DNA of 63,281 nt, filler included, from Dimorphilus gyrociliatus (taxonomy: Eukaryota > Animalia > Annelida): NCBI GenBank assembly GCA_904063045.1. It is 7 parts of 7 records of this genome, joined end to end, with 100 filler letters (N's around TTAATTAATTAA, not from the genome) between each part and the next. Parts side by side here need not be neighbours in the genome. Positions count along the whole stretch, not along the records: positions 26,389 to 41,951 come from CAJFCJ010000037.1; 6 more parts are not named here. The stretch is one strand, 5' to 3'. The translations under genes were made by a program, and so were the position numbers. Positions 1-63,281 of this stretch are shown piece by piece. Under the pieces are notes generated by a model that worked only from the letters and a program-made list of their open reading frames with translations, had not been told where the DNA came from and ran no database searches. Positions within the stretch are counted from its first letter, which is position 1. Each line of letters opens with the position of its first letter.

Positions 1-1486
1 AAGCATTTATGATCCCCTTGGACTAATAAACATTGTGACTAGCAAATTAAGGCTCACATTTTCACAACTCAGCAAAGGCATGAGCCATTGGAAAGAGGAA
101 ATATCAGAAGAGAAGAGAAGAGACTGGAACACAATAGTAGCCAGGTTGCCTGGACAATTAAATATAGCTCACTATGCCGGGAGCTCCAAAGGGTACCACA
201 TCTACACAGACGCCTCAGATACAATGTTGGGAGTGGCAATCTACTCATATGCTAATGGAACCGAAATGATACTGAGGTCAAAGGCCTTGATGGCTAGACC
301 AGCCATGAAAACAATGCCAAGGCGTGAGCTGGCTGCAGCATTACAAGGGGTGAGATTGGCACTGGAGGTGAGAACAGGGGTGGCGAGAAGGCCTGCCCTA
401 TTTATGACAGACTCGGAAGTGGTACTGAGGTACATCAAGAATGACGAAATCCCAATGGAAAAGTATGCACGAACGAGGGTACTGGAGATACGGCAGTACA
501 CAGACCCAGATCAGTGGCACCATGCAAAGAGCGAAAATAACCCAGCAGATTGGTTAACTAAAATACCAGTAAAATTCAACCAGGAAAAGTATGACAAATG
601 TTCAAAGAGAGAAATAACAATGACACAACAAGGACAGCCATGCAAGGTACTATTGCTGAAAAAACCAGCTGATAATGAGCAGGACTTTGCAAAGTTCTTA
701 TCCCAGAGAGCGGGGAAGGAGCTGACCAATGTAAATGACGTCAACCTGGAAGTAGAGAAAGCCATATGCGAAGCTCAAATGGAGATAAACCCAAAAAGAC
801 TGGCAAAATATGTGATAACAAGGGGACAGGACGGAATGAGAATCCAACTCCGATGACTGGGGAAGAAGGAGAGCTACCTTGAGAACCCTAGGATCTTGGA
901 TGGAAAGTCGACGATTGGAAAATTGATGGTGAAAAGGATTCATGAGGAAAACTGCCACGCTCCCCTGGCTAGAATGAGAGTAATCTTAAGGGAGACCTAT
1001 TGGCGTGTGGGAGGTAGTAGTTAAGGCAGCTAAATATTTGGCCAAACCATATCTACACAATTGCTGGTCTCACCAGAAATGGCAGACACTGTGGTCGCTA
1101 GTAGAGAAGGTAATAAACGATAAGCCATTACAGCAGATGACCCTGACCAGATATTGGTAACACCCAATTTACTAAAGAAGAGACAACGGGAGCTATGTTG
1201 GAATGAAAGCAAATGGAGTCAGAAGTGTTGGAACGAGATACAGCGACAATGGAAAAGGATCTACCTGCAAGAGCTGGTCAGACAACAGCAGAGAACGAAG
1301 GGAGGAAGAAAGCTGCAAGTCAGAGACAAGGTCCTAGTCACTGACAAACAAAAAGCTAGGCATAGATGGGTGACTGGAGTACTAACAGAAATCATACCTA
1401 GTCATGATGGAGCCACGAGAAAGTGCAAGTTGAATACAGCAAGGGGCCCACTTATCAGGGCTGCTGATTTTATTTACAAAAGGTAA
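1..1486 (+). mobile_element. BEL/Pao LTR retrotransposon pol fragment (Pao RNase H/peptidase region, integrase zinc-finger start, C-terminal DUF5641-like domain; integrase core missing)
   Basis: ORF 35-856 has Pao signatures HIYTDAS, LRSKA..A..TMPRRELAAA, TDSEVVL.YI and SENNPAD. ORF 1154-1486 has W..IQRQW..IYLQEL...LQV.DKVLV.D..W..G...E..P..DG..RK. No DDE core lies between them. Truncated by the window start. Confidence 0.88.
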
Positions 1487-2149
1487 ATAAATAATTTTTT
1501 TTAGTGATATATCTATTTTTAAATTGCTCATTTGATTTGGAACAATGGCTATATAAAAATTATCAGTACCATCTTCACTCTCATTGATTATATTCAATGT
1601 TTGAAGGTATTCCATATAGAGAGCTTCCATGAGAATAGCTGGAATCACAGTATCACATATTGTTAAATATTTTAGCAAGTTGGGAGATCTTCCATCAAGA
1701 TAACCCTTCTTATCCAATAAAGAATGGCTATTGTTGATAAAAGTAACATTGGCAATTCCCAATGATCTTACTCTTCGAGTACACATTAAGCATTTCATCA
1801 TAATGTGTAACCCTAATTGAATATTACACACCTCAATTATGTTGATGAAGTCTATATATAAATGTTGAGAGAGGTATGATGTTAAATTCAACTCTTCTTT
1901 CTTTAAATTCTCACCATTTCCACTTTTATATAAAATCTCTATGCTTTCAATAGCATCAAAGAAATCCAAAATGTTTAATTCGTTTAATTGTTTACGTTTT
2001 GAATAAAACATTTGATTAAAATCCAATATTTCTAATATTTGTAATAAAATTGGAGAAGGAATTTCAATTTTCACATTCTCCAACCATTTACAAATTTTTT
2101 TCAGATTTTTCCTTATAATCCTTAGACTGGCTTCTTTTAGAGAAGCCAT
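1382..2149 (-). CDS. LRR-family protein, paralog of 3656-5281, apparently 3'-truncated where it runs into the Pao fragment
   Basis: N-terminus SLKEASLRIIRKNL..W...IP parallels SLKLISLRIICDNL..W...LP of 3656-5281; Leu-rich spacing; the last ~30 codons overlap the Pao antisense strand. Confidence 0.55.
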   Translation of the reverse strand: MASLKEASLRIIRKNLKKICKWLENVKIEIPSPILLQILEILDFNQMFYSKRKQLNELNILDFFDAIESIEILYKSGNGENLKKEELNLTSYLSQHLYIDFINIIEVCNIQLGLHIMMKCLMCTRRVRSLGIANVTFINNSHSLLDKKGYLDGRSPNLLKYLTICDTVIPAILMEALYMEYLQTLNIINESEDGTDNFYIAIVPNQMSNLKIDISLKKIIYLPFVNKISSPDKWAPCCIQLALSRGSIMTRYDFC

Positions 2150-3655
2150 TTTAAACCTTAAATTATGGTAAACAACGTCAATAATTTTATCGAAATAACA
2201 AGGATTTGAGCAAAATATCTATGTTGTTTTAAAGTTTAACTCTTTCTATACTGTCTGCTAATATGTTAACAGAGGTTGTTGTTAGGTTGCACATTAATAA
2301 ACAGTATAGACAATATGTTTTAGCCACCTGGAAAAATTTTTATATTTTTTAAAGTGCTATACTGTATATTGTATAAGAATCATTGAGAGCCTATTTGACA
2401 GTTTAACTAGTCTTCTAAAAAATTTCAACTTCAGTTCAAAGTTTTCATAAATAAGTAATAGGATAATATATATTTCCTGTCAAGGTATCGCTAAATCACG
2501 GATGAGAAAGTTTGTAAATCATATAGGCATGTAGTCGATATTATATTATATTATTTTATTATATGCCTACGTACCAACTCAATGTGTGTCTTTTGAAAGT
2601 TAAGGATTATCAAGAAATTTAGGTTCTAAAAAATATTTAAATTATAAACAGGATTAACCCTCTCTTACTTCTAACCCAGAACTTGAATTCAAAAAATGTT
2701 TAAACTAACTCTATCATAGCTTTAGACGTAACTTTGAACAGTTATGGTATGTCTTTTAATCAGGTAGTAACACTTGTAATTGCCAAAAGGGTATTAAGCA
2801 TACTCACATGTTTTTAAAAAGATATTTGTTATTGTGTATCCCAATGAAATTTAATACAGAAAGCAGTATTTATGCTGTTTAACAGATGTAAGAGACTTGA
2901 AATTTTCATCATTTCTATCATAGCAATCAGAATGTTTATGATGATAATAGCATATTCAAAAATTCAAAGGCGTTGGTAACCAGTTACAAATGTATCAACA
3001 CAATGTTGTTGTCAAAAATATCAAGTGAAGGCAATTGGGTCAAAAATATTTCAGCTTCCATTTCCGGTTATATTTTTTTAGTGAAAGAAAGATTGTTTAT
3101 TGTTTTTTCACTCAACCATATATAATTTGATGTCTGAGCGATATAGAGGAATTTTTCCAACTTTTCAAATTTCTAACACAATGTTCTTTTACATTTTCTT
3201 GTAAACATGAAATTATTGCGAAATATATAAGAATTTATTCTTCTAGTGGGCTATTTTCAATTTGAAATTGTTATGTAATAAGTATTGAAAAAGTTGAGGA
3301 TATAAAGAAAGGTATGGAAAATTAATTAAAAAAATATTTCTCTTTTTTTGTTTACTAGACACTGTAGAATTAAAATTTAAAAATAGAATAATGAATGTTT
3401 GACTATACTTTTTGAACATGTGACCTATTTACTGTTCAATTTTAGGAGCAACTTTATCATTTTCATTATTTTTTGAACTATTATCTTTTTATAACAATTG
3501 AACTTGTAGACAGCAGTATAAGATAAAAGATCAATAAAGCTAAGCAATAAAGCAGACTATATCCTTAAAATTGTTTCCATTTTTGCGATGTCCATAAACT
3601 AGGCTGCCTATGTTTTCGAAGTAATCGATAATACTAATTTCGTTACTAGGCAAAA

Positions 3656-5281
3656 ATGTCTGTCTGCTCACTAAAACTGATTTCCTTAAGGATAATTTGT
3701 GATAATTTAACGTTTTTCAGAAATTGGTGTCATAGGAACTGTTATAAGTTACCTAAGAAAATCGGAAGTCTAATTTATGGATACTGCATAAACATAGTAG
3801 ATCCTTTCAAAGCAGAGGATTTAGAATTTTTCTCAAGTGATTTATTTCAATTGGATGAAATTATATTGGAAAATCACAAATTTACACAAATCAAGAATTT
3901 CAATTTCGTCTCCAATCATCCAATAGAATTATTAGTATTAAGAAAATTTCCAATAGATAAAATACTTTCAATACCGTTGTTGAACACTACTCTGCAAACT
4001 CTTGTACTCGATGAATTAGATTTTTCGTTAGGTGACTGTAAAAAATTATCAAATATGTTAATCAATATGAAATCTCTGCAATCTTTTTCATTAATTGGAT
4101 CATTGGACTTTGAAGTTGATCTAGAACTATTATTGAATAGTTTACGAAGTTCGGCATCTTCTTTAAAGATGCTCAAATTTCGAAATATTCATATTAAAGA
4201 TCGAGAAACAATAAATATCTATGACTTTTTTAAAGAGTGTAATTCTTTAAAAGAGATTGATTTTTGCATATTCAACAATAAGAATAGGGAAAATATTTTT
4301 AAAAGTGTCTTTACAGGGTTAAAATTGTCTGCATCATCTTTGGTTAAAGTCACCTTTACTGATATGTTCTTCAATGAAATGGAATGCTCATACTTGTCAG
4401 ATTTATTGCATTGCTGTAGTTTACTGCAAGAGGCAACCCTTTTCTGCTTTGCTTCTTGTGGAGAAAGTTTTGAGAAGGTTTGTAAAGCATTGGAGTCATC
4501 TTCTTCTTGTCTTCGTAAACTCTTTATGGAGGTGGGTGTTTTGGAAGAAAAAGAGTGCTATCCTCTAATAAGATTACTGAAAAAATGTTCTTTGATAGAG
4601 TTATCGTTGGTTTTTAAAGAAGATTTTAGAGACATATTTGAAGAAATTTACAACATAGCCCAATCTTATCGCTCATTATCGCAAATTGAAATAAGGCATA
4701 TAGTAACTCTAGGAATGGAAGTGACCTATGTTGTCTTCAACACCGAAATATTAAAGAAATACAACTGTTTGAAAGAAATAAATTTTACTGAATGGGATAT
4801 GTTAGAAGTTGACTTGCCTCAAGCTCTCGATTGTTACAGACCATCATCCAAATATATAATAAAGATAGATTTTGGTCTTTGTATTTCGTACGATGACAGT
4901 GTCTTATTTGGAAAATTTTTAGGTGAATGTACATCATTGAAAGAGTTTCGCCTACACCGCTGGAAATCATATAAGATAGACTTGAATGCAATATTTAATG
5001 GATTAATTCCATCGTCAAAATCATTAAGGAAACTATTCCTATCAAAGTGCTATATGGAAAAAGATGATATTTTGAGTTTAGGACGATTATTAAGAAAGTG
5101 TAACTCGTTAACGGAAATTGATTTAAGCCAAAATGAGAATATGTGTGAAGAATTTAAAGAAATATGCATAGGTTTAAATTTTTCTTCAAATACTCTGGCA
5201 TCAATTAATCTCTCTCATTGTTCGCTAACTCAGCAGCAACTTGTGTGGTTAGGAGGATTGGAGAAAATATGCAAGAAATAG
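3656..5281 (+). CDS. RNI-like leucine-rich repeat protein (541 aa, single exon)
   Basis: Repeated ~28-residue LRR units of the type L..S...L..L.L..C.L.......L..LL..C..L.EI.LS.N; intact ORF. Confidence 0.85.
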   Translation: MSVCSLKLISLRIICDNLTFFRNWCHRNCYKLPKKIGSLIYGYCINIVDPFKAEDLEFFSSDLFQLDEIILENHKFTQIKNFNFVSNHPIELLVLRKFPIDKILSIPLLNTTLQTLVLDELDFSLGDCKKLSNMLINMKSLQSFSLIGSLDFEVDLELLLNSLRSSASSLKMLKFRNIHIKDRETINIYDFFKECNSLKEIDFCIFNNKNRENIFKSVFTGLKLSASSLVKVTFTDMFFNEMECSYLSDLLHCCSLLQEATLFCFASCGESFEKVCKALESSSSCLRKLFMEVGVLEEKECYPLIRLLKKCSLIELSLVFKEDFRDIFEEIYNIAQSYRSLSQIEIRHIVTLGMEVTYVVFNTEILKKYNCLKEINFTEWDMLEVDLPQALDCYRPSSKYIIKIDFGLCISYDDSVLFGKFLGECTSLKEFRLHRWKSYKIDLNAIFNGLIPSSKSLRKLFLSKCYMEKDDILSLGRLLRKCNSLTEIDLSQNENMCEEFKEICIGLNFSSNTLASINLSHCSLTQQQLVWLGGLEKICKK

Positions 5282-5569
5282 ACATTTGTTCATTTTAACA
5301 CAAACTTTTACAGTATGAAAGAAGAATCGTTATGGTCATAATTACTATAATCAAAATCTTATTGTTCGAAATGTCGTAATGTTATTGTGAAGTTTTTGAA
5401 CTATCATAGGCTTAAAGAAGCATTAAGCAACAAGTTCAACTATATATCAATCTATTACTGTTAAGTAACTGTTCAAAATATATTTTATAATAAAAATTAT
5501 CATTCTCACTTATATAAATTTGTTTGTCAAATTTAAATCCATTACCTTTAAATTACCTAAGCCAAGCAT

Positions 5570-5652
5570 ACCAGGATGGCCGAGTGGTTAAGGCGTTGGA
5601 CTTAAGATCCAATGGACGAATGTCCGCGTGGGTTCGAACCCCACTTCTGGTA
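5570..5652 (+). tRNA. tRNA-Leu-TAA: tRNA-Leu (anticodon UAA)
   Basis: ACCAGGATGGCCGAGTGGTTAAGGCG...GACTTAAGATC...GGTTCGAACCCCACTTCTGGTA: acceptor stem, D-loop, CT-TAA-GA anticodon loop, long variable arm, GTTCGAA T-loop; followed by a T-run. Confidence 0.97.
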
Positions 5653-5801
5653 TATTTTTATAATTCTAAGCATAATAATTTTTTTTGTGTTGTTTTTTAT
5701 TTTTTTAATAAAATATAGCATAAGTAAAACAAACTACGAAATGACAAACATAATATTTAAACTACTCAACAAATTTCTTTGTTTAGCGAACATCTCAGCA
5801 T

Positions 5802-8800
5802 TTAATATTTACTTATATCAAACATTTTTTCAGTTTGTCGCTTTTGTAATAGTTTCTTTAGAAATGTTCCTAAACTACAAACATCATCTATTCTCATTTT
5901 AGCTGTACATAGATGAATTTTGCTTAAAGATAGATAATAATTCATTTCATTTTTCTCTTCCTTAAGAATAAGACAATTGAAAGAAATCAAAATTTCCATT
6001 TAATTCATTTCGTAAAAAACCCCTCCCCCCCAGATATTACTTACTTTTTTAAATACGTTATTAAAGTCAATCTTTCCATCGAAGCCAATTTTAAAATTAT
6101 GACAGAATTTTAAAGCTTTAGCAATTTGTTTAGTGATAGATAAGAGAAGATTAACGGAAGAGAAATCATATTCATTATTTAAATTTTCGCAAGATTCTTG
6201 ATAATATTCACAAATTGTATGATGATTTTTCATATTTTTTAAAAAGTTAGTAACTATAGAAGAAGTAAAAAAAAATGGATTAAATAAAATAATTGAATGA
6301 AAAATATATTTTCAAACTATTCACATTGCAACACTTGAAAATTTTCACATTTCTGCAATTCCAATTTACTGTTGAAAAAATTCAAACAAGAAATTTAACC
6401 TCTGTTTTAGTTTGAACAGAAAACGTCCATTCAATTGATTGATTGTTTACAGAAAATGATATGAATGGACGCTTTCTGTCAAATGAACGCTATTCAAGTA
6501 TTACAGCTCTTCTTGTCGACTTTTCCTCTTATTTTGTAGATACATTTTTACATCCATCCATGTGTACAGTACTGGATTTATTACGGAGTTTAATGGTAAA
6601 ATAATTACGACAAGTGCAGAGTAGACTTCCTTTTTAATTGTTAATGACGAAAACACGGAATATATGCCTAGAAAAAAATCAAGAAATTGATATATTTTAG
6701 CAAGAAGACGAACAAACCTAATATTGAAATAGGAAATGAGCAGCATATATTCGTTGAAACGATTAGAAAAGTTTTAAAAATTAGTCTCCTTTGTCTAGTT
6801 TCAAATCTTTTCTTTTCAACTAAATGTTTGGTATGGAGAGTTTTCTTCCAAATTGCAACATACAGAATTAAAATCAATAAGCAAACTATTGAAATAAATA
6901 CTCCAAATACTAAAAATGATAGAAACCATCCCTCAACCTTTTCACTTGTGATATGCAAAGAAAAACAAACTGGATTTCTTGAGTAGTAGTTCTTTTTTTT
7001 TAAAAAGAAAAAGAAAAACTAATTAACTACAAGTTAAGAAAACTGGAATGATAAATTCAGATAAAATGGGTCTCTTAAATTATAAAATTCTCCTTCTTTT
7101 TAACTTGAACAGTCAACTTACACCCATTTTAGATGAATAGCGAAACGGACCAATAGTTACATTATATATTATCGATGGTAAAACTGATATTATTCCAGAA
7201 CATACTAACATAATAAAAACGTAAATAATTGAAAGTTTCTGTTCAAATAGATTTAGAAATGGATAAATAATTTTCTGGAATCTTTCAAATGTAATCAACG
7301 CTAAGCTTAATACAGAAATTAAGATTATCCAACTGCAAAATATACCCAAAAAGGTACAAGCAAAACTATTTCTCCATGCGTAATCGTTTTCAATATAATT
7401 CCCTCTGTATTTCAAATCAATAGTACCAACTGATAAAAGATAAACCGACATTCCAAAGTCAGCGAATGACAAACTTAAATGGAAATAGTTTACTTCCTTT
7501 GGTGAAAAGAAAATTCGAAATAGTATGGTTATAATATTTTCTGAAAACGCTAAAAAGCATAAAATCCATAAAGCGAATCTAATGAAATTCGAGTGAAACA
7601 AATCAGAACAGGAATTGAATTTTGAATGTTTTGGTTGGCATTTCTTTATATTTCTGGAAAATTTCCAAGAGAAACAACATAGTGTAAAATATTTACTATA
7701 CATTTCTTTTAAATTTGTTAAGGGTTTCATCAAATTCGCTCCATGCATTAATGGGATTTTTGATTGTTTTAAAGAAAAAATCTCCAAGTTTATTAGCGAT
7801 GTTAAAGAATCCTTTGAAATTGTTTTTATAGAACAACTGTCGATTGTTAAATTTTTTAGCATGATTAAATTTGAGAATAACGATCTTTTCAAATATTTTA
7901 TATTGGTGGACGATAAATCAATTGATTGTAAATGCTTTTGCAGTTTAAATGAAAATGATTTAGATATTATCAAATGGCTAAAACTAAAGTTAATGTGTTG
8001 TAAATTCAATAATTTCTCATTTAATATGTTTGTCAAGACAATTCGGTTAAATTGCAAATTCAATACAACTACATTCGGAAATGAAGATGGTATTGATATA
8101 TTTTTTAAATGGCTGTTCGTAATTGTTAGATAAGTTATTGAAATGTATTTCGCCAAAGTCTGTTTGTCACTCACACCATTCATAGAAAATCTCTTGATAT
8201 TAGTTGACAATTCATTACTCACATGGAAAATTTGTTTATCATAGCGACAACTGATTATATAATTTAATGAGCATTTGCATCTTGCTGGACAACTGCTATT
8301 CAATAAACCGCAATACAATTCATCGCTACCTTTGCGACAATCAACAATTCCATTGCAAACACTTTTCAGTTGGATGTAATGTCTATCGAATTTGCATTTA
8401 AAATAGCCCTTTGGTCGGAAATTTTCTGAGGGTGATAGCGCCATTAATGTGACTGATTAGCAGTGGAAATAAAGATGTTTATTAACCACAATTAATTTCA
8501 TCATCTAAATTCGAACAATGAACAATGCCATCACAAACTTGTTGAATTGATATACAATATGACGCCCCTTTACAGAGATATTCTCCAAAATTGCATTTTG
8601 ACAGCTTACATCCTTCCAACTCATTAAAAGGTGAATGGGCTTTTGTTAGCATATAATCCATTGAATTGTATTGAAGTCTACATTGATAGGCCGTTCGATT
8701 CGGTTTTGGTTTGTCAAATTTGCATACACTTTTGTGGCCGTAAGCCTTAATTTTTTTAGAACATTGGCTGTGAACTTCGTCCGTTTCATCTTTGCAATTC

Positions 8801-10929
8801 ACTTGAAAGTCGCAAGCGAAACTGTATGGAATACATTTATCGTCGCAGAACATTTGAAAATCTTTACGGCATTCTGAAAGATATTGAAACTAAAGAAAAA
8901 GTAATTAGAGTTATTTTTTGCGCAGGACTTTGTTTTTTCCCATTCGAAGACGTGTATGACAAACAATTTTCATCACTTGAATCATAACAGTTTCTTTCAT
9001 TGTTACAGAATAATACACTTTTAATGCATTGGTGATTATTACATCTTTTGAGCAGTTTGAAGAAGTTTGAAGGAAAATAAATGAGATATTTTGTATTCCT
9101 TACCTATTTCCCTCTTGACAAACATTCCATTCTATAATAAATTCAGTAAAAAATGGCAATTTAAATATTTCAAACATTACCGCAATTCATCTCGTCTATT
9201 CCATTAGGACAATCAGATATATAATCGCATACAAACTGAAAATTTATATGAAAGTTAGCTGAACATGCAAACTTCTTTACGTGTTCACAATTTAGTTCAT
9301 CTTCCCCACTAAAGCAATCTTTGACACCATCGCAAACGTATATGAAGTTTATACAGAGGGCGTCAATTCTACAAAAGAATGATTTATGAGGGCAGACTAT
9401 TAACTTTTCATTGTTCAATTCTTCATAAATATTCATCGTATAATCAGAATTTTCTGTTCAAGATACGAAAAAAAAACTAATTATCTCTAAACCAATTTGT
9501 TTGGCTAAACAAACAAACTTTTAATATTTTTACAAACGAAATTTGAAAACATCGTTTTATGGCAATTGGAACTTCTGAACACTAAATTTCTTTGGTAAGT
9601 TGATTTTGAAATACTATCAGTAGCAATATAACATTTGTCAGTTTTAGACAGATACGAAGCCTTTGAAGCAGAAAAGTGCGACGTGCACGAAATGTTTTGG
9701 TTTATACTACAAGAATTTTATTAGAAGATATGAATATCTTTTCAAACGATCTTAATTACCGGTATGGTTCCGTATGTAAAATATCACGCATTTCATATGG
9801 TCTGTTATCGGCAAACACTAAGAACTCTCGTCCTCTAATATTCCTTTTCATATGTAAAACTGTTTTTCATTTTTTTGAAGAAAAAAAAACAAAAATTCTA
9901 CTATAACATCGTCATTTTTGTAATTAACGTATGATTTACTTCCGGGTAGTCCGGCTTGGAATGTATTATGATCTCTAGATAAATCTGTATAGTATAATTT
10001 GTCCTTTAATCTTACAAAATATTTGTATTCTTCGGGAGAGAGGCTTGGCAAAGTCATGTTAAATTTTGAGCATTTTTCAAATGATTCCTCTATTGATATC
10101 TTCTTTTTACTGCTGTAAAGAAGATAACAATAGTCATTGAAAGTATACGAACGGCCATTGACCGAGCATTCTATATATAAAATAAACACGTAGTTCACTG
10201 AAAGAGGCAAATAATATTAAAAATAAATACTCAATTCTCTTGTATGTTTGCATTCAATGAGAATGAAAGGATTTGGATAACCCTCTCCTCGTATATTAGA
10301 TGAGCTGGTGAATTTGATAATGAGAAATAAATTCATGCTTTAAGTAAAACAATTTTAATAGTCAACTTGAATGGCTTTTGAAAATTTGAATGATTTCTAT
10401 AAAATTTACAATTATCTCTCAGGAAAGTACCATTGCAATTCAGATGAAATAATTGAATTGTATCCACTCTTTCTACATCTTCACTTACAACCGTTCCAGA
10501 TCTATAGCCGAAATGTTTGCAGATAGCGTAAACTTCCAGATATCCCATATTTAATATATACGGAATATACCAAAAATGATTGAAATACACTAGAAAAACT
10601 CCTCTAAATGCTTCATCAGTTGGAGTTTTATTTGAAAATAGAGATTTTTCCTCATTGTGCAATAACCGAAAATCCATATCTAATTTTTATAATTTGCCAA
10701 AAAGTAATGACTGTTTTTATAATAAAATAATTAACCTACCAGAAAAGTTTCTTCTTTCTTCGCAAGAAACTGTCATAAAGTAAGCTTTTTGGACTGTTGG
10801 CATTAATTCGCAATCCGAAAAATCAAAGTATTTCCATTTACAAAATTCAAATACAACGTTATCCACCGAGTCGAGATGTTGATTGATGAATGGACAATGA
10901 GGATAAAATCTAGCCTTAGAACGCATCAA
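5802..10929 (-). CDS. Multi-exon GRL101/RXFP-like class A GPCR: SRCR-like, C-type-lectin-like, ~6 LDLa, LRR, 7TM, kinase-like tail; 5' boundary uncertain
   Basis: LDLa motifs C...C....VCDG..DC..G.DE.NC at 9436-9170, ~8990, 8853-8482 and ~8400. LRRs and an LGR hinge (YFTLCCF...C.P....SC.DL) in 8444-7113. TM3 ITFERF; TM7 PLNSVINPVLY at ~6590. GT-AG introns between ORF pieces. Confidence 0.85.
6414..6480. repeat. Miniature hairpin (TIR-only) member of the ACAGAAAACGTCC MITE family, in a GPCR intron
   Basis: ACAGAAAACGTCCATTCA (6416-6433) and TGAATGGACGCTTTCTGT (6462-6479) form an inverted repeat with one mismatch. Confidence 0.75.
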
Positions 10930-11146
10930 AGAGAAGAGTTATTAAATTTATGCTTAGAGGTGTTTCCTAGTTACTTTCTCCTTGGAGTATATTAAAGACA
11001 TGGAGAAAATAACTATAAACAATAAACGTATGGTCGATTCTGCAGTCTTTTCCCCTTTTATTAATACAACAACAACTTGGAGAGATGCCAACTGGTTTTA
11101 AAATACCTACAAAGCAGACTGTTGCAAAAGCGACCATACTTAAACA

Positions 11147-12380
11147 CTATAATCGTCTAACGTATGGAAATCTGATAATTATTCTATTTCCTATAGGTAT
11201 TGGAACTTTTCCAACAAGTTTACATAATGCTTTTGATATTGTAATGGTGTCTTGATCAGATTTAAAATATAGAGGTAAATATCCAAAAGTCTTAGAGTAA
11301 ACAATTGGTACAAAAGACAAAGGTAGAATTTTTCCAAGTACAATTAACTGATAAAAGGTCGGCATCATCTTAATTTTGGTATCTAAAATTTTTTCCACAA
11401 CAAATAACTCCTTCTTCATAAAGTATATTTCAATAAAATGTACCTTTTAACTGATGAAATGAACAGAGTATTTGATTAATTTCTGTTGTAACATTGAAAC
11501 TACGAATTCCAAGAAATCCTTCTTTATTAAATGATGCAAAACTATTTGTATTTATATCAAATTTATTAAAATTTCTTTTGAAATATTGGACTTTGCTACA
11601 AAATTCAATATTTCTCTCTCTTTCTTTAAAGTCAACTCTAAACGTCTGATTTTGAAATCTCAATAATAATTCAAATTTTTCTTGTTTCAATGAAAATGTT
11701 GAAGCAAACAAATCTGAATTTTTGAAAGAGTCAAAGTCTTTACTTTCGTATAATTGCTATATTCTATCAATAGAATATTTTCATATCTTACATGCCGTAT
11801 GTTTCTTGAAGCATTTTATGCAAAATGATTGAAATTTATCCTTCATATCTAATATTCTATGCCTAGGGGAATGAAGGAAGAGTACATTTGTAATAAAAGA
11901 AATGAAATATACGTACAAATGAACGGTTTTGGACCGAGATGATACAAATATCATAGTCAACTTGTCTAAATATGTAAATTTTAATAAAACAAATTAGTAA
12001 ATGTATTATTAAACAAACACCTCGATCCGAGTGGCAAGCCTGTGCAATATGATGAAAGTTTTCAAATCCCATTCTTTCACATAGTTTTCTTATGTTTTTA
12101 TCAGAGATTTTCGAATTGAATGCCAAATATTCAGTTTCATTTGATTCAGAAGATATTTGAATTTGTAATTTTCCGTATATTGAAGAATTATCTTCTTCTA
12201 AACGCTTAATATTATATTTAAAGTGATAATCTAAATAGTTTGAAGATATTTTTTTTGTCGTTTTCCTACATCCTAATGGATAGATGCCGAAATGGACTTT
12301 TATCATACTTAAAAGATATATATAAAAGACCACCAATACCATAGCAAATATCACACTGATGAATAATCTAATAGAGAAGT
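11147..12380 (-). CDS. Exon cluster with SRCR-like motifs; separate gene or 5' part of the GPCR
   Basis: YGKLQIQ...KLCERMGF and KALCKLVG resemble SRCR G.+.V...A...C..LG motifs; a hydrophobic segment at ~12380-12310 could be a signal peptide. Confidence 0.4.
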
Positions 12381-12489
12381 TGCAATGAGAAATGTATTTT
12401 ATAGAATATATATTAATTATAGTGTAGTGTTTGTCATTTGTAATACGAGAGGTAATTAAATACTCTATTTCTCTGCCTAAATCAATTAG

Positions 12490-12612
12490 TATGTAAATGA
12501 GAAATCTTTAAAGGCTGTTTTTATAAGACTCCTCTTATATTTTGAATTGAAAAACAGACACTAGCGTTAGGGTGAAATCATTCGGTTGTGAATGATTTCT
12601 CTCGCATCCGGG
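12490..12612. repeat. Degenerate, internally deleted copy of the TTAGGG-bearing MITE
   Basis: AAATGAGAAAT..., TTTTGAATTGA, GTTAGGGTGAAATCA and GTTGTGAATGATTTCTCTCGCATCC are collinear with the copies at 35183 and 55767. Confidence 0.5.
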
Positions 12613-12633
12613 GGCACAGGGTGAAAAGCATAT

Positions 12634-14760
12634 TTAAAAAATAAGAACAATCATTATTGGTGCTTTCGGATTAAAATGAAATATTTCAATAATTTTGTTA
12701 GTTTTTTCACATAGAAATATCCAAACGTTTTCATTTACGTCCACTCTTTGATTTTGACATTCATCAAAATTTCTTTTTAGAGTACTATGCTTTGCTGTAA
12801 CATATATATCATTTACTGTTGAAAGTCCATTAATTAAAACAGAATGATGTGATTCGTTTTCTTTAAAATTTGTCAAATTAAACGTTTTTCGAAAGTTATC
12901 TGTACAGTGTTGATTGTTTGCTAAAACGAAATGTTTTTTAAAGTTTATCATCTTTTATCACTCAAGTTAAATCTTTTTATAGAACATACGTGTGTAAGAT
13001 AGTTTTGGAACTGCTCTCAAATCAATTTCTGAAATAAATTGAGTACTTTGTCCTTTGAACGTTACCAATTTAGTGAACAGAAATTCAAATGTACTACAAA
13101 CAGTATGAACAAGTTTAAACTTTCCATTAATTGATGTATGTACCAAGTGTTTTGTTTCATCATTTTGAACTTCCACTAGGATATCATTTGTAAAATAATC
13201 TTCATGGTAAACTAGTAGAAGAGTCGAGAAAACATAATAGTAATTATAAGACAAACAGGGGGGATATTATTTTATAACCTGTCAAGCAAACTGAATTCAG
13301 AGGAGTGAGCATCAATGATAATTGTAGTATGTCATTTTGTTTTATCTCGTATAAACCAATTGGTGGTGTGTCTGGATAATATACTGAATTTTTCAGATAT
13401 TCAATATTTGTACTTGTTAAACCAAGTCCATTTAGAGTGACATTTTGAATATTTTCTTTAAAATCATACACTAAAAATGTAAAAAAAAGATGGCAAGTGT
13501 AAAAAGTAGATTGAACAGAACATGAAAAAAGAAACTCTTACAAGAAGGAAAGAATATATCTGGTGATGAACCATAAATAAAAATTTCACTAATCTCCAAT
13601 GTTTGATTGAATTTATCCACATCATATTTCATTATATTTATATATCTTCCACTAAAAACCGTATCGCAAAGTATTAAGTTACTTTCTAATTGTTGGAAGA
13701 ATTGACTTTTAAAATTTTTAATACAAAATGTCTGATTTAAATGAAAGATGGTTTCCGGTAATGAACTTATTGAAATGTACACATTCTCAAATCTTTTCTC
13801 TGCTAAGGAACCTGGAAAAAAAGTTAAAAAGTTGAAAATGTTTAAAAGTCAATCAATCAATCACTTGGTTTTGTTAATATTATTAGACAATAAATTTTGT
13901 AGTTTTCATTCATATCAATAAGCAAATATGGCTGAGAGAATGATATAGGATTTGTCTTTGATTGAAATACTGAAATATAATTTCCATCAATTGCATTTTC
14001 CTTAGGTCTATCATTTTCATTTCCTCCACTCTTCAGTTGAAAATGTTCAGAATGTAATAGACGTTGATCTGTATGCATCAATATTGTGATATTAGATTAA
14101 TTGCAGTAGCTAATTCTACTACACACCTCTATTTCCAGCGAACGTTCCCTCAATATGAACATCGCAAATTGTTAATGGAATATTTGGATTTGTCAAAGAA
14201 ATTCTAACAACTGAGCCAATCACATTAGCTGCGCAAGAATAACAACTGTACTGTGAAAATTCTGTATTACTTGGTCGCATTACATTGCCACTAACATATT
14301 GACAAATCAGAGGACTGCCTATTAGTGAGTCTTGAACGAAAATTGAAAAGTCAGCGAGTTGAGTACCTATAGGGGAAAGAAAACGAAAGGAATTATAGAT
14401 TATAATCTTTTTGATTTATTGTTACAAACTTATGGAGGAGTTAATATTTAAAATGCAGACTTGTTGAATTGTATACATATTTTCAAGATCGACTGCCCAC
14501 CATGAATTCGAAGTTGAATTATAATCAGTTTTTGAGCATTTCACGGTCTGCAAAAAAAAAAATTCTCATTTGCGGACGTTTTCTGTCGATCGCAAATTCT
14601 ATTACTACATAAAAACTCACAGGGGAAGCTGTTATCACAATATCATCATCATTTGCATATTCCGGTCGAAAGACGTGGCCATTGTAAATTGTTGTAGAAC
14701 TCTGAAAAGCTGGTCTACCTCTTGCCAAATTTGAAATAACAGTTTGAATTTTGATACCTA
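12634..14760 (-). CDS. Multi-exon region encoding at least two F-type lectin (fucolectin/FTP)-like domains
   Basis: Spliced reading ARGRPAFQSST...|TVKCSKTDYNSTSNSWWAVDLENMYTIQQVCILN|..LADFSIFV...VIGSVVRISL....LTICDVHIEG. Second domain: ENAIDGN...QPYLLIDM..Y.I and CDTVFSGRYINI...LEISEIFIYG. Confidence 0.75.
14565..14598. repeat. Solo MITE terminus filling most of a 61-nt intron
   Basis: CTCATTTGCGGACGTTTTCTGTCG matches the family TIR. The predicted minus-strand intron 14608-14548 (GTAGTA...TTGCAG) restores the FTP reading frame. Confidence 0.7.
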
Positions 14761-15766
14761 TTTGTCAAAAAAAATAAAACTATCAAAAATTTGAATATAT
14801 TTTGAATTAAAACTAGCCGAAAAGCAAAGAAATTATAAATATTTCAATACAAATTTTCATAATTTGGGTTAAAACTTCAAGTTTTAGAAAACTGGTAAGA
14901 CAGTATACTGTGTGGCAGATACTTGTTAATAGCTGATTATATACTATAGTTTAATTTTATTAATTGATACTAAAAACATTATTGCTTTTATTTTGTGACA
15001 TAAAAAGGTTACGCAAGAAATAGATTTCAAAGAAACTAATCGTTTCATTATCTGTTTGGATAAAAACTTCTTCTGAATAGTACTTTGAAATAATGTAATA
15101 TTTATTAGTCTTTAAATAAATACAAAAAAACATTTGAGAGACACCACTTAGTGATAAGTTAATTATTTATAGGTAACAAACCATGTCCTTGAATAAATAA
15201 TCTCTGTCCTGTTAGCAGCTGGAACTCTTTTAATGAATTTAAATGTTATTAATAAAAAAAAGGTAATAAATGTGTTTCTCTTTGTGACATATGCATTGGT
15301 TACAAAGGATTGATATATTGGTCAACTCAAAAAACAATCTTTCATGTCTTTGTAATGATATTCTGTATAAGCAGCATAAACCTATTTTATAATCATATCT
15401 GTATCATACTTATCTCATATACACATAAAAAACTGTGATTATTCTACTGACTTTTCAATAAAAGGACTTAGCAATACTTCATCATAAATGAATGCGAACC
15501 AAAAGAGAATCTAGAGCTAGTTATTCGTTAAATTCATGAATAAATCTACTGTATTTCCATTAAGAACCATAATGTTGTAGACAAAATAATTAATCCCGTC
15601 CAATTAATTATTTCTATATTTGTATAAGCAATCCTTTTACAATTTATTATTTAAAAGTTTAAAAAGCTAAACAATAATCTAGCGTTTAAGAACAACAAAA
15701 GTGACGTCATTTTTACAAAATTATGCCAAGTCTTCTATAGGAGATAGTCGGAACTGATATTAAATT

Positions 15767-16665
15767 CTAATACTTTTCCCCTATTTTTGCTGTAGTTTTT
15801 AAACTGTCTATAATGTCCATCAATTCATTTTCTAACTCTTTATTATCTACTTCTTGCTGAGGCGTTTCATCAATTAGATTTTTTAACTTATCCTTTGACT
15901 TGAAATTATCCAATAATACTCCAAAAATTTCAATGTCTAAATGAGAGTCCCAGATGACAGCAATCTTCTCTAAAGTTTCTATTCTATTGTATAAATCTAT
16001 AGGAAACAAAGAAATTAACATTTCAATAGATAGACGCTTTGATTTACATGAATTTTATGGAAGATTTAAAAAGAGACTATTCTCTTTCTAGTCTTAAAGA
16101 TTGAAAATCACCTTATCCCCCACACCCCAAGCACCATTCCCAAGATGATAACTAACCTTTACACTTAGAATCGTCAAACTTCTTAATTGTCTTTTCTTTA
16201 ATCTGGTTGTCATTTGTAAACATTGTCTCAAGAGTTTGAACGATATACTGAAATACTTTATGATCTTCTGGTAATACAGTAGGATCAAGCTTTACAGCAG
16301 TTAAAAACTCATTCAAGGTTGTGATAAAAATGTTTAATATTAGAAATAACATTATAGATGCGTATGACGTTATGTAAATTTTGCCCATGAAACCAGCAGT
16401 TTCTGATAAAACTTGAAATTCCAAGTGTCCGAAAACTGTTACAATTAATGAGTAACACGTATGCTTCAAACTTTTATAACTATCGGTAGACGTTCCTAGA
16501 ATAATGTAACCCCAACAAGCGTAACCAATAAAAACTATACAACAGGAAAATCCTATTGCTGTTAGTTCTCCACTGGAATTTTTTAAAGTAGTTACAAGAA
16601 CAGAGATTGTTCTCGATACTTTTAGCATAGTTAATATATGAAGTTGACCAAAAAAGCCACAAAAA
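15767..16665 (-). CDS. Polycystin (PKD1-like/PKD2-like) cation-channel domain, 3' part, truncated at the contig end
   Basis: TLKNSSGEL..I.F...IVFIGYA..GYIILG...DSYKSL..T..SL....FG.L.F.......G.IY..SY..IM.F.ILNIFIT.LNE is the polycystin TM5-pore-TM6 pattern; second exon at 16021-15767. Confidence 0.85.
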
Positions 16666-16765
16666 NNNNNNNNNNNNNNNNNNNNNNNNNNNNNNNNNNN
16701 NNNNNNNNNTTAATTAATTAANNNNNNNNNNNNNNNNNNNNNNNNNNNNNNNNNNNNNNNNNNNN
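16666..16765. other. Artificial contig spacer (44N-TTAATTAATTAA-44N)
   Basis: N runs flank a six-frame-stop linker. Confidence 0.99.
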
Positions 16766-16869
16766 TTTATTTCAAAACTATTTTAAACTGTAAAAAGAAA
16801 GAGAACAGACAAATTTATTTATTGAATACCCTTTCCTTTGGTTATATACATACCATATATGCAGCTTTT

Positions 16870-17800
16870 TTAAAGTTCAAAGCTAATTTTATAGACATTT
16901 TTTGTGTATTTAATTCCATTCTTTAACAATTAACCTCTTTTAGTTCACTTTTTTTGAGTTTTTTGTTCCTATTCTCATTTTAATAATGGTCCAAAGGTAC
17001 TCTATTGGATTACAGCCGAGAGAGTATACAGGCCACAATTCTAAACTTACGTTACTTTCTATGTAAAAATTCTTTTTCAAACCTACTTGTATGTTTTGGA
17101 TCGTTATCCTGAAAAAATGTATATTCCTTTAGACTTATTTTTTGTACAGAAGCAAATAAAGAACTAGGTTACATGTTACAAGAATATGCAGCATCCATCT
17201 TTGTCTAATAAATTTTAATTTGCCTACCCTATAGTATGAACCTCTTAAACCATTATTGATTCCACTCCAAATTTAAAAGTTTTCTTTATATTCTTAAAAT
17301 CAAGTTTCTTTGTTTTTGAACTTCCATCATTGGTTACATAGATTAAATTTTGGTTCATTAAAATATCATCATTTTTATCCTCTTTTATGGCACCTTTAAC
17401 TATCTTCTTCTTGCATCATATCGACTTTGAGCAAAGTCTATAGGTCTAATCTCTGGTATCTTGAAGTCTTTTCTGATGGAAGTATATGATATTGTCATAT
17501 TACACTTCTTTTTTATTTTATAAAACACTTTTATTGTATATAATAACCTGTCTTCATCATTTTACTCTGAAAAATGAATAATTAAGCATATCAAAAGCTA
17601 TTCTATAATAGTACCATAACATAATTTGTATATTTCTTGACAACATTATAAATTGTAGAAAGACCTATTCCTGCTTTTTGCGAAATTTTTCTAGGGTTAT
17701 CTATTCTTTATATAGTAGAATTATACTTTAACTTGTTTCAACATTACTAATTTTAGCTTTGAGAGGTAAATCTATGGCTTATGATCTTGTTCTCTTATTT
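16870..17800 (-). mobile_element. Decayed Tc1/mariner transposase
   Basis: TFFQDNDPKHTS (17120-17085), WPVYSLGCNPIEYLW (~17035-16990) and HTH-like RKISQKAGIGLSTIYNVVKKY (~17700-17630); many stops and frameshifts. Confidence 0.85.
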
Positions 17801-18053
17801 TTTTACAGTTTAAAAATAATTTTTGATATTAATATAAATAAATATATTTTTATATTTAACGATTAGTGTCTTTTTTTACAGACTGTATATACTAATTAAT
17901 AATGTTTATATATTAATTCAAACAATATTAGTGTTTATTTACTATTTATATATAAAAGTATATTATTAAATACAAACATGCTAAATAATAGTATTTATTT
18001 AATAATAACAATGAAAAACTATAGATAAAAGATAAGTATATATTACATATTTA

Positions 18054-18581
18054 CTACTCTATACTATTAAAATCATCAACTACTTGATAAAATTGATTCT
18101 CTTCTTTACTTAAATCTAAATTTGGTGAATTTTTCAAATTATCTTGAGTTCTAGTTAATCTTGCTATATAAGAAAATATTTCATTATTACATTTTGATAG
18201 AGAATTTAATAAACCATCCAATTTATCATAATTTTTATTATTTTCTATTTTAATTTTATTTTCTTTTTTGTAAATTTCCTTTTCTAGTAAAATATTAATA
18301 TTATCTTCTAATTCTTTCATTTTTTCTTTCATAGAATTTCCTAAATTTTTAGTTAAGTCTCTTCTAAGAAATGCTAGTCTAGCAGCTAAAAAATCTCTTT
18401 CTTCTTGTTTTTCTGCTAAATACATAGAAAGTTGTTCATCATTTGTTTTTTGAATGTCAATGTTTGATTTTATTATCTCTTTTAAAGTCATTATATAGTT
18501 TTGTTCGTGTTTTGTGTTATAAACTTTATCTAAGTATAAAAATAGCATATTTAATTGTTCTTTACTTATTTTTACTTTCAT
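18054..18581 (-). CDS. Hypothetical coiled-coil protein (microsporidian-like)
   Basis: Intact 175-aa intronless ORF; ACCCT immediately before the ATG. Confidence 0.65.
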   Translation of the reverse strand: MKVKISKEQLNMLFLYLDKVYNTKHEQNYIMTLKEIIKSNIDIQKTNDEQLSMYLAEKQEERDFLAARLAFLRRDLTKNLGNSMKEKMKELEDNINILLEKEIYKKENKIKIENNKNYDKLDGLLNSLSKCNNEIFSYIARLTRTQDNLKNSPNLDLSKEENQFYQVVDDFNSIE

Positions 18582-18589
18582 AGGGTTTG

Positions 18590-19175
18590 TATTTATTTTT
18601 TTATTTTTAATTAAAATTGTATATTATAAGTATATTGTATTTTTTTAATAATTTTTTAATATTTTTAATTTTAGAATTTTTATATTTTTAAATTTTTAGA
18701 ATTTTTTAATTTTTTAATATTTTTTTAATTTTATTTTAAATTATATTATTAGTATATATTGATGAGTACTTTTATTTTTTTAATTTTTTAATTTTTTAAT
18801 TTTTTTTTATTTTTAATTAAATTGTATATTATAATATTTTATTTTTTAATAATTTTTAAAATTTTTTTATTTTTTTTATTTTAATTATATTATAAGTATA
18901 TTGTATTTTTTAATATTTTTTTTTTTTTTTTTTTTTTTAATTTATTATAAGTATATTGTTTTTTTTAATATTTTTAAAATTTTTTTATTTTTTTATTTTA
19001 AATTATATTATTAGTATATATTGATGAGTACTTTTATTTTTTAATTTTTAAAATTTTTTAATTTTTTTTTATTTTAAATTATATTATTAGTATATATTGA
19101 TGAGTACTTTTTAATTTTTTAATTTTTTATTTTAAATTATATTATTACTATATATTGATGAGTACTTTTAGAATT
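18590..19175. repeat. AT-rich imperfect tandem array (units containing ATTATTAGTATATATTGATGAGTACTTT and ATTATAAGTATATTGT)
   Basis: First motif at ~18745, 19005, 19082 and 19141; second motif at ~18622, 18888 and 18943. Confidence 0.75.
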
Positions 19176-19187
19176 AATATTTTTAAT

Positions 19188-19439
19188 TCAAAATTCACAT
19201 AAATTCTTAAATTTTTCTATTTTTTCATTTTTTTTATATAAATTCCATATTTCTTCATATTCTTCTTTAATTTCCTTATAAGTTAATTCTGTCCTATTTG
19301 ATATTCTCTTAACATCATTTATTTTTAGATTTAATGAAGATTCTATAGAAGAAATTGGATCTTTTACTTGAAATAGTAATTTTAGTTCCTCAAATTCTAA
19401 AACATTGTTAGTTTCAAATTCAAGTTTTAATTTTTTCAT
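19188..19439 (-). CDS. Small hypothetical protein, divergent from V-ATPase c''
   Basis: 83-aa ORF; its ATG is 10 bp from the opposite-strand ATG. Confidence 0.5.
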   Translation of the reverse strand: MKKLKLEFETNNVLEFEELKLLFQVKDPISSIESSLNLKINDVKRISNRTELTYKEIKEEYEEIWNLYKKNEKIEKFKNLCEF

Positions 19440-19449
19440 TTACCCCACT

Positions 19450-19988
19450 ATGTATGCTTTTTTATTGTTAATTCCTGTAATTAAGTTAGCAGCTTATGAA
19501 AGTATTGTTATTCATAAAATGTTACTCGGTCTTGGTTGTATTTTATCAATTAGTTTGAATGCAGCAGGAACTTTAAAAGGAATTCTAAATATCAGTAAGT
19601 CAACTAGTGGAGTTAGTATTTTATCACCAAAAGTAGGTAATAATTCACTTATTGGTATTTTATTATGTGAAGTAAATACTTTATTAGGTATGGTAATGTC
19701 TTATAGATTGTTATCAAATTATAATAGATTTCCAAACGATTCAAAAGATTTACACTAGCTTTAAATTCAGGTGGTCTTTATTTTTGTTCTGGATTGGTAA
19801 TGGGTGTTTGTGGTTACGCAACATCAGTTTCTGTTGGAATTGTTACCAATGCTTTTATTATTATGCATGGAAAAAGACCTGATTTATTTGCAAAGCTATT
19901 GTTTTATGAACTTATGTGTGCACCTATTGCAGTGTTTGGATTAGTTATGGCTTTTATTTTGGAATCAAACGCAAGTTCTTTGAAATAA
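19450..19988 (+). CDS. VMA16: V-ATPase proteolipid subunit c'' with one frameshift near 19752
   Basis: GLGCILSISLNAAGTLKGI...S..SPK...N.LIGILLCEV..LLG, then after the shift G.LYFCSGLVMGVCG...SVGIV...A......P.LFAKLL.YE....IAVFGL. Essential Glu in the LLCEV helix as in c''; CCCC motif upstream. Confidence 0.85.
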
Positions 19989-20581
19989 TTGATATCATAT
20001 TAGAATTTTTTAATCAATAAAGTATTTTTTAATATACAAATTAAATAGGATTATAATATTTTTAAAGTTAATTTTATGCACAAATTAAAGAGTATTATAA
20101 TATTTCTTAAATATTTTTTTAAAGTTAATTTTATATACAAATGAATTATTTTATAATATTTTTTAAAGTTAATTTTATATACAAATAAATTATTTTCTAT
20201 ACAAATTAAAAGTTATTAAAGACCTATTTTTACCTGAAAACGTTTTGTTATTTTTTCAATAATTAAATTAATTGTATTGATTTATTTCACAACAAAGGTA
20301 AATTTTTATTTCAATTTTTAAATTTTATTAATCAATAAAAACTCTTCATTTCTATTTAATTTAATTCTATTTGTTAAATTTTTATAAACTGTTTTTTTTT
20401 CTGCTACAAATTCTATTTGAAAATTGTCCAATTGTATTTCTATATTCTTATATAGATTTATATAAACATAGTGTTTTAAAAGGTACAGTTACATAACTTA
20501 TATTATAATTGGTATAGTTTTTTAACTCAAAACACGAATGTATCAACAAAAAGTATAAATATTCTGAATATTGAGAATATC

Positions 20582-21609
20582 ATGTTAGGTGAAATGTCAA
20601 TACTTTTCCTGCTAATTAGATCAATATTCTCAAATAAGAACAACTGTATGCAAGTTTGCTCCGGTGGCGGAGGAGGTTCCGGCCATGGATTTGGAGGTGG
20701 CGGCGGCGGTTTTGCCCCACCACAGCCCGTAGCTCCACCAGCTCCAGTTTGTAATTGTTCAATGGGAGGCGGCGGCTTTGGAGGCTTCGGAGGAGGCGGT
20801 GGTTTTGGAGGTTATGCTCCACCACCAATGGTTCCTATGGTTCCACCACCTATGTATGTAACACCACCACCTATGTATGTAACACCACCACCTGCCCCAC
20901 CAGCTCCACCAGTACAGCCACCAAGCCCACCAAGAGTTATTACATCAGTTAAAACACCAGATGAACCAATAACTAAGTGCTCAAGTAGAATGGTAGTAGA
21001 TTGTGAAACAATGACCCCACCAGATCAAACATTTAGTATTACTGTACCAGGAGACCCAACACCACCTCCTGCACCACCAATGCAATTTACACCACCACCA
21101 CCACCAATGCAAGTAGTACAGCCACCACCTCAATATGTATGCCACCACCACCTCAATATGTAATGCCACCACCAACACCAGTAGTTCCAATGGTTCCTAT
21201 GACAGGAGGCGGCGGCGGAGGTTTCGGTGGTTATGGAGGCGGAAGCGGCTTCGGCGGCGGAAGTTCCCCATCATCAGAATGTGCAAGTGTATGTACAGAA
21301 GCAAAGCCACAACCACCACCTAAACAAATAGTAGTACAAAAACAACAGCCTAGACCACAACCACAACCACAAAGACCAGCTGGAGGTGGCGGCGGTCAAA
21401 CCTGCATGTGCTTTAACCAAGGAGGACAGTTCTCTAACTTTGGAGGAAACACCGGAGGAGGTCAAATGGGAGGTGGACAGCAATGTATCACCGAAGAAAG
21501 ATCTGATAGAGATGATTGTTTAATTTCAGGAAATGTACCTTATGAAATGGTTGGAAATCAGCAAGTCCCATCAATGATTCAAAACACCGGAGGTAGTTGC
21601 ACTTGTTAA
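20582..21609 (+). CDS. Secreted Pro/Gly/Cys-rich protein, probable polar tube protein 1 homolog; one missing base at ~21139 splits it into two ORFs
   Basis: Hydrophobic N-terminus; poly-Gly and PPPxY repeats. The repeat CCACCACCTCAATATGTAATG occurs once as ...GTATG (one A lost), so restoring it gives one ~343-aa ORF. Central TKCSSRMVVDC and C-terminal LISGNVPYEMVG...SCTC resemble recalled PTP1 motifs. Confidence 0.6.
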
Positions 21610-21889
21610 ATTAAAATGATTATTTTATAAATATTTATTAAATACAGATTTAATGATATAATATATGTATATAATACAGATTCAGTGACATAGTATTTTA
21701 ATATAACACAGATTCAATAATTGTTTTTATTATATAAAATTAATATATAACAAGATTTGATATAGTGTTTAATATAAAAATTTAATAATTTAATATAGTG
21801 TTTAATATAAGAGTTTAATATAAAAATTTAATAGTTTAGTAGATTTTTAAGTAGAATTTATTTTTTTTCTAATTTTAATATTTTTTTTT

Positions 21890-22777
21890 CTAAACAAAAA
21901 CTTTTCTATTAATTTCCGTTCTCAACTCAATCATTTTATTTTTTAAAATTTCAAATTCACTATAAAATTCATTTTCTAATAAATTTTCTCCAATTTCTAT
22001 TTCTTCATATATAAATAATTTACAATTGTTATATTTTATTAATTCTTTATAATCATTAGTTTCTAAGTTATATTTAATTATTAAATTGTTATAAATTAAG
22101 AATTCTTTATTATTTGATAGAAATATATTAAAATTTAAAAATGGAATGTTTATTTGTTTTATTATTTTATAATTTTGTGGATTTAAAACTAAAACTTCAC
22201 TTTTTGTTTTTATTAGAATAAATGAAGAATTTTTATCTGTTTTAATATCAAGTACCTTTCTGGAAATTTTTATTTCCTTATATATTGTTTTCATTTCTCT
22301 AATATTTAATATAAAAATTGATTCTTTATCATTTAATATAAATAATAAATTATTTACTAAAAATACATTTTCTATAGTAAATGGTGATTGAAATGTTAAA
22401 TCTTTATATAAAATTATACTTTTATAAACAATACATATTTTATTATCAAATATTAACAATTTTATAATTTTATCATCTTTGTTTAATTTTAAAATACTTT
22501 TTGTAATTTTATTATTTACAGTATCTAAACTAAAAACACTACTTGTATGAATAAAATAGAAAAAATCATTATTATATATATAATTTCCTATATTAGAAAT
22601 TATAAGATTATTTTTCTCTATATCATATATACTATTAGAATAAATACCAAATAGTTTATAATTTGAATTAATAAAACACTCTTCATAGGATATATTACAT
22701 TTTAAAGATTTAAATAATACATAATCTCTATATATTGATAATTCTTTATTTTCATTTAAAACTATATTTAATATCAT
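21890..22777 (-). CDS. Hypothetical beta-strand-rich (beta-propeller-like) protein with a short C-terminal coiled coil
   Basis: Intact 295-aa intronless ORF; ACCCT before the ATG. Confidence 0.65.
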   Translation of the reverse strand: MILNIVLNENKELSIYRDYVLFKSLKCNISYEECFINSNYKLFGIYSNSIYDIEKNNLIISNIGNYIYNNDFFYFIHTSSVFSLDTVNNKITKSILKLNKDDKIIKLLIFDNKICIVYKSIILYKDLTFQSPFTIENVFLVNNLLFILNDKESIFILNIREMKTIYKEIKISRKVLDIKTDKNSSFILIKTKSEVLVLNPQNYKIIKQINIPFLNFNIFLSNNKEFLIYNNLIIKYNLETNDYKELIKYNNCKLFIYEEIEIGENLLENEFYSEFEILKNKMIELRTEINRKVFV

Positions 22778-23005
22778 AGGGTAGTTTTTTAATATTAAAA
22801 TTTACACCTACTAAAATAAATATTATTTATTATTGTTATTTTGTATTACATACAACAGTTGACTTATAATGTTTTATATTTTTCTGTATATTTTGTATTT
22901 TTTTATTTCTTAATATTTTACTTGATTGAAATCACTTAAAATAATATTTATATTATTAAGAATAGCTTGTATTTTATATAATTTATATTAATATATTCTT
23001 TTCTT

Positions 23006-24146
23006 GGTTTATGGGTATTATAAGGGATTTTTGGAAAAATAAGGGATTTTTGAAAATATTAAGGATCCCCCTTATAAATATGAGTTATATTAAAAATAAA
23101 AAATTTATCCTACCAACCAGTGAAATTCTCAGTTTTACTGAAATATATAGGTTTAAACTTGCATTACATGATATAGATCAATTAACTGATAAACAGGAAG
23201 TTATTGAGTTTATGTCTAAGTTCAAACTAATCAACAATTTTCAGAAGTGTACTAGATGTAATAGTCATATGCATTTGGTTGAAGATAAGAGTAAAGTTGA
23301 TGGCTTTTTTTTATATGCAGACTTTGTAACGAAAAAAAATCCATAAGATTTGGAAGTTTCTTCTATGGTTCTAAATTATCTTTTATAACTTTATTAAAGA
23401 TGATAAGTAAATTACTGTTCAGCATCAACAAGATGGTCATTGCCCATGACCTTAACATAAATAGAAGAACAGTGTTAAAATGGAAGAAGATTATATTAGA
23501 GGCGATAGCCTATAAGATTAGAAATACAATGCAACCAATAGGAGGTGTGAATCTTGACGGAACACCAAAAATTGTAGAGGTTGATGAAAGCCTTTTTTTT
23601 AAAAGAAAATATAATAGAGGTAGAATGATTCCAAAGTCTTGGTATGTAGGTGGTATTGAACGTAATACTGATAACATTTTTGTAGTCGAAGTACCAAACA
23701 AGAACAAAAGCACATTGAGGTCGGTAATTTTAGATAATATAGCTAATGGTACCACTGTGATAACCGATGAGTGGGCTGCATATCGAGCTGCCTTTAGAGA
23801 CGATCCTAACTATCAACATGAAACTGTCAACCACACATACAATTTTGTTTCTCCTCTAAACAGAGAAATCCATACACAGAATATAGAGTGCTTCTGGAGT
23901 ACTTCTAAAAGAGAATTAAGAAAACATACAAAATGTAAGGATTTACAATTTTTGTATATTTTACAAGCAATTTGGTTTAGGAAGCATGATAAATTTAAAA
24001 GATTTAATAGTCTGATAATTTTATTCTCAAGCAGTGCATATGATAACTCATTTAATGAATTTAGATTTAATTAAAAAATTTACTATTTTTTTTAATTTTT
24101 TAAATTTCTAAATATTTTCAAAAATCCCTTATAATACCCATAAACC
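23006..24146 (+). mobile_element. Complete Merlin (ISXO2/IS1595-family DDE) DNA transposon with TIRs and 8-bp TSD
   Basis: TIRs GGTTTATGGGTATTATAAGGGATTTTTG (from 23006) and CAAAAATCCCTTATAATACCCATAAACC (ending 24146); TSD CTTTTCTT at 22998-23005 and 24147-24154. Confidence 0.93.
23080..24074 (+). CDS. Merlin transposase (Zn ribbon + ISXO2-like DDE); one frameshift in the poly-T at ~23305-23312
   Basis: CTRC...VDG then shifted frame FICRLC..KKSIRFGSFFYGSKL; IVEVDES.F.KRKYNRGR, W.VGGIER, I.NGTTVITDEW.AY, H.TVNH..NFV, HTQNIE.FW. Confidence 0.9.
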
Positions 24147-24509
24147 CTTTTCTTAAATTTTCTATATATAAATAAATATTGTTTTCTTAAATTTTCTATA
24201 TATATTAAAGTACTATTTTCTTAAATTTTAAAATATATTAAAGTACTATTTTCTTAGTTTATATTGTTTTTAGAGATTTCTCTTTTACTTTTTTTACAAA
24301 ATACTTTCGATCTTAAAAAAATAATAAGTATTTATTTTTTTAAATTTAAAATAATAAAACTTTAAATCCAAATATACACTTTTTTTAAGTATTTTTAAAT
24401 CAAACTAAAATTAATTAAAAAAGGAAATTCTAATAAAATATTCAGTTCTTATGAATAATATACCAAAATTGGAAACAATCCATATAAAGAAATAATATTA
24501 ATGGAACCT

Positions 24510-25320
24510 ATCCTTTTATAGTAAAAATGATATTTTTTTTATTTTTCAATAAAATTAGAAAATAGAAGTATATTTATATTATTGAGTATTAAAATAAAAC
24601 TACCTATTTATAGAAAAAATGATATTTTTTTATTTTTCAATAAAATTAAAAAATAGAAGTATATTTATATTATTGAGTATTAAAATAAAACTACCTATTT
24701 ATAGAAAAAATGATATTTTTTTATTTTTCAATAAAATTAAAAATAGAAGTATATTTATATTATTGAGTATTAAAATAAAACTACCTATTTATAGAAAAAC
24801 ATGTGAATTTTTTTTTATTTTTCAATAAATAGAAGTATATTTATATTATTGAGTATTAAAATAAAACTACCTATTTATAGAAAAACATGTGAATTTTTTT
24901 TATTTTTCAATAAATAGAAGTATATTTATATTATTGAGTATTAAAATAAAACTACCTATTTATAGAAAAACATGTGAATTTTTTTTATTTTTCAATAAAT
25001 AGAAGTATATTTATATTATTGAGTATTAAAATAAAACTACCTATTTATAGAAAAACATGTGAATTTTTTTTTATTTTTCAATAAATAGAAGTATATTTAT
25101 ATTATTGAGTATTAAAATAAAACTACCTATTTATAGAAAAACATGTGAATTTTTTTTTATTTTTCAATAAATAGAAGTATATTTATATTATTGAGTATTA
25201 AAATAAAACTACCTATTTATAGAAAAACATGCGAATTTTTTTATTTTTCAATAAATATTCTTATAATTAATATTATTGAGTATTAAAATAAAATTACCTA
25301 TTTATAGTAAAAATGATATT
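24510..25320. repeat. Tandem minisatellite, ~85-91-bp unit, about 9 copies
   Basis: Unit TACCTATTTATAGAAAAACATGTGAATTTTTTTTATTTTTCAATAAATAGAAGTATATTTATATTATTGAGTATTAAAATAAAAC recurs at ~24601, 24692, 24782, 24867, 24952, 25037, 25123 and 25209. Confidence 0.92.
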
Positions 25321-25455
25321 TTTTTACATCACCAAGTAAAATTAAAAAATATCTTATAATTTATATTATTTGTATTATTAAGTGATATAAATATTTATTA
25401 AGTAAATTGCTATGAAATAGAAATTGAAGGTGTTCTTATATAAAACCCTTCTTAT

Positions 25456-26288
25456 ATGACTAAAAATAAATTTGTATATATAAAACTAACAATCGCTCTT
25501 TCTATTATTATTTTTACTATAGTAATTCTAAAATACTTTGAAATTTGTAATAAAAAAGAAGATTTGAATATAAAAATAAATAATTTTGAGTTTCTTTCTA
25601 ATTCTAATAATTCTAATAGTACTATTTTAATAAGAAATACCTCTAACTTTGATTCTAATAATTCAAAAGATGATAAAAATTTAAAAAATAAAAATTATGA
25701 ATATATTAATTTAATCAATAATAATTTATCACATGATAATCTAATAGATAGTAATTTAATAGATGATAGTTTAGAAAATAATCTAATAGGTAGTAATATT
25801 AATAATTTAGTAAATAATGAATTAGAAAATAATTTATCAGATGATAATCTAATAGATAATAATATTAATAATTTAATAGATGATAGTTTAGAAAATTTAA
25901 TAGATGATAGTTTAGAAAATCTAATAGATGATAGCTTAGAAAATAATCTAATAGATAATAATATTAATAATATTAATAATTTAATAGATAATAATATTAA
26001 TAATTTAATAGATAATAATATTAATAATTTAATAGATAATGAATTAGATAGTAATTTAATAAATGATAATCCAATAGATAGTAATTTAATAGATAATAAG
26101 TTAATAGATATGAATTCTAGTTATATAGATTGTTTGATAGATTCTCTAATAAAAGAACATTATAATAACTCAATAGATAATAATTTAATAGATAATGAAA
26201 TTAATAATTTAAAAAATTTAATAGATAATAATTTAGAAAATTTAATAGATAATAATCAATTAGATAAAATTAATTTAATAGATGATAA
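25456..26288 (+). CDS. Asn/Asp-rich repetitive protein with an N-terminal signal/anchor; 3'-truncated
   Basis: Hydrophobic LTIALSIIIFTIVILKYF followed by NLIDN/NLIDDSLE repeats; AACCCT motif upstream. Confidence 0.75.
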
Positions 26289-26388
26289 NNNNNNNNNNNN
26301 NNNNNNNNNNNNNNNNNNNNNNNNNNNNNNNNTTAATTAATTAANNNNNNNNNNNNNNNNNNNNNNNNNNNNNNNNNNNNNNNNNNNN
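26289..26388. other. Artificial contig spacer
   Basis: 44N-TTAATTAATTAA-44N. Confidence 0.99.
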
Positions 26389-27350
26389 GAAATGGAAACG
26401 CACTGGGGAGTTACAGACTCTAACCTTCAACCCAGAATCCAACAATTACAATTCAGCAGCAGGAATGTCAGAAGGCAACAAAGACTAATTGAAGACTATG
26501 ATAGATTGGTGAGTGAAATGAAAAGAAATCGAATCACAATTCAACAGATCATGGAGATGGAACACTCACCCAGCACAGAACCCAATGTTGATATCACAAC
26601 AGTAATTCAAGCATTAAGGGCTGCTTGGGACGCCTCAAAGAACTATTCTCAAGTTGTATGATGGAAGCAAGGAGTGTTCAAAATTCAAAGAAGACTTTAA
26701 TCAGGCATGTTATGCTTATGGTTGGATAGGAGAAGATGTTGTGAAAGCAAATCTTTTAGATTATTTAACTGGTCTGCAAAGGATTTGGTGTTGGCTCTGG
26801 ATGGAGAGCTACTGTGGAGGAAATATGGAAAGCCCTCCATGACGAATTTGATCTGATCCTTTGGAGTATCAGAGAAATTGCTTAACTTAAAGCAAATGAA
26901 TGGCGAAAGTGTGGTTCAGTTTGTTAATAGAGCAAAGAAATTGATAAAGAGGTTTTCTCCATAGACAATGGAACCACTTGCTTGCAACTATGAAAGAAAT
27001 AAACTGATGGAAGTTTTACAAAGAGGATTACAACAGGATATTCTACATTTAGTGTACACTTACATCAAATGTCAAACATTGGCAGAACTATATGAGGCTG
27101 CTAAGCAAGCAGAAACTTCATTAAAACTAACTCAAAGAAAACGATACAATGGTGTCAAAATTGGAAACTCAACAAAGAAAGAGACCAAAAAGACCAGGTA
27201 ATCAGAAAAGATGCTTCTACAGAAACCCAAATTTTCTGGAATAGAAAGCATGTACTGACAACAAAAATGCTACTAAAGAAAGTTTTCAAGCCAAAAGTCC
27301 AAAAGTATGCACCAACTACAACAATAGGTATTATAAGAAAATCAACCAGC
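26389..27350 (+). pseudogene. gag: Gypsy gag (fragmented)
   Basis: YDGS..C..F...F...C..YGW......L..YLTG...W capsid-like motif; degenerate knuckle-like segment near 27300. Confidence 0.65.
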
Positions 27351-27489
27351 AAAGACGATACTGAAAGAGGAACCTAAGCTACAAAATTAGAAACTTAGAC
27401 AATGAAGCATGTCAGAAAACGACGAAGTTCAAGATATTCTCTGTTTTTCAGATAGTGACGATCCACTTGTCAGCTGTTACAAGCAAACA

Positions 27490-27830
27490 ATCTGAGCGAA
27501 ATGCTTCAACATTTATTGGACAATTTGAAACTAATACTGGTTTTAAGTTTGATGCTTGATAGACTCTGGTAGTGACAGATCTTTCATTTCAAAAAAGGTA
27601 TTAAGACAAGTTCAAGGAAAAGCATCCTTCCAGAACAAACTGTGAAAAATGCTAGAGATGCTTCAGGAAATAGCATGAGATATGTGGAGAAATCATTCTC
27701 AGACTTTATTTTAATGAAAGATTATTAAACAACGCTTTCTGATCAACAAAATCATTACACAAAATGTATTATTGGGTGTGACTTTCTACAACAAAATGGA
27801 GCTACCTTGATTTGGCAAGAGACAGATTAT
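27490..27830 (+). pseudogene. Gypsy aspartic protease 1 (canonical position)
   Basis: LIDSGSDRSFIS (DSG at 27562-27570) and ILGCDFLQQNGATL (~27770-27810). Confidence 0.85.
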
Positions 27831-27968
27831 ACTCCAGCAGGTACAGAAAAGAATTACCTGTTGGAAACAACATTATTTTCAAAGGGTTTTACCCAGTTCT
27901 CTTATTATGAAAAAGAATGAGAGTCAAATACATACCTTCAGACAACAATTGAACAAGAAAATCCCGAG

Positions 27969-29340
27969 ATGAAGAACAAAGTTACCCAAATTCTGGCAAA
28001 ATATAAAGAAACTATTGCAGAAGACAGATTTGATATTGGCAATCCAGAGGTACCACCCTTGGAAATAACTCTTGAACCAGGTTCAACACCATATAGACAA
28101 AGGCCATATAGAATGCCTCCTCAAAAACAAGAAGAATGTAAGCAACAGATAGCTGAATTGGTAAAAAGCAAAGTTATTCAACCAAGCAAGAGCAATTGGG
28201 CTTCACCAATTGTTTTCGTAAGAAAGAAGGAAGGTAGTCTACGAATGTGTGTAGATTATAGAAAACTAAACAAAATGACAGTTAAAAACAAGTATCCACT
28301 GCCAAATCAAGATGATCTTTTTGACCATTTGGGAGGAGGAAATAAATTCTTTTCTACAATGGATTTGACAAGTGCATACCACCACATTAACATCAAGAAA
28401 GAAGATAGGTCTAAAACAGCATTTATTACACCTTTTGGCTTGTTTGAATTTATTAAGATGCCTTTTGGATTTAACCAATGCCCCTCCTCATTTCAGTTAT
28501 GTAATGAATTATTTGTGCTAAAGGATGTAAGCATTTGTGCCTAAAACTACCTTGATGACATAATAATATTTACCAAGTCGTGGACCAACATTGGGAAGCA
28601 TTGGAGACCATTCTTCAACAGATTCAAAAGTACAAATTTTAAGATTAAACTAAGTAAATGTGTGTTTTTGAAAGAACAAGTTCCAATTCTTGGGACACAT
28701 TGTATCAGAAAAGGGGATTGAAACAGATAAGTCCAAGACAGATAAATTATATAATTTACAGCCACCAGTGTTTGCAAATTCACTACTAAGCTTTGTTGCT
28801 TTTGTGGCTATTACAGAAAATTTATACAAGATTTTGCAAGAGTAGCTAAACCTCTGTATATGTTAATGAAACTACATGGGAAAAAGGATAAATTGCAATG
28901 GACTGAGGAAGCCAAGCAATCATTTTTCAAGTTGAGAGATGCAGTAGTTAACCCTCCTGTATTACAACTACCTGATTTTGCTAAAGATTTTCATTTAACA
29001 ACAGATGCATCGAATGTAGCTGTAGGAGGAGTTCTTGAACAAGTTTATGTAGATGAGAATGGGAAGAAAACAATGAAACCCATTGCCTACGCTTCAAAAC
29101 AATTCAACAATAATCAAATGAAATATGCAGCCTATCAAAAGGAAGCATTTGGTGTTTACTGGGTTGTAAAGAAATTTTTACATTACTTCAAGACAAGCCA
29201 TTCTTTTTTATATACTGACCATCAGAGTCTAGTACAAACATTTAAGCAAAACAAATTGAATGTCAGCAACAGCAAAATGGGTCATGGCTTTAATGGATTT
29301 AAAATTTACAATTAACTATGTGACAGGACGAAAAAATAGA
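27969..29340 (+). pseudogene. pol: Gypsy reverse transcriptase + RNase H (frameshifted)
   Basis: WASPIVFVRKKEGSLRMCVDYRKLN, YPLP, KTAFITPFGLFEF.KMPFG, YLDDIIIF (28548-28571); LTTDASNVAVGGVL, PIAYASK, LYTDHQSL. Confidence 0.95.
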
Positions 29341-29559
29341 GCAGATGCATTAACAAGATTAGAAGAATATACACCCCAAGGAAAGTAACATTTGAAGAGC
29401 TAATTCATGGAAAGATCAAAAGGAGAATTCTCCCTCTATTTCAGTTAAAATGGAACAGTATGAACATACACCAGAGTTAACTTTTGTAGCTACCAGTGAT
29501 AACAGTGAAGAGAAAATTGATTTGTCTTTGTTGACTTACAGTCAGAGCAAGAAAAAGAT

Positions 29560-30780
29560 GTGAATTTAAAATCAATTAAAGAATATTTAACATTGGATGG
29601 TCAGCTACCTATTCCTTATTTTGGAACTTTTACACCTTTCATAATGGAGATGTTTGTTCACAAGGAAATGATCTGGATTATCCTTGAAGAAAGAAACATT
29701 CTGGTTTTACCTGACCATTTGATGCTAACTCTGCTCCCTAAATTCCATAAAAATAAAATTCACAATCACCATGGACCCAGAATGACATTACAAATAATTA
29801 CAAAGACCTTTTGGCACCCAAAATTAAAGATTATGATTGAGAATTCAATAAAGGATTGCACTTTGTGTGAACAAATGAATGGTAGGAGTAGAGTATACCT
29901 TTGGTAGAAACCTTTCACCCTGCATCACCAATGGAGTTGGTAGCCATGGATATAATGGGACCCTTACCCATGGTTAAGTCATACAGATTCATACTTGTGA
30001 TAGTGGATCATTTCAGTAGATACACAGTTTTATATGCACTCAAACAGCAAACCAGTAAAGAAATTGCAAACCTTCTTTTCAACAGATTTTTTCCCATTTT
30101 TGGAATTCCAAAACAAATGTTGACAGATCAAGGAAGAAACTTTGTTGGTAAAGCTTTTAAAGAGTTTATGAAGGTATTAGGTATTGAGAAAATCCAAACA
30201 ACAGCTTATAGAAGCCAGAGCAATGGACTAGTTGAACGAAGAAATAGAGAAGTGAGGAAGGAAATCAATAAATTAGTGGTGGAAGAAAATCAGCATAACT
30301 GGGTTGCAAACCTACCCTTGATTCAAGCATTTTTGAATCAATCACCTGTAGGAAGTACAAGACTACCACCCCAGGAACTTCTTTTTGGCACCAGCACAAG
30401 AACACTGATTGATGTAACAATGCATACTACCTCTTCCTGAAACAAATGTACTATTTGTATTCAATCACCAGCAGCAATTAGTACAGTTAAGAGCTACAGC
30501 CTTCTGTAAATCCATCATGGCAAAAGAACAATATAGGGAAAGAAAGAATAGAAATCTCAATCTTCCAAAATATTTTGAGGTTGATGATGAAGTATTCTTA
30601 AGAAATGATGCTGCAAGAATTGCCAATAAAAAAATCCCTTCTTTAAAATGGTTAGGCCCATACCGAATAACAAAAGTCAATCATCAAAAGTGGATATATG
30701 AAATACAATGGATTGATAATACATGCAAGTTGGTACATGGTAGCAGATTAAGACTAGCCAATGAATCTAATAAGTTGGAA
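29560..30780 (+). pseudogene. Gypsy integrase (HHCC, DDE core, GPY/F motif)
   Basis: H..HHG.....C..C; MDIMGPL, VDHFSRY, LTDQGRNF, SNGLVERRN; KWLGPYRITKV. Confidence 0.93.
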
Positions 30781-30849
30781 ACAGGGAAAAGAAGCAAACA
30801 ATCTTTCACCTTGTGGAGAAGGAAATAACACACCTCCATATCTTTCTCA

Positions 30850-31800
30850 GGTAGAAGGAAGAAATGACTTCCAATTCCGTTTGAAGAATCAAAAAGGCAA
30901 GAAGTCATTGCCTTGTGTGACACAGGAGCATTGAGATCCTTTATTACTGAAAAAGAAATCAAGTTAATGGATGTTACAATTATGGATAAAGAAACAATTG
31001 GCTTACCAATTATAACTTCAGCTGATGGGAAAGCTTTAAAGCAAAAAGGAAGCGTAAAGCTGAATATCCAATTTGCTGGAGAAAGTATGGAACAAGAATT
31101 TATAGTTATGGAAAATCTAGACATAGCAATAATACTTGGTTGTGATTTCCTACAAACTGTGGGAGCAAACCTCAATTTTGAAGCTAAACAGTGTTCTCTA
31201 AATTTGATAGAAGGAAAGGGAACCTGGCTGAAAGAATAAGGCAACCTCAACTAAACAAAGTCACTATAGCCATGATGGGACAGCATGACTCTTCATCAGA
31301 AAGTTCAGATAGTGATGACTCAGAGATGGAAGTTACTAATTCTGATACTGGTTATGACACAAGCAATACTTTCAAACAGACAGTAATTACAGTCTCAATG
31401 AACCTTCAAGCTCATCTGAAAGTGATGACAAGAAACAATAATGAACTGGATCAAAATACAGATTCAGAGGCAAACATTATCTCTGATAGAGAAGATGAAT
31501 ACTAGTTCAGACGATGAGTCAATAATTATTGAAAGCAAATTATTGATATAACCCATTCGATAATGAGTCAATAATTATTGAAGGTGAAATTATTGACATA
31601 ACCCATTCGATATGAGTCCCTCATAGTGGTAGATTCATCCCAAGATGAGAAAGAAAATACAAGTGACACAGACAATGAGTCAGTCATATTTTTAGATGAG
31701 ACTAAAATCATCTCTGAACAATTAGATTCCCAACAAGAAGTGGAACCCAATATATAGAGTTAGAAGATGGAATAACTATCAGAGTGGAACAACAACAAAA
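30850..31800 (+). pseudogene. Second retropepsin-like aspartic protease plus acidic Ser/Asp/Glu-rich linker, downstream of integrase
   Basis: EVIALCDTGALRSFI (DTG at 30919-30927), IILGCDFLQTVGANLNF; acidic tract ending YIELEDGITIRVEQ; homologous to 52885-53830. Confidence 0.88.
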
Positions 31801-31841
31801 ATTTTCAACCATTCAACTATAGCCACACAGGAAGAGCTAAC

Positions 31842-34231
31842 ATGAAACAGATGTTGTGGCTTCCATAGTGATGACTGTAATGGTGATCTGTGGCTGCATC
31901 CCTCAATAACAGTCCCAAACCATCCTACCAAGGTGCCCTGTTACAAGTGCAAACATTACCTTAACATTTAAACCACCGTTATACTTTTGTTCTAACCAAC
32001 TACCAAGCCAGGCATTTGATCTAGCAGATGAGCCAACTTGTAATATAGAATCACAAGAAACCAAGACATTACAGCTGATATCTATGAATTGAACTTGGAA
32101 GAAATTGAAACAAGAGCAGTAAAATGTCAAGTGTATCTAAGAACTAATTTTTACACTTACTATTCTTTGGAGCAAAGAAGAGGAGGATTGTTAACTCAGT
32201 TATCAAAGTAACTCATGATCAATGCAGACAGATGATAAAAGACAAACGATCTTTTCAAGGAAACCTTTAATGGTGAAAAGAAACACTTGGATCCACCAAG
32301 ATCAGTTTCCTGCTGCCTACACATGGCCAACAACGACCAAGGTGCTGGAATACACCACAATTATCCAGTTTGGCCAAAGCATATTGGCAACCTCCTAATA
32401 TGAAAATTACAACTAATCTGGACTACCTGGAAGATTGTTTACCAGGGCAGTCCTATTGTGAAACAGAAGAGGCAATTATTGTCTTTAGGAACCTCAAGAA
32501 TAATTACACACTTGGGCAACAATCACCATGGATAAAATTAGCAACAGAATTAGTTGTATCAAATTTGCTGGTCACTATTCTTGTCCAGGGTATTCTATTC
32601 TGGACATCCCTTATCAAGATAAGTTATTGATGGAATTGGTGGTCCTGGAACAAAAGTACTAGTACCACTGGAGGAACAGAGTTTAATACAGGAAACAAGC
32701 AAGGAACACCTATACAATTTGCTACAATATCAGAGATTGGCAAAAATGAAGAAAAACGACTATTAAACTATCCCAATAAAGTTAAAGAACAAATTATACT
32801 ATACAAGCGAAACAACCCCTTACCAAGTCTTAACCAATGGTACAGAGAAACAAACCACAAAGTATAAACTATGAGAAATAAAGGCACACTCAAGGAAGTT
32901 GTGATATATCATCTACAACAACCCATTAGTCCATCTTACTGGGAGCTGGATAACTATTATATCCAGAAATGCTGCAAGCAGTCAATTGGACAAGGGCAAC
33001 AAGACAATCTGTCACGATTTCAAAATATGTATACAGTGAGAAAAGAATCAAAAAGAAGGTATTACCAACATTGGGCATATGGTATAAAGGACCACCAGCC
33101 AGAGAATTTAAGATTACCTATGAAGGAATTTATTTTACTCTACACATGAGAATGGCTAAAAAGCAGATGAAGAAGGAAGCAAAACTGAAACATAAGATAA
33201 GTAAAAACCCATACCACAAATTCCCATTGGAAATGAGAGAAGCTGCCCAAACATCTACCTTACTACATGGTATTGATTCAAATTTTAAGAATTTAAAAAA
33301 GTTTACCCAACAGCTGTCAAGTCTTCTCTGCAATCAATTTGTTCCAAGAAGCAGAATGATGGCATTACTAGCAAATTTGGATCCTCAATTGACCACAGTG
33401 TTAACAAATGAGTTGGGAATGCACAGTAGTCAGATGGGAGAATTAGCTATAATTAAACAATGTTCACCAATAGCCTCAACAGAAGTAGTTTGTGACTTAA
33501 GCATGATAAAAAAGAATAACAAATGTTCTCAATTTTTACTTGTCACCATGAACAACCTGCTTTTCCAAGTAGAACCAGTTACTCATGTTTTACAGCAAGT
33601 CAATCCTGAAGAGATTACCTATAATGAGTGTAAGTCTAACAAGTTATTCTACAAAACAACTCACAACCCATTAAATCCTATAAGAAACCAACCAATGAAA
33701 GACAAAACGTATGTGTATTATTCAGAAAGAGGATGCAGATTTCACACTGTGTCTGCAAAATCCATGCAGTTACATATCCACAATCACCTTTCTGAACCAA
33801 AAATTGAAATTGCCAGATTAGCTGATCTACTCCACCATGGGGTAAAGAAGGATATTGCATACCAGCACTCAAAAATTAAGCAAGTTATCAGTTCACTGGA
33901 ACAGAAGCAGGCAAGGTATGATAACATGGTCACTGTTGCAGAGAAAAATGGCATTGTACCCAATTTATCTGGAATTAAAAAGTTTTTCCATAGTTGGTAC
34001 TATAAACCTGGGAAAACACTTTATGTTATCATACGAAATATTTGTTTGAGTATTGTAGTGTCAATGGTATGTATCATCATTTTCAACTATATTATTGGAA
34101 GAAGAAAACAAAGAGAAGAAATTGCTACCCCAAGTGAGAGCACAGATAACTCTCCTGAAAACCCAAAACTAATGAAACAAAGTTGTAGCTTTAGTCAACA
34201 TCAAACTAATGAAGAAGAACAACCACTGTAA
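31842..34231 (+). pseudogene. env: env-like class III viral fusion glycoprotein (herpes gB/chuvirus G-like), about 800 codons, frameshifted
   Basis: Signal peptide MKQMLWL/SIVMTVMVICGC. LYFC...F.L...P.C, VKCQV...YTYYSFGAK...DQCRQMI, AYTWPT (putative fusion loops). gB-like LC....R.MM..LA.LDP...QMGELAIIKQCSPI...V...C...LLVT. C-terminal TM LYVIIRNICLSIVVSMVCIIIFNYII followed by GRRKQR. Confidence 0.8.
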
Positions 34232-34267
34232 TTCTCATTAAATCAAGATGAAGGGACTCATCTTCAC

Positions 34268-34281
34268 AAAGAAGGGGGAAG
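34268..34281 (+). promoter_or_regulatory. Polypurine tract
   Basis: AAAGAAGGGGGAAG one base before the LTR TG. Confidence 0.9.
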
Positions 34282-34282
34282 T

Positions 34283-34917
34283 TGTACAACTTTGGTTATA
34301 TTTTACATGCTTGAACTCTATTATTTTATGCAACATATACATGTACATCTTAAAACCTACGCAAGAAAATGCTATAACATTGGCCAAACATAAGTCTGAT
34401 TAGTCAGCTTGAAGGTTCATCTTTAATTACCAATAAAGGTTTGGCCAAGTTATAATTTAATTAACTTGCCTAGGGTGTGGCCAAGTTATAATTCAATTAA
34501 CCTTCCTAAATGTTGAACCTTGTAACATCCTGTTACTAAAGATAAATATGAACTACACATTTCGGCAACTGTAAAGTGATGATTGGATGTCAGAGACAAA
34601 CCTCAAAGTATATAAATCCTCATTATTCTCATTTGGCATGCAGCTTCCATCTGGACCCAAGGACCTGGGAAAATCATCTGGAAACAACCTCCACTGGAAC
34701 CATCCATCTACTCCTCAACATTGGAAGACAGTTTGGTAATTTGGCAACCTGCTATTACAAACTATCTACTCTGCTATTGAACTCTCATATTGTTACTTGC
34801 TTAAGTATTATTATTGCGAATAAACCATTTTAATTTAAACATTTGTTTAAAGGTTCGAGTAGAACCAGTATTGTTATAACTTGCAAACGCATAGATTTTG
34901 CCAGCAAGAGCAGTACA
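34283..34917 (+). repeat. 3' LTR (635 bp, TGTAC...GTACA)
   Basis: Starts TGTACAAC after the PPT and ends CAGTACA; TATA-like TATATAAA ~34609 and AATAAA ~34819; matches the copies at 36157 and 41460. Confidence 0.92.
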
Positions 34918-35182
34918 ATATTTATATATATATGCATAGAAATTACTAATTAAAGGCTAAAGCACTATCCTAATGTTGGCTTAATTGTAGATTTGTGGCA
35001 TTTTCTTATTCTAATTAACAAAATTAGATCAAATGTTTGGACAAGAAAAAATACTGACAAGTCAGCAACATTAAATGTTTATTATACTTTCTCCCCGATC
35101 CGCCCACTCTCCCCCGCCTCTTCCTCTTAAGCAACTAACATTCATTTTCAAAATAACAATAATTATTAGCAAAACAAAAGCA

Positions 35183-35364
35183 GGGTCCACAGAAAATGTC
35201 CACAAATGAGAAATTTCAAGACTAGATTTTGAATTGAGAAATGGTTAGGAAGAAGATAGCAACTGATATGTACTAAGGAGGGTCTCCTCTAAGGGTTAAG
35301 GCTAATGGAAAAGGTTAGGGTTAGGGTTAGGGTTAGGGTAAAAGCACTGATTTGTGGATGTTTT
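35183..35364. mobile_element. TTAGGG-bearing MITE, copy 1 (right TIR clipped)
   Basis: CACAGAAAATGTCCACAAAT...(TTAGGG)4 at 35315-35338...ATTTGTGGATGTTTT; reverse complement of the 55767 copy. Confidence 0.8.
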
Positions 35365-35550
35365 AAAATGATAAAAATTCATGGAACTATTTGAAAAGAC
35401 CATTTGCAAAGGTAAGAGTTATTTTTCTACATTTGAACTAATTGTTTTTCAAATATTACAAATTGTTTGTACAAGACGATGTTACGAGGGATGATTTGGA
35501 TTTTTTTCTATTTTCCCATTGGGTTATATTCAACTCAATTTATGCATGTA

Positions 35551-35770
35551 AATTTGGCGGGGCCGACAGAAAACGTCCCCAAATGAGATTTTTGAAAGCA
35601 ACATTTCGGATTGAAAAATGGTTAGTAGGGGTAAAGTAGCTTTTGATTTATAGTTAGGGGGGTTCCATCTAAGGGTTAGGAGCAATCAAAAAGGTTAAGG
35701 AGAGACAAGGGCTAGGTTAGGGTTAGGATTAAATCATGAATTTGGGGACGTTTTCTGTCGTATCCAAATT
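35551..35770. mobile_element. TTAGGG-bearing MITE, copy 2
   Basis: Perfect 21-bp TIR CGACAGAAAACGTCCCCAAAT (35564-35584) / ATTTGGGGACGTTTTCTGTCG (35740-35760); internal GGTTAGG repeats; outer AATTTGG/CCAAATT. Confidence 0.85.
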
Positions 35771-35826
35771 CGGCATATAAACAATCAACAAGCACATCTA
35801 ATTTATACCCAACTAGTTTACATCAT

Positions 35827-36132
35827 TTGGCTGTTAATAGAGAATTTAGTCCTTTATACCAACCTGATGAAAGATGTAGTCAAGAAAAAGCACCATACTA
35901 TTTTATTCAACTTGACAAATCCTATATTATAAAAACAATACGGATTTTAAATAAAGCAAGTGATCCTCAACTTTTGAGCAATATAATTATTGGCACTCAA
36001 TTAACAAAAGATGTCTCTGTAACAGATTTTAGTAAATATCAACAATTTTCAACAATTGCTGGTGGCGTCTTACATTTTAGAACTGTAACAATGTACTATA
36101 TTGAAAACCTCATTATGCCAGTTCAATTATAA
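35827..36132 (+). CDS. F-type lectin/discoidin-like exon fragment, ending just before the LTR at 36157
   Basis: C..EKAPYYFIQLDKSYIIKTIRILN....LSNIIIG resembles the FTP C..T...PWW.VDL..Y.I..V.I.N motif. Confidence 0.45.
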   Translation: MAVNREFSPLYQPDERCSQEKAPYYFIQLDKSYIIKTIRILNKASDPQLLSNIIIGTQLTKDVSVTDFSKYQQFSTIAGGVLHFRTVTMYYIENLIMPVQL

Positions 36133-36156
36133 TTTATAGAAATGAATGTGGCATAC

Positions 36157-36345
36157 TGTACAACTTTGTTATATTTCATGTTTGAACTGTATTACTTTAT
36201 GCAACTTATATATATATGTCTTAAAACCTACTCAAGAAAATGCTATAACATTGTACAAACACAGGTCTGATTAGTCAGCTTGAGGACTCATCTTTAATTA
36301 CCAGTTAAGATTTAGCCAAGTTATAATTCAATGAACTTGCCTAAT
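36157..36345 (+). repeat. Truncated LTR copy (5' ~190 bp)
   Basis: TGTACAACTTTG...AAGAAAATGCTATAACATT...GTCTGATTAGTCAGCTTGA...CCAAGTTATAATT is collinear with 34283-34475. Confidence 0.9.
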
Positions 36346-39300
36346 GTGTACTTTGTTGTATTGTAATTGTAGGAATTTCTGCTTCTTCAGAACATTATTT
36401 GGCCTTTCCAATCATTTTTCAACTTACCAAAGTACTCAAACAAATAGAACCTTTCAAGTTCGTCCACATATAGTCTTAAGAAATACCAGTATTTTGTTTA
36501 AAAGTTTGTTAAGTCTTTCTAATGTACCCTTATATCTAAAGTCTAAGTATTGATATATCATTATATTAAGTGCACAAATATCCCTCTCTTTTAGGACCTT
36601 GCTTCCACGAAAGGTCTGGGACTTGTCACAATGACTCTATTACCTTCTTTTGTAAAAGTTGGATAGTTTTGAAGAGGTATTGCTTCTTGATCAACTTCCA
36701 TAGTTGAGTCTGTTGGGATCTGTAATTCCTTTTGTTGGTTTTGCTTTCCTTCTTTCTAAGTATTTCCAAAGTCTTTTCCTAGTAAGTTTGCTACATCTTC
36801 TTTCATATGCAATCCATAGTATGAATGAAGTTGCATGAATAATTATTGTTGGAAATGCAATGTTAATCAGCATTTTGGTTGGAGTTTTCTGTTAAAGCAT
36901 AAAACATTACAGAGAAATGAGTATAATTATGTTTTTGATCTCCCCAGTGGTTAGGCAGTAAATAATTTTTATAAACTATTAAAAACATTTACATTTTGAG
37001 TAAATTTCCAAAATAGTATTTAGGCCTAACCTGTAGAATGATTGGAGCATACAGGATTAGCTTGAAAAATCCAATGGCTATTAACAAACTGTGGATAACA
37101 TCCTAGAAATGTATTTTTTCTATATTTACAATAAGCAAGTGCTAAAGTCTAAATAAAAGAAATTGTAGAAATTTTACAAAAAAAAGACTATTGAAAAATC
37201 TAACACTAGTATAAAAAAGCTTTTTCTTTGTTTTATCAATAATAAGAGAATATGAATTTTTATTATATTTTCTACAAAGAAAATCATTTAAAATGTAAAA
37301 GTTTTCATTTTCTGAACATTTAAAAACTGTTGGAAATATTCTGTTTCTTTTTCGATACGAAGACATAAACTAAAAGTAATGCAACTGGAAATTGTCTTCT
37401 TAGCACTAAATGGTAAAATGAATTTGAATTTGTTTCCTTTGCTTCCAAATATAGTTTTGAATAAAAAATATATAACATTCTCCCTTAATAATTCTCCTTT
37501 ACCTTCAAGGTCAGAATAACTACAAAGAATATATTCATAAGAACTTTCAAGGTCATTTATTGATTTAAATAGAATTGTTGGTTTATTAGAATGTTTTAGA
37601 GATTTATAACAAACTTTTTTTTTTCAATAGAAACATATTTTTTCTGTAATGATCCACTTTGACTTTCTTTTAAGAAAATGTCTTTTTCTATGAATATAAA
37701 TTTGCATACGTCATCACTTTATTTTCAGTAATAATTTTATAGACATTAATCAATAAATGAATTGAATCGTATCCAACATATTTGCATAAATCTTTTTTGA
37801 ATATTTGTAAACCATTTTCATATTTAAGCCAAATATTTTTTGTTTCTTTATCTTGTTGAATAATTATAATTAGACCTTCAGCAGAGATTTCATTCTCTTT
37901 ATAATTTTAAAATTGCTTTCTGCTCAGATTTTTTAAACAATGAAAACATTAAATGTAAAAGATGTATAACTTTCATTATCATTTTCAATATTACTTAAAT
38001 GGAGAGAGATTTCCATTTTATTTAAAATTCACATGAAAATTTTGAATATTAAAAAAGAACCATTCATGAATATTTCAAATGGTAGAGTTATTTAATAACA
38101 TTTGTAATTTTACCTTCTACATTTATATAATAGGTTTTTTGCTAAAACATTTAGTATGTAGGCCTATTTGCACATTAATAAATCAAAAAATGATTTGGGT
38201 TTTAGAATTGGCTGTCGCGAGTGGAAAATGAATTTGGACAAAATACGATATAGAATTCTAGAGATTAGCATTGGTTTTATAAATTATTTTTCAAACTTTA
38301 TTAACAAGGTCAATTATCAATTAAAAATTGGACATATACTTAATTGACTAAAAGATATCAGTTTGCTGATATGGTTATGGTCTGCCAATCGCAAACCACT
38401 GTTTTTGTAAGCATATATTGTCCAGGAATTTTAAAGAGATTCTACTGAAACTTTCTACTTGAAAAGTTCAATGAGAAAATCATCAGGCCTTTGCTTGGGC
38501 TAGAGATATTTTTATATGAAATATGTCATGTCTTTATATTCCAGTGTAAGTACTAATATTTTGTATATGTGATTGTAATATTAAAAGCTACAAAGGAGTG
38601 TATCATTTGTAATTGTGTCATTCCGTCAAGCTCATCCAATAAGTCCTAAGAATTAGCAATGTGATAAATATATCTTTATATTTTATAACATTCTGTTGCT
38701 CTTAAATTGCAGACTATGAAGACATAGATAAATTAAAAAAAAATACATAGGGGATTTTCTGAGGAGTTCACCATCTGATTTCTGTTAACATGGCAGAGAC
38801 CAACTTCTAACCAAATGGCAGAATATGCATAGCAAATGGAGATGACTATTAAAACAAAAATTGTTGATTAAGTGGTTGTTGGAGGATGAATTCTTACTAC
38901 AAACATCTCAGGTCCACCTAGCTATGCTCCATAGAATTTTACTTATATTTCATATTCTTCTTACATATACATTCAGAATCTAAACACAAAGTCATTCTGA
39001 ATGTATGTATTCAAGTCTTTATAATGCAAAGCATATTGAATACATTCTTCAAACTTCATTCTTATGTTTTGAATAGTTGTCGGGTTTGTTGTCAATATTT
39101 AAACACCTAGGCCACTTTATTGAACTGTCTAAACACCACAAAAATGAATCAAATGGCAGAAAGATCAATACAAATAAAAGTTTTAACTGGATGATCTAGA
39201 CAATAAATCAATATATAGATTTAAACTTGGATTTATGGTTTATGAGATTTCAAAAAAACCTTGTGAGATCTATACTGAACACAGTTAGCTTGCACCGCAA

Positions 39301-40033
39301 AATCTCTCTTTGCTCTTTCTCTCTTTGACCGCTATTGTCATTGGCAAAACACCTGAACATTGGCACGACCTCTAGAATATTTTTTTAATAATTGAATAGT
39401 GTAAGAATGTTAAAAATGAATTGAACAGGATTCAACATTGAAAACTCTATTCGGTGTTTTTATATTCTATTTTATTCATTTATAATAAGTTTAGTATAAT
39501 AAATCTAGAACTCGTTAATAATTGAATGAGGAAGGCTTTGACCAAAAGATGAATAATGTAAAATTTTCTAACTTATTTGGATAAAGATTTTTCTCCATGT
39601 GTATTCTATTACGTTCAAGGATACTGTTCTGTTATTCTGGAAGAGTAATTTCTTCTCTGCCTGATCGTTTAATATTCCATTGTCTCTATCACTTTATTCC
39701 TATAGCTACTTCCATTTAATAGTCTAATTGTTTATTAGAAACCAGTCTAAACTTATTTATAGTTCTTTTATTATGAAAGCTATTTTCATAACAATAGCTG
39801 CTTACTTTAAATCATAAACTGGATATACAGGCTTGTCCTGCTGCCTGCAAGGTTGAATGCCTGAAAAATATCAATTTCCCGTAAGAATCCAAGTAAATAT
39901 CTGAACTCCTCCCACTTTTCTATATTGACAAAGATAGAGGGCCAGTGACATATTAATGGCCATACCATACCTATTAATTGCTAGTTTATGTTGCACATTT
40001 TTAGTCACAAGTTCTCTCAATTAAATTATCAAA

Positions 40034-41392
40034 ATGTGTGATGATGATACTTCAGCTCTGGTTTCGTTAAAGCTGGCTTTGCTGGTGATAAAGAACCCCA
40101 AGCAGTTTTTCCCTCCCTTGTTGGTAGACCAAAACATTCTACTATCATCAACGGAAAAGATTGTTATGTTGGAGATCAAGCACAATCAAGGAGAGATGTC
40201 CTACATCTTAAATATCCAGTAGAACATGGCATTGTTACCAATTGGGATGATATGGAGAAATTATGGCACTATACTTTCTACGATAAACTTCGTATTTCAC
40301 CTGAAGAACACGCTATTTTACTGACAGAAGCCCCCTTAAACCCAAAAGCTAATCGTGAAAAAATGACACAAGTAAGATAATGCAAAATAAATATTTAGCA
40401 GAAGGGGTTATATTAAAACTTTAAAGTAAGTTGACTATTTTCCCCATACTGTTGTGTTGCAGATTCTATGTTCTGTTGGTCCATCGTTTCAACAAAACTT
40501 TCTATGTATTATAAGCCAAGTAATAATTGATGTTCTTTATCTTTTTTTGTAGATAATGTTTGAAACATTCTCCAGCCCATCTATGTATGTATGTATCCAA
40601 GCTGTACTTGCCCTGTATGGGTCAGGAAGAACAACTGGAGTGGTTTTCGATTCTGGCTATGGTGTTAGCCATACTGTCCCAGTCTATGAAGGTTATGCCC
40701 TTCCTCATGCCATTTTGCGTATTGATATGGCTGGAAAGGATTTGACCGATTACTTGATGAAACTACTTACTGAAAAAGGTTATGTCTTCACCACTTCAGC
40801 TGAGAAGCAAATTGTAAAAGATATCAAGGAAAAATTAGGCTATGTGGCACTTGATTTTGAGGAAGCAATGAGAGAGGATGATTCATCTGTTGAAATGAAG
40901 TACAAATTGCCTGATGGACAAGAAATAACAATTGGAAAAGAGGCATTTCGTTGTCCTGAAAGCCTATTCCAACCTGCCTTTTTAGGAATGGAATCAGCTG
41001 GTATACACGAAACACTTTACAATTCTGTAATGAAATGCGACGTTGACATCAGGTGATTTAATTTTTCTTTTTTATTTATAATTCTATTATTGAGCAAACT
41101 TAACATAGTAAACCCTTTGGCTTTTGTTTACAGAAAGATTTTGTATGCTAATACAGTATTGACTGGAGGTAGTAGCATGTTTAGAGGTATTGAAGACAGG
41201 CTGCATAAAGAGATAACGAGTTTAGCTCCACCTACAATGACCGTTAAAATTATTGCACCGCCTGACAGAAAATTTTCTGTATGGAATGGAGGTTCCAGCC
41301 TTGCAGCTTTGTCTACTTTCCAACAAATGTGGATCACCAAGAGTGATTATGACGAATCTGGGCCATCCATTGTACACAGAAAGTGCTTTTAA
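40034..41392 (+). pseudogene. Actin: Divergent actin, 3 exons (40034-40371, 40553-41052, 41134-41392), frameshifted by a deletion removing VDNGSG
   Basis: MCDDD start; KAGFAG...[51 protein letters not shown]|[25 protein letters not shown]; GT-AG introns. Confidence 0.92.
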
Positions 41393-41459
41393 ATATTTTC
41401 AAACTGTAGTGTCTGGAATACAGTATGAGTTTATGACAGTTGTTATTTTCAATACATAC

Positions 41460-41951
41460 TGTACAGCTCTTGCTTGGCAAGTTTATGTGTTTGCAAGTTA
41501 CAACAATATTGGTTCTACTCGAACCTTTAAAAAAATTTTTAAATTGAAACGGTTTTTTCAAAATAATAATACTTAAGCAAGTAGCAATATGAGAGTTCCA
41601 AAGCAGAGTAGATAGTTCATAATAGCAGGTTGCCAAATTACCAAAACTGTCTTCCAATGTTGAAGAGTAGATTGATGGCTCCAGTGGAGATTGTTTCCAG
41701 GTTATCTTCCCAGGCCCTTGGGTCCAGATAAGAATGCTTATAATGAAAATAGTGAGGATACATATACTTTGAGGTTTGCCTCTGATATCGAATCATCACT
41801 TTACAGTTGCTGAACTGTGTAATTCATATTTATCTTTAGAAACAGGATGTTACAAAATTCAACAATTAGGTAGGTTAATTGAATTATAACCTAGCCAAAC
41901 CTTAACTGGTAATTAAAGATGAGTCTTCAAGTTGACTAATCAGACCTGTGT
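41460..41951 (-). repeat. Inverted LTR copy, truncated by the contig end
   Basis: TGTACAGCTCTTGCTTGGCAA...GGTTCTACTCGAACCTTTAA...GACTAATCAGACCTGTGT is the reverse complement of ~34390-34917 with scattered substitutions. Confidence 0.92.
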
Positions 41952-42051
41952 NNNNNNNNNNNNNNNNNNNNNNNNNNNNNNNNNNNNNNNNNNNNTTAAT
42001 TAATTAANNNNNNNNNNNNNNNNNNNNNNNNNNNNNNNNNNNNNNNNNNNN
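41952..42051. other. Artificial contig spacer
   Basis: 44N-TTAATTAATTAA-44N. Confidence 0.99.
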
Positions 42052-43123
42052 TTATATTAATTACTGTAAAGTAAGTAGAAAACAATCTAATAAATATAGA
42101 TACATATTTTATAATAGAATACTATCTATCTCAACTTAGATCTACTATGAATATGCGAGCTAAAAATAGAAATCTTTAAAAAAATTCAAAAGTCTATCAT
42201 AGATGCTGAGAAACACAAAGGTTTATTTGAACAGGATACTGAAATTAACACTTATTTAAAATATGTTGATTTTATTCTGAAATACCATCTAAATAACAAA
42301 CAGGAAATTAAAGAATCAATAAATTTTTTAGAAAAAGAACTAATATATAGACTACGGAACTTTTTTTGATGATATTAGGGATGTCAAAGAGAATTATAAA
42401 ATGATGTATTCGACAAGAATGTAAAATGGAACGATATAGAGTTTTCTTTATTTCACAATGACTATCAAGATTATAAAAAATGTCAACTTAAAAAATCAAA
42501 AGACTATGAAGTAAACAATTGGTTCATTTTGTAACGCCTATAGATAAAACTATCTCTCAAATGGAAAATAAGGACTTTTTTTCGGTATCTACTTCTGACT
42601 TAAAGAGTTTTGTTAATAATAGTGAACAGCAAGGTTAGACTTAGAAGAGTCATATTTACAGATAAAGGAACTTCACAGAGTTACACAAATAATATTCAAA
42701 AAGTTACATAAAATATTGGTTGAGTTTGATATCCTATTAAAGAAAAACTATATGAAAAGTTTTTACGTAGAGTTACTTTTATCAGAAACTCTTAATATCA
42801 TAGATTTTTTAGACAAACTTAAAAGATACTTCAATTGTGAATACACAGAAGAGTTCAACATCATTATACCTGACAAGTTTGCATGTCTAAGTAAAGAATT
42901 TAATTTACTTAACCAAAATAGAATAATAAACATCAATAGAGCTAAAAGTATGATTGAATCTATTCTAACTGAAAAGTTTGAACTACCTGTTGATGAAATT
43001 CCTCTTAATTTAGTACCTAAAAAGCCTCATTATTATGATCTGGCTTTTGATTTTATTGAATATCCTACAGTCAAAAAAAGTGGAATAAGTGGATTATTTG
43101 AAAAATTTAAATTCTTTAAATAA
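42052..43123 (+). CDS. SRP68: Probable signal recognition particle subunit SRP68 (5' part fragmented by frameshifts)
   Basis: C-terminus PLNLVPKKPHYYDLAFDFIEYP..KKSGISGLF matches the SRP68 P...KP.FFDLA...+.YP...KSG..G motif; the upstream 650 bp have coding-like composition. Confidence 0.6.
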
Positions 43124-43699
43124 AGTCTTTAATATAAAAGTCTGTTTAAAAAGTGACTCTTGATTTTATATAGAGAGCCAAATATCTAAAACTTTATTGT
43201 ATTGATAGTCTATAAGTTTCAACAATTATTCTAAATATCTTTTTAAGAACTCAACTATAGTCCATTTTGACCTTTAAATGAGATTCTAAATGTTATAAAT
43301 ATGTTTTTTTTAATTGTAAAATACAAAAAACCAATATTTATAACATTTAGAATTAAAAGGTAAATAAATAAATACGATTTTAGTTTAATCTTTCTTGAAT
43401 TATTATTTTATTAGTATTGGCATATAATCTTCTTAAAAAGAAACGTAGTTAATCCATACTACAAGAAAAAAACTAGTTCTATTTAAAAATTATATTTTTT
43501 AACAAAAGTTCATTTAATTTAGAAAAAACATACTCTTGTAAGCTTTTAAAATTATTTCATAACTTTTTATATAAGAATAAAATTTTTAATTAATTAAATA
43601 AAAATTATATAATTTTTATATTAAAAAAGTAAACTTCTGTGTTAAAAGATAAATGTTCTTTAAATGTTGATACTCTAGAAACTAGGCCTTAAAAGTTAG

Positions 43700-43969
43700 C
43701 TATCTTTTACTATAAAAGTAATAACAAGCACCTCCAATTGCAGCTATTACGACTACACCTAAGCCAAATCCTCCAGCGTAATAAAAAAATTTTGAAGAAT
43801 CGCCACTTTCTTCACCGCTTCCGCCATCCCCACCAGATGTTTCAACCGGGGGTTCAAATGTTTGTGTAGTTTCGGGTGTTTGCTGTGGCATCATAATAGG
43901 GTCTTCTTCTGAAGGCTCAGTTAGATAAACTATAGCTAAGAAAGTCATCAAAAGAATGTGAAATCGCAT
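43700..43969 (-). CDS. Small type I membrane protein (signal peptide, Pro/Thr/Glu/Ser-rich stalk, Gly-rich TM)
   Basis: MRFHILLMTFLAIVYLT...; TM FFYYAGGFGLGVVVIAAIGGACYYFY then SKR. Confidence 0.75.
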   Translation of the reverse strand: MRFHILLMTFLAIVYLTEPSEEDPIMMPQQTPETTQTFEPPVETSGGDGGSGEESGDSSKFFYYAGGFGLGVVVIAAIGGACYYFYSKR

Positions 43970-44923
43970 ATCAAATTTTTGGAAATTTTATTTATACACT
44001 AAAACCTCCTTTTTGGAAGTTATCCTCCAATAGATTTACATAATAAATATGCTTCTTTTTAGGAAATTATTTTTGAATATTTTTAAAAGATATTTTAAGT
44101 TTCAATTATACTTTATATTTGCATTTTATCTTAAATTTTAATCACGTATCTAGATTTTACATAAATAGAAGTCGAATTAAATTTGAATAAAATCCCATAT
44201 TTATACAAATCTATTGATTCTTCTCCTAGAACCACAAATAAATAATTATTTATAGTAGGTAAATTAATTTTAGTATTTATATACTGTGAAAAAACTATTT
44301 ATCTTAATATGTTATATTATGTTTATTATTTTAATTAATAATAAAGATAAAAAAACTAAAGAAAATATATTTTGAAATTCTCAACTATATAAAATACAAA
44401 TATTAGATTTAGCCACATTAAAACCAGCGTTTTGTATTATCAAAGGAAGTTTATTGTTTTCTGATGAACTAAAAATTTTAAAGCATTTTCCTTTTTTTAG
44501 TTTAAACTATCTTTTTTACCTTTTTCTATGTTTTTAGTTAAAAAAAGGAAATTAAATTTCTAAGAAATTTCATTCTATTTAAATATCTATTTTTTTGTAT
44601 ATATAATTAAAATCTTAAATTTTAGTTTATAATTTTTTTTAGAAATTCATGTGTTAAACAAGTTTGTAAAAATTATTTATTCATTTTTATTGACTTTAAG
44701 ATTTTTATATTGTATTCATAATTAACTAAAAACCTATTAAAATACTGATGAACTTATTTGATCTAAAATTATAAAACATGAATTTACAAACATTATAGTA
44801 AAAAACCTTATATATAATTTTAATCCTTTTATTTAAATTAGGAAATTATCAATTTTTGATACTCCGAATGGAATATATTTCTAATGTATAAAATTAAGTA
44901 CTAAAGAATATAAATTTATAAAA

Positions 44924-45880
44924 TTATTTATTCAAAATAGTCTCCATAGCTGATTTTCTTTGCTGAAGAAAGTCTTCTCCCAGAGTAAGAAAACATACCT
45001 TAGCATCTTCTCCGCCGGAAAGTACATACTTTCCGGAAGGATGAACACAAATTTTATTTATAGTACCAAAATGAGGAGAATAGGATCCAAAATACTCGGT
45101 AGTATAAGCATTATAAAAATTTAAGCTAAATGTTTGATTTCCGCCTGTAAGTGTAACATCTCGAGCACATATACCACCTGCTGTTATATGAAAGTCATTT
45201 GTAGGAAATAAAGAGCTACTATTTAGTGGTTCATTAGAGTTAAATGTTCTGTTTACTTCTAAATCATAATCAATCACTTTTGAACTAGAATCTTTTGATG
45301 ATGTAGTAAAAAAGGTTTTACAGTAACTTTTTTTCATTTCATTTATTCTAGAATTGTGAACTGTTTTCATAATAGATTGTTTATTCCTCATATCGTATTT
45401 AAATAGTTCACCGTTTTCTGACCCAATAACTAAGTTATTTGAGAAATAACAGGCAGCTGTTGGTATAATATCTAATTCAACAATTTCATTAATCTTGGCT
45501 CTAAAATCTAAACTATAAACAGTTGGTTTGTGATCATATGAATCGTCACATATAACTATACAATTATTATTATCAACTTGTTCTATCACTCTCGGGAAAG
45601 ATTGAAATCCTTGTTCCAAAATATTACAGCCTTTATTTAAGTCCCACTTTAAAACTTTTTTATCTGCACTACAAGATACAGGGCTATCATATTCAACTAA
45701 AAAGTCAAATATAGACCCATTGTGACCAATTAAAGTTCCTATGTGTTTTCCATGAATGTTCCAAACTGAAATATAAGCATCAACTGACGAAGCAAATATT
45801 AGATCACCCTCAATACCAAATCTTACCTGTGTTATTGGTCTACTATGTAGATTAAAATAATCGATATGACCATATTCCAT
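44924..45880 (-). CDS. TIF34: Translation initiation factor eIF3 subunit i (WD40)
   Basis: LHSRPITQVRF..EGDL.F..S.D..ISVW...G..IGT..GH.G.I; C-terminal HFGTIN.I.VHP.G...LSGGED..V. Confidence 0.9.
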   Translation of the reverse strand: MEYGHIDYFNLHSRPITQVRFGIEGDLIFASSVDAYISVWNIHGKHIGTLIGHNGSIFDFLVEYDSPVSCSADKKVLKWDLNKGCNILEQGFQSFPRVIEQVDNNNCIVICDDSYDHKPTVYSLDFRAKINEIVELDIIPTAACYFSNNLVIGSENGELFKYDMRNKQSIMKTVHNSRINEMKKSYCKTFFTTSSKDSSSKVIDYDLEVNRTFNSNEPLNSSSLFPTNDFHITAGGICARDVTLTGGNQTFSLNFYNAYTTEYFGSYSPHFGTINKICVHPSGKYVLSGGEDAKVCFLTLGEDFLQQRKSAMETILNK

Positions 45881-46052
45881 TATTGGGGGTTAAATAATTA
45901 TTAAAATAAAAAATAGAAAACAAAAAAGTTTCATTTCTTTGAAGAAAACTTTAGTTGATAAATTAACGTATAATCCTTAAAGGTAATTAAAAAATAATGA
46001 AAATTAATATAAATTCTATGATAAAATAATTTTAACAATAAATACCCTTAAG

Positions 46053-46364
46053 ATGATTTCAGAAGCAATGAGAAAACTTTTGGCAGTAGAAAAAGAACTT
46101 AAAAAAAAAGTAGAAAATGCTAAAAAAGAAAAGGAAGAATGCATTAGATCTGCAAAGAAAGATGCACTTCAATATATCCAAGAAACTGAAATAAAAAATG
46201 AAGAGGAATACAAAAACCATGACAGAGCCTTAACAAAAGAACTTAAGAAAATAGAGGAAGATTATGAAAAAAGGTATCTTAAAGATATAGAAAAGTTAAA
46301 TTCATCAATAAAAAATAGAGAAGAGTTGATAAATGAAATTGTAGAAATTATTTCACTCGAGTAA
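46053..46364 (+). CDS. VMA10: V-ATPase subunit G
   Basis: KLLAVEKE.KKKVENAKK.K...I.SAK.DA..YI coiled coil, 103 aa; ACCCT motif upstream. Confidence 0.8.
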   Translation: MISEAMRKLLAVEKELKKKVENAKKEKEECIRSAKKDALQYIQETEIKNEEEYKNHDRALTKELKKIEEDYEKRYLKDIEKLNSSIKNREELINEIVEIISLE

Positions 46365-46385
46365 GTTTTGTTAAGAAAATAAAGT

Positions 46386-46726
46386 TTAATAAAACCTAAT
46401 AATAAAATACAAAAACAAAAAACTTATAAAGGTTAATAGGAATGTATTAAATACACTTACATCCTTAACTTCGTGTTTCAAACTTTGATTAATATTTTGA
46501 CTATTAGTTTTAAATTTTACTTCTAATTCTTCTAAGCCTTCATCGTTGATGTTTTCATTAAACTCAGTGATTCTTTTTCTAAGAATTTTTGAGTACTTTA
46601 ATAAATCTCCCTTATTTTCTGATTTTTTAATTTTGTTTGTATTTAAAAATTTATTCAAAAGTGTTTTTTTCTAAAATCATAATTTTTTTTCAAATCCAAT
46701 TTTAAACGCTCTATATACTTTTCCAT
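46386..46726 (-). CDS. Tail-anchored SNARE-like protein (Use1-like); likely start at 46726 with one frameshift
   Basis: GCCCTAATG start; coiled coil then C-terminal TM FNTFLLTFISFLFLYFIIRFY. Confidence 0.5.
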
Positions 46727-46751
46727 TAGGGCTTTAAATTTTTTTATTAAT

Positions 46752-47360
46752 TTATAATTGTAAAACAAATTTCTTGAAAACACCTTTAGCTTGCATTTTT
46801 TTAACAACATCTAAACCGCCTAAAAACGCCTTATCTACGTATATTTGAGGAAAGGTAGGCCATTCGTTAATCTCTTTTAGTCTTTTTCTAAAATTTTGAT
46901 TCAAAAAAATATTAAAATATCGATAGTCTTTACCAGAAACTAAACCTACATCATCAAATATCTTGACTAGTTCTCTTGTATACTTACATTCTGGATTGGT
47001 AGGTGTTCCTTTTATGAAAATTACAATCCTTTTGCTATCAATTACTTTTTCTATTGATTTTTTGGTAGATTCAAATTCATTTAAATCTCTTTTTTTTATT
47101 TGTTCATTTAAATTACCATCATCATATATTATAGTATCATAACTTAATAAACATGGTAATTTTTCAATACCATAATATTCTAAAAACATATTTTTGAGTT
47201 CATCACTTACTGATAAGTTCAACATTTTTACATCATCTGGAAAAAGCTTTAACAACTTCATAACAGATTCACTTTCTTTATCATATGCTAAGATGTTTTT
47301 TGCATTTTCAAGTAATTTAAAGGTATCATTTAATAAATCTTTATCATATTTTGGTGTCAT
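46752..47360 (-). CDS. GRX3: Monothiol glutaredoxin Grx3/4 (PICOT-like; degenerate Trx + Grx domain), active site CKYT
   Basis: IVIFIKGTP..PECKYTR, F.I..N..FR..LKE..EWPTFPQIYV....LGGLDVV; ACCC directly before the ATG. Confidence 0.88.
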   Translation of the reverse strand: MTPKYDKDLLNDTFKLLENAKNILAYDKESESVMKLLKLFPDDVKMLNLSVSDELKNMFLEYYGIEKLPCLLSYDTIIYDDGNLNEQIKKRDLNEFESTKKSIEKVIDSKRIVIFIKGTPTNPECKYTRELVKIFDDVGLVSGKDYRYFNIFLNQNFRKRLKEINEWPTFPQIYVDKAFLGGLDVVKKMQAKGVFKKFVLQL

Positions 47361-47483
47361 GGGTTAGAAAACAATAAAATTAATTATAAAAATATAAAAT
47401 GAATCAAATCAATTATAAAATAAATACTTTCAAAATTTAGAAATTATAAAAAAAGCTCATTTTTAATTAAACCCCCTTAGTTA

Positions 47484-47894
47484 ATGTTTTATTTTAGATT
47501 TTTATCAAAGACTATAAATAACTGTAATTCAGACACAAAGGATCAGAAAACATCCATTTTTAGACTATTTAATAAAATGAAATCCCAATCAATGGTTTAT
47601 AAAAACAAATTAATGACCACTAAAAACACCAATTTGGTTCTGAAAACATCATCGAATTTTTTAGAAAAATTTAAAATCCAAATAATAAATAATTTTGCTA
47701 ATTATGAAGCTTTTAATTCATTGTTTTTTATGTTTTATTCTCCATTTAATATAAATTCTAAGATAAAAATTAATAATTTTATTGGTGTTATAGAAAGTTT
47801 TACACCAAAATATATAATTTTAAAAAGTAAAGATAGAACCATCTACTACCCAATAAAAAAAGCCATAAACGAAGTTATAGAAGTTTATAATTAA
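47484..47894 (+). CDS. Hypothetical protein, possibly RNase P/MRP subunit Pop4/Rpp29
   Basis: C-terminal beta-barrel-like FIGVIESFTPKYIIL.....YYPIKK; CCCCC motif upstream. Confidence 0.4.
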   Translation: MFYFRFLSKTINNCNSDTKDQKTSIFRLFNKMKSQSMVYKNKLMTTKNTNLVLKTSSNFLEKFKIQIINNFANYEAFNSLFFMFYSPFNINSKIKINNFIGVIESFTPKYIILKSKDRTIYYPIKKAINEVIEVYN

Positions 47895-47971
47895 ATTTTT
47901 GTTATTAAAGAAATATATTCTTTTAATAATCATATTTTAAAATTTAAAGAAAAAAGATAATTTTTTATTTT

Positions 47972-48442
47972 TTATCGAAAATTATCTAAACTTTCTTCTA
48001 CACTGAATTTATCATTGATTGATGTAGTAAAATAATCTGTCGAATTATCACTTATTTTACTTACATCATCTAATAATGAGAATCTTTTTATATCAACTTT
48101 CGTTCGTTTAATAAGTGGAGATACTGGTGTACTACTCTGGTCCTCTACGTTATCTTCTAGCTCTTCCTCTAGCCCCTCTATAAACTCATCAACCTCTTTA
48201 TAGTTAAGGTTGTATGTAGCAAACTCCCTATGTAAGTCTTTTTCAACATGCACAAAGTAATCAGAAAACTTTTCATAGCATATTTCACAATATCCTTGTT
48301 TGGTTACCTTTCTTCTTGGTTTTTTAGACTTCTTAAAAACTAACCTTGGTTGCTCTACAAAGTCTTTAAAGAATGGTTTATGTTTGTTTGTCATGTCTGA
48401 TATCATAATATATGGATTTACAAAAGATTTGAATCTTTTCAT
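47972..48442 (-). CDS. DBF4: Dbf4-like Cdc7 regulatory subunit (motif M and DBF4 zinc finger); may be 5'-incomplete
   Basis: PYIMISDMTNKHKPF (motif M); GYCEICYEKFSDY..HV....H..FA...NY..VDEFI (motif C). Confidence 0.82.
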   Translation of the reverse strand: MKRFKSFVNPYIMISDMTNKHKPFFKDFVEQPRLVFKKSKKPRRKVTKQGYCEICYEKFSDYFVHVEKDLHREFATYNLNYKEVDEFIEGLEEELEDNVEDQSSTPVSPLIKRTKVDIKRFSLLDDVSKISDNSTDYFTTSINDKFSVEESLDNFR

Positions 48443-48503
48443 TGAAGGTAAACAAAAAATATTTTTTTTATGTATTTTTTAAAATTTGGAGGGAACTTTA
48501 AAA

Positions 48504-48603
48504 NNNNNNNNNNNNNNNNNNNNNNNNNNNNNNNNNNNNNNNNNNNNTTAATTAATTAANNNNNNNNNNNNNNNNNNNNNNNNNNNNNNNNNNNNNNNNN
48601 NNN
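48504..48603. other. Artificial contig spacer
   Basis: 44N-TTAATTAATTAA-44N. Confidence 0.99.
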
Positions 48604-49830
48604 CAATGCTAAATTATTTTCAATCTCTAATTTCATAAAAAAAAATTACTTCTGCTTTCAGAAGTTCACGGAGTTTTATTAGTGTAAAAAACAACACACT
48701 GTATTTACAAACACCAAGTGAATTTACATTAAAACTTTCCACTCTTTCAAACTGGATCTTTCTGATAATATCATCTATCAAAATCTCCCAAAGCAACTTT
48801 ATCAAAAAAAAGACATACAAATTCAAAAGAAGAATATTGCTTAGAAAGAGGATTTCTTATCAGGTAGACATTTGTATAATGATAAAAAAATGAATAGACA
48901 ACAAAACCAGTCTACAACGAATGAAGCAGTCAAATAAATTTAGCATGTGTGTATAAGGAGGAAGCATATTTACTTATTATATGTTTTTAGTAGTATTATA
49001 TGGGTACAGGAGAAAAATGGTCCCACTAGAGAAAAACGTCCCACTATTGGAGGAAAAACGGTCCACTGGAGAAAATGTCCAATAGATGAAATGCCTATAA
49101 GAGGAATTTTGATGTAGGGATGAAAATATTTAATATTCAGAGTTTATAAGGGAAATTTGAAAGGAAAAAACTAAATAAGAACAACTGGAAATATTTGAAT
49201 ATGAATATATTAAATAAGTACAACTAAAGACCAATAATAATAATAATGATAGACAATAGTGTAAACAAAATTGAAGAACAAAGAGATATTAGACTGGGCT
49301 ATAAATATTGGGAAGCTTTTTCAAGTTAAATCCAATGATGTGATTGAAGCAACCTCAAATTGTTGCCATAAGCTAAATATTTTGCTTTGAATATTCTGAT
49401 ATGCTTTTCTTTGCTGTCTACAGATTTTCTTCTCGCTCAAGCAGTTTTTTATATAGTTTTTATCAGATCTGCTTCTCTTTTCAGTTCATCCAAAAAGGGA
49501 ATAGAAGCCAGAGTTAGATTGATGATTTTTGTTCAACCTGTGATGCCAGCCCTCAAGGTCATTATTGGTTCTGATAGCCTCACCATATACAGACCACATC
49601 TCTGGTTTAAAATATCCATCTATCCATTGAGTTTCAATGTTCTCAAATAAAGGATGTATTTCAAAGGAACATATTTCTTTTATAGCCTGAAAAGTTGGTT
49701 GAACTAAATCAGAAGGCAGGAAAGGTAAGGTCATTAACTTCTTCATGACATCATATTCTGCTCCTCTTTCCTTGTACATCTTACAAAATCCCAATTCCTG
49801 GAAAAAAAACATATGTATTATATGAATTAT

Positions 49831-49934
49831 GGAGAAAACGTCCACTGGAGAAAACGTCCACTGGAGAAAACGTCCACTGATTGGAGAAAACGTCCACTGG
49901 AGAAAACGTCCACTGGTTGGAGAAAACGTCCACT
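49831..49934 (+). repeat. Subterminal array, 6 x GGAGAAAACGTCCACT
   Basis: Six perfect 16-mers with two 4-nt spacers (GATT, GGTT). Confidence 0.97.
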
Positions 49935-51528
49935 ATGTGAAGAATATATTAAAAAATACTTTTTCAAATTTAAATTTTTATTATTGATTTTGAGATATAT
50001 CCAATACATTCCCATAATGCAATCACTTTTGGTAGCCATTTTGAAATCCAGACAGGAAACAGTTCTGGGATCTTCTATGTTTTTCATGGAAAGTGAATAT
50101 TGTGCATATTTCATCTACAATTTTTCAGAATTTTTTGCAGTTTGAAATATATTTCACTATTGAAAACCATCAGAAAAAACACAAACTTTAGAATTGATAT
50201 CAGTAAGTTATAGAATATTGTGTTGAAATGATTTATTTATAAATTAGCTTTATTTTTATAGCAGCCATTTTGTTTATCATTATTGTTAATTGTTTAATTT
50301 TTAAATTTACACAGTTGGTTATTGATAGAGATTCCAAATTGAACATGGCACCAATTTGTTACATTTGTGAAGAGAGAATATATGGAAGACAAAATCAAGA
50401 GAAATGTCAGCTTTGCTGTCATTTATTTAAAATACATAAAAAATGTTTGGATTATAAAGGTTTGTTTAAGTTTTTTGTCACTATCCTTCCTTACAAATAT
50501 GTTTTTATATTTTTTCACAGATCAATGGCTTTTGCTTTTATGGGATCTAAGAGAAAGACAGCCTACAAGAAATTATTTAAGGTACAATAATTTTGCATTT
50601 TAAATTGAATAATCTAATTTGTTAAATTAACAGGCAATACAAGATTTAACAAATGGGCATAGCCCCAAAAAAGTTGTTGTAGACTTTGAAAAAGCTATTT
50701 GGAAAGCACTATCATTCACTTATCCTGAAGCAAACATTAAAGGGTGTGTTTTTCACTGGACACAGGCAATATACAGAAAGATTCAAGTAATACTTTAATT
50801 TAGTATTTGAGGTCTAGATAGAACTGACATATTTATTTCCAGGAATTAGGATTATGTAAGATGTACAAGGAGAAAAAAGCTGAATATAGAATCATGAAGA
50901 AATTAATGGCATTACCATTCCTGCCCTCTGATCTGATAGAACCAACATTTAAGACTATTAAAGAAATAAGTCCTATTGAAATGAAGTCTCTATTGGAGTA
51001 CATTGAGACACAATGGATAAATGGATTTTATAAACCAGAGGTATGGTCTGTTTATGGTGAGGCTATAAGGACAAATAATGATCTTGAAGGATGGCATCAC
51101 AGGCTTAACAAGAATCTTTGCTCTAACACTGCATTCTATTTGCTTTTAGATGAACTGAAAAGAGAAGCTGATCTGATAAAGCTATATAAAAAATTACTGA
51201 GTGAAAAGAAAATTTGTAGACAGCAAAGAAAAGCATATCAGAATATTCAGAGCAAAATATTCAGCTTATGGGAACAATTTGAAATTGCCTCAATTACCTC
51301 CCTGGACTTACTTGATAAAGCTTCTGACATTTATTCACCAGTTTTAAAATACCTTTATTCTTTAATGTTGTTACACTGTTGTCAATCATTCTTGTTATAA
51401 TGCTTGTTTTTACTTAATCAATATATTAATATTTAAATATTTGTAATTCTTATTATTCATTTTTTCCTGTCAAATTGCTCTAAAAACTCCATCTATCAAA
51501 TATCTTATATCTTACTTTGAAGTTTTAT

Positions 51529-51632
51529 AGTGGACGTTTTCTCCAGTGGACGTTTTCTCCAAGCAGTGGACGTTTTCTCCAAACAGTGGACGTTTTCTCC
51601 AGTGGACGTTTTCTCCAGTGGACGTTTTCTCC
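51529..51632 (-). repeat. Subterminal array, 6 x GGAGAAAACGTCCACT (inverted)
   Basis: Six perfect AGTGGACGTTTTCTCC with spacers AAGC and AAAC. Confidence 0.97.
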
Positions 51633-52884
51633 TGTACCCGTATTATATCTGCATCTGAAGTGGTTGATTCAATTACTTGAATCTTTCTATAAACTGCTTG
51701 AGTCCAGTGAAAAACACATCCTTTAATGATTGTCTGAGGATAAGTGGAGGATAAAGCTTTCCAAATAGCCTTTTCAAAGTCCACAACAATTTTTTTAGGG
51801 CTATGTCCATTTGTTAAATCTTGCATTGCCTGCTTTGAAAGTTATTAGATCATTAAAGTTGAAATGTAAAGTTTCTGTACCTTAAAAAGTTTCTTGTAAG
51901 CCACCTTTTTCTTGGATCCCATAAAAGCAAATGCCATTGGAACTTGTTTCATCTCACCATTCTTTTTGATGAATCCATGAATGGAAAAAAGTTGATAAAA
52001 TGGGTCTTTTACACATTTAAATGTGCCATCCATAAACCATATTTTACCCTTTGATAATAAGTCAATTTGCTTTAAAGTTGAAAATATCAGTATTCTATCA
52101 TTCTCCATTTGAACTGGATTTGTCTACAAATACTTAATCTATTTGTTTGAAAGTGAATTACACGATAATTGGTCATATAATCCCTATAAGTAATGTTGAA
52201 ATGATATTTATCATTTTGTACTGGAAAAATATCTAAAAATTTGAACAGAAACAAGCAAAATAAACTGGATTTTTGTCCTATTTCTCTTGAAACAAACATT
52301 TTGTTCTTTTCCAACAAGTAATACATAAGTAATTAATTATGAAATGAGTACTGTCATTTGAAATTCTTTTTAAAACATATTCACCATTTATGTATTCAAA
52401 AAATTTTCTTTCTAAAAGTATAATTTGAAATTTCCTAGGTGTCAAAAAAAAATTTAGAGCAAATCACTCACTTTTTAGCTTTGATTGACAAGATTGCATT
52501 TCAACATATAAATTGTCAAAATTTTTGGAATTGGCACAAAATTCAGTTAAATTATGTTTAGCACATTTATTAAATAACACTGGATAAAATTCCTTTGATT
52601 CATCATCATAAACCTCTGCTATAAAAGTAACAGAGTTATCTGATCCTATTTTGAATGCAAATCCATATGCAAATTGGATGAAAGAATGTAAATGCCAAAA
52701 TATTTTTACAATTTTTATATTAAAATTCATATTTAAAAAATGTTTTAAAAATTCAAAATATAAAAAAATATTTTTTTGAAAATTTATACTGAAAATCAAA
52801 AATTTAATTAGTAAATATGTACACATAGGTACAATACATTCGCCAGCTCTATTTTACAATAAATAAGTAGTATTAAACTAGTAT

Positions 52885-54260
52885 TGTTTCAATTTTGAAT
52901 GAAAAATCATAATGGAAGAGAGGTCATTGCTTTATGTGACTCAGGAGCACTTTTATCCTTTATTACAGAAAAAGAAATCAAGTTAATGGACCCAAAATTC
53001 ATAAAGATGAATACCACTGGCTTACCAATTATTACTTCAGCAGAGGGAAATGCTTTAAAGACAAAAGGAAAAACCAAACTAAACATCCAGTTTGCTGGAA
53101 GAATTTTTTATTTTGGAAAAACTTGATATAGCTATAATTCTTGGTTGTGATTTCCTAGAAAATACTGGAGCTCTTTTTAATTTTGCAACAAAACAAGTTT
53201 CTCTTCCATTCTTTATCAGAAAAGGGGAACCAGTTAAAAAGTTTCTGCAACAAAATCAAAACCACCAAACCAAGTTTAGAAAACAAGGCAACATACAAAA
53301 AGTAACTGTTGGAATGATTGGACAACACTATCAAGAGTATGACACTCCTTCAGAAGTTTCAGATAGTGTGGACTCAGATATGGAAATTACTGATCCAGAT
53401 ACTGGATATGATACAAGCAATACTTTTGGTTCAAGCATAGTCTATGAGGAATTCCATGGCTTTGACTCAAATAGCAACTATGGCACAGATGAAACTTCCA
53501 GTACTTCTGAAGATTATGGTTCAGAAGCAAGTGCTGAACCAGACAATAACTCAGACTCAGATTTGGACTTAGTGAATTGCACAAACTCATCTGAAGAAGC
53601 AACTGACAACACACCTGATTCTGACAATGACTCAGTTATTGTTATAGATTCATCTGATGAAGAGACTGGCAATGCAACTGCTTCAGATAACAACTCAGTT
53701 ATTATCATTAATTCATCTGAAGATGAAGCTGAAAACACAACTGAAGAATTGGCTACAGAAATGGAAATGAAAACACAATACATAGAATTAGAAGATGGAA
53801 TAACTATCAAAATTGAAAAAGAACAAAAGAAGACTCCAACAACTCCTGAAATAGAAGAATTACAGCTGGAAAGTATTGAGTTTGAACATTTGTCTGACCA
53901 AAATGTACACAATATTAATTCAAATACAGTAGAAATTGACAATTATTTACATGTGTCCAAAAATAATCTTGACAAAAGCAGAGAAGAATTATAAGACATG
54001 ATCAAGAATTATGAAGACATTATTGCTACAAATCAAAATGATATTGGTTCACCAGATGTCCCACCAATGGCAATTGAATTATTGGAAGATGTGAAACCTT
54101 TTAAACAAAGACCATACAGATTACCACCCAACAAACAACAGGAATGCAGGGATCAACTTAATGGATTACTAGAGAACGGTTTAATTAGAGCAAGTAAAAG
54201 CCAATGGGCTTCACCAATTGTTTTTGTGAAAAAGAAAGAAGGAACATTGAGAATGTGTGT
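52885..54260 (+). mobile_element. Gypsy pol fragment (protease - acidic linker - RT start) inside the outer MULE, no LTRs
   Basis: EVIALCDSGALLSFI (DSG at 52938-52946), IILGCDFL, ~240-aa acidic tract, then KQRPYRLPP..WASPIVFVKKKEGTLRMCV cut abruptly. Confidence 0.9.
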
Positions 54261-54800
54261 ATTATGGGAATGTATTGGATACACCACAAAATATAAATCT
54301 TAACTTCCATATAACAATTATATTTCTAAGAAATATGTAAATTCTATATCCAATAACAAATATTCACAAATTGAAATTTTAATAACCTTTTTTCCACATC
54401 TTATGTACATAGTCAACATTTTCTCCAGTGAATATTTTACACAGAGCATGTTTTCTCCAGTGGACATTTTCTCCAAACAGTGGACATTTTCTCCAGTGGA
54501 CATTTTCTCCACAATTCGTATTATATGTTCAATACTACTTAATAATGAATAGGATCTAAGACTTCAAAGAGTCCATAATAAACAATTAATTAAAGTCATT
54601 ATTATTTGGGTTTATAAGTTTATATATTAATCATATTGTAAAATTCAAGTTCAATTGTAAATTGCAAAATTTAGCTTGAAAATATGTTGCCACGCCTTGT
54701 ACAGGCACCACCCTACACAAAAGTAGGTCAAGCCTGCTTATCTCTATATTAGCTATCAGCACAGTGCAATACTAGTTTAATACTACTTATCTGCAGATGT

Positions 54801-54994
54801 TGTTGAAAACGCCAACAGTTTTGTGGTTTTACCCTAACCCTAACCCAGCCCTGGACTCACTTCTAAGGGTTCCATTGTTCCTAACCCTAAGTTTGGACCC
54901 ACCTAATTACAAACCAAATACTTTCATATTTTCCCTAACCTATTCCCACCCAAAATCTCACCCCAAAAAGACACCAAAATGGGTGTTTTCAACA
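54801..54994. mobile_element. Related CCCTAA-bearing MITE (different TIR subfamily)
   Basis: TGTTGAAAACGCC / GGTGTTTTCAACA inverted ends; TTTTACCCTAACCCTAACCC at 54827-54846, as in the 55767 copy. Confidence 0.7.
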
Positions 54995-55282
54995 GCCCCC
55001 TTATCTACTATAGAATAAAGCTGACGAATGTGTGTGTATAGAGATTTCATTGGACACAAAAAAAATTCATATTTTCCTAATCAATCATAAATCTCTTTAC
55101 AAAAGTTCAATTACCTATTATTCCTTTTGAGATAGGGTTGTTAAGGTTCAGTACATTTTCTCTAAAATATTCATAAGAATAAAATTGGCATGAGAGATAT
55201 CTTTATAATTGTCAATAATTTTGCTTTAAATTTTATTGAAATCAGCCAAGTAGTTTCTGAGATGTGATTTTTAAAGAAAAAA

Positions 55283-55382
55283 NNNNNNNNNNNNNNNNNN
55301 NNNNNNNNNNNNNNNNNNNNNNNNNNTTAATTAATTAANNNNNNNNNNNNNNNNNNNNNNNNNNNNNNNNNNNNNNNNNNNN
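55283..55382. other. Artificial contig spacer
   Basis: 44N-TTAATTAATTAA-44N. Confidence 0.99.
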
Positions 55383-55766
55383 TACGTCTCTTTAAATTTA
55401 GACACGTGAGTTTTGTTTTCTAGGTAATTAATAATGGTCAGACAGATATTTATGACTTACAAGAGCCTGTTTTGCTGCAATTGGAAGCCAATTTACCACT
55501 AAAATATCTCTATCCACAAACTAAATGTATTGTTTAAATTGAAGCCTTTGAAGCCCTAACTTGAACTGAAAACGGCCACAAAATTTTTAAATATACAATA
55601 CTAATAAATAGAATAAGTTAATTTAAGATTTTTTTATACTAGTTAGTAAATATTGGATGAAAAATATTAAATTTTCCACCAGTTTTTCCTAAAAGGTTGA
55701 ATATTTTGGACTATTTTTAAATTCCTGCCAGTAGGTTAAAGAAGCTGAAAGGAGATTTTTGGGATG

Positions 55767-55963
55767 CGACAGAAAACGTCCACAAATCAGTGCTTTTACC
55801 CTAACCCTAACCCAGTCCTTGGTAGTACCTAACCTTTTGCATTACCCCTAACCCTTAGAGAAGACCCTCCTAAGTACAAATCAGTTGCTCTCTTCTTCTT
55901 CCTAACCATTTCTCAATCCAAAATCTAGTCTTGAAATTTCTCATTTGTGGACGTTGTCTGTCG
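55767..55963. mobile_element. TTAGGG/CCCTAA-bearing MITE, copy 3
   Basis: TIRs CGACAGAAAACGTCCACAAAT (55767-55787) and ATTTGTGGACGTTGTCTGTCG (55943-55963), one mismatch; CCCTAA repeats ~55799-55813. Confidence 0.88.
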
Positions 55964-56359
55964 ACCCCAGATTTTTGCCTCAATGCTAACACATTGTTTT
56001 GGATGTAAGAAAAAAATTAATAAGCTGAAGCAAGGTGTTTTCTCACTTTGTCGTCATAAAATCCAATGGGCTTGTTTATCAGGTAAGCTCGAAATTGAAA
56101 TGATGAAATTTTAGAAGCAGTTTATAGAAAAATTCAGATATTATTCAACCTAAAACACAAACTAGCATCATTTTTATTTTTGATTGTTCATCAAACTTCA
56201 ACAAACAAATGGACAATGGTTTGAAATAAGACAGTTTTCTGTCTCAGTTGGGGCCGTTTTCTGTTGTATTTGTAACTGACCTACCATGGTGTACACTTTA
56301 GTTCATTATCAATGTTTTTAAAAAAAATTATAGACTTGACTCAATAAAATTTAACATGA

Positions 56360-57560
56360 ATGTTTAACAATACCATTGTGTGCGAGACATGCAAAAATAT
56401 TATTATGGCTATTTATGTATATACCCAAATGCATTCATTTGAATTTATGGGACAAATTCAATTAGAGGTTGCAAAAATAGACAGAGATAATAGGCAATAT
56501 GTACAGCATTTATATGAAAGAATAGGAGAAAGAGTTTGGCAAGTTGTTGCCAACACAGGATATAGAAATGAAGAAGAAAGAAACATAATAGGTTTATTGA
56601 ATACAAAATATCTTTAAATGTTAAAGCAGCAACAGAAAATATTTAACACTTACCTATGATTTTGATTAGTTATATTAGTAAATTTGAATTAAAAGTAAGT
56701 CAAGCCCCTGGCGCAATACTGGCTCAATACCTCTTATCTTTTGTATAACATAGCTGATGAATTCATGTCTATATTGGAACTTGCTTTTTTTTGATACAAA
56801 TATCTATTGATGCTACTCAGTTAGGGTTAGTGTTATAATATATTATACGTTTAGGTATGGATGTTATGTTATATTGAAATTTTCAGTATTTTCAAAATTG
56901 TTTAATTATATTTTAAATATAACTTCTTTTAGTCTAGTTTGCAGCTGGTTCATTCAATTCAGTCCTTGAATGTAGAAAGTTGGAAATTATAAGAAATAAA
57001 TGATAAACTTACTCATACATCAAATACTCTAAAACAAATTGATTGAAATGATTGTGATCTAACTGAAAATCAATCATGAGAAATTGGAATCATGCTAAAA
57101 AATTGTTCTATATTAGAAAACATTGGGTTTGAGAATATGGGAAGTGGATTATTAGAGATATGTGATTGTTGAAGATCGATTCTTCTATGATTACAAAACG
57201 ATATATTTTACTGTATGTAACGGTTGCTGTATTCTAATTAACTAATAAGCAGTACAGTAACTAATAACTAATAAGCAGTACCAATATAATTACGGGTGTA
57301 TACACGTGATTACGCAACTACGAGATTGCATCTCACGGTGCATAATGCGAGATTTAATATATAATGGTACATTTAACCCTCGAGATCTGGAAAGTTCTCC
57401 AACAGTGATGCTCTCATTTTTTCATCATATGCTTTAAAGGGCATTTATTTATCTGAGTGTGGTATCAATGAAAATCAATGCAAACATATTGCAAATGTGC
57501 TAAAACTTTGTAGAATATATTCACTTGTGGAATGAAAATATGGAAAGTGGAACACTTATA
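56360..57560 (+). pseudogene. Decayed RNI-like LRR gene, paralog of 3656-5281
   Basis: TSNTLKQID*NDCDLTENQS*EIGIMLKNCSILE (~57020-57120) and ALKGIYLSECGINENQCKHIANVLKLC (~57430-57510) mirror the repeats of 3656-5281 but contain stops; N-terminal assignment is weak. Confidence 0.6.
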
Positions 57561-58164
57561 GTTTGTAATGCACTCATTTGTTCATCAAAGACTTTAAGTC
57601 TTTAATTAAGTTTCGCTGGCCTGATCTATATGAAGATGAAAATATACAATTTTAAAATTAACGAAAAATTCTTCCAAAAATTGGGTTTGACTATGATGTC
57701 TAATCCCAATATAAAGATTGTTATCAATAAACAAGATAACTTGCTTAATTGCTGAATAAACCTTTTAATTAAAATGTCTAGTAGTACTTTAGAATACTGT
57801 TGTAATAACCTAATTGGGGTTGATTGGAATAGATCCAGTTTAAACAAACCCTATTAAAATTTTTAAGCATTTAGTATATTCCCAGATATGATAAATAAAA
57901 ATGTATACATAAATCATTGAAATTATGGAATAATCTGAAAGTAACCAGATTAAAATGATAATTTGAGTCAATTGATTCTCTGTATTACCATATATAAACA
58001 TCTTATTTAGAAAATACTAGCATTTCTTTGACAAAACTTTATTAGAATTAAAACTTTGGAAAATGTCTAGTTCATATTTATCTTTAGGAACAATATCTAA
58101 CAAACTTCAATACTTGAGAAAACTAATTAATCATAGTTCCGCCAAACCTTAGAGAAGCTCATCA

Positions 58165-58335
58165 ATTACAACTTGGCCTGACCTTATGTGGACACTTAAA
58201 GATGAACCTCAAGAATGACCAGGCAAGGTCTATGTTTTTGTATTTCTGGTATAGATTTTTTTGAATTAGTACATGAATGAGTGGTATAAATTTATAGTGT
58301 ATAGTATATGCATGAAGTATAATTAAAGTATTACA
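58165..58335 (-). repeat. Diverged fragment related to the Gypsy LTR 5' end
   Basis: Reverse complement TGTAATACTTT...AAACATAG...CTTGAGGTTCATCTTTA...AAGGTCAGGCCAAGTTGTAATT aligns to 34283-34455. Confidence 0.65.
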
Positions 58336-58495
58336 ATATCATTTATTTACGTATACTTATATTGTAACCTTTTTTATCACTTTACTGCTTGATCACATTC
58401 TTTTGTGCAGAACAAGGAAAAGGAAAAACAGTAAAATCAGAAGTAAAACGCGCAAAATAACATTTAACCTACAATAGGCTACTTTATTGAAATTT

Positions 58496-61259
58496 TTAAC
58501 AGAAAAATTGCTTTCTCTTTTGGAGAATTTTCCTAACAACAGTACCATAATTATAAATATCTCTTACTTCAGTTATTGGTGTTTTTATACAAGGATCAAC
58601 AGAAATGAGGTAGGCATTATGCCTTTTCTAGAGAGAGAGAAATCAACAAGGTTTTAACATTTTTAATAATAAAATTTCATACCTCATAAACAATTGAGTT
58701 TAAATTAGGAGTGTTTTTCAATGATAATTCTCTTTCATGAAGATAATTTATGACCAATAGAATTTTTAAACAAAATTTCAAATAATTGAAATTCTCATAA
58801 AAATTTTTACAAATAATTTCATGGCATAATTGTTTTTCTTCACAAACAATAGACATGGAGTGCTTTTTTGCAGTTTTTACTAGCTCTATTACTTTTGAAT
58901 TGGAGAAATTAGAGAAATGGAATTTTCTTATGATGTAAAAAAATGGGTTGTATTTACATTTTTTACACCACAGTTCACCAATACTTTTCCTTAATTCCAG
59001 CCTTGCATTCAGAATTTTTTCCCTCCTCCTTTGAATTGATAGGAAAATTTCATCAATTAATAAAATGATCAAGTTCAGTAGCGATTTCAAATATACAAAT
59101 GTTGGTACTATTGTATCAGAGTCAATTCTATTCTCAAATTTATCAAACACCATAAGAAAGCCTATTGAATTACATAAAATTAAAAATTGTGGAAAAAAAC
59201 TTTTACATGTCAAACCTAAAATTACTAAAGGAAGTGAACTGAACACATTTACAAGAAAGATAGTACAAACATTTAAATATAATTTAATAGATTGGCAAGA
59301 AATGTCTATATCACTACCAATTTTTTTTGATAAAGTTTTTACATAAAATGTAATTTTTAAGTATAAAAATGCAATCATTATTGCTATTATTGGATTGAAA
59401 AAACAGTAGGAAAGAATGAAGAATATCTTAATATTTCTATCAACATTTCTATTTGCAATATGAGTGCATACTGATGATTTTTTTTGAGTTGTCTGAAAAA
59501 AAAATTAGTTGTAAATATTTGGATGACTAAGTATGTTCAACACTATCTACTATATCTAGAGCATATGAAAAACTTGACATGATTACTGTAAAACAGAAAA
59601 TGAAACCAAAAGTGAATTTTGTATTCTTTTTCAGAAAACTTTTATTATTAATACAACAAATTGTTTCATATCTGTCTAGTGTTATGAAGAGTAAAGTTAA
59701 AGATGAAATATAGAAGGATGATGTCACTAGTATTCCCAGAAAATGGCAAAAATTGCTGTTCTTCCAACTGTACTCTGATTCTATAAAGATTCCCTTAAAG
59801 TATACATCAACACTAGAAATTGAGAGAATATATATAGAAATTAATAATAATGCAATGCTCAATAAGATATTAAGATATTTAAAAGATATTTCTGATTTTG
59901 AAAATAAATAGATAGCAATGACACTTAATAAAACACCAAAAGTGCCAAAAATCCAAAATTCAATAATAATAGTTTTTAAATTTAAAATATTTTTACAATG
60001 TTTTAAAATTTTATATCTAAATTCACATATAACATTAGTAGTCAACTTTTTCCATACAAAGCAGCAATGTTTATAAGAATCAACTTGAATTACTTGAATA
60101 TTTTTTAAGTTATTAATTAGGTCAGTAAAATTTTCCATTCTTAAGTAAACATTATTAATTGTTAGAACTTTCAAATTATCCAATAAATTAAATGCTTGAT
60201 TTTCAACTATTTTCAAAGGACTATTATCAAGTTTAAATATTTTAAGATTTTTTAAATTTTTGAAAAATACTTGTGACAAGTGATTGAGTTTAGTTGAAGA
60301 AAATTCTAAATATTTTAAATTTGTACAATTTAATTGAATTAAAAATGATAATGAATTTGCAGTTGATTTTGATATTGTTAAACTTTGCAATAAATATAAA
60401 TTTGAAATAAAAACTCTATTAATTTCCATTTTAGTATTTTTGATATATAAATATACTAAATTTGGATAGAATTCTGTCAATGTATAATTTAAATTAAAAC
60501 CATTTTCAATATGTAAGGAGTGAAGAGTATTGGATGATTGTTGAAAAATTAATGGAATTGTTCCATTCATTTTTATTTCAGTAAAATATTCAAGTGAAAA
60601 ATTGTTTTCAATATTTAGATGATTAATAAAATTACATTCTAAATGAAAATATCTAGTTTGTTTGCAATTTGTATTGACATCTCCATTAATATAATTGGGT
60701 AAATGACAATTTAGTTCATCGCTTCCACCTATGCAGTTGATTTCTCCATTACAAACATTTTCAAGTTTTGTATAAATTGTTTCATTCCAACATTTAAAAT
60801 AAAATCTTGGAATAAAATTGTCTACAATAAGTGATATTTAAATAGATAAATTGGTTCTATGGAATTATTGTTCATTTCCCAACCACAATCAACTTCATCA
60901 TCTCCCAAGTAACAGTGTTTGATTCCATCACAAACTTGTTCAATTGATATGCAAAAATCATTTGCATGGCATAAATATTCACCTACTTTGCATTTTGTTG
61001 TTAAGCATTTCTCTGAATGTATAAATAAATTTGTTATTGAAATCCCCATTGAGCCAACTCTATAGTAGCATTCATATGAATCTTTTGAAAATGTATATCT
61101 ATCGTTTTCATCTTTATCATCACAATCTTTTTTTCCATCATTAATCAAGTAATTTGGAAGACAAAAATTATTGCATTCAAATTGAGTATTGTTGTTGCAG
61201 GCTGAACATAAAAAATTGTACAAAGATTAAGAAAATAGTTTTCAATAGATTATCTTTTT
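58496..61259 (-). CDS. Second GRL101/RXFP-like GPCR (LDLa x3+, LRR, 7TM, kinase-like tail), 5'-truncated
   Basis: LDLa motifs at 61223-60822 and ~60790-60710; LRRs and hinge DSYKHCCF in 60570-59527; TM3 ITLDRY; TM5-7 in 59378-59030; last exon 58627-58496 after a GTATG...CTAG intron. Confidence 0.85.
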
Positions 61260-61359
61260 NNNNNNNNNNNNNNNNNNNNNNNNNNNNNNNNNNNNNNNNN
61301 NNNTTAATTAATTAANNNNNNNNNNNNNNNNNNNNNNNNNNNNNNNNNNNNNNNNNNNN
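61260..61359. other. Artificial contig spacer
   Basis: 44N-TTAATTAATTAA-44N. Confidence 0.99.
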
Positions 61360-61732
61360 AAAATACTCTCTGGTCTAAATTTACAATTATTTATTTTCAT
61401 ATCTAATTCATAAGAAATATCACTTAATACATCTTCACAATAACTTTTATAAACTCTATTAAAATATTTATTTTCATATTCTTTTGTTATTTCAAATTCA
61501 TTATTATATTTATTTTGTATTAAAATAATAGAAATAGTTAAAGTTTTATAAAATGTAATTCTTTTAGTTTCAGTTGTAATAACTAATTTATTATTATTGT
61601 ATAGTTGATAGGAAATAAGATAAGTAGAAAACAAAGTACTTGAAAAATTATAAGTTGATTTATTTCAAATTTGTTATTTTTTGTAGAATAAATTAAAGTA
61701 CCTGATTTATTTACAATTAATAACAAATTCAT
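61360..61732 (-). CDS. TRS23: TRAPP subunit Trs23/sybindin-like; one frameshift at ~61645; 3' end at the contig edge
   Basis: ACCCCTAATG start; MNLLLIVNKSGTLIYS (cf. IINK.GGLIY), NQLII.SSTLFS...I.YQL, VYKSY..DVL....YELDM.I.NC.F. Confidence 0.72.
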
Positions 61733-61759
61733 TAGGGGTATTAAATTTATATATTCTAT

Positions 61760-62120
61760 ATTAATTTATATTAATAAATATTTAATATAAATTTTTATAA
61801 ATATTTTTTTATATTAATTTATATATATTTGATATACATATTTGATATATATTCTATATTAATTTATACATTTATATATTCTATATTAATTTATATATTT
61901 GATTTATAAATTTTTATATAACTTTATAAATATTCTATATTCATACATATATTATATTTTTTTATATTAATTTATTGAGGGTATTGTTCTTTTTTATTTA
62001 TTTATTTATTTATATAACTTTATATACATTTTTATATTAATATATATATTTATATTTTTTTATGTTAATTTGTATTTTTCAGGTATATTATTTTTTTATA
62101 CTATTTAATTCGTAAATTAT
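61760..62120. repeat. AT-only low-complexity region with ATATTCTATATTAATTTATA repeats
   Basis: Motif recurs at ~61750, 61850 and 61877. Confidence 0.55.
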
Positions 62121-62132
62121 TTTTAAAATTTA

Positions 62133-62858
62133 ATGATTAACCACGATTCGTACCTTCCAATATCTATTCTAATTTCTATCATTTCTTTAATTATTCAACT
62201 TTTACATTTAATTTCTCTTGTTGATTATACAAAAGAATTTAGTGGAAATTTGACAATTCCTGATATAGTAACTAATATATTTCTATTATCTTCGATTAGC
62301 TGTTCAGTTGTTCTTTCACTTCCTTTGATTTCTAAACTATTAAAAGATATTTTAACTTCTAAAAAGTCTAAAAAATTCGATGATTTTATTTTAACTATAA
62401 CAACAATTATTGTTTCATTAGGTCATTTATCTTTATTATTATCTTTATTTAAGTATATAGAAATTGATTTTTATAGTATATCTCTTATATTCTATCATAT
62501 ACTTTCTGTTATTTCATATAGGATTGATAAAAACAAACTATTAATTCCAAAACTAATTATTTCATTATCTACATTTCTTATGAGACCTAACCTAAAAAGT
62601 TTAATTCTTATTCTTATTTGTAATTTAAATACTTATTTTATAGAACGTATTACTAGGAAGAACAAACTTTATGTAATTTTAGGTATTTTAATGCTGTTTT
62701 GTAGTGCTGTATTTTCTATAATATTTAATAATTTAGGTGTTATTAGGTATATTAAAGACAAGGAGAACTTGTTTGTTAGCTTTTATAATGCAATTTGTAA
62801 ATTTTTAGTTGGTAGTTTTATCGGTGTTTTAGTAAAAAATTGTGAAATAAAAGATTAG
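62133..62858 (+). CDS. Multi-pass membrane protein of unknown family
   Basis: Intact 241-aa intronless ORF with about 7 hydrophobic segments. Confidence 0.65.
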   Translation: MINHDSYLPISILISIISLIIQLLHLISLVDYTKEFSGNLTIPDIVTNIFLLSSISCSVVLSLPLISKLLKDILTSKKSKKFDDFILTITTIIVSLGHLSLLLSLFKYIEIDFYSISLIFYHILSVISYRIDKNKLLIPKLIISLSTFLMRPNLKSLILILICNLNTYFIERITRKNKLYVILGILMLFCSAVFSIIFNNLGVIRYIKDKENLFVSFYNAICKFLVGSFIGVLVKNCEIKD

Positions 62859-63281
62859 TTATTGTGAAGTTTATATTCTTATTAATTATTTTTTAATAAA
62901 GATTATATTTATTTAATAACAAAATGTCATATAAAAAATATATATTAAAAAATTAACAATATAAGGTAAAATTTACTTTGGGTCCCTTAAAGTTGAATTA
63001 TAGTGTCCTTAATGATATTAATACATAGAGAACTTTATGAGAATACAGTTTGTCTTAAAGGTTTTTTGTTTTGGCTTATGGATTCGAATATACTGAAAAA
63101 AGCATAAATGTAAAATAGACACGTTTTTGGCTATTCATCATAGAAGAAATTGGTTTATTTCATCTTTGACATCAATAAAACCTTATGAAAATAAACTGTA
63201 TGTTCGTATTGGGGCTGTTTTGGCTGGAATCAAGGCCCACTTAAAAAGTGTTTTTTTCTATTTATGAATGGTGAGCTAAGA

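What the first reader, a model, noticed from the sequence alone, without database searches (positions are those of the whole stretch)
26389..34917. Ty3/Gypsy retroelement carrying a class III (herpes gB / chuvirus G-like) fusion envelope
Seen: the RT, RNase H and integrase motifs are Gypsy-type (ASPIVFV.KK.G.LRMCVDY, KTAF.TP.GL.EF..MPFG, GPY), not BEL/Pao-type. Between pol and the PPT/LTR lies a ~800-codon ORF with signal peptide, Cys scaffold, two aromatic loops (YYSFGAK, AYTWPT), the segment LC..R.MM..LA.LDP..QMGEL.II.QC.PI..V..C..LLVT and a C-terminal TM. Known: that segment parallels the herpes gB core (WC..Q..L...A.K.NP...MLGDV.AV..C.PV..V..CY..PLV). gB-like/chuvirus envs are described in BEL/Pao elements (Tas, Anakin), whereas insect errantiviruses use baculovirus F-like envs. 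Inference: this may be an independent env capture by a Metaviridae lineage, i.e. a candidate infectious endogenous retrovirus of an invertebrate. Related LTRs in two contigs suggest a multi-copy family.
Basis: partly seen in the sequence, partly recalled or inferred. Interest (0 to 1): 0.87.

Follow-up and report, generated by a model that had tools for sequence, protein, structure and literature searches.

The report
Known annelid retroelement with herpes-like envelope
This is a retrovirus-like jumping gene, most likely the already published Dingle element of a tiny marine worm, whose envelope gene is likely of the herpesvirus gB kind; the one detail my searches did not find described is a second protease gene lying between its integrase and envelope.

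Summary
Real, but already published. Pol is Ty3/gypsy (Pfam; best solved match Ty3 Gag-Pol). Public contigs bridge integrase to envelope and place a second LTR upstream of gag. Four measures match Dgyr_errantivirus_1 of Dimorphilus gyrociliatus (PMC13524379, listed ENV_HSV, 7 copies): primer site 12/12, its 4-base offset, LTR 635 bp, internal length 8048-8049 against 8049. A Gypsy with gB-like env was named Dingle in that species in 2020 (PMC7854359). The window's many frameshifts are likely assembly errors: all four runs laid share single-letter gaps against it. My own class III test failed (pLDDT 42.5, no fold hit), so gB identity rests on the papers. The published chromodomain was not found. 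The scan noted Gypsy with gB-like env before on other DNA.

The parts
26389..27450 (+). gag region, 5' end cut by the contig start, broken over three frames in the window
   Evidence: Position only; no Pfam family in any of 3 frames at E<=10. Contigs of runs X2 and X3 join it to an LTR end about 90 letters upstream of 26405.
27553..27810 (+). first aspartic protease (DSGS ... IGCDFL), canonical place before RT, split over frames
   Evidence: Motifs at 27562 and 27771; marginal tblastn match to the second protease, E 0.007; no Pfam hit
27921..28750 (+). reverse transcriptase, Ty3/gypsy type
   Evidence: RVT_1 1.4e-15; Ty3 Gag-Pol chain 7q5b E 1.7e-36 against 2.4e-10 or weaker for the Pr125Pol, MMLV and HIV-2 chains
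28755..29315 (+). RT connection and RNase H
   Evidence: RT_RNaseH_2 4.4e-28, RT_RNaseH 8.5e-26
29521..30828 (+). integrase: HHCC zinc finger, core, GPY/F-type C-terminal module
   Evidence: Integrase_H2C2 5.3e-10, rve 5.6e-14; weak Integrase_p58_C 0.11 and no chromodomain family
30868..31239 (+). second retropepsin-type protease (DTGA ... LGCDFL) after the integrase
   Evidence: RVP_2 1.5e-7, above its cut-off; 45 of 61 residues identical to the protease at 52917-53099
31240..31800 (+). acidic Asp/Glu/Ser/Thr-rich tract, homologous to the protease-RT linker of a sister Gypsy fragment
   Evidence: blastn 67% over 30869-31372 and 75% over 31694-31800 to 52887-53828; D+E 23-27%
31842..34231 (+). 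envelope gene, about 797 codons, broken over three frames in the window; likely gB-type class III fusogen
   Evidence: Signal-like start, cysteines and motifs; one homologue P0001 at 66% over the C-terminal part; gB type from PMC13524379 and PMC7854359, not shown here
34025..34096 (+). predicted transmembrane helix of env
   Evidence: Kyte-Doolittle 2.5-2.7 at residues 358-381 of the open stretch
34270..34282 (+). polypurine tract
   Evidence: Directly before the LTR
34283..34917 (+). 3' LTR, 635 bp, TGT..ACA, with TATAAA (34611) and AATAAA (34819)
   Evidence: the upstream LTR end differs at 0 of 140 letters in X2 and 3 of 257 in X3
52887..54264 (+). fragment of a sister Gypsy family in another contig: protease, acidic linker, start of RT; the lineage from which the second protease likely came
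   Evidence: its RT start is 53% identical to the finding's over 88 residues

Best explanation
This is a full-length, paired-LTR Ty3/gypsy retroelement, very likely a copy of the published Dimorphilus element Dgyr_errantivirus_1 (Dingle kind), whose envelope is likely a gB-type membrane-fusion protein that would let its particles pass between cells. Shown: Gypsy pol, linkage of pol, env and both LTRs, primer site, purine tract. Inferred from Ty3/gypsy biology: transcription from the 5' LTR, protease cleavage of Gag-Pol, tRNA-primed reverse transcription, integration. Inferred from Drosophila errantiviruses and untested here: env made from a separate RNA and used for soma-to-germline transfer. 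The second protease and acidic tract most likely came from a sister Gypsy family by template switching and ride along as a passenger. Most breaks in the window are likely assembly errors rather than decay.
For: Gypsy pol. Linkage: single contigs span 27717-33257 (X1), 29154-33512 (X3), 29988-33192 (X2); X5, of a second study, spans 28612-31784. Identity with the published element: the 12 letters after the upstream LTR in 3 of 4 runs equal its listed primer site, with the same 4-base offset; that 12-mer occurs in 26 of 1512 rows of the survey and only this row is gB-type and non-insect; internal length 8049 (X1) and 8048 (X3) against 8049; LTR 635 against 630 and 635. gB type: ENV_HSV in the survey; HHpred P>99, E<1e-29 for the Dingle env in PMC7854359. 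Assembly errors: of 125 gap rows 12 are shown, 10 of these fall in env, and all four runs of two studies carry all 10. Borrowed protease: 74% and 53% identity to the sister family's protease against a marginal match (E 0.007) to its own first protease; in the sister fragment the same protease and tract run into RT. Passenger: the main X5 contig lacks 60 letters covering residues 27-47 of the second protease, just after the catalytic Asp at residue 18.
Against: I could not compare sequences with the published element; the match rests on lengths and the primer site. The survey gives that element a chromodomain; Pfam found none here and the fold of that region was unusable (pLDDT 36.5). No call of mine showed a class III fold: no gB, rhabdovirus G or gp64 family in Pfam, no solved relative, AlphaFold model at pLDDT 42.5 with 0 Foldseek hits at E<=0.001. 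The runs that bridge pol to env and show the primer site (X1-X3) are of one study and may be the window's own source; no listed X5 piece crosses 31784-31825. The second protease keeps DTGA and LGCDFL, and dN/dS to the sister protease is 0.29 over 61 codons, which fits retained function, though the selection may predate the move.
Confidence: 0.88

Rival explanations
1. Same element, but the second protease works: it is kept as part of a protease-linker-env cassette and cuts the pol tail or the region before env.
For: Catalytic DTGA and LGCDFL kept, Pfam above cut-off; dN/dS 0.29 to the sister protease; the segment is present in all four runs laid and is needed to reach the published internal length.
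Against: The main X5 contig lacks 60 letters inside the domain; the element has its own first protease; an env with a signal peptide would be processed in the secretory path (established knowledge); whether it is in frame with pol could not be read from the window.
Confidence: 0.2
2. A sister family of the published element: same primer site and similar size but a different sequence, so a new member of a known kind rather than the catalogued element.
For: Chromodomain not found; at least two related Gypsy lineages are present (52.9-kb fragment; P0001 at 66%); X5 holds diverged pieces.
Against: Internal length agrees within 1 bp, and LTR length, primer site and offset agree.
Confidence: 0.08
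3. Assembly chimera or nested insertion: pol of one family joined by error or chance to the protease and env of another.
For: The protease and tract belong to a different lineage; the window has many consensus errors.
Against: Contigs of three runs cross both junctions and a run of a second study crosses the integrase-protease junction; the LTRs at both ends are nearly identical.
Confidence: 0.03

Closest known systems
Annelida_Polychaeta_Dgyr_errantivirus_1 (Chary and Hayashi, eLife 2026, PMC13524379, Supplementary file 1; ENV_HSV, 7 copies)
   Same: Primer site 12 of 12 and offset, LTR length, internal length within 1 bp, gag-pol-env order.
   Different: The paper assigns a chromodomain that I did not find. 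Its main text does not mention a second protease (one occurrence of 'protease', in a general legend), and its env is not among the 32 gB-type envs analysed structurally. Sequences not compared.
Dingle, Dinophilidae Gypsy-like elements (PMC7854359, Nat Ecol Evol 2020)
   Same: Ty3/gypsy LTR element with a protein downstream of integrase resembling CMV and HSV-1 gB; most abundant TE class of that genome.
   Different: Whether this copy is Dingle-1 was not tested. Extended Data Fig. 3d (domain map) could not be seen and may already show the second protease.
HSV/gB-type 'ancient errantiviruses' of other animals (PMC13524379)
   Same: Gypsy pol plus signal peptide, ectodomain and transmembrane env.
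   Different: 73 of 74 annelid rows of the survey are F-type; this one is the exception. No env relative but P0001 was found.
BEL/Pao elements with gB- or chuvirus-like glycoprotein (mosquito elements as cited in PMC13524379; Tas recalled, no call)
   Same: Same class of env by the survey's account.
   Different: Pol here hits no Pao family, unlike the Pao fragment at 2-1486.

Membership tests
Ty3/gypsy (Metaviridae) | Domain order PR-RT-RNase H-IN with Gypsy-type RT and RNase H | tested here: met
Ty3/gypsy (Metaviridae) | Paired LTRs, primer site, polypurine tract | tested here: met
   3' LTR and tract in the window; upstream LTR and primer site in contigs of X1-X3
Ty3/gypsy (Metaviridae) | Placement in an RT phylogeny | not testable with these tools
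   No reference set of Gypsy and Pao RT sequences could be fetched; ranking against solved RTs only
BEL/Pao (Belpaoviridae) | Peptidase_A17 / DUF5641-type pol domains | tested here: not met
   Absent from the finding's fragments, present in the control fragment at 2-1486
HSV/gB-type errantivirus | Env gene with signal peptide and C-terminal transmembrane helix, linked to Gypsy pol within LTRs | tested here: met
   the signal peptide is split over two frames and judged by eye
HSV/gB-type errantivirus | Class III five-domain fold with fusion loops and cysteine bridges | tested here: inconclusive
   Two-sequence model of the C-terminal 425 residues at pLDDT 42.5, no Foldseek hit; no profile hit; reported in PMC7854359 for the Dingle env
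HSV/gB-type errantivirus | Uninterrupted gag, pol and env frames | tested here: inconclusive
   Broken in the window; shared gaps in four runs suggest window errors; frames of the runs' contigs not determined
Dgyr_errantivirus_1 | Primer site and offset, LTR length, internal length | tested here: met
Dgyr_errantivirus_1 | Chromodomain after integrase | tested here: inconclusive
   No Pfam chromodomain in three frames of 30418-31901, but frameshifts can hide one; fold unusable
Dgyr_errantivirus_1 | Sequence identity to the deposited element | not testable with these tools
   No genome held; the supplement rows seen give coordinates, not sequence
Infectious endogenous retrovirus | Env expressed and fusogenic; particles transmit between cells | not testable with these tools
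   Needs RNA and bench work

The most novel reading that the evidence does not exclude
This lineage gained its gB-type envelope recently by recombination, as one protease-linker-env cassette taken from a sister Gypsy family, and the second protease still works: a two-protease errantivirus that records an envelope swap, and an exception to ancient vertical inheritance of env in annelids.
Probability: 0.15. Interest if true: 0.5.

Novelty: already known. Interest (0 to 1): 0.15.

Why it matters
As a discovery, little: the combination was published for this kind of element in 2020 and surveyed across animals in 2026. The second protease is the useful residue. It marks a recombination seam right at the integrase-env boundary of the only gB-type element among 74 annelid elements in the survey, so it offers a concrete place to test whether env moves between Gypsy families or is inherited with pol.

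Tried and rejected
Env homologue searches: none among 745-2125-residue proteins, one among 233-744-residue proteins; no locus in viral contigs or metagenome contigs. The profile search over representatives never ran (queue full at 7 of 7 tries) and the Atlas gave no answer, so distant env relatives are untested. PDB sequence searches with env: 0 hits, then 7 chance hits at E 0.21-2, six of them to a transmembrane segment. Phlebo_G2_C at E 0.029 and GP41 at E 0.25 fall on the C-terminal helical region, far below cut-off, and were rejected. Both folds were unusable; the Foldseek list from the first is noise. Search for long proteins with the integrase tail and second protease: 0 of 660 candidates; second protease in metagenome contigs: 0 of 596 stretches. 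No RNA holder listed; this says nothing about expression. Contig depth was not used as copy number. Literature on a second protease: 0 papers, one unread listing on crocodilian ERVs.

Full report
What is there. The window is a string of contigs joined by N spacers; the finding opens the contig 26389-41951. No genome is held for it. On the plus strand lie a gag-like region, a protease, RT, RNase H, integrase, a second protease with an acidic tract, an envelope-like gene, a purine tract and a 635-bp LTR. All genes are broken over three frames in the window. The quoted pol motifs are in place. The env is about 797 codons long but is no single frame: its longest open stretch is 425 codons, and the quoted YYSFGAK comes from two frames.

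Pol is Ty3/gypsy. Pfam finds RVT_1, RT_RNaseH, Integrase_H2C2 and rve and no Pao family, whereas a Pao fragment elsewhere in the window hits Peptidase_A17 and DUF5641. Among 23 solved sequences matched by the RT, the Ty3 Gag-Pol chain scores E 1.7e-36, against 2.4e-10 or weaker for the Pr125Pol, MMLV and HIV-2 chains. No RT tree was built.

Linkage. Seven public runs were listed, six holding the stretch, none on record as RNA. I laid four of the seven, from two studies. Single contigs cross from pol through the second protease into env in X1 (27717-33257), X3 (29154-33512) and X2 (29988-33192). X5, of the second study, crosses integrase to the acidic tract (28612-31784), but no listed piece of it crosses into env. 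In X2 and X3 the contig that holds gag also holds an LTR end about 90 letters upstream, differing from the 3' LTR at 0 of 140 and 3 of 257 letters. The element thus has paired, near-identical LTRs and is young. X1-X3 may be the window's own source, so they are not fully independent. The runs differ from the window by many single-letter gaps: 12 of 125 rows are shown, 10 of them in env, each of these carried by all four runs. The window's breaks are therefore likely errors of its assembly; I did not determine the frames in the runs.

It matches a published element. PMC13524379 (seen: abstract, introduction, results sections 5-8, first part of the discussion, methods 14 and 18, term passages; Supplementary file 1 parts 1-2 of 34 plus searches; file 4 part 2 of 3; no figures) reports gB-type env in Ty3/gypsy elements across animals. 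Its table lists Annelida_Polychaeta_Dgyr_errantivirus_1 as ENV_HSV with 7 copies, LTRs at 1669-2299 and 10348-10983 and a primer site at 2303. The letters after the upstream LTR in X1, X2 and X3 contain that 12-letter primer site at the same 4-base offset. The 12-mer is not unique: it occurs in 26 of 1512 rows, but the other 25 are F-type insect elements. From contig piece lengths, the internal region is 8049 (X1) or 8048 (X3) letters against 8049 in the table, and the LTR is 635 against 630 and 635. PMC7854359 (seen: term passages of the main text and of the review file; not its figures) had already named Dingle, a Ty3/gypsy of that species whose env matched CMV and HSV-1 gB by HHpred at P>99. 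The host is therefore likely Dimorphilus gyrociliatus or a close relative. One mismatch stands: the survey gives its element a chromodomain, which Pfam did not find here and a failed fold could not test.

Class III fold not shown here. The open env stretch has one homologue, P0001, at 66% identity. No Pfam fusogen family reached its cut-off, no solved structure matched, and a two-sequence model had pLDDT 42.5 with no Foldseek hit. The N-terminal half, which would hold the fusion loops, is too broken in the window to fold. The gB assignment rests on the two papers and on the identification above.

The second protease. At 30868-31239 a retropepsin (RVP_2 1.5e-7; DTGA) follows the integrase, then an acidic tract runs to about 31800, some 40 bases before the env start. 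The segment matches a Gypsy fragment in another contig (52887-54264), where the same protease and tract continue into the start of an RT, the normal position. The second protease is 74% (61 residues) and 53% (51 residues) identical to that protease but only marginally similar to the element's own first protease, and the two RT starts are 53% identical. So it came from a sister family and is not a recent internal duplication. Template switching between co-packaged RNAs is the likely route (inference). Whether env came with it cannot be told: the sister fragment has no env, and no further locus was found. For function: the catalytic motif is intact and dN/dS to the sister protease is 0.29 over 61 codons, but that selection may predate the move. 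Against: the main X5 contig lacks 60 letters covering residues 27-47. I read it as a passenger, at about 3 to 1. Three literature searches found no description, and 'protease' occurs once in each paper's main text, in unrelated passages; the Dingle domain map, which I could not see, may show it.

How it likely works. As other Ty3/gypsy elements (established knowledge): LTR-driven RNA, Gag-Pol processing, tRNA priming at the primer site, plus-strand priming at the purine tract, integration. The env has a signal-like start, a cysteine-bearing ectodomain, one transmembrane helix and a short tail; by analogy with Drosophila errantiviruses it would carry particles from somatic cells to the germline. 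The survey itself calls the entry mechanism of gB-type elements unknown. Expression and infectivity are untested.

Verdict. A real, young, multi-copy Gypsy element with a likely gB-type env, already known both as a kind and very probably as this element. The scan's earlier notes, unchecked, record the same combination in other genomes; none covers this place or sequence. What remains is the recombination seam before env in the only gB-type element among 74 annelid rows. Interest 0.15; the cassette-swap reading has probability about 0.15 and would merit 0.5.

Noticed in passing
window 1-63281: The window is eight contigs joined by N spacers. Those at 16766-26288, 42052-48503 and 61360-63281 are very AT-rich with short, closely packed genes (eIF3i-like WD40, glutaredoxin, DBF zinc finger). 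They may come from a second organism such as a microsporidian; this is my impression, not a test.
   Followed up: partly
window 20480-21609: Gly/Pro/Cys-rich overlapping frames with no Pfam family, in one of the AT-rich contigs; could be a spore or polar-tube-type protein (recalled resemblance).
   Followed up: no
window 2-1486: 3' part of a BEL/Pao pol (Peptidase_A17, DUF5641).
   Followed up: partly
window 23301-24074: ISXO2/IS1595-like transposase domain (9.6e-14), next to an 86-bp tandem repeat at 24474-25335.
   Followed up: no
window 49327-51939: Inverted and repeated pieces of a transposase-like gene with 16-20-bp subterminal repeats; no Pfam family at E<=0.001; Mutator-like by impression.
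   Followed up: no
window 35180-35768, 54805-54924, 55759-55968: A short dispersed repeat with TTAGGG runs, in direct and inverted copies; possibly a MITE.
   Followed up: no
window 7113-8456, 59527-60837, 16152-16664: Animal host genes: LDLa-LRR-7TM receptors and a polycystin channel fragment, consistent with an invertebrate host.
   Followed up: partly
run X3: A run with only 0.13 million letters of contigs covers nearly the whole element and holds a piece that matches from 31748 with unlike sequence before it, as the sister family would; a hint that both families are repeated.
   Followed up: no

Follow-up and report, generated by a model that had tools for sequence, protein, structure and literature searches.

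The window analyzed here, a 63,281-nucleotide stretch of DNA (filler included) from the marine annelid Dimorphilus gyrociliatus, contains two nested Mutator-like elements (MULEs). The outer element starts with GGGTACAGGAG at position 49002 and ends with CTCCACAATTC at 54517, while the inner element, inverted relative to it, runs from GAATTATGGAG at 49824 to CTCCTGTACCC at 51639, the termini of the family being GGGTACAGGAGAAAA and GAATTRTGGAGAAAA. An exact search of the whole window found the 9-mer GTATTATAT at four places and its reverse complement at none. The copies at 48993-49001 and 54518-54526 flank the outer element on its left and right, and those at 49815-49823 and 51640-51648 flank the inner element in the same way, each directly adjoining a transposon terminus. 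These are the same four places at which the original prediction had put perfect flanking repeats. Direct repeats of 9 bp at both elements fit the MULE range (8-11 bp, typically 9 bp). The inner duplication is exactly 9 bp long because the adjoining bases differ on both sides, and the outer duplication is also 9 bp if that end carries GGG like the inner L end, a tenth matching G being ambiguous. The two sites read tagta-GTATTATAT-gttca and catat-GTATTATAT-ctgca.

The outer element is an old, rearranged, non-autonomous MULE. Its L end (49002-49101, plus strand) comprises the 7-nt terminal motif GGGTACA, GGA and degenerate subterminal repeats, which have a period of about 18 because of 1-nt indels. 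The R end (54258-54517, minus strand) carries about six 16-nt repeats of the GGAGAAAATGTCCACT type and the terminal motif GAATTGT, with a subterminal region homologous to positions 49987-50021 of the inner element. Between the two ends lies a transposase remnant on the minus strand. Its last exon (49303-49797), found by tblastn, encodes the C-terminal part with the TNNDLEGWH catalytic-E motif and is 69% identical to P0017 (DgyrCDS14576), a D. gyrociliatus FLYWCH and MULE transposase gene model, with two in-frame stops and a frameshifted stretch. The MULE domain (51677-52114), identified with Pfam and tblastn, is spread over two exons (about 52114-51881 and 51829-51677) that include DGTF, VVDFE and CVFHW and are about 79% identical to P0017. 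The intron hit by the inner element is now in two pieces on the same strand, a 28-nt 5' part starting with a GT donor (51649-51676) and a 17-nt 3' part ending in an AG acceptor (49798-49814). The outer element also contains a Ty3/gypsy pol fragment (52887-54257, plus strand), antisense to the transposase, with a protease DSG motif, an acidic 63-nt repeat and the N-terminus of a reverse transcriptase. A 24-nt stretch (52863-52886, plus strand) is a perfect inverted copy of 54767-54790, outside the element, and probably represents filler DNA bordering the retroelement fragment on its left.

The inner element is a young internal-deletion derivative of 1.8 kb. At its R end, on the 5' side of the transposase (49824-49934, plus strand), GAATTAT is followed by six perfect 16-nt repeats (GGAGAAAACGTCCACT), and at its L end (51529-51639, minus strand) six perfect 16-nt repeats precede TGTACCC (GGGTACA outward). 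The first coding exon (50345-50458, plus strand; tblastn) begins with MAPICYICEE, encodes a putative Cys/His-rich PHD-like finger and is identical to residues 563-600 of P0017. The deletion junction (50459-50524, plus strand) marks the loss of P0017 residues about 601-918, including the FLYWCH domain and the first catalytic D (DGTF). What is retained of the MULE domain is its second half, including VVDFE and CVFHW, in two plus-strand exons detected with Pfam and tblastn (50525-50581 and 50634-50786, together 50525-50786). These exons are followed by a 56-nt intron (50787-50842, plus strand), which is homologous to the interrupted outer intron and lacks RTATWATAY, and by the last exon (50843-51343, plus strand), where the tblastn match (50840-51343) and the C-terminus of P0017 are 100% identical across 168 aa. 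This amino acid identity, together with 12 of 12 perfect terminal repeats, makes the inner copy young.

Both elements had been predicted to be Mutator-like, an assignment borne out by Pfam MULE (PF10551) matches in the outer exons (23.1 bits for profile positions 1-53 and 28.8 bits for 60-98) and in the inner exon (28.6 bits), as well as by P0017, an apparently intact autonomous relative that combines FLYWCH (PF04500; 37.3 bits, E 3.1e-9) and MULE (52 bits, E 9.7e-14) domains. The DGTF, VVDFE and NNDLEGWH motifs are visible in the transposase sequence. The FLYWCH motif, kept in an alignment of 11 relatives, is absent from both copies in the window (the inner element lost it by deletion, and none could be detected in the outer one), and on domain content it points to a Phantom-like clade. 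The terminal regions are about 110 nt long with arms 90-100% complementary (long TIRs) and an asymmetric outermost 7 nt. These composite ends, with six 16-nt units at each end of the inner element, follow the same plan as those of related metagenomic families, which have asymmetric 7-8-nt ends. A dimer of the subterminal repeat had no exact match in metagenome, prokaryote-genome and viral contig collections, and neither a TE consensus nor TIR data are given in the supplements to the genome paper. In protein searches, for which exons were used singly, no relative of the 179-aa inner exon within its length range exceeded 45% identity. The whole-library search returned P0017 (100%) and P0018 (50%), both from D. 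gyrociliatus, and a search with the family-specific N-terminal region of P0017 found no protein besides P0017 itself. Other relatives of the transposase are proteins of sea urchins, amphioxus and crayfish. We found no solved structure of a P0017 relative.

The nesting is real in the assembled sequence. Across the insertion, the coding sequences of the two elements stay collinear, with outer 49140-49808 matching inner 51489-50832 (80.8%) and outer 51672-51939 matching inner 50791-50523 (83.3%), and the interrupted intron adds up to 28 + 9 + 17 = 54 nt. The inverted inner element had been predicted to lie within an intron of about this length in the outer transposase, and this is upheld. The same prediction took the 9-mer for target DNA and not part of a terminus, which is also supported: relative to element orientation, the 9-mer is reverse-complemented in one element compared with the other, no further duplication lies outside it, and the left inner copy aligns to the native intron of the sister subfamily (score 50 vs 38 without the 9-mer). 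Given the opposite orientation and the intron alignment, the 9-mer was neither carried in by the element nor homogenized by conversion, and the same two observations ruled out carry-over from a donor site. An RNA gene as the target, the habit of Dada-type elements, was also discarded, there being no Rfam or tRNA match in the window.

The 9-mer also fits the near-palindrome RTATWATAY, as had been proposed, and its 7-nt core (TATWATA, positions 2-8) is perfectly palindromic, a property of 2.4% of all 9-mers in the window and 4.6% of the AT-rich ones. RTATWATAY occurs at four places in the window, all of them target site duplications, against an expectation of 0.68 +/- 0.68 from dinucleotide-preserving shuffles, none of which reached four (0/100). 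Within the 3,691 bp of the outer element there is one RTATWATAY and one TATWATA, and the inner element landed there, at 1 in 3,691 positions. The probability that two random 9-mers collide was estimated empirically at 9e-5; it rises to 4e-4 when every 9-mer with no more than one G/C is taken as equally likely, and to 4e-3 when the choice is confined to pure A/T 9-mers. We consider that these figures, drawn from two events, favor a real, strong and symmetric target preference, with a probability of roughly 0.6. Target preference has precedents among MULEs in MuTAnT, which goes into (TA)n (PMC4486113), and in maize Mu, whose palindromic motif is weak. The sequence-specific Mutator family of the original prediction is plausible but unproven: an exact match has a chance of only 1e-4 to 4e-3, according to the null chosen, but it comes from two events, and the relatives studied best show no such preference. 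A stricter version, in which the FLYWCH-MULE family would read RTATWATAY nearly base by base and most copies genome-wide would sit in the motif, is possible and can be held only tentatively.

Many MULEs favor short TA-rich tracts, and both insertions could be real with 9-mers that are identical by chance under an ordinary, loose AT-rich preference. We regard such a coincidence as unlikely, though a serious contender. With a genome of 30% G+C, TA-rich 9-mers are common, and the match was chosen after the fact among very many windows; with n=2 events out of so large a scan, chance should produce a coincidence here and there. Against this, the null most favorable to chance, equal use of pure A/T 9-mers alone, leaves about 4e-3, and the observed 9-mer contains a G. 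Furthermore, a palindromic core, present in 2-5% of 9-mers, is odd in its own right, and the only matching site in 3.7 kb was the one used by the inner element. On the side of coincidence stand Muta1 and Tm1, neither of which has a duplication consensus, and the diverse flanks of related families. Among metagenomic MULEs (80 loci), in which inverted repeat pairs with flanking duplications were sought and ends were defined by copy comparison, the left and right flanks agreed in no element, a mismatch that probably stems from chimeric short-read contigs of repeats. Single-end flanks (n=8) from three related metagenomic families (35-40% aa identity) contained no AT palindrome and are not decisive for the D. 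gyrociliatus family.

Two further explanations are both very improbable. The original prediction saw the intron as a landing pad for self-nesting; read as an adaptation, the family would carry its own target there as a safe site for further copies. The sole nested insertion seen does lie in an intron, at the same 9-mer as the outer target. Several observations speak against this idea. In the young, active subfamily, the homologous intron (50787-50842) shows ATAGAACTGAC there and lacks the target, the inner element has no TATWATA anywhere, and about 0.4-1.1 RTATWATAY sites are expected in a 3.7-kb AT-rich element by composition alone. Moreover, the outer element was already dead and truncated when hit, leaving no selectable benefit, and nesting of one TE in another is expected anyway since D. 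gyrociliatus TEs cluster in gene-free islands (PMC7854359). The other explanation denies two independent choices, the 9-mers having been carried over, homogenized by conversion or joined in an assembly chimera of repeats. The Muta1 transposase is able to cut outside its TIR (PMC5225508), the many 1-nt indels of the outer L end could be long-read errors, and metagenomic relatives show chimeric assembly of repeats. However, a 9-mer reverse-complemented between elements relative to their ends is not expected from carry-over or conversion, the outer intron measures 54 nt with a single 9-mer, compared with 56 nt in the sister subfamily, where the 9-mer aligns to native sequence, and outer coding sequence and splice sites run on exactly across the insertion.

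The locus is best explained by two separate cut-and-paste insertions by FLYWCH-type MULE transposases. The older element would have entered a genomic GTATTATAT and then decayed and rearranged, losing its N-terminal half and gaining the Ty3/gypsy fragment. In a recent second event, a 1.8-kb internal-deletion derivative of the intact autonomous element (DgyrCDS14576) would have inserted, in opposite orientation, into the sole GTATTATAT of the old element, in its 54-nt intron. We infer that the duplications are identical because target choice in this family is sequence-based. A transposase complex with two-fold symmetry, making cuts staggered by 9 bp, may prefer the palindromic, AT-rich RTATWATAY, and such a palindromic site would be accepted in either orientation. 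The preference could come from symmetric half-site contacts or from TA-step bendability, and the FLYWCH finger may bind the 16-nt subterminal repeats.

To our knowledge, the general view is that MULEs have little or no preference for particular target sequences. A strong symmetric preference, if true, would be unusual among animal MULEs, and under the stricter, base-by-base reading no animal Mutator family before this one would have had a true consensus target. A 9-bp target that is strictly palindromic would offer a natural handle on target capture in the MULE superfamily and a point of comparison for the general palindromic-target model of DDE transposases. Because D. gyrociliatus has both an autonomous copy that appears intact (DgyrCDS14576) and a pristine non-autonomous partner, MULE target selection is directly testable in this species. 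Its very small genome, 73.8 Mb, contains just 1.17 Mb of MULE sequence (PMC7854359). Should the match be coincidental, the locus amounts to a nested TE of the ordinary sort within a TE island.

Several known systems resemble this family. Rehavkus, a Repbase group from arthropods and annelids with a PHD finger and a minisatellite before the 3' TIR (PMC6446971), shares by description the annelid host, the 9-bp duplication and long TIRs. As to the PHD finger, a C4HC3-like Cys/His pattern is seen by eye at the N-terminus of the transposase part of P0017 (residues about 566-610), but with no Pfam PHD match at E<=0.01, and no minisatellite lies near the 3' end here. Maize Mu/MuDR also makes 9-bp duplications and has a statistically palindromic target motif centered on the duplication (bioRxiv 10.64898/2026.05.18.725947). 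That motif is GC-rich (CCyCyCnsnGrGrGG) and weak, with insertions over many positions, whereas the one proposed here is AT-rich and, if real, much stricter. MuTAnT of Medicago truncatula, which makes 9-bp duplications, has a strong, AT-only, sequence-defined target, (TA)n microsatellites with a mean of about 12 repeats, read as a 'safe haven' strategy (PMC4486113). In contrast, the D. gyrociliatus targets stand alone as 9-mers, with a TATTATA core and a G at one edge, outside microsatellites; flank reading and TRF found no (TA)n arrays at the two target sites. MuTAnT also belongs to a plant Jittery-like lineage and not to the animal FLYWCH lineage. Muta1 of Aedes aegypti (Phantom group) is an animal MULE whose Foldback-type TIRs combine a short terminal motif with 12-nt subterminal tandem repeats; it makes 8-9 bp duplications, has deletion derivatives and uses cut-and-paste chemistry that was demonstrated experimentally (PMC5225508, PMC5499845). 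It showed no sequence preference over 60 yeast and 171 genomic sites (PMC5225508), little or none in yeast and the mosquito genome, whereas both insertions here (2/2) share one 9-mer. Tm1, the Phantom-subclass Mutator/Foldback elements of Meloidogyne, likewise has no duplication consensus in 45 elements (PMC3169594). Its likeness extends to 9-bp duplications, a MULE transposase resembling the Phantom subclass, many non-autonomous derivatives and composite ends with an asymmetric 7-nt outer motif, GGA and 13-15-nt tandem repeats (PMC3169594), to be compared with GGGTACA or GAATTRT, then GGA, then 16-nt units in D. gyrociliatus. One Tm1 outer motif, GGGTAGG read outward, resembles GGGTACA. Tm1 has been called senescent; the inner family of D. 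gyrociliatus, in contrast, looks recently active.

Two Mutator-like elements (MULEs) lie one inside the other in a piece of the window (48604-55282), and both insertions duplicated the same 9-mer, GTATTATAT. The outer element runs from 49002 (starting with GGGTACAGGAG) to 54517 (ending with CTCCACAATTC), and the inner element, in the opposite orientation, from 49824 (starting with GAATTATGGAG) to 51639 (ending with CTCCTGTACCC). Both have in common one pair of unlike ends, L (GGGTACA) and R (GAATTRT), for which the family sequences are GGGTACAGGAGAAAA and GAATTRTGGAGAAAA, respectively. By exact search, GTATTATAT occurs exactly four times in the piece (48993, 49815, 51640 and 54518), each copy adjoining a transposon end, while its reverse complement does not occur there. 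Beyond these four copies, the piece, which has a G+C content of 30.5%, contains no site for RTATWATAY, the degenerate palindrome fitted to GTATTATAT; 0.68 sites were expected and none of 100 dinucleotide-preserving shuffles reached four.

At the outer L end (49002-49080), TRF gave a repeat period of approximately 18 instead of 16, with single-base additions in runs of A, C and G and 17% indels; these 1-nt additions reflect either genuine decay or, since this is a repeat, long-read errors left unpolished. The R motif GAATTAT and the 7 nt with which the target begins (GTATTAT) are one base apart, and the 49815-49830 junction was found by TRF to be a 9-nt tandem. This likeness could be a coincidence, or it could hint at a target that resembles the end of its element, a situation known from some bacterial IS families. 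Comparing 48974-48985 with 54518-54529, we also observed in the left flank a second near-copy of the target and its right context, TTATTATATGTT. This near-copy lies 19 bp upstream of the occupied site, GTATTATAT, the right copy of which precedes GTT. It may be an AT-rich repeat that arose by chance, the product of a minor duplication at the locus, or the footprint of an old excision. On its right side, the outer element is flanked by a short telomere-type repeat (2.7 copies of ACCCTA at 54831-54846), with degenerate copies nearby.

Translated exons of both elements, searched one at a time, matched the Pfam MULE transposase domain, in which an intron separates profile positions 1-53 from 60-98. 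Against the whole protein library, the longest inner exon retrieved P0017 (DgyrCDS14576, CAD5126447.1), a Dimorphilus gyrociliatus (annelid) gene model of 1,155 aa that is 100% identical over that exon; P0018, a second D. gyrociliatus paralogue, is 50% identical. The transposase part of P0017 combines the MULE domain (E 1e-13) with two fingers, one rich in Cys/His and the other a FLYWCH zinc finger (PF04500, E 3e-9). The gene model is a chimera in which a host-like F5/8-type-C N-terminus (approximately 500 aa, weak F5/8 type C match) is joined, through exons derived from the MULE 5'-UTR, to a complete transposase. Within the inner family, it marks the only autonomous copy that has been annotated. 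When P0017 was aligned to the piece by tblastn, the last inner exon was identical at 168/168 aa, the other inner exons were identical save for splice-edge residues, and residues ~601-918, including FLYWCH and the first catalytic aspartate, were missing. This identity and this gap indicate that the inner element is young and non-autonomous, derived by internal deletion from an autonomous element located at another place in the genome. None of its twelve 16-nt subterminal repeats contains a mismatch.

The outer element shares 70-79% protein identity with P0017 and approximately 81-83% DNA identity with the inner element. Its last exon has two stops and one frameshifted stretch, the N-terminal half of the transposase was not detectable by P0017 tblastn or exon searches, and a 1.4-kb Ty3/gypsy pol fragment (52887-54257, plus strand) lies antisense to the transposase. 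Taken together, these features mark it as an old, dead copy. The fragment includes a protease DSG, an acidic Ser/Asp/Glu repeat (63 nt x 2.6, 53583-53744) and, from the RT, the initial ~95 aa. This RT N-terminus matches the Ty3 RT structure 4ol8 (E 2e-7); protease matches were weak. It stops abruptly at 54257/54258, where MULE subterminal sequence picks up again, and either was captured through template switching or is a nested insertion that has been truncated. An inverted repeat of 24 nt with perfectly matching arms (52863-52886 and 54767-54790; self-blastn E 9e-7) has one arm exactly at the left edge of the gypsy fragment and the other approximately 250 bp beyond the MULE R end. It resembles filler DNA that gap repair copied from the nearby flank; if so, the outer element underwent its rearrangement at its present locus.

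Four lines of sequence evidence show that the 9-mer is target DNA and not part of the elements. It reads GTATTATAT beside the outer L end and ATATAATAC beside the inner L end, and is thus reverse-complemented relative to the ends. Since a terminal sequence, a carried donor flank or conversion between ends would each keep one orientation, this reversal speaks against all three; carry-over, conversion or misassembly is, even jointly, a very improbable source of the identical repeats. No additional direct repeat was found beyond the 9-mers at either element. Moreover, the outer coding sequence and splice sites resume exactly past the inner insertion, leaving an intron of 54 nt with a single 9-mer (56 nt in the sister subfamily), and global alignment places the 9-mer opposite the native intron sequence ATAGAACTGAC of the inner subfamily (score 50 with and 38 without it). 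The original prediction of two nested MULEs, the inner one in an intron of the outer transposase and both flanked by target-derived 9-bp repeats, was therefore borne out, down to every coordinate.

Two random positions of the piece share a 9-mer, on either strand, with a probability of 9e-5. The exact-match probability is 4e-4 if all 9-mers with at most one G/C are equally used and 4e-3 if only pure A/T 9-mers are (the actual one includes a G), all these values referring to two independent 9-bp duplications (n=2) picked post hoc in a very extensive scan. A perfect palindrome spans positions 2-8 of the 9-mer, a property of 2.4% of the 9-mers of the piece and 4.6% of the AT-rich ones, and a two-fold symmetric integration complex is expected to favour a palindromic site. 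The inner element inserted in register on the sole RTATWATAY, which is also the sole TATWATA, among the 3,691 positions of the outer element. We consider it probable (approximately 0.62) that the family prefers, strongly and symmetrically, an RTATWATAY-like site, which would explain why the two duplications are identical and why orientation did not matter. A coincidence, with AT preferred only loosely, is a possible but rather doubtful alternative: the after-the-fact choice of two insertions and the lack of a consensus or AT palindrome in related elements speak for it, whereas the low match probability even among pure A/T 9-mers, the separate oddity of the palindrome and the entry into the only available site speak against it. 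The sequence-specific family originally proposed is plausible but unproven. The companion idea, that the element's own intron acts as a landing pad for self-nesting, found no support and is highly unlikely: composition alone predicts 0.4-1.1 RTATWATAY sites per 3.7 kb, the young inner subfamily has the motif neither in its homologous intron nor anywhere else in its sequence, and the outer copy was already defunct at the time of the inner insertion.

The most likely mechanism is that of a DDE cut-and-paste transposase, which would bind the 16-nt subterminal repeats through its FLYWCH finger, excise the element as demonstrated for Muta1, by analogy, and integrate it via cuts staggered by 9 bp; contacts with each half-site, or the ease with which TA steps deform, could account for a site preference. 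Exact scans for further family copies gave none in three sequence collections, the protein search no other gene model with the family-specific region of P0017, and the supplements of the genome paper no TE consensus (PMC7854359).

The DNA transposons of D. gyrociliatus are Mariner and MULE elements, the latter accounting for 1.17 Mb (1.50%), and its TEs are gathered in gene-free islands (PMC7854359); an old outer and a young inner MULE fit this published description. Their end architecture is that of Foldback-type animal MULEs. In Tm1, from root-knot nematodes, outer motifs of 7 nt, which are asymmetric, are followed by GGA and then by 13-15-nt tandem repeats, and the duplications are 9 bp long (PMC3169594), and in Muta1 of Aedes a terminal motif is followed by 12-nt subterminal repeats (PMC5225508). 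Unlike ends of 7-8 nt are also kept in related metagenomic MULE families (80 loci, 31-47% identity), one of which ends in GAATTAC and GGAAACA, close to the D. gyrociliatus ends. In FLYWCH-MULE loci from host-associated metagenome contigs, tandem subterminal repeats follow the terminal motifs GAATTAC and GGAAACA (L066, L061, L067), GATTTCC (L002, L008), or GGTGTGCA and GGAGTACG (L034, L035). Eight single-end flanks of three metagenomic families contained no AT palindrome, and apparently complete metagenomic copies had no matching left and right flanks, probably due to chimeric assembly. The D. gyrociliatus elements add new members to a clade already known. However, neither Tm1 (PMC3169594) nor Muta1 (PMC5225508) has a target consensus, whereas one 9-mer was used at both D. 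gyrociliatus insertions. Target preference has precedents among MULEs. MuTAnT inserts in (TA)n microsatellites (PMC4486113), unlike the two sites described here, which are non-microsatellite, and maize Mu has a motif that is palindromic, GC-rich and weak, with its centre at the duplication. A strict AT-rich palindromic target, if real, would add a new variant to the behaviour of MULEs.
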